A stretch of 62,883 nt of DNA, filler included, from Craspedostauros australis (taxonomy: Eukaryota): NCBI GenBank assembly GCA_030167865.1. It is 19 parts of 19 records of this genome, joined end to end, with 100 filler letters (N's around TTAATTAATTAA, not from the genome) between each part and the next. Parts side by side here need not be neighbours in the genome. Positions count along the whole stretch, not along the records: positions 8,048 to 12,967 come from JALAGF010001302.1; 18 more parts are not named here. The stretch is one strand, 5' to 3'. This document shows positions 1-62,883 of this stretch, one piece after another. Every line of letters starts with the position of its first letter. The stretch's first letter is position 1. The notes under the pieces were generated by a model, which was not told the origin of the DNA, did not search any database, and worked only from the letters and a program-made list of their open reading frames with translations. The position numbers were made by a program, and so were the translations under genes.

Positions 1-904
1 GACGCACTTGTAGGATCTGGTCTTGGACTTGGTGCGATCGCCGAGCGTGTTGAGGCACATCTCGTTGGCCTTGGAGACGAAGCTCATGGAAGATTTGCTA
101 TCCTCATCCTCCACCGAGATGGAGGGATCGTCTGCCATGTTCATTTCTCTTTGGGTTGTGGTGCGCTGTGGTGCATTGCGGTGCATTGTGATGCGTTGTG
201 ATGCGTTGTGATGCGTTGGAATTGTCACGGTCGCACAAGCAGGAATGCGTGACCGTAACGGTACAACCCACCAACTGAGGCACGAGCGGCGATCGGTCAA
301 TTGATCGACGCAATGAGAGATGCCAGTTGNNNNNNNNNNNNNNNNNNNNNNNNNNNNNNNNNNNNNNNNNNNNNNNNNNNNNNNNNNNNNNNNNNNNNNN
401 NNNNNNNNNNNNNNNNNNNNNNNNNNNNNNNNNNNNNNNNNNNNNNNNNNNNNNNNNNNNNNNNNNNNNNNNNNNNNNNNNNNNNNNNNNNNNNNNNNNN
501 NNNNNNNNNNNNNNNNNNNNNNNNNNNGTGTTGACTTGTTTCTTGTCTTTGTTTGTCCAAGTCTGTCTCTTTGGATGGCTCGTGCGTTGAGATTCTCAAC
601 GAAGCCTTCGAGCCAACGTGCCAAGTTTTATTCAGCAGATATGGCGTCTGTCCGGATACCGCAATCACAATCGACAATATTGATTCAGTTTCATTGGCGC
701 CAAAGAGTTCAAAGGACGTTCTGGAGGATACCTTCGACGAAACAAACTGTAAAAATTGTGAAATCGAATAAAAAACGCTGGAACGGCGACCGTTGAAATG
801 GATCGAAACAGTGCAGGAAACAAAAAAGTGGGAGAAAAGCAAGAGGTCGCGACAAGGGCAACACCAGAGCGACGGAGGAGGTAACTGTGTGCAGATGACG
901 TTGT

Positions 905-1213
905 TCAGACAGAGTCATGAGGTTGCTCAGGGTTAGAGTTAGGGCTGGGGTTCTGGCTTGGGTTAGGGTTAGGGATCGAGGGAAGCAGTTGCTCAGGGCT
1001 AGAGTTAGGGTTAGGGTTGGGGTTCCGGTTGGGGTTGGGGTTGGGGTTAGGGTTCCGGCTGGGGTTTCGGCAACTTGGGAGAGACGAGGGAGGCAACTGC
1101 ATGTGGCTGACATTACTCAGACAGAGCCATGAAGTTATTCAATGTTAGGGTTAGGGATGGGATTAGGGGGCCAGAGGGTCAAGACCTGGATTAGATATGT
1201 GTGGGTTGGGGTT
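905..1213 (+). repeat. Degenerate telomere-like (TTAGGG/TTGGGG) G-rich repeat tract
   Basis: Many GGGTTA/GGGGTT hexamers; GTTGCTCAGGG(T/C)TAGAGTTAGGG occurs twice; TCAGACAGAGYCATGARGTT occurs at 905 and 1117. Confidence 0.75.
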
Positions 1214-1672
1214 GCCACTGCGTACAGGACTGTGGCGAGGGTGCTGTCCATTTCCATCTTGGCACCAGCAATTCACATCGTCCAATTCAGCGCTGCGCAA
1301 CTTGCATCGTATGCGTCTCATGCATTGCAGCCCCTGCAGCCCCCTTGCTACCACTCTGACATACCAGACAGGAGGAAGAGGAACAAGGACTGTGCCTACC
1401 ATCCTGGTTGACGGCCCATTGCACATCGCACCGCATCACAATATGATACATCATATCACTCTCCATGCAACAACAGTTTTGTGTTCACACCAACGATTCT
1501 GTGTGAGCACAAGGTAAAGTCACTCTCCGGAAATTCAAGAATCGCGAACAAAGCCCAAACGACGGAAGAAAAAAGACTGTTTTGGGACGAATGACCACTG
1601 CGACTAAATTGAAGCGTCAATGAGCACTTTGGCGTCTGTGCGTTATTCACCTAATACGTAGATTTGACATGA

Positions 1673-1772
1673 NNNNNNNNNNNNNNNNNNNNNNNNNNNN
1701 NNNNNNNNNNNNNNNNTTAATTAATTAANNNNNNNNNNNNNNNNNNNNNNNNNNNNNNNNNNNNNNNNNNNN
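1673..1772. other. Artificial contig linker (N-run + TTAATTAATTAA + N-run); first of 18
   Basis: The same 12-mer, with stops in all frames, lies at 1717, 6251, 7992, 13012, 14855, 17109, 19642, 22161, 26829, 28620, 30366, 32208, 35886, 41226, 52539, 55160, 58488 and 61745, always inside ~100-nt N blocks. Confidence 0.98.
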
Positions 1773-4700
1773 GGCTTCGTCTGGTTGATGATCCATCCCG
1801 TTGGGACAGTTCATGTAGATCTCCTCGTCGAGGTCTTCATGTAGGAATGCCGTTACAACATCGACAAGTGCGCAGTCCATCTTTTTGATCAGCATGATCA
1901 CCATCATGACCCGATAGGTCACGTCATGGATGACGGGTGAGTAATGCTCTTGGAAGTCTACTCCTGCGACTTGTGAATAGCCACATGCAACGAGTCGTGC
2001 TCGATGTGTGCCGTCGCGTTTCAACTTGAAGACCCATTTGCACTTGCAGCATCTGCAACCGCGTGGGATGGCGTCTCGTTTGATCTTGCTGTACACCTTG
2101 CGTGTGTCCATGGAGTCGAACTCCTTCTTGATGGCTGCTCGATATCCCTTGCGATGGATGGGATCTGGGTGATTGAAGGCTCCATTGAATGTCGTTGGTT
2201 CGATGTGCTTCTCTTGTTCCTTGTTCTCGTCTTGCATCGACAATCCGATGTCGATCGCTGGTGTCTCGGTGATGATTGCGTTCATCCCGTACAGTCCTGT
2301 TGTACTATGGTGAGTGATCTCGATCTCTTCTTCTTCGTCTTCGATCCCTTCATCATCTGTAGTTTCGTTGTTGGAATCGTCGATCATCTCGTCGCTGAGT
2401 TCGTCACTATCGTCATTGGATGATGACTTGCTCTCGTAGCCTTCTTCCTTTCGACCTCGTTCGTTGAAGTCTGCGAGCTCACGCAGAGCTCTGGGAATAC
2501 TCTTCCCTGTAGTTGACTTGGGATTAGTTTCTCCCTTCCTGCCTCGTGCTTCGTGACGTCGGATCCTCTCCTTTCTAGTTATGTCACGTTTGCTTGGCTT
2601 GCTCGGTGGAGGTCTGGATGGTGTACCATGTGTAGACCTCGCTGGTGTGTTCGGAGGAGTGACGCCTGTGTCATCGTCGGCTTCGTCGCCGGATGGTGCG
2701 ATTTCATCATCCTCATGATTGGATTTGCTCCGATCTTCCTCGTCGTTATGGATTAGTTGGGTTACTGCTCCATCGTCCTCGTTATCCTCATCGTCGCTGT
2801 CCGATAGGATGTAGTACCTGTTGCTGTCAGCGAAAGATACTCTTTTTGCTTCTGATGTTTGATGCGTTGCCGTCTTCGGCGTTGCTCCCTTCCGTCCGAT
2901 GGTTGTGAAGCCGTCTGCATCTGTTGTTCCTGCTTCGCTGGATATGTTCGGTGCTGGTGCCCAGCCACGGAACTGTCCGTACGATTGGTTGAGCCACTTG
3001 ATGTCGCGAGAGCAGACCAGTGACTTGGTCGATGGTCTGTACATGTTGTAGACCCCTGATGCATGTTGGTGTGCATATCCGATGAACACCATCTCTTCTC
3101 CTCTATTCTTGAGCTTGGCGGTAATCCCGCCATAGGTAGTCTTCACAACACCCACCTCTCCGAAAGTGCGGAGTGCATCTGCATATGGTGGATCGCTGCT
3201 GAAGAATTGGCGATGTGGTGACTCCTTCTGATTCTTCGCTACAGTGATGTTGGCGATGGCGGTGGCAGTGCTTGCAGCTGCTGCCCACAGGCCATGCCTA
3301 TACTCTTCGTCGAGTTGTGCTCCGTTGAGCATGGAACGGATCTTGGTATAGAGGTACGCAAACTTGCGTTCCACTCTGTTGTTCTGTTGCGGCGTGTTCG
3401 ATGCCGTGAATTCGAATTTCACATTGAGTCCTGCATCGATGAGAATATCCTGCGTGGATTTGTTCTCTCCGCTGTTGTCACCTCGGAAGATGATCTGTTG
3501 GTCACCAGTCTGTGACTTGATCGTTTGGATGAATCGTTTGATGTATCCTGGTTGATCACTTTTGTTCTTGAGGAAGAAACTCCAACAATGATCCGTGCAG
3601 TCGTCCACGATTAGGGTCCAGTAGCGTTTATCTCCGAAGCTTATGTGTTTAGTGTAACTAATGTCAATGAAGAACTGTTCGCCGCGGCGAGTCGCTCTTG
3701 GAATCGTTACCTTCGGAATGTTCTTCACTCTTGTGTTCGCGACCGCGCAGTCACGACATACCGGCATCTCGCCGATAATCTTCCATCCGTACTGAGCGGC
3801 TGTCCGCTTCATGGTCTCGAGTGGCGCGTGGCCGAGCATTCGATGCAAGTTCACCGCGCTGATTTCCTTGGATGGATTCTTGATGATGGCTGTGCAAGCC
3901 TTGTCGTCGTCTGTTGGCATGATGGGGTGCATCTGCACTCCTGTGATGAATCCGTTGGATGTGGGGAAGACTCGATCGAATACGATCTTCGTTCCGGATC
4001 CGTTGATGATGTCCATCAGAATGCCGTTGNTACCAAGCTGGTAACCGTTGTACAGAGCCTTGTTCGTGGAGAAAAGGTTCACCGCCATTTTTGGTGTGTA
4101 CTTCACGTCATCGAGCCGGATGATGTGGCCAGTGTTGTCTTGTTGCTTGACCTTCAAGCAAATGGATCCCATTTTGGGAGAGTCCAGCTTCGTGCTGTCT
4201 CCCACTTGGACGAAGGACTTGATGTGCCGCACGTTGAAGAGAGCAGTGTCTGAATTGACGATGTGACACGAAGCTCCGCTGTCAGCGAGCCAGGTGTCCT
4301 TGTTGACCTTGTCCTTGTGTTTGGTGCTCAGCTCGTGGAGCTGCTCCACGGCTGCTGTGGCCATCTCATCCATGAGGCCGTCTGCCTCTTCATCTTCATG
4401 CACTCCATCTTCGTTGGATAGATTATGATTCTCATCAGCTTCGTCGTCGCTTGGTAGTTCAGCGAAGTGCGCTGGGACTGTGCTGTTACGATGAACTCCG
4501 GTGACCGTGTCATACGGTGTGACGCGTGGTCGCTCGCGCAGGAGCACTTGCATGCATCCTCCAAGCACGTAGTGCAAGTCCAGTTCGGAGAGTTCTTCTT
4601 CTCCGTTTGCTTGCAGTAGTCTGTTGAGGATGGCTGCATTTGCGAGGATCTCCTCAATCGATTTGAAGTTATCGGATAGGATGGTGCTTACCATGTTCAC

Positions 4701-6206
4701 CCAAATGTATCGCAATGGTTCGTTCACGAACCCTGGGAACATCGGTAATGCAGCTGTTAGGACCGCGTCGTAGATGAGCTGCTTCTGCATTCGTTTTGCA
4801 GTGACCGTTGGTTCTGGGAAGGTTTGGAGTCGGTAGATGTTGTCGACTCTTCTGGGATTCGGCTCCGGTGGGAATTGGATTCGAATTGGGTAGACGACAG
4901 CTTCGTAGGGATTGAATGCATCGTTCGGACGGTCCTCAGCTTCGTCGTTGTCCTCTTCATCGAAGATGCCCGTTCTCTCGCTTCGCATTGCTGGGGGAGG
5001 CGGCGCCTCGCCGCGGTTCGCCCCGTCTCTGATGGTGTCGTCGTCGTCTCCATCTGCGCCGTCCTCGTCGGCGTCTTCGTCTGAGCCGTTCTCGTCGGCG
5101 TCTTCGTCGTCTTCGCTCATTGCCTCTTCGATGTCACTATCGTTGGCCTCGCTGTCCATCTCGGCTCCGTCGTCGTATGAACCGATCAGGTCGTGCGCGT
5201 TGAAGCAGCATTCGTAGCTTACTTCGCGTCTTGGATCCACCTCGTGGATGATTGACTCCTCGATGAGCCACTCCGGAACGATCTCATCGTCCTGCACTTC
5301 GTCCTCACTCCCGACGCATTCAAAGTTATCGAAGAAGGAGTCTTCAATGTAGTTGTCGGACATCAACATGCAGAGTGGCATGTCCTTTGCAGAGAGTACC
5401 ATCTCGTGCCCGCTCTTGTCGTGTCCTTGTGTTGCTGTGTTGGCCTGTTCGTCGGCCTTCTTCTTCTCGTTGAACTTCTTCTTTCGGCACTCCGCCTCGC
5501 GGTGTCCGAAGATGCCACAGTAGTTGCACTTCCTGTTGAAGTCACTTCCTTTGTTGCGGTTGTTGTTGCGCTTTCCGTTCATTTTGTTGTTGTTGTTGTT
5601 GTTGTTTTTCTTTTTGTTCGATTTCTTGCGTTCTGGACAATCGGCGGATCTATGGCCATACACGCCACAGTTGTGACAAGTACCCTTGAAGTTGCTGGTG
5701 CTTGTGAAGCCGGTGTCGTTGCTCTTCGTGTTGCTGTCTTGGAAGTCGTCGACGTATGCTTTGCCTCCTCTGTGAGTGGCGTATGCAGTNNNNNNNNNNN
5801 NNNNNNNNNNNNNNNNNNNNNNNNNNNNNNNNNNNNNNNNNNNNNNNTGTTGGAAGTTCACGACGTGAGTTCTGTATTCGTTGCTCACCGTGCTGAGGAT
5901 TTGCATGATCATTTCCTCGTCCGTGATCTCGTACTTGACATCATGGAGACGCGATCATAGACTCTCGAGTTGCGTGATGTAGATGTCGGGGTCCGTGTCT
6001 CTCTTCATCTTTTCGTTGTTGAATTGGCGCTTGAGTTTGATCTTCGTCACCGCATCGGATGGTCGGAACTTCTCCGCGAGAACGTTCCACGCTCCATGTG
6101 CGTCTCCTTCGGGGTATTCGTTGGAGATGCATTGGTTGATGTACTGGATGGCCTGCTTGCCTTTTCCTTTCTCTGCATCCATCATGAGGATCAGATCGCT
6201 GAAGCA
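1773..6206 (-). mobile_element. Ty1/copia LTR retrotransposon copy 1, internal region (gag-PR-IN-start of RT), with an in-frame TGA in gag at 5955-5957
   Basis: Two CCHC knuckles (CHNCGVYGHRSADC, CNYCGIFGHREAEC); protease WLADSGAS; integrase HRMLGH...CRDC, IDIS, GDNSGE, PQQN.VER; RT CKWVFKLK...ARLVACGYSQ; order PR-IN-RT is copia. Confidence 0.96.
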
Positions 6207-6307
6207 NNNNNNNNNNNNNNNNNNNNNNNNNNNNNNNNNNNNNNNNNNNNTTAATTAATTAANNNNNNNNNNNNNNNNNNNNNNNNNNNNNNNNNNNNNN
6301 NNNNNNG

Positions 6308-7947
6308 ACTATCATTCAAGAGGGTCTGCCGGTACACTTTCAATCGTCGCCGCCAAGCTACACTCAACCGCAACGCAACGCCAACGATCCCCACATTCGA
6401 GACATGACGGCAGCCAAGCTGTGCAAGGTCCGACAAAAGCGATACATCATCCCAGGCACTGTTCACTCCCTCACTTCGTTCTTCGGGGTACCGAAGGGAG
6501 AGACCGACATCCGCATGGTGTATGATGCAACTGCAAGTGGCCTCAACGACGCTGTCTGGGTGCCTGGGTTCCCACTCCCGACTCTGGACACTCNNNNNNN
6601 NNNNNNNNNNNNNNNNNNNNNNNNNNNNNNNNNNNNNNNNNNNNNNNNNNNNNNNNNNNNNNNNNNNNNNNNNNNNNNNNNNNNNNNNNNCGGTGTCGAC
6701 ATCACACACTATCTGACTGAAGAGGACCCCAAGGCTGGTAACAAGCTTGTTTGGGAGCGATGGGACCGGGCAGCAATGGGCTTACAGTCTTCGCCTTATC
6801 AAGCTGTCCAAGCCATGCTCTTTGCCAAAGAAGCTATCCTGGGGTCCCACACTGATCCGCTCAACATGTTCCAATGGAGCCAAGTCCGGCTGAACCTCCC
6901 TGGATCGGTGAACTACAATCCATCTCTTCCTTGGGTTTCGAAACTGGACACCAATGGCAACATTGCAGCAGATGCCTTCATCTACGTGGACGATGTCCGT
7001 CCTACTGGAGGCTCACAAGACATCTGCTGGCGAGCTACCAAGCGAGTGGGACACATGCTGGCCTACCTCGGTATTCAGGACGCGGCCAGAAAGCGTCGAG
7101 CTGCTGCCAGGACCCCTGGTCCTTGGACTGGGGCAGTGGTGGTGGCCCATGACTCAGGTGTGTACGCCACGGCAACACAAGAAAAATGGGACAAGGGCTG
7201 CGATCAGGTGGCCTCTGTCCTGGCAGATCTTGTGAAGAGTGACACCATCGAGCGAAAGAAGCTGGAACGCATACGAGGATTCTTGAACTACCTTTGTCAG
7301 ACCTACAAGCCAATGACACCCTACCTGATTGGATTCCACCTCACCATAGATGGATGGAGAGAAGGAAGGGATGCAGACGGCTGGAGAATCCTCAACTACA
7401 TCAATCAGACAACATCAACACATGTCGCAACAGGTGATGCCACTCCTCCACCTGAGTACGTCAAGCCTGCTCCGCGTCTTGCTTCCGACCTTGAGGCTCT
7501 TCATCAGTTCTTCGCACCATCAGAGCCACCACTTCGTCTTATGCGGCCTGGTCATTCCATTCAAGCCTGGTACGGTTTTGCAGATGCATCACAAGCCGGA
7601 TTTGGCGCTTCCCTTCAGATTGGCAATGACATTGCCTTCCAGTACGGCGAATGGACCTCAGAAGAAAATGAAGCCAGCACATCAAACTGGCGTGAGCTCA
7701 AGAACTTGGTCGAAGCCTTGAAAGAATGGACTGCCAAGTTCAAGCTGGAAGGGAGCGAGGTGTTCCTCTTCACGGATAACTCCACAGCTGAGAGTGCGTT
7801 TTGGAAGGGAAATTCAACTTCCAAACGCTTGGCGGACCTGGTGCTCGAGATGAGACTGCTTGAAATGAGGTCAAACATGATCTTGCACGTCATACATGTC
7901 AGTGGAGATCGGATGATACTTCAAGGCACAGACGGATTGTCTCGGGC
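6308..7947 (+). mobile_element. DIRS/Ngaro-like (tyrosine-recombinase retrotransposon) RT-RNase H ORF, partial at both ends
   Basis: Open frame across the contig; RT motifs FFGVPK, IRMVYD, MGLQSSP, YVDD; DIRS-type RNase H GFADAS..GFG, SNWREL, FTDNSTA, HVSG...DGLSR. Confidence 0.85.
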
Positions 7948-8047
7948 NNNNNNNNNNNNNNNNNNNNNNNNNNNNNNNNNNNNNNNNNNNNTTAATTAAT
8001 TAANNNNNNNNNNNNNNNNNNNNNNNNNNNNNNNNNNNNNNNNNNNN

Positions 8048-8342
8048 TGAACGGAGTGTCGAATGCGGAGCACGCATCGAACACGGAGTATCGTGTAGCA
8101 TGAAAACACGATGTTGAGAGAGAGAGAGAGAATACAGAGAGGAGCGAGAGAGGATCTCGCGTACCGACTCATAGTCGGAGACCAAATCTACAAAACAGAT
8201 TGAAGCACCAAGAGCATCGGGCAAGACAACTGGTGTACACCAAGAGGATCGGAGTAGCCAAGTAATGAAATAGCAAGCAGACGACTATCAACCAACACCA
8301 TCTTCCACAATCGTAGGTTACCGTGAGCGGAACTTGCCAACA
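8048..8342 (+). repeat. 3' part of the 5' LTR of copia copy 2
   Basis: Matches the LTR copies at 26885-27252, 27309-28109 and 28676-28937; all end GGAACTTGCCAACA; gag follows. Confidence 0.9.
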
Positions 8343-8424
8343 CGTTTATAAACGATAGATCAGGGCGAGCCCGCGGATCGGATCGTGCGAGGAAGACGAA
8401 CATCATTCAGGAACAGCAGACTGA

Positions 8425-11400
8425 ATGAGCGAGGAAGAGGAATTGAGAGACATCCCTCTGTCCAACCCGACTATCAAGAGACAAGAAGGTGCAAGTGAGA
8501 CTCCACCACGACAAGAGAAGGAAGCAGCCGCGGCTACTGTCCTATCAGGCGCAGACGCAAGCGCGATCAACGAGACCAAAGAAGAATGGTCTGCAAGACT
8601 ACACCGTGAGGAGAAGAGCATTCTCAAGACGGTCAAGCAAGAGGAGACTGGTGTGACGGAGAGCATTCGCACAGCCAAACAGAGTGGTAAAAGTGAGACA
8701 CCACCAGGAGGAGAATTTGTGAGCAAATCAATCCTCGCGAAACAACAAACGAAAATCGAAGAATCGGCAACACAGAAACCGACGGAAATCAAGGGCGCGA
8801 GCGCACCAACAACGAAACAACGAATCAACATGGNNACATCAGCCAACATGAACAAGCGACGCATCAAGGCGCCAATGTTCAGCGGTGAACAGGAAGACTA
8901 CAGCGCATGGGAGTCCCAAGCAAAGGCATACGCTCGTGCACAGAAAACGAGAGACGTGATGTTGGGTAAGACCAAGGTGCCAACAGTGAAGGAGATCGCG
9001 GCAGCCGCCGATAAAGCCAAGGAAGCGATGGAGGAGATCTACAAGCTGGGATGCGACTGCTTCAGCGATCTGATCCTCATGATGGATGCAGAGAAAGGAA
9101 AAGGCAAGCAGGCCATCCAGTACATCAACCAATGCGTCTCCGACGATTACCCCGAAGGAGATCCACACGCAGCGTGGAACGTTCTCGCGGAGAAGTTCCG
9201 TCCATCCGACGCAGCGACGAAGATCAAGCTCAAGCGTCAGTTCAACAACAAAAAGATGAAGAGAGACACGGACCCCGACATCTACATCACACGACTCGAG
9301 GGTCTACAATCGCGTCTCCACGATGTCAAATACGAAATCTCGGACGAGGAAATGATCATGCAAATCCTCAGCACGGTGAGCAACGAGTACAGAACTCACA
9401 TCGTGAACTTCCAACACCAACTCACGTTCAATCCAGAGCTGGTCACCATCAACGCGATCAGAGGAGTACTCCGCACAGCATACGCCACTCATCAAGGAGG
9501 CAAGGTGTACATCGACGACTTCCAAGACAGTAACACAAAGAGCAACGACACCGGCTTCACGAATACCGGTAACTTCAAGGGTACTTGTCACAACTGTGGC
9601 ATGTATGGTCACAGATCCGCCGATTGCCCAGAACGCAAGAAATCGAACAACAAGAAAAACAACAACAAGATGAACGGAAAGCGCAACAACAACCGCAACA
9701 AAGGAAGCGGCTTCAACAGGAAGTGCAACTACTGTGGCATCTTCGGACGCCGCGAGGCGGAGTGCCAAAAGAAGAAGTTCAACGAGAACAAGAAGGCCAA
9801 CGAACAAGCCAACACAGCAACGGAAGGACACGACAAGAGCGGGCACGAGATGGTACTCTCGGCAAAGGACATGCCGCTCTGCATGTTGGTGTCCGACGAC
9901 TACATCAAAGACTCCTTCTTCGATAACTTCGGTACGTCGGGAGTGACGACGAAGTGCAGGACGATGAGATTGTCCCGGAGTGGCTCAGCGAGGAGCCAAT
10001 CATCCACGAGGTGGATCCAAGACGCGAAGTGAGCTACGAATGCTGCTTCAACGCGCACGACCTGATCGGTTCATACGGCGACGAAGCCGAGATGGGCAAC
10101 GAGGCCAACGATAGCGACATCGAAGAGGCCATGAGCGAAGAGGCCGACGACGAGATCAACGACAATGATAGAGGCCGAGACGAAACGAACGGCGGCGCAG
10201 CACCGCCTCCTCCAGCGGCGGGGAACAACAGATCGGGTATCTTCGACGAAGATGACAGCGACGAAACCGAGGATCATCCGGACGACAGCTTCAACCCAAA
10301 CGAGCGTGTCGTCTACCCAGGGAACATCGACTTCCCACCTATTGAGGACCCCAACAACTCCAACTACCTCCACCGTCACAACACTGTTCCATATGCAACA
10401 GCAACAGCAACAGCATTGATAATCCAGAAGCAGCTCATCTTCGATGTTGTAATGGAAGCAGGGATGCGACTATTCCCAGGAGTCGCACAAGGAGTGCTCA
10501 GACCGATATGGGTGAACATGATGGGATCCATCCTATCCGAGAACTTCAAATCAATCGAAGAGATTCTCGCCAATTCGGTCGTCATCAACCGCATACTGGA
10601 AGCGGATGACACAGAGACGATCCCAGAGACGGATCTGCACTACATTCTTGGAGGATGCATGCACGTACTCTTACGCGAACGACCACGCGTCCACCCATAC
10701 GATCCAGTCACAGGATCACATCGTAACAGTACGACTCCATCGGACTACGCGCAGCTACCCGACAACACGGACGATGAGCATCACGAGAATCCATGGAACG
10801 AATATGGAGTTCACGTCGACGAAGAAGACAAAGACAACTTCATGGCCAATACAGCTGCAGCAACCGTGGAGCAGCTCCATGAGCTGAGCACCAGATACAA
10901 GGACAAGGTCAACAAGGACACCTGGCTCGCCGACAGTGGAGCTTCGTGTCACATCGTCAATTCGGACGCCGCTCTCTTCAACGTGCGGCACATCAAGTCC
11001 TTCGTCCAAGTGGGAGACAGCACGAAGCTGGACTCTCCCAAAATGGGATCCATTTGCTTGAAGGTCAAGCAACAAGACAACACTGGCCACATCATCCGGC
11101 TTGATGATGTGAAGTACACACCGAAAATGGCGGTGAACCTTTTCTCCACGAACAAGGCTCTGTACAACGGCTACCAGCTTGGTAACAACGGCATTTTGAT
11201 GGACATCATCAACGGATCCGGAACGAAGATTATGTTCGATCGAGTCTTCCCCACATCCAACAGATTCATCACGGGAGTGCAGATGCATCCCATCATGCCA
11301 ACGAATGACGACAAGGCTTGCACAGCCATCATCAAGAATTCATCCAAGGAGATCAGCGCGGTGAACTTGCATCGAATGCTTGGCCACGCGCCACTCGAGA

Positions 11401-12882
11401 CCATGAAGCGGACAGCCGCTCAATACGGATGGAAGATCATCGGCGAGATGTCGATATGTCGCGACTGCGCGGTCGCGAACGCAAGAGTGAAGAACATCCC
11501 GAAGGCAACGATTCCAAGAGCGACTCGCCGTGGCGAACGGCTCTTCATTGACATTAGTTACACTAAACACATAAGCTTTGGAGATAAACGCTACTGGACC
11601 CTGATCGTGGACGACTGCACGGATCATTGCTGGAGTTTCTTTCTCAAGAACAAAAGTGATCAACCAGGGTACATCAAACGGTTCGTCCAGACGATCAAGT
11701 CACAGACAGGTGACCAACAGATCATCTTCCGAGGTGACAACAGCGGAGAGAACAAATCCACGCAGGATATTCTCATCGATGCAGGACTGAATGTGAAATT
11801 CGAGTTCACGGCATCGAACACGCCGCAACAGAACGGCAGAGTAGAACGCAAGTTCGCGTACCTCTACACCAAGATCCGCTCCATGCTAAACGGAGCACAG
11901 CTCAACGAAGAGTATAGGCATGGCCTGTGGGCAGCAGCTGCTAGCACTGCCACCGCCATCGCCAACATCACCGTAGCGAAGAATCAGAAGGAGTCACCAC
12001 ATCGACAATTCTTCGGCAACGATCCACCATACGCGGATGCACTCCGCACATTTGGAGAGGTGGGTGTTGTGAAGACTACCTACGGCGGGATTACCGCCAA
12101 ACTCAAGAACAGAGGAAAAGAGATGGTGTTCATCGGATATGCACACCAACACGCATCAGGGGTCTACAACATGTACAGACCATCGACCAAGTCACTCATC
12201 TGTTCTCGCGACATCAAATGGCTCAACCAATCATACGGACAGTTCCGTGGCTGGGCACCAGCACCGAACATATCCAACGAAGCAGGAACGACGGACGCAG
12301 ACGGCTTCACAACCATCGGATGGAAGGGAGCAATGCCAAGGACGGCAACGCGTCAAGCATCAGAAGCGAAGAGAGTATCTTTCGCTGACAGCAACAGGTA
12401 CTACATCCTATCGGACAGCAACGATGAGGATGATGAGGACGACGGAGTAGTGACTCAACTGGTCCACAATGACGAGGAAGATCGGAGCAAATCCAATCAT
12501 GAGGATGACGAGATCACACCATCCAGCGACGAAGCCGATGATGACACAGGCGTCACTCCTCCGAACACACCAGCGAGGTCTACACATGACACACCATCCA
12601 GACCTCCACCGAGCAAACCAAGCAAGCGTGACATAGCTAGAAAGGAGAGGATCCGACGTCACGAAGCACGAGGCAGGAAGGGAGAAGCTATTCCCAAGCC
12701 AACCACAGGAAAGAGTATTCCCAGAGCTCTGCGTGAGCTCGCAGACTTCAACGAACGAGGTCGAAAGGAAGAAGGCTATGAGAGCGATCCATCATCCGAT
12801 GAGGCGAGTGACGAACTCAGCGACAAGATGATCGATGATTCCAACAACGAAACTACAGATGATGAAGAAATCGTGGATGAAG
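8425..12882 (+). mobile_element. Ty1/copia copy 2, gag-PR-IN, with a 1-bp deletion frameshift near 9932; truncated at ~12882 before RT
   Basis: ORFs 8425-10032 (Gag: FSGEQEDYSAW, knuckles) and 9954-12902 (PR, IN) form a single frame in copy 1; similarity to the other copies stops at 12882. Confidence 0.95.
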
Positions 12883-13067
12883 GTAATAGAGCCCAAACGT
12901 AATGGCTGTTGTCTTGTTGGCTGTTCTTTAGCTGTAGGCAGAGGCTTGACTGGCAAGCGGTCCGGACNNNNNNNNNNNNNNNNNNNNNNNNNNNNNNNNN
13001 NNNNNNNNNNNTTAATTAATTAANNNNNNNNNNNNNNNNNNNNNNNNNNNNNNNNNNNNNNNNNNNN

Positions 13068-14810
13068 CATCGGCGGAGCCAAGTTCGGACTTCAACAGGA
13101 ACTTTATTGCCTGGTATCTGCAGCACTCGGTGCACTTGTCCAAACCATATTTCGACCACTCCCATAGCTGTGGCTCCTTTGCCTGACAGCTGTAGTTGGG
13201 CCCACATAGCCATGCTTGCCCCTCATAGTTGCGCTGCGTCTTGCAGGGTTGAGCTGTAGTCTCGCACCACCTGCCTCATGTGAGCCTCTGGCCCCTCATC
13301 AGTGCGATGCATCGCCTGATTGCGTTGGTGCCAATGCTCCCATGCCACCTTCCAGAGCTTGCGCACGATCCATGCTGCCCACCTTGCTGTGGACAGCCTG
13401 CGACCGATTTGCGCGTAGTACTGCTCCTGTAACTCGGTCCATGACCCCATGATCACGCCCGTGACCAGCCAATCCCATCCCGCCTCCTGTTGATCATCCA
13501 TCAGCTTTGCCTCAGCCCAGTTCGCGCATATGCATCCAACAGGTCCCAGCCCTCTCAAAACTTGCTTGACATTGCTCAACCATATTTTCGCAATGGCAGG
13601 ATGAGTCTGCATCTTCCGCATCGTGATCGTCAGTCGTATTCGCTGCACTTTCCAAAACGCCATCGATTCCAGTGAGCAGCAGACCCAGAGGTGGCCGTGA
13701 GTTTCCATCTTGCTGCACCTGGGGCAGCTGTCACTTGTGTTTGCTTTCCACCAAACCATCTGCATTCCCACAGCCACCTCCTGTATTGTGAGCTCCATGG
13801 TGAGCACCCTCTGTGTATTGGTGAGCTTGCCCACCACCTGTCGTTGCACGCTTTTGTTGGCATCACCACCGATCACCTTCATGCCTTGCTCCCACCTGAC
13901 CCTCGCCATGTCTGCCTCCACCACATCTCCAACGACACTGGCATACATGATGCTCGACCTGCGAACGCCTTGTCTTGCAATGTGCCACGATCACGTCCCT
14001 GTGTTCTGGTGAGAGCTTCATGCATCGCCCTCTTCGAGCATTCGTCATCGCTATACTGCGATCCGGTCCGTAATGACATTCATATGCTCCCACACATCAA
14101 GTTCGTCAGGCTTCTTGTGCTCGTCCTGATGCCCACGCACGTGTCATCCCACAAACGTTGTACTCAGCTGGCTTCGGTCCCTCATGGCAGCCACCATCAT
14201 GTCGTGACCAGGACTCGCCAGATCCGGTTCATGTACCCACTCCAGCACCTTCAGGGCTTACAGGTTGTCACAGCTTCAGCGCCCCCGTCTGCCTTGTATT
14301 CCAAACCTCTCCTCCATTTCCCAAACCGTCATCGGCACACTGTAGATTCCCGCAAACTCCGCTCGCTGGGACGATGTCAGGCCCTCCCTCCACGAAGCCT
14401 CAAAGGCTCCAAACACCATCACCTCCAGAGTCTCATCAGTGGCCATCGTCCATGCCGCCATTCCCTTGCCATTTCTGGCAGACCTGTCGCTTCTGCCAAC
14501 CGCCGTCTCTTCTCGTATACTCTGGGCCATATCTCTCCAGTCGACCTCGCATCTGATGTGTTTCCCAGCCCATGACTTGGCCTTGCCAAGATCTCCCCAG
14601 ACATTCTCCATCCCCTGGGTATCTGCCACCACGGTATCATCCCATTCGCCAACTGTCAGCATCAGTATGCCATCTCCTTGCTTGTAGCCATCCACAGGGA
14701 CCCTTCTCCATTTCCCACCACTCCCAGCACTTGCCAAAACAGCTTCCTTCTTGACTTCATTGGAACCTCCCTCCATTCCATCCATCCCATCCATCCATCG
14801 CCATGGACCT
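13068..14810 (-). pseudogene. Decayed non-LTR retrotransposon (LINE) 3' region: RNase H plus CCHC finger, possibly Ambal-like
   Basis: Broken frames give SQRAEFAGI, HVRGHQD...LDVWEHMNVITDRIA (RNase H) and CPRCSKMETHGHLWVC...KLWKVAWEHWHQRN; several stops and frameshifts. Confidence 0.75.
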
Positions 14811-14910
14811 NNNNNNNNNNNNNNNNNNNNNNNNNNNNNNNNNNNNNNNNNNNNTTAATTAATTAANNNNNNNNNNNNNNNNNNNNNNNNNNNNNNNNNN
14901 NNNNNNNNNN

Positions 14911-15225
14911 GGATGGTGTGGCGTCAGCGTTGGCGGTGGTGCTCCAGAGAGGATCGGCAGGTGTGGCTGCATCCTGGAATGATTGTTGTGGCACATTGGA
15001 TGAGATGGCTTGTCTGGCGTTCTGGAGGAATGCGAAACGGGATGCCGATGGTTGCTCGGACTCGAACATGGTGGCGAAGAGCTGGGTGTTGGTTGATGCT
15101 GGCTGTCTTGTGGTGAATGCCTGTGCTTGGTTGTTGGCGCATGGTGCTGCGAGGACGACGAGTCCAAGGAAGAGGGAGAGCTTGACGCTGGATGTGGTTG
15201 GCTTGCTGTTGCTGTTGCTGTTCAT
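14911..15225 (-). CDS. 5' end of a nucleus-encoded, plastid-targeted protein (runs into the gap)
   Basis: MNSNS...KLSLFLGLVVLAAPCANNQAQA/FTTR: a hydrophobic signal peptide, an ASAF-type cleavage motif, then a Ser/Thr-rich transit-like stretch. Confidence 0.65.
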
Positions 15226-16920
15226 GATTGTATTGTGTGTGTTGTGTGTATTATTTGTTGTTGATTTGGTGGAGTCTGATTGTCCTCTTTTGCTTCGTTG
15301 TTGTTGTGGTTGTTGTGTTTGTGTCGCTTTTGATTTTGTGAGGAGGGGATGGACATCGGAAGAATCCACACCAACGCACGGTCGTGCACATCCACAAACA
15401 CAACCACAATGGAGAAGACTGTACAGAGGGAGAACAACAACACGGGGGTGTTGGAGTCATGATGCTCCATGCAGAATCGCCATTCACAGCAACGTCACCA
15501 GTTTGACCGATCCCCACTTATCGTCTCCGTTCTCCCCACGAAACTCAATTGCCAATCCCGAAATGTGGAGAAGCGATCTGGTTGGTTGCCGAAACACGTC
15601 ATCCATTAGTTCATGCCAGTGGCGAACAATTGGTGCCCACACACAAACACTCAACCAGGCCTGAACAAGGCCAGAGCAATGATGCAACAACACCGGTGAG
15701 TGGGGAGAGGTTGGTCTTGTGTGGTGATCCCAATCCCAAATCAAATCACATACCACATACCACATACTTTGGCCCAAGCAGCGGCAGAGTGGCAACGCAA
15801 ACTCCTCACCATGTAGACCCGTCGATGGGGCCATCACACCAAGCAACACAAACCAGCACGATACTCGAGCGCTGCAAGTCCGAACCATGGACATCCTCCT
15901 GATCGTGCCATCCTTCCTCCTCTTCTCTCTCGACAGGTATTCATACTCGGATAGATGCGCACGTCTCATCATCCACACAGACGACCTACACATGGTCGAA
16001 GCATGTAGATGCAACCCAGTAGTCCAGCAGCTTTCATGATGATGGAGCATTGACATGGAACATCAACTTGAGCACCGTCACCAATCGTGCGACACTTGAA
16101 GACCAGCTACTCTGTATGCCTCGCTATTTGATTCCGAGTATGGCGTACAGTTGTGACGGGAGACTGCGGCAGCATCCGCAACTGCAAATGCGAGAACAGA
16201 GACCCGCACACTGATAGACTGGCGACAATGCGACGTCTCGCGTGCTTTCTTCCATCGTTGTCATCGCCATCATCATCATGGTGATACGGACCCAATCATA
16301 CAGACCAATACCATCTTCGCCATGCGTACCATGCATACCATCCATCCTCCTCTCTGCAGTTGCTCTGCGACCAGTTTGCTCCATCTTGTTTGGTGAAAAT
16401 GTGAACTGGTTGAGTCGTGACGGGCCCGTTGTCTTGTTGTTCTTGTCGTCTTGTTGTTCTCTTGGGTACTCATCGCGCAATGATGATGATGTTTGCGGAT
16501 TTATGGGTTTTTCTCCGAGAACCAATTAACAGTCGGAATGGGCAGGATAAGTCATTCACAACCAACACGCCCAACTGTGTATCTCGGGTTGTTGTTGTTC
16601 TTTGTGTGGGGAGAAGGGATGTTGTCTTTCGTAACGTGCTATTCGTGGTTGGGTGTGAGACCATTGAAGCTGTGTTGACGAAAGACTGATAGAGGCTTCT
16701 GATTGGCCGTCAAGGATAGACGTGGCAACGAATTCATGACAAACCGGTGTTCAGGAACACCCAACATTTTGTCCGATTTTCACTTTTCTAGATCGTGACC
16801 TAATTTACCGGGACTTAATACACTGCGTTGAGACAGAAAAGTGAATCGCCTGAAATCCTGAAAATCGTAGATAGGGTTACGCTATTGCTCTTCAATTGTC
16901 GTTGGTCCAGGCACGACAGA

Positions 16921-17054
16921 GACCGGACAAAACCGGAGAAACTAGATCAGACCGGACAGACCGGACAGACCGGACAAAATGACCGGACAAACCGGACAAA
17001 ACGACCGGACAGACCGGACAAACCGGACAAAATGACCGGACAGACCGGACAAAA
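16921..17054 (+). repeat. Tandem ACCGGACA(A/G) 9-mer array
   Basis: About a dozen units with occasional 3-nt spacers, at the contig end. Confidence 0.9.
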
Positions 17055-17164
17055 CAAACGAATCNNNNNNNNNNNNNNNNNNNNNNNNNNNNNNNNNNNN
17101 NNNNNNNNTTAATTAATTAANNNNNNNNNNNNNNNNNNNNNNNNNNNNNNNNNNNNNNNNNNNN

Positions 17165-19597
17165 CATCATCCGGCTCGATGACGTGAAGTACACACCGAA
17201 AATGGCGGTGAACCTTTTCTCCACGAACAAGGCTCTGTACAACGGCTATCAACTCGGTAGCAACGGCATTCTGATGGACATCATCAACGGATCCGGAACG
17301 AAGATCGTGTTCGATCGAGTCTTCCCCACATCCAACGGATTCATCACNNNNNNNNNNNNNNNNNNNNNNNNNNNNNNNNNNNNNNNNNNNNNNNNNNNNN
17401 NNNNNNNNNNNNNNNNNNNNNNNNAGATCAGCGCGGTGAACTTGCATCGAATGCTCGGCCACGCGCCACTCGAAACCATGAAGCGGACAGCCGCCCAATA
17501 CGGATGGAAGATCATCGGCGAGATGCCAGTATGTCGCGACTGCGCGGTCGCGAACGCAAGAGTGAAGAATATGCCGAAGGCAACCATTCAAAGAGCAACT
17601 CGCCGTGGCGAACGGTTCTTCATTGACATTAGTTACACTAAACACATAAGCTTTGGAGATAAACGCTACTGGACCCTGATTGTGGACGACTGCACGGATC
17701 ACTGCTGGAGTTTCTTTCTCAAGAACAAAAGTGATCAACCAGGGTACATCAAACGATTCATCCAAATGATCAAGTCACAGACTGGTGACCAACAGATCAT
17801 CTTCCGAGGTGANNNNNNNNNNNNNNNNNNNNNNNNNNNNNNNNNNNNNNNNNNNNNNNNNNNNNNNNNNNNNNNNNNNNNNNNNNNNNNNNNNNNNNNN
17901 NNNNNNNNNNNNNNNNNNGAACGCAAGTTCGCGTACCTCTACACCAAGATCCGCTCCATGCTCAACGGAGCACAGCTCGACGAAGAGTATAGGCATGGCC
18001 TATGGGCAGCAGCCGCTAGCACTGCCACCGCCATCGCCAACATCACCGTAGCGAAGAACCAGAAGGAGTCACCACATTGACAATTCTTCGGCAACGATCC
18101 ACCATATGCGGATGCACTCCGCACGTTTGGAGAGGTGGGTGTTGTGAAGACTACCTATGGCGGGATCACCGCCAAACTCAAGAACAGAGGAGAAGAGATG
18201 GTGTTCATCGGATATGCACACCAGCACGCATCAGGGGTCTACAACATGTACAGACCATCGACCAAATCACTGGTCTGCTCTCGCGACATCAAGTGGCTCA
18301 ACCAATCATACGGACAGTTCTGTGGCTGGGCACCAGCACCGAACATATCCAGTAAAGCAGGAACAACAGATGCAGACGGCTTCACAACTGTTGGACGGAA
18401 GGGAGGAACACCGAAGTCGGCAACGCATCGAACATCAGAAGCAAAGAGAGTATCTTTCGCTGACAGCAACAGCTACTACATCCTATCGGATAGCGACGAT
18501 GAGGATGACGAAGACAATGGAGCAGTGACTCAACTAATCTATAACGACGAGGAAGATCGGAGCGAATCCAATCAGGAGGATGACGAAATCCAATCATCCG
18601 GCGACGAAGCTGACGATGACACAGGTATTACTCCTCCAAACACACCACTGAGGTCTACACATGACACACCATCCAGACCTCCGCCAACCAAACCAAACAA
18701 GCGTGACATAGCTAGAAAGGAGAGAATCCGACGTCACGAAGCACGAGGCAGGAAGGGAGAAGTTAATCCCAAGCCAACTACAGGGAAGGGTATTTCCAGA
18801 GCTCTGCGTGAGCTCGCAGACTTCAACGACCGAGGTCGAAAGGAGGAAGGCTATGAGAGCAAATCATCATCCAACGAAGATAGTGACGAACTCAACGACG
18901 AGATGATCGACGATTCCAACAACGAAACTACAGATGATGAAGAAATCATGGACGAAGATGAGGAGATCGAGATCACTCATCATAGCACAACAGAACTATA
19001 CGGGATGAATGCAATTATCACCGAGTCACCAGCGATCGACATCGGATTGTCGATGCAGGACGAGAACAAGGAACAAGAGAAGCACATCGAACCAACAACA
19101 TTCGATGGAGCCTTCAATCACCCAGATCCCATCCATCGAAAGGGATATCGAGCAGCCATCAAGAAGGAGTTCGACTCTATGGATACACGCAAGGTGTACA
19201 GCAAGATCAAGCGAGACGCCATCCCACGCGGCCGCAGATGCTGCAAGTGCAAATGGGTCTTCAAGCTAAAACGTGACGGCACACATCGAACGCGGCTCGT
19301 TGCATGTGGCTATTCACAAGTCGCAGGAGTAGACTTCCAAGAGCATTACTCACCCGTCATCCATGACGTGACCTATNNNNNNNNNNNNNNNNNNNNNNNN
19401 NNNNNNNNNNNNNNNNNNNNNNNNNNNNATGTCGTAACGGCATTCCTACATGGAGACCTCGACGAGGAGATCTACATGAACTGTCCCAACGGGATGGATC
19501 ATCAACCAGACGGAGCCCTGACCCTACACAAGCCAATCTACGGACTTGTGCAGAGCGCCAGGCAATGGTTCAAGATGTTGGTATCGACCCTCAAGAA
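17165..19597 (+). mobile_element. Ty1/copia copy 3, integrase-RT fragment, with a CGA>TGA stop at 18078-18080
   Basis: Near-identical to copies 1 and 2; RT motifs VTAFLHGDLDEEIYM and YGLVQSARQW. Confidence 0.95.
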
Positions 19598-19831
19598 NNN
19601 NNNNNNNNNNNNNNNNNNNNNNNNNNNNNNNNNNNNNNNNNTTAATTAATTAANNNNNNNNNNNNNNNNNNNNNNNNNNNNNNNNNNNNNNNNNNNNTTG
19701 CCCATTCAAGCCTCCGAGCAACCACCTTCCTGACTGCTCCATTCTGTCTCAAGATACTCTCGTGCACTGCATTGCACTCCACACCTCACTTCATCCCATC
19801 TATCACCCACGTTCTCTTTTGAAACCGTCTC

Positions 19832-21616
19832 ATGGTATTCAATCTGCTTTCACTTGGCTTCTTGTTCGTGTTGCCAATGCGCACGAGCAATATCCTCAAC
19901 AATGAACTCACCACCGCACACCACAATACAAACATGAAAGGCTCTCTCTCGGCTGCCGCCGCCGATAACAGCGATGGCGACAGCATCAGCAACCTAGACT
20001 TGATACGTGCCGCGGAACAAGGCAATGTGGACATGATCGATGCATGGAAACGCCGCTTCCCACAGACCTCCATCGACACAGTCAAGGACAGCGCTGAGAG
20101 GACTCTGCTTCATCATGCATGCATCAGCGGGCAGCTTGACATGGTGTTGCACTTGGTGGAATCCTGCGAAGCCGATCCCAGCGTCCAATCTAACGACGGC
20201 GAGACCGCACTCCATTACGCATGTGCTCAAGGCAACCTGGATGTGGTGTCATACCTGGCAGACCTGCCGAGCATCGATGTCGACCTCCAAGATACGCAAG
20301 GCAAGACTGCTCTCTACGACGCCTGCTTTGAAGGTCATGTGGATGTCGGAAGAACCTTGNTAGAATCCTTCGGTGCAGATGTGACCAGCCGAGATGTCGC
20401 AGGCGGAACAGTGCTCCATGGTGCATGTCTTCAGGGTCATCTGGATGTTGTGGAATACCTGATCGGGCCATGTGAAGCCAAAGTCAACATCCAGGATAAC
20501 TTCGGCAACACCGCACTGCACAATGCGTGTTTGAAGGGTCACGTCGATGTGATGAAGTATTTATTGAGGTCAGATGCCCTGAATGTCAATCTCCAGAACA
20601 ACGATGGCAACACTGTGCTGTGGCAGGCATGTTCCAGTACCAATTCGGATGTCGTCCAGTGCTTGGCGAAATCCTCGAAGGTGAATCTCAATATCCAACA
20701 CGGAGACAGCAAAGATGCAGCGCTTCATGTTGCATGCTCCAACGGGCATCTGGACATGGTGAAATGCATCATGGCATCACGCAGAGCCAATATCAATCTT
20801 CAAAACAAGCACGAACAGACGCCCCTTCACGTTGCATCCTCCAACGGACATTTGAATGTTGTGAAATATCTTGTGGAGTCCTGCACGCCAGATATCACCA
20901 TCAGAGCCAGCTTTCGCGGAACTGCGCTGGATCATGCGTGCTTCAATGGTCATCTGGAAGTTGCGAAGTACTTGGTGGAATGGCTGACGATGGATGGAGA
21001 CCTTGGCCATAATGAGCTGGAATGGGCACTTTGTGAGACGTGCGAAAATGGTCACTTGAATATTGTGCAGTATCTCGTAGAGTCATGCCAAGCATATGTC
21101 AACATCCAGGAGGATAATTGGCGCTTGGCATTTTGCACGGCACTCGCGTTCGATCATTTTGATGTCGCGAAGTATCTGGCAGGGTCATGTGGAGTGGATA
21201 TCAATGTCCAGAATAAGAGGGGAAATACCGCGTTTCACACGGCGATTTGTTTCTTCGAAATAAGTACAGTGACGTATCTGGTGGAGTCATGCGGAGCGGA
21301 TATCCACATTCGAGGGAGAAATGGAGAAACGGCACTCCATAGAGCATGCAGATTCGGCAATTTGGATGCCATGAGGTGGCTGGTGTCACGTGGGGCGGAT
21401 ATCAGCACCCGAGATGCACATGGAAACACCTTGCTCCACACAGCATGCTCACAGGCCCATTATGGCGAGTATTTGAAGGTTGTGAAGTATCTGGTGGAGT
21501 CGTGTGGAGCTGATCTCAATGCTCGCAACAACGATGGGAAGACTCCGCTCGAGTGCGTTCGGCGCGAAGGATTCTTGTATTACGAAGTTGCCACCTATTT
21601 AGAGAAGCTCACGTGA
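19832..21616 (+). CDS. Ankyrin repeat protein (~15 repeats); the start may be the ATG at 19934
   Basis: Repeated G.TALH.AC..GHLDVV.YLVESC.AD motifs; intronless ORF. Confidence 0.93.
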   Translation: MVFNLLSLGFLFVLPMRTSNILNNELTTAHHNTNMKGSLSAAAADNSDGDSISNLDLIRAAEQGNVDMIDAWKRRFPQTSIDTVKDSAERTLLHHACISGQLDMVLHLVESCEADPSVQSNDGETALHYACAQGNLDVVSYLADLPSIDVDLQDTQGKTALYDACFEGHVDVGRTLXESFGADVTSRDVAGGTVLHGACLQGHLDVVEYLIGPCEAKVNIQDNFGNTALHNACLKGHVDVMKYLLRSDALNVNLQNNDGNTVLWQACSSTNSDVVQCLAKSSKVNLNIQHGDSKDAALHVACSNGHLDMVKCIMASRRANINLQNKHEQTPLHVASSNGHLNVVKYLVESCTPDITIRASFRGTALDHACFNGHLEVAKYLVEWLTMDGDLGHNELEWALCETCENGHLNIVQYLVESCQAYVNIQEDNWRLAFCTALAFDHFDVAKYLAGSCGVDINVQNKRGNTAFHTAICFFEISTVTYLVESCGADIHIRGRNGETALHRACRFGNLDAMRWLVSRGADISTRDAHGNTLLHTACSQAHYGEYLKVVKYLVESCGADLNARNNDGKTPLECVRREGFLYYEVATYLEKLT

Positions 21617-22216
21617 ACGAGAGCGGAGCAGAACCGCAACTAGTGCCAATGCGACGGGACGGTTCTGCGTCAATGGTTGTTCTGAGTGGCACAGATCTTG
21701 GGACACTCATGGATTAACAACGTGGGGAGTAAGCCGAGATAGAGGACTGTGCATCAAGCGCCTCAGTCCATCATACTATTCCAGCGTGATGCACTCTGGA
21801 GAGTATGTCCTCATGGCCACAAGCAGTGTTCTGCAAGTGTCTGCATGGTGGAGTAATGAGAGCACACACAACAAGTAAATGTCAAGCGCGGAGGGCAGCA
21901 ACGAATCTGATGACGATGATGATTAGCCTTTTGAGGATGATGCAAACGTAGTGTGGGTATCCTACGCTTCCTCCAATGTACGATGGACTGCTGGTCTGCC
22001 CCATGTTGACCTTCATGCTGATCCTAGTTGTCCCAATCGCAGCGTAGGCATGTTGTGACAGATATATCCGCCTCGATTTGGTTCACGAAGTTGCACCTTT
22101 GACCTCCAAGACCGTTNNNNNNNNNNNNNNNNNNNNNNNNNNNNNNNNNNNNNNNNNNNNTTAATTAATTAANNNNNNNNNNNNNNNNNNNNNNNNNNNN
22201 NNNNNNNNNNNNNNNN

Positions 22217-22583
22217 TGTGGGAAGCGGCGTTTCCATGCATCGATCATGTCCACATTGCCTTGTTCCGCGGCACGTATCAAGTCTAGGTTGCTGATGCTG
22301 TCGCCATCGCTGTTATCGGCGGCGGCAGCCGAGAGAGAGCCTTTCATGTTTGTATTGTGGTGTGCGGTGGTGAGTTCATTGTTGAGGATATTGCTCGTGC
22401 GCATTGGCAACACGAACAAGAAGCCAAGTGAAAGCAGATTGAATACCATGAGACGGTTTCAAAAGAGAACGTGGGTGATAGATGGGATGAAGTGAGGTGT
22501 GGAGTGCAATGCAGTGCACGAGAGTATCTTGAGACAGAATGGAGCAGTCAGGAAGGTGGTTGCTCGGAGGCTTGAATGGGCAA
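22217..22583 (-). repeat. Duplicate of the ankyrin gene 5' end (reverse complement of 19698-20064)
   Basis: Sequence identical by eye; ORF 22165-22449 repeats the N-terminus. Confidence 0.95.
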
Positions 22584-24507
22584 TGTCTTGGTCCAGTACT
22601 TGATAATAGTTGTCACTTGCTACTTGCTACTTGCTCATTTGGTACCTCGATACCAACAGTTCGGTGGCTCGCTTGGTTCGCCTGGAGATGATTGAAGTTA
22701 TGCCGCGTTTCCACATTTTATGGTAGGATGTCATGAAGGGTGACTTTTTATGTCGCTTGCTTCTGCTTGTTTGGGTTCATCAAGAGCGCTGTTGCTAGTG
22801 GCGGTATCAGTGTGGATAGGGGTGTATTGACTCGACTGTGTGCCGTGCTTTATACTGTTGGCATCCATGAGCGTGGACGGAAATGCAACTATCACCGTGG
22901 ATGTCAGCGTGGACACACACGCACGTGTGTGTAATAGTTGTGATGTTGGCTTTCGTGTACATGCATGGTATGGTATGGTATGGTATGGCATCATGGAGTA
23001 TTCACAGCCTGAAAGCGTCGATCGGATCGTGTGGGACTGTTTCTGCTGCCTTGCAGAGTGGAGTGAGCTTCTTCGTCCGTTCACGTGTCGGCCGTTGAAC
23101 GCCATCATCTCCTTCCCACACGATAGACATCGGATACGCATGCAGCACAGATGTGATGCGGATCAACAACACTCGTGCTCGCAGAGTGATGGTATTCGCT
23201 TGATCGTGGAGACAAGATTCGCAACGGTGGTCCTTGGTTTATCGAACCTCGCGGAGTACACCTTGTTTCAGTGTCATCTCATGGTCGATCGGAGTTTGTT
23301 GCCTTGGGCAACATCTGCTGCCAGGAGCGGGATGGTGTCGGCACTAATCAACCGTCTCCACTGGCTCCTTCTTTGCACGAGTAGATCGTAGGTCGTTCCA
23401 CACAAGACTACTCCACTCTCCTTGTGTGCTACGTGAGTGTCACACTACTTCTCCGTTGGAACAATGATTGGTGGAGTACTAAACGTATGAGACAAGTATG
23501 TGCGTACTCGTATGTATAATACTATTCTATGACCGTCTCCCGCGCATCATCTCCATCAGTCTGCTTGAAGCCAACATCTTTTGTGGTCGCCATCTCCGCA
23601 CCCTCTTCTTGTTTGGTTGGGGTGTCAATACCATTCACGATGCGGTCAGTCGTGGTTGATTATTGACTCATCGGATTCAACGACGAGACCAAGATTCCAA
23701 AACCCTTCACAACCCATCACATCGCATCACATCGCATCACATCATGGTCTTCCTTCAAAAACGAAGAATCCATCACACGCTCCACTCCTCCACATCAACG
23801 ATCGACATCAACAGCCACTCGTGTACAGGGGATCCTCATACTGCGAATAGTCGTACTCGACGAAAGCATCAGTTGGGACAGACTTGGTCCGGGATCCACT
23901 CGGGACTCAATCGTCCGCGTTGCGTACACGGTACCCAGTATCCGAACCCGATACTGCCATGAAAGGCTACCGCACGCATGGTGTATAGTTGAACCACAAT
24001 CCATGCTCTGCTCGCCCTCCAGCTCATGCAACCGCGCCACCTGTTCAGCTAACCATCTTGCAAATCCTGCAAGCATCTTGAAGCATATCCACACCCGTGG
24101 ATCAAGTACTGCTCTACAGATGGGGCTACTGAACAGCTGGATATGTGCAGAACCATCACGACATGTTGCTGTACAACACAAACGGCTCAAGCACGATAGC
24201 ATGAACCCTGCCCTTTTACTCGATCGTCCTGTCAACAGTAAGCTTAACACATAAAACAAGCAATCAGAAACAATCTACACAGCTTACTTCCAAGTTTACT
24301 ACAGTTACACCATCGTCTGATACAGCCTTGTTCTCAACATCAAACGGCGTCAAAGCCGGTTGAAGGACAGATCATCCTCCTGACAACGTGCAGAAGACAC
24401 GGAATACTAACTGCATCCAACATATCAACAACCAGCGACGATCATACAATAACTGTTATACTCTATACTATAATACCCCACATCTTGGCTGTTCCGGTGA
24501 ACTGGTG

Positions 24508-25413
24508 ATGTCAACATCTTGGAGAAGAGGTTGTGCACGACTTCGTTTCGTCTCATCGACCCATCAAAGATCCAACCTGAGAACATTCGCATCATCAACA
24601 ACAGCAGCAGCATCATCAACAGCCCTCCTCAGAGCACCGACCACACAGCGAACGCCGCTGCAACGACGTCACCACCACCTCCACGCCGGGATCATGAAGC
24701 TTCCCATCCACACAACGTCCTTCTGCATGATGCTGTTCTCCACAACAAGACAAGCCGCTGCATTCCAATCCTCAATGCCCCACTCGATATCACACAGCAT
24801 GGATGCGATTCGCCATCAAGCGAGAATACCGATTGCGTTGCAATCCGCCTTTACTACCGCCAAATATCCTGCGTCCAAGCGCTGGATGTCCAGCGACAGC
24901 CACGACGCGGAGCCCACGTTCACGAAGGGAAGCAAGGTGCAGGTCGAGGTGGTGGACTTCGGACCGCTCGGAGCCTCCGTGGAATTGATCGGCATCGGCC
25001 ATGAACAGGACAATCTGCTGTCGGTGGACGACGAACCCTACGGTCTGGGATTGATCTTGCAGGACGAGATATCGTACTTCCGTCAAGGCCGCAACAACCT
25101 GGATGTCGTGCGCGGTGAGATACTGCCAGCCTACGTGGCGGACAATTCACGTGAAGATGGCAAGATGCTCTTCTCTCTGCGCGTCTACGGTGGCAAAGGC
25201 AAGGCGGATGAGGTCAGCACCAAGATCATGGAACAGCTCGAGGCATCTCAGGACGGGACGATCGCAGTCGGTGACAAGTCGTCGCCGCAGGATATCAACG
25301 CACTGTTCCCTGGCGTCAGCAAGGGATCCTTCAAGAAGGCGGTGGGCGCGCTGTATCGCAAGGGGATGGTGCAACCGAGTCCCAACTCTGTTGCTCTTGT
25401 CGACAAGTCATAA
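24508..25413 (+). CDS. CvfB-like RNA-binding protein (S1 domain + C-terminal winged helix) with an organelle-targeting extension
   Basis: S1-like KVQVEVVDFGPLGASV...GLI...G..LPAYV...REDGK..SLR; CvfB-type WH GDKSSPQDI...FPGVSKGSFKKAVGALYRKG. Confidence 0.8.
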   Translation: MSTSWRRGCARLRFVSSTHQRSNLRTFASSTTAAASSTALLRAPTTQRTPLQRRHHHLHAGIMKLPIHTTSFCMMLFSTTRQAAAFQSSMPHSISHSMDAIRHQARIPIALQSAFTTAKYPASKRWMSSDSHDAEPTFTKGSKVQVEVVDFGPLGASVELIGIGHEQDNLLSVDDEPYGLGLILQDEISYFRQGRNNLDVVRGEILPAYVADNSREDGKMLFSLRVYGGKGKADEVSTKIMEQLEASQDGTIAVGDKSSPQDINALFPGVSKGSFKKAVGALYRKGMVQPSPNSVALVDKS

Positions 25414-25510
25414 GCTAGAATACCATATGGTGGATCTGTGCACTTATCCGTGTCGCTTTCGTTGGCGACGTCACCACGTCCTGGACACCGATCAACGTTG
25501 CCGGGCTGGA

Positions 25511-25911
25511 CTGGACTGGGCTTCTATCTCGCATTCTTCAGCATCGGCATGGGACCAGGCATCTGGTTGATCCTTTCGGAAGTCTTTCCAAGCAGCGTCC
25601 GCATCAAGGCGACGAGCGTCGCAACCTTTTTCAACCGCTTGACGGGGACCTTGATGTCCTCCACCTTCCTTTCCACGGCATCGGCGATGAGTTGGACGGG
25701 GGCCTTCCTGCTGCTTGCCGCCGTCTGCACAATATCGGCGCTCTTCATCTTCTTCAATCTGCCAGAAACGAAAGGCAGGTCCTTGGAGGATATGCCCATG
25801 TACTTTGCCGAAATCACCGGCGATCAAAGCTTGCTGGAGGCGGAAGACAAGGCCGTGGAGAAGCGACGATCTACCGCAGCGGCAGGGATCGAGGCAGTCA
25901 CACTCAGTTAG
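25511..25911 (+). pseudogene. C-terminal fragment of an MFS sugar/polyol transporter (last TM helices only)
   Basis: FFSIGMGPGIWLILSEVFP..R.KA.S.....NR and LPETKGRSLE sugar-porter motifs; no room for the first ~9 helices after the upstream stop at 25413. Confidence 0.8.
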
Positions 25912-26070
25912 GGGCAACAACTGAAGTATCTGAGGGCCATCCCATTTCGTGTTGACGCCTGCTTCTCACTGGAGTCTTCATCTTTCGTATCTCGTATCTC
26001 GTATCTCGTGTACGTACAACAAATCATCCAACTCATCCAACTCGCCCAGGACAACTTCGCTCGTCTACTN

Positions 26071-26784
26071 AACGGTCTTGGAGGTCAAAGGTGCAACTTC
26101 GTGAACCAAATCGAGGCGGATATATCTGTCACAACATGCCTACGCTGCGATTGGGACAACTAGGATCAGCATGAAGGTCAACATGGGGCAGACCAGCAGT
26201 CCATCGTACATTGGAGGAAGCGTAGGATACCCACACTACGTTTGCATCATCCTCAAAAGGCTAATCATCATCGTCATCAGATTCGTTGCTGCCCTCCGCG
26301 CTTGACATTTACTTGTTGTGTGTGCTCTCATTACTCCACCATGCAGACACTTGCAGAACACTGCTTGTGGCCATGAGGACATACTCTCCAGAGTGCATCA
26401 CGCTGGAATAGTATGATGGACTGAGGCGCTTGATGCACAGTCCTCTATCTCGGCTTACTCCCCACGTTGTTAATCCATGAGTGTCCCAAGATCTGTGCCA
26501 CTCAGAACAACCATTGACGCAGAACCGTCCCGTCGCATTGGCACTAGTTGCGGTTCTGCTCCGCTCTCGTTCACGTGAGCTTCTCTAAATAGGTGGCAAC
26601 TTCGTAATACAAGAATCCTTCGCGCCGAACGCACTCGAGCGGAGTCTTCCCATCGTTGTTGCGAGCATTGAGATCAGCTCCACACGACTCCACCAGATAC
26701 TTCACAACCTTCAAATACTCGCCATAATGGGCCTGTGAGCATGCTGTGTGGAGCAAGGTGTTTCCATGTGCATCTCGGGTGCTG
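26071..26784 (-). repeat. Duplicate of the ankyrin gene 3' end and downstream DNA (reverse complement of 21403-22116)
   Basis: Identical by eye; ORF 26571-26756 repeats the C-terminus. Confidence 0.95.
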
Positions 26785-26884
26785 NNNNNNNNNNNNNNNN
26801 NNNNNNNNNNNNNNNNNNNNNNNNNNNNTTAATTAATTAANNNNNNNNNNNNNNNNNNNNNNNNNNNNNNNNNNNNNNNNNNNN

Positions 26885-27252
26885 CCATGAAGATCATGGA
26901 TACTGAAGGTGAACTTCAAATGGTAAGTACTCATGGAGTAGGAACCAGTACTAAATGAACAGAGTGTCGAATGCGGAGTACGCATCGAACACGAAGCATC
27001 GTGTAGCACGAGCACACGATGGTGAGAGAGAGAGAGAGAGAATACAGAGAGGAGCGAGAGAGGATCTCGCGTACCGACTCATAGTCGGAGACNNNNNNNN
27101 NNNNNNNNNNNNNNNNNNNNNNNNNNNNNNNNNNNNNNNNNNNNNNNNNNNNNNNNNNNNNNNNNNNNNNNGTAATGAAATAGCAAACAGACGACTATCA
27201 ACCAACACCATCTTCCACGATCGTAGGTTACCGTGAGCGGAACTTGCCAACA
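26885..27252 (+). repeat. Copia LTR, 3' part (LTR A)
   Basis: Ends GGAACTTGCCAACA; near-identical to 8048-8342. Confidence 0.9.
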
Positions 27253-27308
27253 GATGGTGTGCCTGACAAGACCTGCGTGGCCACAGACCCTGGAAATGGC
27301 ACCAGTGA

Positions 27309-28109
27309 TGTTGAGATGTACATGTGAGTACATGTCAAGATGTACGTGTATATGTGCATCGTTCACCCGTTATTCTCTTCTACGTACCTGGACGGTAAAA
27401 CTACACTCGTGTCGATAGTATGCTGTGATTTGTCTGAATCACAGTGGAAATGGAACACACGAAAATGAGCAGAATTTCTGGAGGAAATTTGCAATCGACG
27501 ATTTCTGAGAGAATTAGAAATCTTGTCCGTCCATCCATCAATGGTACCAAGAGAATCTCGAGATACTTCCCAACTAAACCTCAGATGACAATATCATCTG
27601 AGAGACCACTGCATCACCAATGGAACATGACATCTGGAGAGCAGAAGGACGCCTACTGACGTTGACAGGATGTCATCATGTCACCACATTGACATCTGTC
27701 TCCATGTCAGAGCAGGAGGCAAAGATCTGATGACCGAAGGGCATCAAGATCATGGATACAAGAGGTGAAGTTCAAACGGTGAGTACTCATGGAGTAGGAA
27801 CCTGTAATGAACAAACAGAGTGTTGAATGCGGAGTACGCATCAAACATGGAGTATTGTGTAGCACAGGTACACAATATTGAGAGAGAGAGAGAGAGAGAA
27901 TACAAAGAATAGCAAGAGAGCATCTTGCGTACCGACTCATAGTCGGACCATCCAATCTACAAGATAGACAAACGTGCCAAGAGCATTGGTCAAGACAACG
28001 GAGACACCAAGAGGATTGGAGTGCTCAGCCAATGAAATAGCAAACAGACCAACTATCAACAACACCGTCTTCCATGATCGTAGGCTTCCGTGACTGGAAC
28101 TTGCCAACA
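27309..28109 (+). mobile_element. Complete solo LTR (801 bp) of the copia family (LTR B), with TSD CAGTGA
   Basis: TGTTG...CAACA ends; CAGTGA at 27303-27308 and 28110-28115; the start matches the sequence after the PPT at 58828. Confidence 0.9.
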
Positions 28110-28169
28110 CAGTGATGTCCCTCCATGAGAGCACTATCGAAAAATCACAAGGGGAGAGCAAAAGCAAAG

Positions 28170-28239
28170 TACCATGCCGGGATTCGAACCCGGAACCTCA
28201 GTGAGAATTACTGGTGCTCTACCGTTGAGCTACAGGCGA
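28170..28239 (-). ncRNA. tRNA-like sequence (pseudo-tRNA or SINE head), TTC in the anticodon position
   Basis: A box TAGCTCAACGGTAGAGC; perfect T arm CCGGG-TTCGAAT-CCCGG; 4/5-bp anticodon stem; mismatched acceptor stem; TTTT 7-10 nt downstream. Confidence 0.65.
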
Positions 28240-28493
28240 TGCGATTGCTGATCCGAACACAAGTGAAATTTATAGATAGTGGGGGCTACGGGAGTAACGT
28301 ACTTAGCACTATTCGATTTTGTGCTGATACCCTCTCAGCACTGGGGAGAATGTAACACCAGATGCCTTCAACTTCATCACTGGCTCTGGCCTCACCAACA
28401 CCATGGCATGCAACAACCTGGCCACCCTCCTTCACTTTCACTTCAACAAGGTTCCTATGGTCACTGAGCCCTCCTATGCCGCCATTGGGCATT

Positions 28494-28575
28494 TGTCGAG
28501 ATGTACATGTGAGTATATATCAAGATGTACGTGTATATGTGCATCGTTCACCCGCTATTCTCTCATACGCACTTG
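28494..28575 (+). repeat. Copia LTR, 5' start (LTR C)
   Basis: TGTCGAGATGTACATGTGAG... matches 27309 onward. Confidence 0.85.
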
Positions 28576-28675
28576 NNNNNNNNNNNNNNNNNNNNNNNNN
28601 NNNNNNNNNNNNNNNNNNNTTAATTAATTAANNNNNNNNNNNNNNNNNNNNNNNNNNNNNNNNNNNNNNNNNNNN

Positions 28676-28937
28676 CGAACATGTAGTATCGCGTAGCACG
28701 AAGCACATAATGCTGAGACAGAGAGAATACGAAGAGCAGCGAGAGAGCATCTCGCACACTGACTCATAGTTGGAGACTGAATCTACAAAACAGATTGAAG
28801 TGCCAAGAGCATCAGGCAAGAGAACGAATGGACACCAAGAGGATTGGAGTGCCAACGTAATGAAATAGCAAATGAACGACTGTCAACCAATACCATCTTC
28901 CACAATCATAGGCTTCCGTGAGCGGAACTTGCCAACA
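28676..28937 (+). repeat. Copia LTR, 3' part (diverged copy)
   Basis: Ends GCGGAACTTGCCAACA; no internal sequence follows. Confidence 0.88.
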
Positions 28938-29946
28938 TGCATGCTCAGTTCTCTTCTGGATATGCTTTTCTGGAATCTCTTGGTTGGGTAAACTGTGGAT
29001 TCTCTGGTTGGGTCAAGTGGTGTGCTGGATGCTCCTCCCTCTCTCTCTCTCTTGTAAATCATCACTGCCAATTCACTACTGCTTGCCAAATGACATCTGG
29101 CAAGGATCACTGCTGATGCATTGATAGCTGGTGGTGGCAGAATACTCTGATCGATGCTCAGCCGTGCGTGAAGTTGTTGGGTGTGATCAGAAGCTCTCCA
29201 GCTGCTGTCTGGAGCCGCCCACTCATTGTTGATCGTTGGCAGATGTTTCAGCTCCTGCCGCATGCTGTGTTCTGATTGGCGAGTTGTTTCAAAATACAGA
29301 ATGCAGTCTGCATGTTGAATAATGCTGACAAATTCATTGTACATTGGTGTCTGGCAGATGCTTCGCTGGATGCCTTGCCTGCTGTTTTTGCATTGGCAAT
29401 GTGTGGTCTGATGAGATGGTGAAGACAGAGCAAAAGAACAATGTATACACCATGCATGCCCACTGTAATTGTTGCAAAGGATGATGGTGTCATTGCTGAA
29501 ACGATCAGTGACATAAGCATAGCATGCCAAGCCCATGACTTGGTGCACCGCACATCTGCGACAGANNNNNNNNNNNNNNNNNNNNNNNNNNNNNNNNNNN
29601 NNNNNNNNNNNNNNNNNNNNNNNNNNNNNNNNNNNNNNNNNNNNNNNNNNNNNNNNNNNNNNNNNNNNNNNNNNNNNNNNNNNNNNNNNNNNNNNNNNNN
29701 NNNNNNNNNNNNNNNNNNNNNNNNNNNNNNNNNNNNNNNNNNNNNNNNNNNNNNNNNNNNNNNNNNNNNNNNNNNNNNNNNNNNNNNNNNNNNNNNNNNN
29801 NNNNNGGCTGAGTATGAGAGGGTGGGAGACTGTTGTGTTGGAGTCTATTTGTTGTTGGGGATTGTTTGTTGGCATGGCTTGGGTTCTTGGCATGATATGC
29901 TTCTTCTTCCACTCTCGATCCCACTTCCACATGAGCTACATACTTG

Positions 29947-30321
29947 TGTTGATTCCAGTCCCGCCCGTGACTCGCCTGTCCATCGCCAGAACGCTATGCA
30001 CCTCGCGCCCACTTTTCTGCTAGAGACAGGCAAGCTACGATCAGGAATCCTTTCCGCAACTCCAGCGCTAATCAATACAATCTCTCATAAATATTNGCGA
30101 ACAACATTGATTCACTCACTCAGTCCTATTAACAGTTGTTCGCTAATAGCAAGTTCACCCAAACATCGGGCACCAAGACCAACACCACCACCATCATCAC
30201 CATGGCCAACAGCCACGAAAAAATCCTCGCCACATTCCCGCAGGCCGTCGTCAAGCCGATCATCGGATTGCCCACCTACGAAACCATCGCCGAACTCAAC
30301 GTTGTACTCAACGCCAACGCA
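29947..30321 (+). mobile_element. Probable 5' end of a second LTR retrotransposon family: short LTR (29947-30134) and gag start at 30202
   Basis: TGTTGAT...ATTAACA imperfect inverted ends; MANSHEKILATFPQAVVKPIIGLPTYETIAELNVVLNANA resembles N-termini of diatom copia Gag (recalled, not searched). Confidence 0.55.
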
Positions 30322-30421
30322 NNNNNNNNNNNNNNNNNNNNNNNNNNNNNNNNNNNNNNNNNNNNTTAATTAATTAANNNNNNNNNNNNNNNNNNNNNNN
30401 NNNNNNNNNNNNNNNNNNNNN

Positions 30422-31724
30422 GGCGATGCATCCGTGTTTGATGGCGAAGACGAGAAGATGATGAAGCGGGTTGATCCAGAGGTCCACCTTGGCAGCAAGC
30501 TCAAATCGCTACCGAGTCAATTCGATTCGAAAGGTGTGGACGTCATGCAACGCATCGCAGAAAGCAAGGACGGCACTGATGCTCTGCACATCATCATGTC
30601 GAATAGGCGTCCCCACGAACAAGCAGACCCACCTTTCTCTACGCCTATGGTGCCTTTGAGGTCGTGTCGGTCCGCATTACAACCTGCAACAGGTCTGGCA
30701 TGGTTGGAATGTGGCGGCGTCTGCGCGGAAACCAACATGTGCGGTGGCGGAGAATTCGGTCCAGGCTGGCATCAGGTGAGTGACAAGTGTTGTTGATGTT
30801 GCTGCTGCTGTGTATGGTCGTGTTGTACACTTGCGCATTTGCACCTGGCATGTGCGCGGCGCAGAGCAGACCCAAAAATCAGGAATGGAAAGCGTGCACA
30901 AAACAGGTGCATTGAAGGAGTACGACTTTCAGAGCTTGTGGGAACACTTGTCATTGATTCCTTGATTCTATTCCATTCGCATTCCTGCTTCAATTCACAT
31001 CATACTCACAATCGAATCATTGTCTGATTGGTATGGTATGCTATGATACTCACTGTGCCCATTATGTGGTACTATACGCACACACTCTCATCCCGAATAA
31101 TGGACTCCACTCCAACCATGTGTCTGAATTGCTGCAATATCGTCTTGCTGGAGGCCGCGGTGCGTGAAAAGCGTACCAAACCACACGAAGACTTCATCGC
31201 AGCTGCTGAGCATTTGATTTCGTCGAAGTATGAAAAGCCAAAACATTGGTCATCCACGGCAGATCCGGCGGAGGATTGGTGGCGCGGATGCTTTCGTGAT
31301 GCTCCTGAACTGTTCAGCGCGGTGCGTTGGGCAGTCGACCCATGTCATCAAGCGGTCAAAGATCTGCATTCGGACGATGCACCGATATGCGCGACGAATT
31401 TGGATCCGGACGCGTCCGATTGGAGGTGTTCATGAAGTAGATCTCGCCGTACCACAACATCAAATAGGATGCAAATTTTCTACCAATCCTATTCGCTTTC
31501 GCACGAACGATGATCGGATAACCCAGCGCATGCACGCAAGATGGTGAAGAAGCTGTGGAGACTGGTTAAGGGAAAACGATGGCTGTCATAATACGATGAG
31601 AATGTGGAGGGCGGGAACGATTTGCATGCAACGCCAAAGCAGGACGCCTTCATGACTGCGCTGGCGTACGCTTTCATGTTCATGACGTTGTCAAAGAATG
31701 CCAAAAATTCAGCTGACGCGTAAT
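30422..31724 (+). pseudogene. Possible decayed coding sequence of unknown family
   Basis: Protein-like segments (30434-30775, then GTGAGT; 31150-31724) interrupted by stops and frameshifts; no motif recognised. Confidence 0.25.
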
Positions 31725-32263
31725 GGACGGGGTTTGGATTGATGCACGCCGTGGTCTAATCGTGTATCATACCATACATAGCAAGCACATGTGCAAATTG
31801 AGTAGATGCACGGCGATGGAGGTTCCATAGTGCATGTCAAGATCGTAGCAACCAATAATATTAGAACCACTCTATACATACCAACAACAACTTCCTCTCA
31901 GAATCCCTGTGGACATGCGGCTACTGCAGTTGATATCGTCACAATGAGAGTTAATGATATCAATGTTACATAGACTAATACTATATCAATGAAATGCATG
32001 TGAGTAGTGTTGGCTTACTTGCGGTTGTCGTCAGGATCAATCATCGGAAGGCAGCAGATTGCCAGCAATCACATCAGCATCCTGCCCGTCGTATGGGCGA
32101 TCATCCAGAACCTGCTCTTCGTGCGCTTCTTCGCTTTGAGTGTTCTCCTTGGATGCCATGATCNNNNNNNNNNNNNNNNNNNNNNNNNNNNNNNNNNNNN
32201 NNNNNNNTTAATTAATTAANNNNNNNNNNNNNNNNNNNNNNNNNNNNNNNNNNNNNNNNNNNN

Positions 32264-32488
32264 GTCAACAAACACAAAAAGATCGACTAGATAGTAGTAA
32301 CAACAAGATAATGCTATTGCTTGCCTGGATAGCCCTGAGTCTTAAGTTTAGGTAGATGCAAAGAGATATTCGATTGAGTGTCTATAANTTTAAGTCTGAG
32401 TTTGGGAAAAACGGGTCCAAAATCTGTAGCCAATCATCGCCAAACATCGCCAAACATCGCCAAACATTTGGGTCCGGCTCTTTGAGGC
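32264..32488. mobile_element. Terminus of a multicopy transposon, copy 1
   Basis: The same 225 bp opens three contigs, contains CATCGCCAAA repeats and ends CTCTTTGAGGC. Confidence 0.8.
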
Positions 32489-32675
32489 ACTAGTGCTATC
32501 GTGACCCATTTTACATTCTCTGCAGGTCGTACATAGTGACTCGTGTTATGTGATGATTGCCTTATGCATTAGTACTTGCTAGTAATGTCATCTTTCTCTT
32601 TGTGTTGATATATACGGAATACTTGTGTCTGTTGCAGTCGTTCTCTGCTCGCGCCATGCTTCTTCACTGTTACAT

Positions 32676-34787
32676 TCACACCATCATCCTTACATGCACA
32701 GGTGCTGCCATTGCCAATCCACGGTTGGAGATGAAGTTAGGATGGCCGCCGGTTTTGTTGGACTCGCGGATAGCAGCGATGTACTTGGTGATCGAGTCGC
32801 ACATGGGGTACGCACCGCGGATGGAGTTGATAGTTTGATCAACTGGGATACCGTAGTCGCACTCGTTTTGAATGAGCTGCCACACGACCTTCCGGTTGGA
32901 GTACTTGGAGGTGCAGGCACCTCTCTCCGCATCAGTGAAGTCTTTTGCTGGCTTGCGACCGTCCAAGCCACAGACATACTCCTCCCACAGCTTCTCCAAA
33001 GTGATCTTGCCAACCGTCAATTTTGCAACCGACGAAGGTGGTGCGCTTTGGCTCTCGTCTCCACTGCGGCGGATGGCGACAGCTGCAGTCATTGGCGAGC
33101 TGGGGCTTTTCCCCGCCATCTCGAGGAGGACAGAGTGCACGGAGTTGAGTGTCACACTCATGCTGCCAACCTGAGCCTGCAATGCAGCAATCTCGTTGCT
33201 GTGGTGCTCTTGCATGGCTGCCATTTGGGCGGCCATGCGATCGACCTTGCTGTCAATAGTTCTGGTGATCTGCATGCTCACAACGTCTTCATGGACCGTG
33301 AACATGCCAGTTGCTGAGGAGGAAGGGTTGTAGTCCTCGTCCATGTCGACGATGTGTAGATTGCCATGGTTGTTCACCAAGGTGATCGGCACGCGCTTGA
33401 CAGGATTCATACCCTCGGGGGGAGGTGGAGAGAGGAGGCCGACCTCAAACTTGATTCGGGTGACCAACCAAGTAGGCACCATGGAAGATGCCTCGTTGTC
33501 CATGGCAGCCCAAAGGAGAGCACGGCCGGCCACCAAAGCAACTTCATGCAACACCTTCGTTGCACCCTTGGGAGTGACATGCTTGACAATCCAATCATCG
33601 TCGATTGGGACACCCTCACGGATGACATATTTGCACGGGCATGCCATGCAGAGGGCCGCAGCAACCTTGGCATCAGGGTAGGGAGAGATAGCTGGAAGAT
33701 AGTCATCCACTCTCTCCTTCCTCATCCAGCGCCCACGATCACTGATATCGCCACGTTGGCAGGTGGCACGAGCCACTGTAGCTGCATACTTGCGGGTACT
33801 GTGGGTTCCGAGAACTCCAGGCTTGACCTTGCCAAACTCATCGCTTGTCACAATGTCATGGACGACCCTGCCAACCGCAGAGTTGGTAGATGCAGGAATG
33901 CCGTGTCCTGTTCCGCCGTAGTTGAAGAGCCACTCAGGATTGCCTGGGGCGCTGTGGATGGAGGTCTCGAGATGGATGGCAAATGCAATTGTTGGGCAGA
34001 TGCTGGCATCCATGGATCCGAGGATGATCTGGAATGGAGCCGTCTCCTCGGTGATGACATTCTTGGACCAGGTCACCTGGATGGTGAGGAATTCTGGGTG
34101 TGCCTCACTCACATCGATGCTCTCATACTTGAGGTGAGCAATGCAATCCAAGCGACCGATGAGGTGCAACTGGAGCTTGATGAAGCTGCATGTGCTGAAG
34201 GAGTGCACCTCATTAGCATGGTGAAGGAATGTTTCCAAGAGTTCGATGAACTCGAACTTGTGGAATGCTCGTGTTGTCTTACTTGGAGCTCCCTGGCCAC
34301 GGCACTGGAACCTTCGGATGTTGGTGATGGCCTTGCTGATCTTGGGGGACTTGGTTGGGTTGCCTTCCTGCTTCTTTTCAGACCAGGGAATTTCGGAGTC
34401 AGGGATAATACTAGAAATTGCCTTCTTGTCGTAGAGGATGGTGAGGAGGCGGAGGCGAGTGGGGCGGTCAGCTGCCAAGGGAGCAATCTTGCCGTATGCC
34501 CTGTGGTTCATGTAGGCAAGAACTTGGTCAGGGGTGATGGAGGCATACTCCTCCTCCAAGAACGGAGCTGGATCCTTGATGGAGTACTTCGATCCATGAA
34601 TGAAATTCATGAATCGAATGACGATGTTCTTGTATCGTCCGCAGATCTTGGGAGGGCCGACGGACCTGGCCTTCCGGGGGATGACAGGTGCAGCCACGGA
34701 GCCTGCGACAATAGGCATGGGAGGAGCGGCCCTGGGGGCGGTGGCTACGGCCACAGGTACGGCAGGCGCAACAGGAGCGAAGTTCAT
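32676..34787 (-). CDS. Crypton-type (CryptonS-like) tyrosine recombinase with a C-terminal GCR1_C-like DNA-binding domain; ORF open to 34877
   Basis: GNPTKS; catalytic R (LIGR), K (WSKN), HSTRK, RGRW and Y (VDDY); PYPDAKVAAALC; C-terminal LWEEY..GL.GRKPAKDFT..ERG...YSNRKVVW. Confidence 0.88.
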   Translation of the reverse strand: MNFAPVAPAVPVAVATAPRAAPPMPIVAGSVAAPVIPRKARSVGPPKICGRYKNIVIRFMNFIHGSKYSIKDPAPFLEEEYASITPDQVLAYMNHRAYGKIAPLAADRPTRLRLLTILYDKKAISSIIPDSEIPWSEKKQEGNPTKSPKISKAITNIRRFQCRGQGAPSKTTRAFHKFEFIELLETFLHHANEVHSFSTCSFIKLQLHLIGRLDCIAHLKYESIDVSEAHPEFLTIQVTWSKNVITEETAPFQIILGSMDASICPTIAFAIHLETSIHSAPGNPEWLFNYGGTGHGIPASTNSAVGRVVHDIVTSDEFGKVKPGVLGTHSTRKYAATVARATCQRGDISDRGRWMRKERVDDYLPAISPYPDAKVAAALCMACPCKYVIREGVPIDDDWIVKHVTPKGATKVLHEVALVAGRALLWAAMDNEASSMVPTWLVTRIKFEVGLLSPPPPEGMNPVKRVPITLVNNHGNLHIVDMDEDYNPSSSATGMFTVHEDVVSMQITRTIDSKVDRMAAQMAAMQEHHSNEIAALQAQVGSMSVTLNSVHSVLLEMAGKSPSSPMTAAVAIRRSGDESQSAPPSSVAKLTVGKITLEKLWEEYVCGLDGRKPAKDFTDAERGACTSKYSNRKVVWQLIQNECDYGIPVDQTINSIRGAYPMCDSITKYIAAIRESNKTGGHPNFISNRGLAMAAPVHVRMMV

Positions 34788-35941
34788 GATGGCGATGATG
34801 TCGATGGAGATGATCGCAGCCTTGTGTGTGTTACGATGAAGACTAACAACATGTGCAGAATTACATAGAATTGGCATGTGCCATACTCAGAGATTGGATG
34901 GCATCGGTGTTGCTGCTGCAAACTGGTTGGAGGTGAACATCATTTTAATTCGGGGGAGGGTGTGTCACAATTGGTTTTGGTTCAGTATTGGCCTGTACGT
35001 ACACACGCAGAACCCTGTGGGATCGTCTACTGAGTCTGTGATAACAATTTCAACAAAGACGGGGTAATTTTTGTCTCATGTTGTGGCAACAAATGTCAGT
35101 GACATGAAGTGCACTGTGGGAGCGATGAGCGATGATGGATGATGCGACAAATTCCTAAGTGTGACATTTACTAAGTGTGTAACACAAGAGAATTTGAAAT
35201 TGTTGGTTCGCCGATTTGGCGGAGACATTCGCCAAAATGTCACAGGAAACTCGGATACTAAAATGGTACCATGACACATGGTACATCGAATGGGTACGTC
35301 ACAAGGTCATTGTATCCGAAAACTACGTCATCAACGCAGAAGTCTGAAACCGGAAAGAACATCCAACGATAGAAATTGAATTGTAGGACATGCAAGCCGA
35401 CATGCAATGCGACATGCAAGGCAATGAAAATTACACCTCCCAATGAAAGCGCATAACACCCTGGGGATGCAGAACGTGCACGGTGACTTGCATGAAAATG
35501 GTCACTTTGGGCATGACCTTGCATTCAGTGGACACCACCGAGGTCCCACCGGCATTCGTGATGGATCCACAGAGTATCCGCGGCTCACAACCGACTAAAC
35601 AACGACACACATCAACAACAAACAAGAGCACCAGCAAAACTGACATGCTCAAGCGCGTTCTCACTTCGCGTGTTCTGGAACCAGCAACAGCAGCAGCAGA
35701 AACGGCAAATTGTGAACGAAATGCCACAGTGGACTTCCCTCAATCCATCAGGCAGGGATGGGCGATCTGCCATCCAGACAAAGCCACCTCACGAAAGAAG
35801 GATCCATCAGCACCTCCGGCAACCAAGGTACCGTCCATGTCNNNNNNNNNNNNNNNNNNNNNNNNNNNNNNNNNNNNNNNNNNNNTTAATTAATTAANNN
35901 NNNNNNNNNNNNNNNNNNNNNNNNNNNNNNNNNNNNNNNNN

Positions 35942-36166
35942 GTCAACAAACACAAAAAGATCGACTAGATAGTAGTAACAACAAGATAATGCTATTGCTT
36001 GCCTGGATAGCCCTGAGTCTTAAGTTTAGGTAGATGCAAAGAGATATTCGATTGAGTGTCTATAAGTTTAAGTCTGAGTTTGGGAAAAACGGGTCCAAAA
36101 TCTGTAGCCAATCATCGCCAAACATCGCCAAACATCGCCAAACATTTGGGTCCGGCTCTTTGAGGC
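35942..36166. mobile_element. Terminus of a multicopy transposon, copy 2
   Basis: Near-identical to 32264-32488 with a different flank. Confidence 0.8.
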
Positions 36167-36726
36167 ACTCGCTTTGTTGTGTTGCGTTGTGTTTGCGTTT
36201 GTTGGCTTCCGTTCGCACAAGGAATCTTTTCGAATGTTGTTACTAGCCTGCGCTATGGAAACTAGATGGGATTGGATGTCGTATTTTGTGCACCACCACA
36301 TCAACACCCAATAGTACAACGCTCCAGCAAGACATTATTCTTCACCCTCGCTCTCTCTTTCTCTCTCTCTTTCTTGCTCTCTTTTCTCTTTCTGTTTTCT
36401 AGTTTTACATTGTGGCCATGTTCATGCAGAGGTGCTCACATACCTACTACTGTGTACGAATTGTATCACCGCTCCAAGCGGCGTGCTCTGATCAGATCAA
36501 CCGAAGTCTGCAAACACTGCCCGCAACATCGACTTGCGAACAGAGGATGGATGATGGTCGTGCATTGTGTTGCATTGTACTGTGCTGTGTCATCTGCGAG
36601 TACTGTCCTCAGAGCGGGGCGAGTTCCTGTCGCTGTTACATCTTTCATCTTTGGTATTGCCTTCTTCAGCATCCATCTATCCATCCATCATCCACCATTC
36701 ATCCATCATTCTTCATCCATCACCGC

Positions 36727-38934
36727 CTAAGTGCAGTACGGCTTCGGACACGCGCTGCCGGACAGGATGGTGAAGTTCGCCGTCTCTGTGTGACACAGTT
36801 CGCCCCATTTGAGGTTGCGTGACAAGCTGGCGCATCTCTTGCAGGTCTCGAACGAGTTCATCTGCTGCGAGTTGCACACGTTGTCGCCCAGCGTGATGTC
36901 GGCGGAGAAGTAGTAGGCGTATCCGATGTACTTGCACGATTCCTGCGGGAGGCACGATTCGGCGCCGATGTGCACGTTGCCGCCGAACTTGTTGTAGGCG
37001 TTGGTAACGCCGGTGCTGGAGTTGTAGTAGTTGTAGTACGTGCTCATGTAGTAGCACGCTCTGGAGCCCTTGCAGGAACCCTTGCCGATGTAGACGTCAG
37101 CCCTGCGTTTGTTGTTCTCCGGTGGCTCGTTCGGCTTGTCGGGGATGACGATCTTGTACTTGTACGTTCCTGCGGCGATGGTGGCGCAGGACTTGAAGCC
37201 GGTGCAGGCGTTTGGCATAACAGTGTTGGAACCGATCGAGTTGATGCCAATGCTGTAGCAACTGCTCACGGCGTTGCAGGCGTAGGGCCCGATCGTGGAG
37301 ACCTGGCCTGGTCCTGATGAGTATCCGAAGGCGGAGCAACTCTTGTCGGCCGTGCATGTGTCCTGGAACACGACTGCCTGTTCCATCAGATTCGTGCAGG
37401 CGGATGCGCCGATGCAGCTGTCGGAGGAGATGGAGGCGATGCCGATCCACGAGCAGTCCATGGCGCCGCCGGGGCAGCAGCTTCTTCCGGAGCCGTCCTC
37501 CTGGCACCAGGCGATCGCATCGGCGCCTCTTCCAGTGAAGATCTCGCCAACGGCGGCGTCGGCAGCGGCGCTGAATTGTTCGAGGACGCCGGTCTTATCC
37601 TTCATGGCATTGAAGAGGTCGACGCCGGCCGCGGTTGTGGCCTGCTTCGCGAAGATATTGGCAAGGTCCTCCTTGCTCTGGATGGTGGACAACAACTTGG
37701 CACCGCTGTCGTCGCCTGGAGTTCCCAAGGTGCTGAAGAAAGCAGCTCTCAGTGGGTCGAGGTCGGTTGCGATGGGCTGCGTGGGCGACGCTGTTGAGTT
37801 GGTGCTCAGTGAGTCAGTGTCCGCCGCGGTTGGCATCACTGTGGGTCCGGATGTCGGCACCGACGTCGGAGGTGATACTGGCGCCTCAGACGGCGTGGAC
37901 GTGGGCCCAGGTGTTGGCATGGATGTTGGTCCAGATGTTGGCATGGATGTCGGTCTAGTCGTTGGCATAGAAGTTGGGAATGCCACCAGTCCGGGTGTGG
38001 GTGGAGATGTGGAGTCTGCCTCATTCTGCGATCCACCCTGCATCTCGGTGGGCATAGAGGTTGGTGCAGACGTTGGTTGGTTTGTTGGCCGTGAGGTTGG
38101 GTGCGAAGTCGGTGCGGAAGTTGGTTCCGATGTTGGGCTGCTGATTGGCGAAGCAGTCGGATGACTTGTGGGTGAAGATGTGGGCGAGCTTACTGGTGAC
38201 CCTGTTGGCCTGTCCGTTGGCTCAGCTGGTGGAGGAAAGATCGTGATATCCTCGATAGATGGCTTTGTTGGCATTGAAGTCGGTCTGGAAGTCGGCGACG
38301 AGGTCGGTGTCGAGATTGGCATCAAGGTTGGTCTGGTGGTTGGTGCCGAGGTTGGCGAGGCGGTGTCCCAGTTCTCACCGTCGTCGCCAACATCGTCGGG
38401 CTCATCGAAATCTTCGTTCTTGTCGGGCTCCTCCCAATCTTCTCCTCTCGAAGGGCCATCCAGGCCTTCGTCCGTCACGGGCACGTCGACGATACCGTCC
38501 CCACTGACCTCATCCACAGGAGCAGGCTCGAGACCATCGTTACCTTCGTTGGTGGTATCGTCCCCGGTTGCTGGAGACGGGGCGCTGATGTTGACCTTGG
38601 GAGCTTTGGTGGACTTGGGCGTCTTAGTGGACTTTGGAGACTTGGTGGACTTGGGCGATTTGGTGGCTAGGGAACGCGTTGGAATTCTGGCCTTTTTCTT
38701 CTTCTTGAACTTCTTAGTGCGGCGACTTCTCGTGCGCTCGTTCTCATCAGCCTTGTCCACCGTATTCTGCACCTCTTCCTTGCCGTAGGACGACCAAGCA
38801 AGCTCGCTGTTATCTGCGAGCATGTGCCTCTGTTCGGCTGGAACGTCGATGTTGGAGACGATTGCTTCCTCGTCCAGAGCAGCGGCCGTGGCGGCAATGT
38901 GCGCCAGAACGACTGAACTGAACCGGTACTTCAT
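36727..38934 (-). CDS. Secreted cell-wall/extracellular protein: signal peptide, KxxK repeats, acidic region, PTxx mucin-like repeats, Cys-rich C-terminus
   Basis: MKYRFSSVVLAHIAATAAA; RSL then TKSPKSTKSPKSTKTPKSTKAPK; many PTS(R/M/S)PT repeats; repeated SC.G..(A/S)C units. Confidence 0.88.
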   Translation of the reverse strand: MKYRFSSVVLAHIAATAAALDEEAIVSNIDVPAEQRHMLADNSELAWSSYGKEEVQNTVDKADENERTRSRRTKKFKKKKKARIPTRSLATKSPKSTKSPKSTKTPKSTKAPKVNISAPSPATGDDTTNEGNDGLEPAPVDEVSGDGIVDVPVTDEGLDGPSRGEDWEEPDKNEDFDEPDDVGDDGENWDTASPTSAPTTRPTLMPISTPTSSPTSRPTSMPTKPSIEDITIFPPPAEPTDRPTGSPVSSPTSSPTSHPTASPISSPTSEPTSAPTSHPTSRPTNQPTSAPTSMPTEMQGGSQNEADSTSPPTPGLVAFPTSMPTTRPTSMPTSGPTSMPTPGPTSTPSEAPVSPPTSVPTSGPTVMPTAADTDSLSTNSTASPTQPIATDLDPLRAAFFSTLGTPGDDSGAKLLSTIQSKEDLANIFAKQATTAAGVDLFNAMKDKTGVLEQFSAAADAAVGEIFTGRGADAIAWCQEDGSGRSCCPGGAMDCSWIGIASISSDSCIGASACTNLMEQAVVFQDTCTADKSCSAFGYSSGPGQVSTIGPYACNAVSSCYSIGINSIGSNTVMPNACTGFKSCATIAAGTYKYKIVIPDKPNEPPENNKRRADVYIGKGSCKGSRACYYMSTYYNYYNSSTGVTNAYNKFGGNVHIGAESCLPQESCKYIGYAYYFSADITLGDNVCNSQQMNSFETCKRCASLSRNLKWGELCHTETANFTILSGSACPKPYCT

Positions 38935-41281
38935 GATTTCTGTTCAAAGATTCTGCGTATGGGTATGGCATCATAGATGATTGGAAGGATCGATTGGTTG
39001 GTCGGTTGGTGTTTGATGTTTGATTTGTGCGGATTATTCATGCGGGGGGGGGGGTGATGAGAAGGTGGCGGAGGGGCGATCGTCAAGAGAGTAGAGTAAA
39101 TGAGTTTGCAATCGAAGATTGTTGGCATATTGTGAGTGTGTGGATGATTTCAGAAGAATGCAATCAAACCAGAAGCAGTCTCATTGACTCTACCGATCTG
39201 GGTTCATCAAGACCGATTCTCTGTGGCTGCATCCGCGGAATCACAGACGACGGTGGCCAAAGCAGCAATCTCTCACAGTTGTCTCGTTGCACAGAGAGTT
39301 GCTGTTCCCAGTGCCGCGAATGAAACAGTCGTCGGCATCCGTTCATGCCATCGGCATTGCAGTTGCCGCCGCCGCCATTGTCATCATAGGGATCGTTGAC
39401 TTACGTTCAGTGTGTGGATGTGATGAGCGTCGTGCTCGTTGCTGTTGGCCACTTGAGTGCTGTCGATGCAATGATGGACAGGATCGGACTTCTGTTTTCT
39501 ATGGCAATGCTGCGTCCTTGATTGGTGGCACGTCAGTTCCTTGCTTTCTTTCTTGCGTTCTTGTGCTGCGTTCTGTCTTTGAGTTGCGTCGTGGTGTGCT
39601 TCGTTTCCTCTGCGCTTTGGTGGATCGCAGTGGGTGGGTGTTGTGATTTGTGTGACCGTCTTTGTTGCAATGTGCGCGTTGTCGTACAGCTGGCGTGATG
39701 ATAGTGTTGTTGTTGCGATTTTGCTTTCTCTTCCGACAATTTTGTGATCGAGAAAATGATGCCAATCGTCATGCGTTGGGATTGGAGCGTTTTCCTACCA
39801 GACACAATTTTGGAACGTTTAGGCATATCGTGTCGTTGACGGTTATATGCGTTAACATGTCATCTTTCGAAAAGCGAAATTCGAGGCGTTGGCATCATTG
39901 TTGGCGCAACTCGGTTTTGGTTTCCGCCAAATGGGTCTTTTCGGCGGGACAAGGGTGTCCCGGGGAAGTCGCAGACAGGTGCTCCTGTCTTGTCTTGTTG
40001 GTCGTGGCTTGTGCTCACAAGAGTGTGATTACCCGGAATAGCCGTATGTCCTGGGACGTTAGGTACGCTATGATTCGGATGCGCCCAAGTTGATTGTGGT
40101 ATCCATGATCATGCTAGACGTTGTATTTAGTAGTACGGAAGTATAATAGGTACGTATAATACGTACTTGTAGCAAAGACAGAGTATCTTATCGTGGAGAT
40201 TCAATTCGAGTACTCCCGAGTTTGTCTCTTCTGGAGTCCGCATACTTTGGTCAAGAACGGAGGTGACAAGAGGTATCAGCCTTGACGATGTCCTGTTCCA
40301 ACCAGAATATCACCTGGGATTGGAGCTCTTTCGCGAGAGGATTGCGTTGAGCGCTTGCGATTGGAAGTCCAGAGCATCGTCGGCCCCACATCCTTCGCGA
40401 TGCGATGGCAGGGGAGGAATGAAATCGATCATCCCAAGAGACTCCATCCCCTGGGGTCCCAGTCGTGCTCTCTGCAACAATCAGGTGCGTTTGCGAAAGA
40501 TCACATGAAGCACTTCAACACTACTGGTACACGGCTGTACCTCCCCGTAATACATTGATGCGGAAGGCAACTTCGCCATCCTTCATTCGATCCAATCTCT
40601 TGTTCGTTTGCTTTCATGGGCTCTCCCTTTAGTCTTGATGCTGTCGATTGCATGGGGAGCGGAGCGAAACAAGAATGGATGAGGGGCAGCAGATCTGTGT
40701 GACGAAGTGTCACGAACAAATCCAAGTGCGATTGTTGTGATGTTATGCACGTCTCGGTCAAGTCACGAAATTCGAGGATGATCCCCAGGGGCCCGAAACT
40801 CTCACGATGGGCCTCCCTCCATGCGACGATGGGTTCTTGTGGTGGATGGATGTGGAGTACGACCTCCAGGTCGCAGTTGATGCACTCACGATAACACTAG
40901 TTGTGGAGTGTTTTTTGAGTTTTACTCGTGATGAGTCGTGATAAAGTAGACTAAANTAGAGCACACCNAAAACCATCCAAACAACTGCTTATGATGTTAT
41001 ATCTCAACAACGCACCATTTAAAATTAAAACTAGACAGTTCATTCGGACGCTTGGCTATCGTTTATTCTGAATATCTTAGTTAAATTTGTATGAACTTTA
41101 TTTTTAATGTCGTTTTGGCTTGCTGTCTGTCAGGTGGTGGGTGCAAAAAATTCTCGATGGCACCATGCTGCCCTACCTTCANNNNNNNNNNNNNNNNNNN
41201 NNNNNNNNNNNNNNNNNNNNNNNNNTTAATTAATTAANNNNNNNNNNNNNNNNNNNNNNNNNNNNNNNNNNNNNNNNNNNN

Positions 41282-41506
41282 GTCAACAAACACAAAAAGA
41301 TCGACTAGATAGTAGTAACAACAAGATAATGCTATTGCTTGCCTGGATAGCCCTGAGTCTTAAGTTTAGGTAGATGCAAAGAGATATTCGATTGAGTGTC
41401 TATAACTTTAAGTCTGAGTTTGGGAAAAACGGGTCCAAAATCTGTAGCCAATCATCGCCAATCATCGCCAAACATCGCCAAACATTTGGGTCCGGCTCTT
41501 TGAGGC
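41282..41506. mobile_element. Terminus of a multicopy transposon, copy 3
   Basis: About two substitutions relative to copy 2; different flank. Confidence 0.8.
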
Positions 41507-41783
41507 AATAGGGAACGAATCAAGACCATCTCGTCATGCTCGGAGAACTTAGCAAGCATTCATGGAGAGGGCATCATACTGCGAGTATCCTACTCGAACT
41601 TGTTGAATAGCAGGTATGGATACGAGTAGGGGTGGGTCTACGTGACGAAGAAGGAGAGAAGAGATGGGCTTTCGTATAGAACAACATCAAAGAGTCCACT
41701 GCTATTCATGCATTAGATACTGCTTCGTGTTCAACAAATACTATGCTGTGATACTGGAGTAACCTGCCGTGCTCTCCTCTGAT

Positions 41784-42989
41784 CTACCTTCCACCTGCGT
41801 TCATGAGAGTTTGGTTGATCTTGATCAAATGCGCACGGACCAAAAACTGCTTCTTGGCCAGCTTGCGGACCGCCTTGAGATGAGTCGTGCAATCCATCTG
41901 GCCCATGTACATGGCACGATCCAGGAAGTAGAGCGCATCCGTGAGCGCGGCATTTTCTGCAGAAAGCTCGAGCATCTGGGAGTACAGCTTGGTGGATGGC
42001 TTGCACAGGTCGTCAACATGGACCTTCTGCGCATGGCTGGATGTCTTGGCCTCCTCGAGCCATTCTTGGATCTCCTTGGTCTTGTCCTCCAGCACCTGCG
42101 ATTGCTCCTCCAGCTCGCTCTTGACCTTGCGGAAATACTCCAGCTCCTCCTGCACGGCCTCCTTGCTCTCCTCGAGGCGGAAATTGTCCCTCCAGTCGCT
42201 CTCCAGCTGAGCCTTGGTCTCCTGCGACATCTGGGCGAAGTGCTTGGCGAGCTTGTCGTTGAGCTTCTGCTTGAGCCGCCTGACCCTGCCCTCCTCCTCC
42301 GCCTTTTCTACCATCGCCCGCTTCTTCTTCTCTTCCTCGTCGTGGGCGGCCTGACGCGCAACTTCCGCAGCCCGGTTCGCCTCCTCCGCCTCCTTGGCCA
42401 GAATCGCCTGAATCTGCTCCTGGAGGAACCGGTCGGACTCGCTCGACGACTTGTCGCTCACGGGTGTGATATCTTCTGAGTACGATGGCGGCGGCTGCGC
42501 AGCGGCGGGCGGTGGGTTCGGCCGCTCGGGCTCCGGCGGTTTGCTGAACACCGGCGGATCGGCCGAAAACACGCTGCTCATCGCAATCACCATCTCGACG
42601 AGGTTGTGCGTACGGGCGCTCCATTCATGCAGGTAGGGCATGTACAGCATGCCGTCGTTGCCCACGTGCCTGTGGTTCGCCTTGAGGTACATGTGGGGCG
42701 CCAATCGCACGAACGTGACGGGAGGTCGTCGCGGGTAGCCGCTCGGCAGGTAGATGTCCACCAGCTGCTGATACGTCTGGCCTCGGTACGCCATCGCGAT
42801 GGTGCCCTGCAGCACGAGGCAGTTGGTCGTGTTGCCATTGTTCTCCACGAGCGGAGCGATGCCCGGCTTGAGATGGAGGCCAATCGGGGTCCTCAGCAGC
42901 ATCGAGGCATCGCGATCAACCCGCGACGGGTCTCTGTACAGCCCGCCCAGCCGGCTCATCACCGTCGCGACTCTGGGATCGTGGACCAT
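41784..42989 (-). CDS. TSG101: ESCRT-I subunit TSG101/Vps23
   Basis: UEV domain (LQGTI...YRG.TY...IYLP..YP..PP...HV..DG..Y.PYLHEW), Pro-rich linker, coiled coil, C-terminal steadiness box (AENAALTDALYFL...LKAVRKLAKKQF). Confidence 0.93.
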   Translation of the reverse strand: MVHDPRVATVMSRLGGLYRDPSRVDRDASMLLRTPIGLHLKPGIAPLVENNGNTTNCLVLQGTIAMAYRGQTYQQLVDIYLPSGYPRRPPVTFVRLAPHMYLKANHRHVGNDGMLYMPYLHEWSARTHNLVEMVIAMSSVFSADPPVFSKPPEPERPNPPPAAAQPPPSYSEDITPVSDKSSSESDRFLQEQIQAILAKEAEEANRAAEVARQAAHDEEEKKKRAMVEKAEEEGRVRRLKQKLNDKLAKHFAQMSQETKAQLESDWRDNFRLEESKEAVQEELEYFRKVKSELEEQSQVLEDKTKEIQEWLEEAKTSSHAQKVHVDDLCKPSTKLYSQMLELSAENAALTDALYFLDRAMYMGQMDCTTHLKAVRKLAKKQFLVRAHLIKINQTLMNAGGR

Positions 42990-43014
42990 CGTGACCTGCC
43001 CTTTCTTGCCTCCT

Positions 43015-43072
43015 AGCTATCGCTATTGTTGTTGCTATTGTTGCTGCTATTGTTGCTGCTATTGTTGCTGTG
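43015..43072. repeat. (GCTATTGTTGCT)n minisatellite in the TSG101 leader
   Basis: About 4 tandem 12-mers. Confidence 0.8.
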
Positions 43073-43643
43073 GTCGATACCGTTGATGCTGTTTGATGTG
43101 GAAGCTAATGCGGAATCCACGAGTATGAGCCTGCTGCGATGCAACAAGGAGATCAAATGGAGAAGGCAAGAATGATGAACCAGAAAGACCCTGGCTCGTG
43201 CGTCTCTGCAGCGCGGCGCAGCGCAGCGCAGCGAAGATGTTCGATTGTCCACGCTGCCTCTGTTTGTTCTGTTCGTTTCGTCTCCCTTGCCTTCGTTCTT
43301 GTTTCTGAGCTGGATCGTGCGGACCCCGATCGAACTGGTCGAGCACTTCCCACGATCGACCGCTTCGATTGAATGATACTCCGTTTCTCACAAATTCAAA
43401 TTTCAAAGTTCTTGGTCTTTGTCCTGGAGTCGTTGTGGCCGTGGTAGTTGTGGTGTGGTCGTTGTGGTGTGGTCGTTGTGGTGTGGTTGTTGTTCTTGTT
43501 TCTTCTTGCGCCACGACTATCGAGTATCGAGTATCGAGTATCGTGGTTGTGTTGATGGGTGGTGTCTTGTTCGGCGCTGCACACAATTTAATCGATAGCA
43601 AGAAACAGAGCAAGAAACAAACTCATCACAGCAAAGCATCAGC

Positions 43644-44432
43644 ATGAAGACGCAACAATCAATCGGCCTGGGTCTCTGGATGATGAGCCACTGGGTGGTG
43701 GCGGTATCGGCCGCACCGACGATCAGCGCAATGGCGAACTGCTCACTCTGCTCCGCGCAGGACATGCCCCAGGACATGACGGCGAAGATCGCACCGGGCA
43801 CGATGGGAGCTCTCACGTGCCAGGAAGCCTTCGACTTGGGACACTTCGAGCTGCCGCAGCAGAACTGCACGACGTTGCGAACGCTGGGTTCCTCCGTCTG
43901 CCAGTGCGGCGAGCCTGTGCCCGACGTCGTCCACGATTGCACGTTGTGCCAAGACGGAGGAGCGCTGCCGCAGCCCTACTTGGAGGCTCGTCCCGAGCGC
44001 ATCTGCGCGCTGGTCCAGGTGGATGCCAAGCGCGATGATCCGCAGCGGTGCTCTGCCTGGCAATCCACGTACGGCAACTATTGCGGGTGCGACAACAGCG
44101 TGGACGAATCGAGCATCTGTCGCATCTGCGGCGATGCCGAGATGGACTTCGACTACCTCGTGGTGGTCGATGGAGCCAACGGCGTCACTTGCGGGGATGT
44201 GGAGTTGGAGGCCAACGGCGCAGCCGATCCAAGCGAGACTGCGTGCCAAGCCTATCGAAACCAATACTCCAGCAAATGCTGCAAGGCAAAAGAGGAAGAC
44301 AAGGAGAATACCAACGCAGATGCGGATACCGAGGACAAAAGCAAGGCCCTGCAATCAATCTGGGATCCAACGAAGCTCACCGCAATCACCATCATGGCCT
44401 CCGCTGTTGTTTGCGTTTCATTCTTGGTGTAG
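43644..44432 (+). CDS. Cys-rich secreted or membrane-anchored protein with three CxxC...C...C repeats
   Basis: N-terminal signal; three ~55-aa repeats (CSLC, CTLC, CRIC; ends CQC, CGC, CCK); hydrophobic C-terminus. Confidence 0.8.
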   Translation: MKTQQSIGLGLWMMSHWVVAVSAAPTISAMANCSLCSAQDMPQDMTAKIAPGTMGALTCQEAFDLGHFELPQQNCTTLRTLGSSVCQCGEPVPDVVHDCTLCQDGGALPQPYLEARPERICALVQVDAKRDDPQRCSAWQSTYGNYCGCDNSVDESSICRICGDAEMDFDYLVVVDGANGVTCGDVELEANGAADPSETACQAYRNQYSSKCCKAKEEDKENTNADADTEDKSKALQSIWDPTKLTAITIMASAVVCVSFLV

Positions 44433-45139
44433 GCACGAGGAGAATACACAGAAGAATGAGAGAGAGAAATTGAGACAGATTGCGGAAGTGTACACATGTC
44501 TGTGCTTTCTGTGGTGAATGGATGTGAGGGCATTGCACCATAATGTAACTTTTAGAGTAAGAATATTGTGATAACGTTCGAACAGAGTACTATACCTTAT
44601 GTTCGAGTTGTTAGGGAGTACTGTCCGCGTCCTCGTTGTCATCGGCTTTCGTCAGCGTCATAGGCTCTACATTCAGTTGATAGAGTGTTGTGGATTCAAT
44701 AAGGCACACGATTGGAGGGGGCGTGATGGCCCTCGCTTCGTGTTGATCGTCCACCACCAAAAAACGAGAACAACTGCACAAAGGCGCCAGTTCCTGTGCA
44801 TCCACACACAGATCTTACCGTAGTCGTCGATGTCAACCTTTCACCCCACAAATCTTTCCACGTTCTCTCTGGAGTCGGAACTGCAGATCAAACGCTCGCT
44901 CATTCATTTACTCTACGCTGTCAGGAACAAAGCGTGTGCTTCATCTCAGCACAGCCAACTCAATCCAACTCTCTCTTTCCCTCCGACGAACGAAGGTCCG
45001 TGTCCGTGGAAAGTGCGGCATTGATCATCATTAGCAGCACCCACATCTGGGTCTACACCTGCATCATCCGCACCATCCGCATCACCGGCATCCAGACTCG
45101 AACAAGTAACAGCGTCCACCAACAGGCAACCAGCAAATC

Positions 45140-48100
45140 ATGGAATCATGGATGAACAGCAGCGAAGATGACGATCATCCGACCAGCACCCGCAAACGCT
45201 TCGTCAAGGAGGATCAGGCGCCGAAGAAGATCTCCCACATCCAATTCGGGTTGCTGTCTCCGGCGGAAATCCAGCGGCTCGCCGAGTTCCAGGTCACTTC
45301 GAGAGAGCTCTTCAGCATGCCGGCGCGAACACCGGCCCCGGGAGGCTGCCTGGACCCAAGGCTGGGAGTCAGCGACAAGGTCTCCGTCTGCGCAACGTGC
45401 AAACGCAAGCTCGTGGACTGCGCGGGGCATTTCGGATACATCCATTTGGCGTTGCCCGTCTTTCACATTGGGTACCTGCGCCACACCGTGCAGCTGCTGC
45501 AATGCATCTGCAAAACGTGCTCCAGGGTGTTGCTGGGAGATGCCGAGCACGCCGCGTACCTTGCCAAGATGCGCAACCCACGTACGGACATCCTTGCCAA
45601 GGGCGCGTGTCTCAAGAAGGTCATCGAGAAATGCAAGAAGTCACGGTCGTGTCCTCATTGCGGCGCGTCCAACGGAACGGTCAAGAAGATCACGGGCGTG
45701 CCGACGTTGAAGATCATCCACGAACGCTACAAGGGCAGGCACTTTGAGGATGACATGGAGAAGCTGATGGATGCGCTTGGACCGGCCATGGAACTCAACA
45801 AAGACATGGAAAGCGTCGTCAAGCCCTCGAGTCCACCTCACGAAGACTTGCTGCCAAACCGGGTCCTCGAACTCTTCAAGAAGATCCCCGATGATGATTG
45901 CGAAATCATGTGGTTGGACCCCATGATCGGACGTCCCGAGAATCTCATCTTGCAGAAGATATTGGTCCCGCCAGTTCCCATCCGACCCTCCGTTGCCATG
46001 GACGTCGGCGGGGGCAGCAACGAAGATGACCTCACAGTGAAGCTGCAGGAGATCATCGATATCAATGTCGCCATTGAGCTCGCGCTGACCAAGGGACCGC
46101 AATCCAGGACCATCATGGAGGAATGGGACTTCCTGCAGGTGCAGGTGGCGCAGTACATCAATGGAGACATGCCTGGCATTCAGCGACAGATCGGCGCGAA
46201 GCCCATGCGAGGATTCTGCCAACGGTTGAAGGGAAAGCAAGGTCGATTCCGTGGTAATCTATCCGGGAAACGTGTCGACTTTTCGGCGCGCACCGTCATC
46301 TCGCCCGATCCAAACCTCCGTGTCGATCAGGTCGGCGTTCCCATGCGCGTAGCCAAGACGATGACCTACCCAGGTAAATGATTTTGCTCGGCCCCGCTTG
46401 CCAACACTGCGGTGGCACGGCGGCAGTGCCACCAGTGACAATGCCGAAGAATATTTGATCTCCTCTGCGTACATGTATTTCTGCATGCATCCCATCTCAT
46501 TTCATTTCATCTCGTGTCAAATCAACTGTATGTTTGCGCTCACCATTTTTCGCCGTTGTTTGCCACTCCCAATTCCGTGTGCCGAACGAATACGCATATG
46601 CATCGGATGGTCTCGCTGGATTCACGCAGAACGAGTTTCAAAATACAACAAGAAGAAACTCCAGCAGCTGGTGAGGAATGGGCCCGACGTCCACCCAGGA
46701 GCAAACATGATCCGGATGGGAGACGGCTCCTTCGTCAAATCTCTGGCGTTTGGCGACAGGAACAAAATCGCTCGGAGCCTGAGAGAAGGTGATGTCGTGG
46801 AACGGCACATGGAGGACGGCGACATCGTCCTGTTCAATCGTCAGCCGTCGCTGCATCGTGTGTCCATCATGTCTCATCGGGTCAAGGTGTTGGAATGGCG
46901 CACCTTCCGTTTCAACATCTGTGTTTGTGCACCATACAACGCCGACTTTGACGGGGACGAGATGAATATGCATCTGCCACAAACCGAGGAGGCACGAGCC
47001 GAAGCCTCGTTGCTTATGGGGGTTCACAACAACCTCATCACTCCACGGAACGGCGAACCTCTCGTCGCTGCGAGCCAGGACTTCCTGTCGGCATCGTACC
47101 TGCTGACGCAGCGGGATCGGTTCTTCACATTCGAACAGTTCTGCTCGCTCGTTGCCTACTTTGGAAATGCCGAAGAGCAGATCGATGTGCCACCTCCGAC
47201 TTTGGTCAAGCCAATCAAGCTTTGGACGGGCAAGCAGGTGTTCAGCATGATCATCCGTCCGAACCACGATGCGGAGGTCCTCATCAACTTTGAGACCAAG
47301 GACAAGAATTACACCAAGAACAAGCACTTCTGTCGCAACGATGGCTGGGTCTCTTTTCGCAATAGCGAGCTCATATCGGGAAACGTCGCGAAGAAGACCT
47401 TGGGAGACGGCAGCAAAACTGGACTCATCTACGTGATGTTGCGGGATTTCGGAGTCAAGAGGTGCGCTTCGATCATGGATAGATGGGGCAAGCTCTGTTC
47501 ACGGTACATGGGCACGCACCGCGGCCTCTCCATTGGCATCTCCGACGTAACACCTTCCATTGAACTCACTCAGATGAAGCGCGACATTCTGCTCGAAGGA
47601 TACTTGAAGGCCGACAAGAATATCGATCTGTACGAGAAGGAAGAGCTGGAGCTCCGACCTGGCTGCAATCTGTTGCAATCCCTCGAGGAGATTCTGAACG
47701 GACTGCTCGGGCGACTTCGCGAATCGGCAGGACAGGAAGCAATGAAACGGCTGCCTTGGTCGAACTCTCCCAGAATCATGGCGGACTGCGGTTCCAAGGG
47801 AAGCCCATTGAATATCTCTCAGATGATGGCGTGCGTCGGCCAGCAGGCCGTCGGTGGCATGCGCATCCAAGACGGTTTTGTCAATCGCACGCTACCGCAC
47901 TTCGAATACCACAGTCTGACACCGTCAGCGAAGGGATTTGTGGCGAACTCCTTCTACACTGGCCTCACCGCGACTGAATTCTTCTTTCACATGATGGGAG
48001 GTCGCGAAGGTCTGGTCGATACGGCAGTGAAGACAGCCGAGACAGGATATATGGCCCGTCGTTTGATGAAGGTACGTTTTCAAGTTGTTCCGTGTGCTTG

Positions 48101-50182
48101 TGCTCTCACTACTCGTATCACTGCTTCTGCTGCTGCTGTTGCTCGTGTTGCTGCCTCTGCTTCCGTCAATGCATAAACTATCGCCCCCATTGAATCATCC
48201 CATTGAATCTGTTGTGCCCCGAGATGTGCAGCCCTTGTGGGAATTCAATGGGTACCGCAGTTCGTGACTAGTGATCTGGAGATACTTGCCATCATTTGCA
48301 CAGACGTCGATGCTCACGCATACCATGTCATGCTCACATAACCTTGCACTTGGATTGATTCATGAATCGTAGGCACTGGAGGACCTGTCGATGCAATATG
48401 ACAAGTCTGTGCGGAACAGCGAAAACACAGTCGTCCAGTTCACTTACGGCGACGACGGCTTGAATCCGGATAAGATGGAAAACAATGATCGACCTGTCGA
48501 TTTCAATCGAGTCTTCCTGAGCGTGAGGGAAATCACACCATGTCGCGACGAACCGTCACTGACTGCAGAGGAAATTCGCACCACCATCGAGAGCAAGTTG
48601 AACGAGCATCGGTTTCAATCGTTGCTCCCGCAGGGCTTCGTTTTCCTGAAGGAAATCCGTGACTTCTTTGGTTCATTGGCAAAGAAGTTGGATGACTTGA
48701 CCTTCGATCAGCCCGATGAAGTCACACTGACACAGCGAAGCTGGAACCAATGTCGACTTTCCATGACGCAGCTGGACAAGATTCTGGATGTCGCATTGCA
48801 AAAGTGCACAGCCGCATTCGTCGAACCTGGCGAGGCCGTGGGCGCGACAGGTGCGCAGAGTATTTCGGAACCAGGAACACAGATGACCCTCAAAACATTC
48901 CATTTCAGTGGTATCAGTTCCATGAACGTGACCCTTGGTGTGCCGCGTCTGAAGGAGATCATCAATGCATCCAAGAATATCTCGACTCCTATCATCACAG
49001 TCAAGCTGGAACAAGACAGAAACAAGGTGGCGGCAAGAGTCGTCAAGGCCGGTATCGAAAAGACCACGCTGGGAGAGGTGTCGAAGTACATCAAGGAAGT
49101 GTACTCGCCGTTGGGCTGCTACATCAGCATCAACCTGGACATGGGTGAGTGATATCATTCGTCGTGGATCAGAGAACGGTGGCTGCATTGTATTGTACTT
49201 ACTCTATGTCTTGTGCTGTACCGTGCCAACATGGCGAGGTGTACTGAATGCCGCGACCATCAAACACACACATGAATGCATGGCAGAATACTCTGCCGAA
49301 TTTCGCATTTCATACGTACCCATGTTCAGCCATACTAACAACCATACTCTGTTTCTGTTGGTCCGTACGCATCATATGTGACAATTCCAAATCCCAACAC
49401 GGTCAACATACCTCATCTGACATCTCACCACTCATGTACTATCGACAGATGCCATCGAACAGCTCAAGCTCAACGTTGACAACGAATCCGTCCGACGGTC
49501 TATCCTCTTCGGTTCCAGAGGTATCACACGCCCACCGGCATTGCGAGCACTGGGCGAACAGGATGTCAAGCTAAAGAAGGGATCAACATCCAAATTACGC
49601 GTGTACGTGCCGGGCGACAAGAAGGGATCCATCTACTTTGCGATGCAAGAGCTGAAGACGCTTGTCCCACGGGTGATCGTCCAAGGCATCCCCTCCGTGA
49701 ATCGAGCAGTGATTAACGAGACTGACAAGGATGGGCAGCAGACTTACAATCTCCTCGTGGAGGGATACGGCTTGCAGGATGTCATGGGGAGTCCAGGCAT
49801 CGATGGCAGGCAGACATGGACGAACCATGTTCTGGAGGTGGAGACCGTGCTCGGGGTGGAAGCCGCGAGGACTCAGATTTCGTCGGAGATTTCCTACATC
49901 ATGAATGCGTACGGCATCGGAATCGACAGCCGTCACTTGTTACTCCTGTCTGACGTGATGACATTCAAAGGCGAAGTGCTCGGGATTACGCGCTTTGGCG
50001 TATCCAAGATGCGAGAGAGCGTCCTGATGCTGGCGTCCTTCGAAAAGACCACCGATCATCTTTTCGATGCTTCTGTGCACGGCAGGACCGACGCCATCGT
50101 CGGCGTGAGCGAATGCATCATCATGGGAATCCCCATTCCGATTGGAACGGGGTTGCCCTCACTGCTTTGGAAACCAAAATAG
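45140..50182 (+). CDS. RPC1: RNA polymerase III largest subunit; exons 45140-46373, 46630-48071, 48373-49144, 49449-50182 (~1393 aa)
   Basis: CAGHFG, KGKQGRFRGNLSGKRVDFS, NADFDGD, TAVKTAETGY, TQMTLKTFH, LASFEKT, ECIIMG...GTG; no CTD heptads; three GT-AG introns restore YPE, MKALED and DMDAI. Confidence 0.96.
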
Positions 50183-50603
50183 ACTTCTCCTTCTTTGCAT
50201 CTCCTGTCCTGGCAGCGACAGGGCATCTATTCTACGACCTAAGCGCACGCTGCCGAAAGTCGGTGGGTCCGCCAGCTTCGCACGGAATGTGTCCGGTTGG
50301 TCTTGTTCTTGTTTATGTTCGTTAGTCATGGACGGACAACTTTGGTTCGATATTCTGATTCGCGAGCACCAACACGAATATTGGTGTCCGTAATACGAAA
50401 CAACTGTTCGAAAAACGTACATCGAACACGACGTCAACACAAGAAAGCCCTGTTAGGAACGACATTTCCACGAAACCCCAACAGAAACAAAAACCAGAAC
50501 ACCCAAACGACTCAACGCAACACGAGCACTGCTGACACTGCTGACACACACCCAATCGACCAACCGATCACCTCACCAAACAAGCGAAACCGATCGTCTC
50601 ACA

Positions 50604-52454
50604 ATGGTACACCAGTCGACGTTGATTGTGAACGAGACGAGAATCCGCGACGCTGACGGATTCTGCGGCACGGTCGTCTACGTCGGCACGGTGGCAAGCG
50701 CCAAGAACAGCGAAGAGATCTACGCTGGGATCAGATGGGACGATGCGAGCCGTGGCAAGCATGACGGGTCCGTCATCTGCCGACGCACGAACCAGCTCGT
50801 GAGGCACTTCAGCTGCGGACCGACGCAGGGTAGCTTCCTGCGGCTCAGCAAGGTCGATCTGGGCGCCATTCTAGACGCGGAGATGCTCAAGTCCAAGTAC
50901 GTCGAGATGGATGCTCCGCTGGTGGCGCCGAACAATCTCCTGCCGCATGTCGCGCAGACCTCCAGCGGCCGCGACAAGCCCGTGGAGTTTCTGGGAGAGA
51001 TGAAGATCCGAAGGCAGCAGCAGCTGGGGCAGATCCACAAGATCTCGCTGCGATGCGAAGGAATTTCCAAATGCTGCTCGCAGCAAGAGTTGCAAGACTT
51101 TCAACACATCACCGACATCGACTTGGCAGGCAATCTCATGTCCAACTGGAAGATGGTGATGGAGATCATCCGTTGCTTTCCCAACCTCGAGTGTTTCAGC
51201 GTGGCATCCAACCGCATTCGGGACATGCACGCTCAAATGCAACCGCGTGATCTGCAGCTTCCGCCCGCCCTGCATCAAATCAAGACGCTCAATCTGAATC
51301 GATGCGAGATCAGCACCAGCCGAACCATGGCGTGGATCGGGCGGACCATGCCGAATCTGGAGGAGCTGTGCATTGCCCATTCCGACCTGTCAGATCTGTC
51401 AGATATGCTGGACTTCGAAACAGTGAACCTGAATGACGGGTCGTTCCGACAGCTGCGGTTGCTGGATTGCTCGAGTTGCAATCTGACGGATTGGATGGCG
51501 CAGATATCGAAATTTGGCTCGTTCCCCAATCTGGCGCATCTGAGCTTGGATGATAACGCGCTCACGCCCATTCCGGTAGATGAGAATGCCACGGTTGGAT
51601 CTCAGGAGCAGGCATTCGTGTCTCTGCTGTCGCTACAGATTGCTGGAACGAAGATAGCACGATGGGAGGATATGCGCGGCGTCCATTCACTTGGGATCAA
51701 ATCGTTGCGGCTGAAGAATACCCCGCTGACTTCCACCATGGGGCAAGGCGAAGCACGATCCATGGCAATCGCACAGTTCCCATCTCTCAGCTACTTGAAT
51801 GCGTCGCTGGTATCCACAAACGAAAGAAAGGAGGCAGAGCGACGGTACGTATCAATGGTCACAAGGTTATTGCAATCAACCAGTCTTGAACCTGATGAAG
51901 CGACAAGAGAAAGCAACCGACAATCGTTGCTGGCAAAGCATCCGCAGTATGACACGCTCAAAGATGAGCACCGGGATGTCATCGCCGCAGCATCCAACTC
52001 CACTGCGGGTGGGGCGAGTGGCAGCGGCGGTTCGACCTTGTCCGCGACAGTTGCCAACCTCATGGTCCGTTCCATGGCGGCCAGCAGCTGCAGCATGGAA
52101 CCGCTTGTCCGTCGGTTGCCAGGTAGTTTGACAGTCGGGCGATTGAAGGCGCTGTGTTCGCGGTACTTTGGGCTGGACACAGACCTGATCAGCCTGCATT
52201 ATCGGACACAGGCGGATGCATTCCCGATCGAATTGGACGCAGATGACAATACGTTGGATTACTACGGAGTCAGCGACGGTGGGGAAATGCTGATGAACGA
52301 AGTCGATCTGCGATCTGGTCGGGACTCGCTCAATGGAAAGAGCGTTGATGGCGGTGATGACATTGACACATTTGAATCTAAAGTCAAAGAGCAGGAACGA
52401 GATTTGATAGCCCGCCAAGAGCTGCAGCGGCACATGGAATCGGGTGGGAGGTGA
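50604..52454 (+). CDS. TBCE: Tubulin-specific chaperone E (CAP-Gly + LRR + ubiquitin-like)
   Basis: GTVVYVG...GIRWDD..RGKHDG CAP-Gly; LRRs; ER..AERRY; C-terminal UBL (LP..LTV..LK....R.FG). Confidence 0.93.
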   Translation: MVHQSTLIVNETRIRDADGFCGTVVYVGTVASAKNSEEIYAGIRWDDASRGKHDGSVICRRTNQLVRHFSCGPTQGSFLRLSKVDLGAILDAEMLKSKYVEMDAPLVAPNNLLPHVAQTSSGRDKPVEFLGEMKIRRQQQLGQIHKISLRCEGISKCCSQQELQDFQHITDIDLAGNLMSNWKMVMEIIRCFPNLECFSVASNRIRDMHAQMQPRDLQLPPALHQIKTLNLNRCEISTSRTMAWIGRTMPNLEELCIAHSDLSDLSDMLDFETVNLNDGSFRQLRLLDCSSCNLTDWMAQISKFGSFPNLAHLSLDDNALTPIPVDENATVGSQEQAFVSLLSLQIAGTKIARWEDMRGVHSLGIKSLRLKNTPLTSTMGQGEARSMAIAQFPSLSYLNASLVSTNERKEAERRYVSMVTRLLQSTSLEPDEATRESNRQSLLAKHPQYDTLKDEHRDVIAAASNSTAGGASGSGGSTLSATVANLMVRSMAASSCSMEPLVRRLPGSLTVGRLKALCSRYFGLDTDLISLHYRTQADAFPIELDADDNTLDYYGVSDGGEMLMNEVDLRSGRDSLNGKSVDGGDDIDTFESKVKEQERDLIARQELQRHMESGGR

Positions 52455-52594
52455 ATGCGACGACTGCGACAACAATGGCGATGATGATGACGAANNNNNN
52501 NNNNNNNNNNNNNNNNNNNNNNNNNNNNNNNNNNNNNNTTAATTAATTAANNNNNNNNNNNNNNNNNNNNNNNNNNNNNNNNNNNNNNNNNNNN

Positions 52595-55115
52595 TCGGTC
52601 CACGAACCACCATCGAAGATAGTAGGAGTACGCGAGGTTCGTGTATCCCTCTTGGTACCTGCCGATGACGGTCCACTTGGCCAGGATGACCTCCAGCGTG
52701 AGCGTGATCATCCAGAATGGGATGACCAGCGGGTAGCACATCCAGATGAAAGCTGACGAATCGATGAAGAAGACAACGCGGGTGCGATTGTCGTTGGCCA
52801 GGACTTTGCCGATTTCATAGGCTGGGATGATGGACAAAGCGAACATGAAGAGGATGATGAGCATGCCGATGGCCTGGATGGTGGTGGATGTTGTTTGGGG
52901 GAACTGTTTCTCGTTGCGCATGCTGGTGAGTCTCTTGAGCATTGGGAGACGCGTTGGGAGTGGTTCTCCGTGCGATGTCTCGAGGAAGGTTTCGAGATCC
53001 ATGAGCGTTGAGAATATCTCAAAGCAATTCGGAGGGAGGGTGGTGCTGTACCGTTCTGACAGTGATTGCCGGAGCTCTAGTTCCGCCATGGATGACAGCC
53101 CAACGTCCTTCCATTCATCGTCAGGATTGACTTCTGATCCTGTGTGGCTCTTCACAAGCTCGTAGAAGTCCATGTCTCTGATGTTGTGATCCTCGATGAC
53201 GGATTTCCTTGACGAGAGACGCTTGGATTGACTTGCGAGGCTGCCAATTTGTGTGCTGAAGAAATGTGACTTTCGGATCACGTCCAGCACCATCTTCTGC
53301 GTTCCATCGTGCAGGCGTTGGCGATTTTGGCGTCTCTGGATTTTGCCGCTTGTTGTCTTGGATATGGTGCGTTCTTCCACAGCTGCGATTGTGACAGGTG
53401 TCAATCCGATGTGCTCCATCACGGCCTTTCTGATCTCCTGACAGACTGTTGCAGCATCGTCTGCACGATTGGCTCGGATCTCAAAGACGATCTCGAGCTG
53501 TCCATCGTTGCCTGATTCATCTGATGAGAATGCTGCGACACAGCCTGGACGGACGGCAGATGATGCCTCTTCAACGGCGTGCTCGATATCTTGCGGATAG
53601 TAGTTGACACCATTGACGATGATGATGTCCTTCTTGCGTCCGCAGATGTAGAGATAGTCATCTTGGTAGAATCCGTAGTCTCCCGTTCGCAAGTACACTT
53701 TGCGATCGGTATTGGTGTCGGATGATGAATCGCCTTTGAGTGTAGCTTGGAAGATTTCGGCGGTGAGCTGTGGCCGATTGTAGTATCCGGCTGTCACAGA
53801 GGCCCCGGCGATCCAGATCTCTCCTGTGACGCTGTCTGGACATTGTACTCGGGTATCCGGGTCCACGATGATGATATCGATGGAGCTGTGCAGATTGCTG
53901 CGCTGTGCGATGGCGATGAATGACTGCAGATCTTCACCTTCGCGGATAGTGGAAAGATGAGAGTTATGATTGCAGCTGACACCAACGACGTTCTCCGCCA
54001 GTCCATACGCTGCGAGGAACCAGTCCTTGCGCAAGCCATACGGACAGAATGCATCGGCGAACCCTTTCTCCGTGTCCAGCCGGATTGGCTCTGCGGCATT
54101 CTGGAAATGAAGTACGCTGGAGAGGTCCAGCTTGTGCGTAAGATTTGTCTTGGCCTCGTTGAACTTGCGGGTGACCAACCGATAGGCGAAGTCAGGAGCG
54201 GCGCTGATGTGGCACTTGTGTTGTGACATGAGGTCAATCCAGAGCACCGGGTTGCGGATGAATGCGACGGGGGATATCATGTGGGAACGAAAGGCGCCTG
54301 CCAATGGAGCAATGCCCATCTCGATGAGGCCCATGTCATGGTACTGCGGCAACCAAGAGCATATGGCGATGCGCTTTGGGATGTTGCTCGTATCACCCAG
54401 CTGGTCTTGAAATGAAGCGAACCAGTAGCTCTGTCCGAGCTCGATGTTGGCCTGCAGTGCTTTGTGGGTGACCATGACGCCCTTGGGATTGCCGGTGCTC
54501 CCGGATGTGTACTGGAGGAACGCCAGATCCGACCCCTCAATGTTTGGTTCATCGAAGGACGGTGGCGGCGACGAGAAGCGGCCAGAGATGAGGTTGGAAA
54601 GGAGGCCTTTCTGTGTCTGCTTGGAGTTGTTGTTGCTCTTGCTGTTACTGTTGCTTTTGTTGTTGTTGCTCTTGTTGGCGATGAACGGATCGTGACGGAT
54701 GATGCGATCGGTAACTTGGTACTTGACACCGCTCGGCCACATGGCGCGGCTCTTGGATGCTGGGTTGGCGCGATCGGCGGCTCGAAGGAGATTGATGGAT
54801 GTTTGGGTGAGGATGAGTGCTGGAGCGCAATCCTCGACCACCTTGTTCATCTTGGTGAGCGATTTGACGAGCGGAGGTCCCGGAGGGTAGACCAGCACGG
54901 CAGTCACGCCTGCACGGAGACATCCCAAGAAGACAGCGAAGAAGTGCAGACCAAAGTCGTAGCAGAGGACGACGCGATCACCTTTGTTGGTGCCCCATTT
55001 ATTGCGAAGGAGGTGGGCGCAGTGCCCCGCTTCATCCCAAAGCTGCTGGAAGGTGTAGTTGTTCACTGCCTTTCCCTTGTCGTTGTACCAGGTGGAGAAG
55101 ACGGTGTCGGACTTG
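52595..55115 (-). CDS. Fatty acyl-AMP ligase + ACP + membrane Pls/PosA-like domain (NRPS-like), partial at both ends
   Basis: FLQYTSGSTGNPKGV, SWLPQYHDMGLI, YGLAE, YLRTGD, GRKKD, YPQDIE, KTTSGKIQR; ACP-like VGLSSM; two TM helices then KWTVIGRY.EG......YYLRWWFVDR. Confidence 0.87.
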
Positions 55116-57031
55116 NNNNNNNNNNNNNNNNNNNNNNNNNNNNNNNNNNNNNNNNNNNNTTAATTAATTAANNNNNNNNNNNNNNNNNNNNNNNNNNNNN
55201 NNNNNNNNNNNNNNNCGCGCAGTCATCATCTTGTCTTGCAGAGGAAGAGTCACACGATGTCTCTTCCTCTGTTGTGACTCGTTTTTCATGACGTGGAATA
55301 CGCTCCCTGTGACGTAGAAGACGGATCAGCGAGAGCAAACACACAATAGCTCTAAATATCCAATCGCCGTTTCTCCCAAAAGCAAGCAAACCAGTGGCAA
55401 CAAGGGGCCAAAACTCCACAACTAGTGTTATCGTTGGTGCATCAACTACGATTTGCACCTCGTATGAGTACATCCTTCTGTGATGGTCTTGGGGGAGTCA
55501 ATCACGATACTATTATTATGCTCCGATCGATACGCTTCTTCGGGAGTTGGATGTTATCGAACGACTCCGATGGGCTGATCCACGATGTGAAGAATCCACC
55601 ACGATGACTTCTTCAGTGGACATCAGAGGCGTTTTCTCGCGTTTTGTGGTGAGGATGAGGGTGACAATGATGACGATGGCGATGACACCACTCGTGTTTC
55701 AATCCACAACAAACGTATCCAAGACTCCTTCCTGCCACCACGATGCGATTGGCATGATGCGATCGTCAAACAGCACAACAACACCACAAGAAGCAGACTT
55801 CAAGACACTCCTCGCTTTCGTTCTTGGCGCCTCACCATGTTAGCACTATGATCGTACCCATGCACGCACAGAACGCCTCATCGTCAGTCGCCACTCACAT
55901 GGACAAAGGTCAAGACAAGGAGGTGATTGGAGCAGTGTGCACACCATCCCGCTGCCATCGCCGAGTTGATCATCATGATTGTAGTACAACCATCAAGCCA
56001 CAACACCGCCATGTTCGTCATCACGTCATGATCCATCCACGCAAATCATGAGGATTCTTTCCATCGCTCGCATCTGCGTGGCAGTTGTGCTCCTCAGTTC
56101 TGTCATTGTCGATTCTACTGTTCGTGCTGATGATGGTGCTGATGATGGTGGTGCTGGTGCTGGTGATGTCAAGCAGCAGGATCGGGAACCGCAACTGAAC
56201 ATGATGCATCCACAACGTCTGCGGCTGTTCTAACTGCGCATCCCCGCACATGCGGCAAGGCACGGCATGTGGCGCCAATCGCAACAGCAGCAACAAGAGC
56301 AACAGCAACAACCCTCTTCGACGATTCAACATGGGTTCCACTGTGCAGAACACACCAGGGCACCATGTGACACACCACCTCCTCATCCATCTCTATCCGA
56401 ACAGCCACCTTATTCGTGAGTGAATTGGCGATCAGTCCCGTGTTCAACCAACCATCGACTCTCGGCGATAGATTGGTGACCATGACGATGATGGATTCAT
56501 CATCGAACACCCCCACACTGCACCTTCGGGCACCGCATCTTCCCGTGCAGCTCCGAGATCCCTCCCACTACCACTGCAACGCAATGTAACGCAATGCAAC
56601 GCAACGCAATGCAATTCAAACAAAGACAGGAGATGAAGCTGCGCGAGCAATTCATCTCCAACAGCGCAGACACTCATCATCTCCCAAGACAAGTGATGAT
56701 GATTGATCCGCGAACAAGACATCGCACGATGTCCGACCATTTCGCAGCCACAACAATTGGCTTTGGCAAGTTCTTGTCCTGCTCTTTGATTTGGCGATAT
56801 CTGTTTTGTGGCATCTCATGAAGCAACATTCCGCAGCAAGCAGACGAAGACTTGCCTCCTGGATCGTGGTGTGACGACGCAGGTGATGAGAAGCACAGAC
56901 TTGATCAGACAATCTCAAGGAAGCGAAGGCAACTTGTTTGAACACAAATCGTGGACATCCGGACTCCAGTGCAATCGATGCAGCATTGGCCGTTCTTCTC
57001 TTCCCTCAATCACAACGCTGGCTTGTTGATC

Positions 57032-58443
57032 ATGAAGGCACTGTGGCCATTCGACGCTGCTACGCTATTTGCGGCGATGATCGCTGCGAGTGCAGTCCCA
57101 ACAGCAAGCGCTATTGAGAATACAACGGTGAGTCACCTGGATCATCGCACTCATTGCCCTCTGGTGGCCTTCACTGACGTCTTCCATGTTGGGTTCTTCG
57201 CCCGCTGAATCCGTACAATACGTCCATTCGCTCGTATACATGTATGCATGCATGCATTTATGCTCGCACTCAACCCAGACTCTTCCGTCAAATCTTCTCT
57301 CTCGCTCGCTCGCTGTGTTCACGCTGCCTGTGCTTGCGATCATCACAACAAATCGGACGGAACGAATCCGCTCAATCGACTTGAACTGCAACGACTGTGC
57401 CCCTCACAACAACTACGACATCACGCTGCAGCATCCCACACCGGCACCGCTTTGCGATGAATGGAGATTCGCAGCCACTGACGGAGATCTCTTGAATCAA
57501 ACCTCTCAATCTCTCAGATTCGATGTAGCGATTTTTGAAGACGTTCAAATCAACTCCATCAAAGTGTTTCTGGCTCCTGGATTTTCCAACATGCCATACA
57601 AGATCTTCTTTCATCCCGACATCTGGCAGGTGGAGACCGGGAATTGGACTCAGATCGCCTCAGGCAACAATGGAGAAGTCGACTCTGATGGATTCACGGC
57701 CTCTCTTCCATTTGATTCGCCTCTGTCCTTTTCAGCGGATACTGGCTTGATTTCCTTTCGCATCGACATGGCAAACCGGCTGGTGAACTTCCGCGCGGAC
57801 TTCCCGACTTTCCTCGGGCCGCCCATTGCAGACTGCCCGAATTGCCCGTTCGGAGTATCTGTGGGACTTGCCAGCGCGGAAGTTGATGGCAATCTATCCA
57901 GCATCGTTCCAGATGTTCTATTCGCCTTTCCGGGGGTGCTCGAATTCTGTCGCGGCCTCGCCAGTGCGACGCCAACCGAATCCCTCTCCATCACAGCATC
58001 GCCGACAGCCTTGGCATCTGTCGCTCCGACCGTGGCGCCGACAGCTACTTGTCGAAGCGGGGAGGCAGTGGGCCTGCCTCGGCCGTTCTTTATCGACCAA
58101 GTGGAATCGCAGCGATTCGATATTGAGGTGCTGGACACGGTCGAGATCACTGGCATGGGACTTGCTCTATCCACCGTGGGTAATCAACCATATTCCATCT
58201 TCTACCGTCTCAGTCCATGGGATGCGCCTGGTGTCTGGACGAAGATTGCATCCGGAACCATCGAGGCGAGAGGCATCGACGAGTTCACAGATGTGATCAC
58301 GTTTGATCCACCACTGTCTTTTTCAGCAAGCGATGGCGTGGTCGCCATCCGCATCGACACTCGCACAAACCAATTGGGGGATATTGCGACCAGCATTGAG
58401 CCAATCCCGTCAGATTGGTTCGACTGCCAGAACTGCCCATTCA
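57032..58443 (+). CDS. Secreted protein with two tandem ~150-aa beta-rich domains; exon 1 57032-57127, exon 2 from 57432, 3' truncated
   Basis: Signal MKALWPFDAATLFAAMIAASAVPTASA; phase-0 GTGAGT...TGCAG intron; repeated RFD(V/I)...PY.IF....W...WT.IASG...FD.PLSFSA..G...RID...DC.NCPF. Confidence 0.75.
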
Positions 58444-58543
58444 NNNNNNNNNNNNNNNNNNNNNNNNNNNNNNNNNNNNNNNNNNNNTTAATTAATTAAN
58501 NNNNNNNNNNNNNNNNNNNNNNNNNNNNNNNNNNNNNNNNNNN

Positions 58544-58828
58544 CATCATATGGTGGTCAGATGGTCAGGTCGTCATTTCGGGTTTAGTTGCAACCTCCAT
58601 CGATCCTTGCTCGATGCCATGTCGGCTGGTGGACGTACAAAAGTCCTGATCCTCTCAGGTTAGATTGTCCCAACGTCCCCATGTGATTCTTGGGTGATTT
58701 GGTGTGTCCGAGTTTGTTTTGTTGTTCTCAAACATGAAACGTTCGGGACACAAATATTGTTGATGCTAGTTGGTCGAGTCGAGGCGAACCAATTGGATGG
58801 GCGATGCACATACATATACATCTCGACA
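58544..58828 (-). repeat. 5' (U3) part of the 3' LTR of copia copy 4
   Basis: Begins TGTCGAGATGTA directly after the PPT. Confidence 0.85.
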
Positions 58829-58836
58829 CCCTTCCT
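58829..58836 (-). promoter_or_regulatory. Polypurine tract AGGAAGGG
   Basis: Lies between the pol stop (58849) and the LTR TG. Confidence 0.8.
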
Positions 58837-58848
58837 GTGTGCATTCGG

Positions 58849-61700
58849 TTATGCAAATGTTCTCGATGTGTCAAGGTACGACTTCTCGTGTTCACGTTGT
58901 AAGTCGGCCTTGATGTTCTTGGTGAATCCGTTGCTTGTGTTCTGCTCTGACTTGACGAAGATGATTTCGATGGTCTTGTTGGTTACCATGTTCCTCACGT
59001 AGTGATGGCGCACGTCGATGTGCCGCAATCGTTGGGATGTTGATGGGTTCTTGGCAATGAAGATTTCTCCGATGTTGTCCATGCGGACCTTGATCGGTGT
59101 CTTCACTGGGACACCCACACTTTCGAGTAGCTGCACAACGAAGAAGATTTCCTTTGCTGCTTCGGAAAGGGCAACATATTCTGCTTTGGATGAGCTGAGT
59201 GTGACGGCCTTCTGTGCCTTGGATCGCCAAAGGATTGGTACCTTGCACAGGTATAGGATGAACCCTCCTACGCTGATTCTCGTGTTCTTGTCTCCTCCAT
59301 ATTCGCTGTCGCAGAAGAGCTCCATGTCCCAGCCGTCGTCGTCTGGACATGCTGGATGGATCTTCAATCCATAGTCCTTTGTATCGATCACATACTTGAT
59401 GATCCGATACATCTCCTTCATTGCGGCCTTGGTGNNNNNNNNNNNNNNNNNNNNNAGTTCCCTCACAGGGTTCGCGATATCTGGTCGCGAGTGCTTGATG
59501 AGGAAGAGTAGCATACCGACGCCTCGGCGGTATTCGACATGTTCTTCTGGTCCGACCTTCTGCAGTCCGTCATCTTTGGATGGTCGTACGATGATTTGAC
59601 CCGGGGTTCCTGGTGTTGCGTAGCGTTGCATCTTCTCAACCTTGGTTCCAAACTCTTCAATGAGATGTTGGATGAGATGTGGTTGACGCAACGTTGCTCT
59701 GGTCTTGTCATGGTTCAGTTCGATGTTGCAGCTGAGGTAGTCTCCGAGTCCGCGCTCGATTGTNNNNNNNNNNNNNNNNNNNNNNNNNNNNNNNNNNAAT
59801 GTCTCCAGTGCCTTGGAGTCTCCGCAGCAGAAGCAATCGTCCACGTAGATGGCCACGATCATGCTTCCTTCGTTCGTCTTCCTGTAAAACAGGCACGGGT
59901 CTGCTGCGCTCTGTTCGAAGTTGATATTCTTGAGGGTCGAAACCAACATCTTGAACCATTGCCTGGCGCTCTGCACAAGTCCGTAGATTGGCTTATGTAG
60001 GGTCAGGGCTTCGTCTGGTTGATGATCCATCCCGTTGGGACAGTTCATGTAGATCTCCTCGTCGAGGCCTCCGTGTAGGAATGCCGTTACGACATCGACG
60101 AGTGCGCAGTCCATCTTCTTGATCAGCATGATCACCATCATGACCCAATAGGTCACGTCATGGATGACGGGTGAGTAATGCTCTTGGAAGTCTACTCCTG
60201 CAACTTGTGAATAGCCACATGCAACGAGCCGCGCTCGATGTGTGCCGTCACGCTTCAGCTTGAAGACCCATTTGCATTTGCAGCATCTGCGGCCGCGTGG
60301 GATGGTATCTTGTTTGATCTTGCTGTACACCTTGCGTGTATCCATGGAGTCAAACTCCTTCTTGATGGCTGCTCGATATCCCTTCCGATGGATAGAATCT
60401 GGGTGATTGAAGGCTCCATCGAATGTTGTAGGTTCGATGTGCTTTTCTGGTTCCTTGTTCTCGTCCTGCATCGACAATCCGATGTCGATCGCTGGTGATT
60501 CGGTAATGATTGCATTCATCCCATATAGTCCAGTTGTGCTATGGTGAGTGATCTCGATCTCTTCATCTTCGTCTTCGATTTCTTCGTCATCTGTAGTTTC
60601 GTTGTTAGAGTCGTCGATCATCTCGTCGCTGAGTTCGTCGCTCGCCTCATTGGACGATGGATCGCTCTCATAGCCTTCTTCCTTTCGACCTGGTTCGTTG
60701 AAGTCTGCGAGCTCGCGCAGAGCTCTGGGAATACTCTTTCCTGCAGTTGACTTGGGATTAGCTTCTCCCTTCCTGCCTCGTGCTTCGTGACGTCGGATCC
60801 TCTCCTTTCTAGCTATGTCACGCTTACTTGGTTTGCTTGGTGGAGGTCTGGATGGTGTGTCATGTGTAGACCTCGCTGGTGTGTTCGGAGGAGTGACGCC
60901 TGTGTCATCGTCGGCTTCGTCGCCGGATGGTAGGATCTCATCATCCTCATGATTGGATTCGCTCCGATCTTCCTCGTCATTCTGGATTAGTTGAGTCACT
61001 ACTCCACCGTCCTCATTATCCTCATCATCGCTGTCTGATAGGATGTAGTACCTGTTGCTGTCAGCGAAAGATACTCTCTTCACCTCTGATGTTCGACGCG
61101 CTGCCGTCCTTGGCGTTGCTCCCTTCCGTCCGATGGCCTTGAAGCTGTCTGCGTCCGTGGTGTCTGCATTGTTGACTGTGTTTGGTGCTTGCGCCCAGCC
61201 ACGGAACAGTCCGTATGATTGATTGAGCCATTTGATGTTGCGAGAACAGACCAGTGACTTGGTTGATGGTCTGTACATGTTGTACACTCCTGATGCGTGT
61301 TGGTGTGCATATCCAATGAACACCATCTCTTCTCCTCTATTCTTGAGTTTGGCAGTGATCCCACCATAGGTCGTCTTCACAACACCCACCTTTCCGAATG
61401 TTCGAAGTGCATCAGCATATGGTGGATCACTATCGAAGAATTGGCGGTGTGGTGGCTTCTTCTGATTCTTCGCTACGGTGATGTTGGCGATGGCGGTGGC
61501 AGTGCTCACGGCTGCTGCCCACAGGCCATGCCTGTACTTGTCATTGAGTTGTGCTCCATTGAGCATGGAGCCGATCTTGGTGTAGAGATACACAAACTTG
61601 TGTTCTACTCTACCATTCTGCTGTGGCGTGTTGGATGCCGTGAACTCGAATTTCGCATTCAGTCCAGCATTGACGAGAATGTCCTGCGTGGATTTGTTCT
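58849..61700 (-). mobile_element. Ty1/copia copy 4: integrase end, RT, RNase H
   Basis: YVDD, SRPDIA, FCDSEYGGD, LSSSKAEYVA, RHIDVRHHYVR; NTSNGFTK has N at the conserved RNase H Asp. Confidence 0.96.
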
Positions 61701-61883
61701 NNNNNNNNNNNNNNNNNNNNNNNNNNNNNNNNNNNNNNNNNNNNTTAATTAATTAANNNNNNNNNNNNNNNNNNNNNNNNNNNNNNNNNNNNNNNNNNNN
61801 GTTTGTTGTGTTCTAAGTTAGTTGTAGTCAATTGATGATTGAGTTTGGATTATGAGATGATGATCTCCTATTTCTAATGATGG

Positions 61884-62594
61884 TATCAACATCTAGAGCG
61901 AAATTAGGTACTCATCTCCCATGACTGAAACGTGATTCACTATTTTTGATTCGACTCGATTTGAGAGTATAGTCGAGTGAGTCTTGATTACACGATTGAG
62001 ATTCAGTCACTACAGTCATCGAACCTGACGTAGGCACTGACATCATCGTATGACGTCAGAGGATCGGTCATTGTGATCCTTGGAATCGAGATTATATTTT
62101 AGTCATGGTATGCTGACCTGTCTAGCCCAGCCGAGTGCATCATCGAGCACGCGGCAACAACATTTAGGATCCAGAACAACATCGTCAGAGGTGATGCATG
62201 CACCTCGTCGACGTAGACGGATCAATCCATATATGATCAAACAGAGATCAAGACTAGGCAAGACCAGGAGAGATGAAGAAAGACCCAAAGGCGAGAATAA
62301 CACGAGGTATCGTGTAGATCAACATGCCATCTTGGGCAATGTTTTAAGAAAGACTGCGAGATAAACCACGAGGTAATCGAGCAGCACGTTAGCAACCGTG
62401 CAATAGGCACCATGATTAGAATGAAGAGATCATCATCTCATAATCCAAACTCAATCATCAATTGACACACTAACATAGCAACAACAACAACACCAAACAC
62501 ACCGACTCCACCTCTTGGCTTGATCACCCAGGCGGCGTAGTAAGTGCAGTGTTTGGTGCTCCCCTCTTGTCCTGTGTGTAATTGCTGATTATCA
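61884..62594 (+). mobile_element. 711-bp LTR-like element inserted in opposite orientation into another copy of itself; TSD GATGG
   Basis: 61801-61883 and 62600-62883 are reverse complements of adjacent parts of 62128-62490; GATGG at 61879-61883 and 62595-62599; ends TA...TATCA. Confidence 0.75.
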
Positions 62595-62883
62595 GATGGT
62601 GCCTAATGCACGGTTGCTAACGTGCTGCTCGATTACCTCGTGGTTTCTCTCACAGTCTTTCCTAAAACATTGCCCAAGATGGCATGTTGATTTACACGAT
62701 ATCCCGTGTTATTCTCGCCCTTGGGTCTTTCTTCATCTCTCCTGGTCTTGCCTAATCTTGATATCTGTTTGATCATATATGGATTGATCCGTCTACGTTG
62801 ACGAGGTGCATGCATCACCTCTGACGATGTTGTTCTGGATCCTAAATGTTGTTGCCGCGTGCTCGATGATGCACTCGGCTGGG

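Follow-up and report, generated by a model that had tools for sequence, protein, structure and literature searches.

A Ty1/copia element of the diatom Craspedostauros australis with an extra coding stretch before the protease and a probable mosaic origin

Described systems related to the element

The best matches to the element described here appear to be CoDi elements, the Ty1/copia elements of diatoms, which likewise have the order gag, protease, integrase and reverse transcriptase (RT), and which share 35-38% identity with it. Our element has tandem CCHC zinc knuckles, and such knuckles are described for CoDi6.2 to CoDi6.5 in passages of the CoDi survey (PMC2806351, Maumus et al. 2009). Judged by this low identity, our element is a family separate from its CoDi relatives. 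The CoDi-type relatives have 81-118 amino acids between the second knuckle and the protease motif DSGAS, compared with 389-401 here, and they are without a stretch of about 290 amino acids and the core that it contains.

Exchange of Gag-side sequence has been described in yeast. Passages of PMC7055915 present Ty1 and Ty1' of Saccharomyces as subfamilies whose gag differs through recombination. As would be the case here, they make up a single copia-type family with similar pol sequences and a divergent Gag-side segment gained by recombination. However, the part swapped in Ty1/Ty1' is, according to the same passages, the capsid gene, for which a role in copy number has been shown experimentally, whereas here it is a stretch that follows the nucleocapsid and precedes the protease and that is covered by two copies. 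Intra-family recombination, the mechanism that we propose here, is reported for ONSEN of Arabidopsis in part of PMC5668417. That part states that ONSEN recombinants were seen directly in new insertions, whereas recombination in our element is read from divergence patterns.

Retroviral polyproteins can carry coding regions between nucleocapsid and protease, namely p6/p6* in HIV and a dUTPase in betaretroviruses, and the position of these regions matches that of the extra stretch here. Among retrotransposons, excerpts of PMC9289625 describe an m6A demethylase domain fixed in orchid Ty3/gypsy elements and regard it as rare for an LTR retrotransposon to acquire an additional protein domain that becomes fixed. 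The orchid domain (as described in those excerpts), p6/p6* and the dUTPase are, like the stretch described here, coding modules added to the polyprotein of an LTR element. They have recognisable homologues or motifs, whereas none turned up for our core in searches of Pfam, PDB sequences and 1.84 billion proteins. Searches of the open-access literature brought to light no account, for copia or diatom elements, of an additional domain located between gag and protease.

Copies of the element and the extra stretch

The window, 62,883 nucleotides of C. australis DNA, consists of 19 separate contigs of 1.1-11.2 kb each, with N44-TTAATTAATTAA-N44 spacers and internal N gaps. The two copies of the element that are central to this work, called alleles in the first-pass annotation, lie on different contigs, and therefore their place and orientation in the window are meaningless. 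Copy 1 occupies positions 1773-6206 on the minus strand; its contig is cut at both ends, so that the sequence starts in the C-terminal part of gag and stops in the N-terminal part of RT. A single open frame with N gaps inside (1725-5954) encodes the protein P0001, in which Pfam detects zf-CCHC (residues 91-108), Pol_BBD (555-638), rve (755-847, weak), SH3_retrovirus (922-988) and RVT_2 (1296-1390). Copy 2 (8048-12967, plus strand) has a gag frame at 8425-10032 (P0002, with Retrotran_gag_2 at residues 246-342) and a pol frame at 9927-12902 (P0003). This copy is defective, with a 1-nt deletion near 9931 and a truncation, homology to copy 1 stopping at 12883. Both contigs end inside or near the coding region. 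The gag-protease-integrase-RT order, the RVT_2 reverse transcriptase and the Retrotran_gag_2 gag identify the element as Ty1/copia. Two fragments of it without the variable segment discussed below are also present, copy 3 from protease/integrase to RT (17165-19597, plus strand) and copy 4 from integrase to RT (60007-61700, minus strand); a tblastn search with the variable segment within the window returned copies 1 and 2 only. The closest database relatives are P0004 (38% identity), whose cluster includes a gag-pol polyprotein of Thalassiosira pseudonana, and P0005 (35%), the only two matches above 30% identity.

The second CCHC zinc knuckle is located at 5487-5528 on the minus strand in copy 1 (P0001 residues 143-156) and at 9724-9765 on the plus strand in copy 2. 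The DSGAS motif of the protease active site is found at 4269-4283 on the minus strand in copy 1 (P0001 residues 558-562) and at 10932-10946 in copy 2, where Pfam Pol_BBD marks the protease at 10923-11174 on the plus strand. The protease of copy 2 was modelled as a beta-barrel with pLDDT values of 73-89, and the best structural matches of the protease model in Foldseek were retroviral proteases, with XMRV PR at the top (E 1e-3, probability 1.00). Knuckle and motif are separated by 401 amino acids in copy 1 and about 389 in copy 2, compared with 52-138 in 10 of 10 other copia polyproteins. The first-pass annotation had put this distance at about 350 amino acids; the spacing is indeed long, but the figure was too low. 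Its reading of an additional coding stretch is borne out by this comparison and by the alignment to P0005, in which a gap of about 290 amino acids coincides with the extra stretch; the nearest relatives have no counterpart of it.

The extra 290 or so amino acids begin with an acidic piece that is conserved, followed by a linker rich in acidic residues and proline, a hydrophobic core of about 105 residues and a second linker, which is also acidic. The first 70 or so residues are conserved between the copies, and only the last 240-255 or so are variable. The conserved acidic N-terminal part (GSDDEVQDDEIVPEW...IEEAMSE; 9939-10137, plus strand) is absent in the nearest relatives. The variable segment covers 4357-5113 on the minus strand in copy 1 and 10138-10870 on the plus strand in copy 2. 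Within copy 2 (all plus strand) it is made up of the proline-rich N-linker (10140-10412; D+E 24-31%, P 12%), the core (10413-10732; 106 amino acids, 41-42% hydrophobic) and the C-linker (10733-10862). The core of copy 1, which is predicted to be helical, has 104 amino acids and extends from RM.QKQLIYD to HRNST (4482-4793, minus strand), and the core motifs quoted in the earlier annotation were found in both copies. Both alleles are in frame, as had been claimed: the sense frame has no stops, whereas each of the five remaining frames has 4-13, which rules out an overlapping gene there.

Divergence step and ancestry of the variable segment

A two-breakpoint likelihood scan of 3752 aligned columns with 432 differences placed the maximum-likelihood breakpoints at 10156 and 10858 of copy 2 (support intervals 10138-10164 and 10857-10870); the corresponding intervals in copy 1 are 5113-5042 for the 5' break and 4358-4345 for the 3' break. 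Nucleotide divergence is 32.5% inside (copy 2 10156-10858, copy 1 5089-4357) and 6.8% outside these limits. The likelihood ratio test (LRT) statistic for the breakpoints is 290, and on a coarse grid it is 282, while 100 column shuffles reached 22.3 at most. In 60-nt windows, nucleotide identity mostly ranges over 0.87-1.00 in the flanks but drops to 0.48-0.83 when copy 2 10141-10860 is compared with copy 1 5115-4360. The windowed identity and the LRT thus agree with the earlier report of two copies that share a sharply bounded divergent segment at these positions, and divergence is not uniform along the element. At the protein level, 129 of 256 alignment columns are identical in the segment, 60 of 67 residues in the conserved acidic piece upstream and 626 of 673 downstream. 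The flanks, previously called near-identical, are highly similar, but with 93-95% identity they do not merit that term. Of the two putative crossovers, one falls within an acidic tract of GAN repeats and the other within conserved sequence immediately upstream of the protease barrel.

A difference of this kind might be produced without recombination if the region were a local hypervariable spacer between Gag and protease, shaped by diversifying selection, by relaxed constraint or by a local hot spot of mutation, for example through slippage in acidic repeats. The linkers are low in complexity, acidic and indel-prone, and the two copies differ in length by 45 nt at the 5' boundary. Moreover, dN/dS is about 0.5 in the linkers (0.52 in the N-linker, 0.47 in the C-linker) and nears 1 around 10254-10374, values that depend on an uncertain alignment of the acidic linkers that may inflate both dN and dS there. 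Faster protein change would leave synonymous divergence unraised, yet the segment has a dS of 0.93 and the core one of 1.1, compared with 0.15-0.22 in the flanks, about 4.6 times the flanking value for the segment. Synonymous counts inside and in the flanks differ accordingly (Fisher's test, p = 1.5e-16). Among identical residues with degenerate codons, the codon differs at 26 of 63 positions in the core (41%) and at 78 of 664 in the flanks (12%; p = 3e-8), a result for the core that is independent of the linker alignment. The transition/transversion ratio falls from 6.2 outside (179/29) to 1.07 inside (116/108), which fits saturation with age and not more of the same mutation process, and the boundaries are stepwise instead of graded. 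We therefore consider a hypervariable spacer improbable. Since the raised divergence extends to synonymous sites, the data support an ancestry of the segment that is separate from and older than that of the rest of the element, and recombination fits better than local fast evolution. GC3 is equal in both alleles and the flanks (0.59-0.62), and hence neither allele looks foreign. The two copies display features expected of a mosaic, namely discordant divergence, sharp breakpoints and discordance at synonymous sites as well.

The best explanation, which as a whole we regard as fairly probable, is that copies 1 and 2 are paralogues within a single Ty1/copia family with kinship to the CoDi elements of diatoms, that both carry the extra stretch with its core, and that they are mosaic by recombination between old sublineages. 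The linkers and core (about 720-750 nt) would go back to a split far older than that of the remaining sequence. The likeliest cause of this difference would be that two sublineages of the family recombined long after they had diverged, a mechanism that we infer from the divergence patterns and that could have proceeded by template switching of reverse transcriptase between co-packaged RNAs or by ectopic gene conversion among copies in the genome. When all four copies are compared, 6 of 9 parsimony-informative sites in the 5' part favour the grouping 14|23, and 18 of 25 downstream favour 13|24 (Fisher's p = 0.0014), an incongruence that concerns the downstream region, the segment being covered by two copies only. 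This switch along the element points to recombination elsewhere in the family. Because only two copies cover the segment, a single event suffices to explain the exchange. The interpretation given in the first-pass annotation is partly supported; for its "swappable cassette", one apparent event is seen, in two copies of which copy 2 is defective.

Two old cassette types might also coexist in a freely recombining population of elements whose flanks are repeatedly homogenised. Balancing or frequency-dependent selection would then act on the cassette as a specificity module, for instance through escape from interference by related or defective copies. The deep ancestry of the cassette and the young flanks are consistent with this, as are the purifying selection on the core in both versions and the further recombination within the family, and there is a precedent in Ty1/Ty1', where, according to passages of PMC7055915, a gag difference due to recombination governs self-encoded copy-number control. 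However, balancing selection needs more than two sequences, one introgression would account for the data just as well and nothing ties the region to interference, and we judge this scenario slightly less likely even than a hypervariable spacer. Least likely is an assembly artefact in which different copies of the repeat were joined into a chimera in one or both of the short contigs: the 19 short contigs have N gaps and repeats of 93-95% identity are prone to mis-joins, but an assembler cannot create two in-frame, 55%-identical versions of one protein segment with conserved motifs and a dN/dS of 0.25, and a mis-join at this place needs highly similar flanks adjoining both cassette versions in the genome, which is the mosaic itself.

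Selection, predicted fold and possible role of the core

At the level of sequence, the evidence supports a mosaic together with selection on the core. The dN/dS ratio of the core is 0.25 (Fisher's test of nonsynonymous versus synonymous changes, p = 4e-8), compared with about 0.5 for the linkers. These ratios were estimated for one pair with an in-house Nei-Gojobori script and are approximate, owing to saturation where dS is near 1. The value is not near 1 and agrees with the purifying selection that had been proposed. Of 48 hydrophobic columns, 39 remain hydrophobic in both alleles. AlphaFold predicted four helices from a two-sequence alignment, with a mean pLDDT of 47, and again when the protease and seven relatives were added, with values of about 50 for the core and 73-89 for the protease; over both runs, pLDDT for the core ranged from 47 to 60. 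The core is probably four-helical, a prediction of low confidence. It may form a folded portion of the C-terminus of Gag or of the region that precedes the protease.

No match to a described domain was found for the core in Pfam, PDB sequences or 1.84 billion proteins. In Pfam, both alleles returned no families at E <= 10, and phmmer with the 155-amino acid core region returned no matches at E <= 0.001 among the 1.84 billion representative proteins. Word-indexed searches with P0001 residues 275-545 against proteins of 774-2466 amino acids and with the alignment A1 against proteins of 273-2000 amino acids yielded no homologue. Foldseek with the low-confidence core model gave no match at E <= 0.001, and a second model matched through its protease part only. 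The core alignment and the protease region were each used to scan metagenome contigs and produced only pattern matches, none of which was confirmed; a scan of viral contigs with the core alignment likewise brought no confirmed match. The ESM Atlas recognition value of 1705 is below the 2300 reached by 91 of 100 known-family proteins and is uninformative; its top rows were phage hypothetical and portal-like clusters. The best match among PDB sequences, FMR1 (E 0.43), was judged to be due to chance. Internal duplication was rejected as an origin of the core, BLASTP against the element's own proteins and its relatives giving nothing below E 0.69.

Retroviruses carry the late-domain motifs P(T/S)AP, PPxY and YPxnL after the nucleocapsid. 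Inspection of both segment translations by eye revealed no PTAP/PSAP, PPxY or YPx(1-3)L; a PPPP run is conserved in both. The present evidence supports none of the functions suggested in the first-pass annotation, namely anti-silencing, host interaction and particle self-recognition. By analogy with the retroviral p6/p6* region, the most likely role of the core would be in particle assembly or in the timing of protease release, an assignment that we offer tentatively and consider somewhat doubtful. It is far less likely that this post-nucleocapsid core is a module for particle self-recognition or specificity of which two deeply diverged versions are maintained in one recombining population, the rarer one allowing an element to escape interference from related or defective copies. 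If that were true, diatoms would have a parallel to the gag-based control of copy number in Ty1/Ty1', and it would rest on a new orphan domain.

To our knowledge, there has been little study of diatom elements at the protein level. Here, a selectively maintained orphan core is found where Gag and protease meet, in two old versions within elements that are otherwise young and similar. Such a core would offer a handle on module exchange among populations of retroelements, and on whether Gag-side modules set the specificity of assembly or interference outside yeast.

Copia copies on separate contigs

The 62,883-base window consists of 19 contigs of 1,083-11,213 bases each, joined by an artificial N44-TTAATTAATTAA-N44 spacer (1673-1772, 6207-6306, 7948-8047, 12968-13067 and 14 others), and the adjacency and orientation of features from different contigs are meaningless. 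This applies to copy 1 (1773-6206, minus strand) and copy 2 (8048-12967, plus strand) of the copia element, which sit on different contigs and which the first-pass annotation called alleles. Two inverted, 100% identical matches join ends of different contigs (714 bases, 21403-22116 and 26071-26784; 367 bases, 19698-20064 and 22217-22583) and look like overlapping contig ends or one locus assembled redundantly. A repeat of ~228 bases (98.7-99.6% identity) opens three different contigs (32264-32493, 35942-36169, 41282-41511). Host-type gene regions (41784-43016, minus; 45110-48176, 19823-21616 and 50457-52454, plus; 52547-55159, minus) encode an ESCRT-I Vps23/TSG101 homologue with UEV and Vps23 core, the RNA polymerase largest subunit in two frames (intron or frameshift near 46365-46381), a long ankyrin-repeat protein, a CAP-Gly/LRR/ubiquitin-like protein and an AMP-binding enzyme; genes of this kind mark the window as nuclear DNA of a eukaryote.

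Copy 1 has a single open frame with N gaps (P0001, 1725-5954, minus strand). The coding sequence of copy 2 lies in two plus-strand frames (P0002, 8425-10032; P0003, 9927-12902) because a 1-nt deletion near 9931 separates gag from pol; either copy 2 is dead or the assembly contains an error. Homology of copy 2 to copy 1 ends at 12883, and the final 85 bases before the contig end (12883-12967) have no relation to copy 1, which makes this point a truncation or insertion junction. Copies 3 and 4 (17165-19597, plus; 60007-61700, minus) cover the integrase-to-RT part only. Pfam domains occur in copia order (Retrotran_gag_2, zf-CCHC, Pol_BBD, rve, SH3_retrovirus, RVT_2), and the element has tandem CCHC knuckles, as reported for CoDi6.2-6.5 of diatoms (Maumus et al., PMC2806351). 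At E <= 1e-10, P0003 had only eight protein matches, just two above 30% identity: P0004 (38%), whose 90% cluster includes a Thalassiosira pseudonana gag-pol polyprotein, and P0005 (35%). On these grounds the label diatom-type copia element is reasonable for copies 1 and 2, and by sequence the element forms a family distinct from its nearest relatives. The protease part was modelled by AlphaFold as a beta-barrel (pLDDT 73-89), with retroviral proteases as best PDB matches (XMRV PR, E 1e-3, prob 1.00). On the strand opposite the copia coding sequence, frames stay free of stops over long distances (3615-4253 and 5256-5960, plus; 10755-11339, minus), probably a by-product of the sense strand being strongly A-rich (AT skew about +/-0.3-0.4); no long antisense frame overlaps the variable segment described below in an open way.

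A diverged segment between Gag and protease

Copy 1 has 401 aa and copy 2 ~389 aa between the end of the second knuckle and the protease active-site motif DSGAS, which corrects an earlier figure of ~350 aa. The same distance is 52-138 aa in 10/10 comparator copia polyproteins, three of them from one 90% cluster. Alignment to P0005 gives an extra stretch of ~290 aa that begins directly after the common DSFFD.F motif; its first ~70 aa are conserved between copies 1 and 2, and variation is confined to the other 240-255 aa. No description of an extra domain between gag and protease in copia or diatom elements was found in the open-access literature.

In 60-nt windows, nucleotide identity between the two copies is mostly 0.87-1.00 in the flanks and drops to 0.48-0.83 over copy 2 10141-10860 (copy 1 5115-4360). 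A two-breakpoint likelihood scan of 3752 aligned columns, comparing two sequences on short contigs of which copy 2 is defective, located the 5' break at copy 2 10156 (support interval 10138-10164) and the 3' break at 10858 (10857-10870). The LRT was 290, whereas 100 shuffles on a coarse grid reached 22.3 at most. Divergence is not uniform along the element, amounting to 32.5% within the segment versus 6.8% outside, and the sharp boundaries proposed in the first-pass annotation are thus confirmed. Its by-eye estimate that about half the residues match was also accurate: 129/256 protein columns are identical in the segment, versus 60/67 upstream and 626/673 downstream. Both versions are in frame, as had been claimed, with only the sense frame open. 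The 5' break falls within an acidic tract of GAN repeats, with 45 nt more in copy 1 than in copy 2, and the 3' break ~25 codons upstream of DSGAS, at the point where similarity to P0005 returns.

Age and probable exchange of the segment

Using our own Nei-Gojobori script, dS was 0.15-0.22 in the flanks, 0.93 in the variable segment and 1.1 in its core (synonymous counts, segment versus flanks, Fisher's test p = 1.5e-16). Among identical residues with degenerate codons, a comparison independent of linker alignment, the codon differs in 26/63 cases in the core versus 78/664 in the flanks (p = 3e-8). Transitions and transversions number 179/29 outside the segment and 116/108 inside, which marks the inside divergence as far older and partly saturated, unlike what additional changes from an unaltered mutation process would give. 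Local hypervariability without recombination is accordingly an unlikely explanation, opposed by both the synonymous divergence and the substitution spectrum. GC3 is 0.59-0.62 in both versions and the flanks, so neither version looks compositionally foreign. In the flanks (copy 2 9058-10155 and 10859-12880), transitions make up 179/208 differences (86%); 82/179 fall at CpG sites, which are ~15% of positions. This pattern fits methyl-CpG deamination of silenced elements, although CpG observed/expected is still at 1.09.

By the raised dS, the codon differences and the changed spectrum, the segment coalesces roughly 4-5 times deeper than the remaining element, which implies that sublineages long apart have recombined or undergone gene conversion. 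By analogy with Ty1 copy-number control, two old versions might instead be maintained as a specificity module, a reading we consider improbable. Very improbable is an assembly chimera, which could not produce two versions that are 55% identical, in frame and under selection, and which would itself require similar flanks adjoining both. We favor, as the probable history, a stretch specific to this lineage, lying after the nucleocapsid and before the protease, in which diverged sublineages exchanged the distal 720-750 nt. The likely route would be copy-choice recombination between co-packaged RNAs, the mechanism documented for ONSEN (PMC5668417); ectopic gene conversion between integrated copies is indistinguishable from it here. 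A comparable subfamily swap on the Gag side is documented for Ty1/Ty1' (PMC7055915).

Recombination at other places in the family is indicated by 38 informative sites among the four copies: the grouping of copies 1 and 4 against 2 and 3 is favored in the 5' part (6/9), and that of 1 and 3 against 2 and 4 downstream (18/25; Fisher's test p = 0.0014). Local dS peaks of 0.4-0.6 versus ~0.2 occur in copy 2 at 12354-12470 (the long acidic integrase-RT linker) and ~11574 (integrase), and nearest-neighbour relations of the four copies also change along the element; these may be additional small recombinant patches.

The core of the segment

The segment comprises an N-linker (D+E 24-31%, P 12%), a core of 104-106 aa (41-42% hydrophobic) and a C-linker (D+E 27-35%). 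The purifying selection earlier proposed for the hydrophobic core is borne out by a dN/dS of 0.25 (nonsynonymous versus synonymous, Fisher's test p = 4e-8), versus near 0.5 in the linkers, and 39/48 hydrophobic columns keep that character in both versions; the core is thus coding and selectively maintained. Two separate AlphaFold runs predicted four helices, from which a folded four-helix domain can reasonably be inferred, although confidence was only 47-62 and stayed low while the adjoining protease folded well. Nothing resembling the core or its segment was found by phmmer against 1.84 billion representatives, two word-indexed searches, Pfam at E <= 10, PDB sequences, two metagenome scans, one viral-contig scan or Foldseek with the core model. 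An ESM Atlas look-up fell below its recognition level, and self-comparison against the element's proteins found no internal duplication. By eye, PTAP, PPxY and YPxL late-domain motifs are absent from both versions; a PPPP run is kept in both.

The idea of a swappable domain is thus partly supported: mosaic ancestry and purifying selection are borne out, but from two copies neither repeated cassette exchange nor the suggested functions find support. Judging from position and composition only, the core might tentatively be regarded as a Gag-terminal module for particle assembly or protease-release timing.
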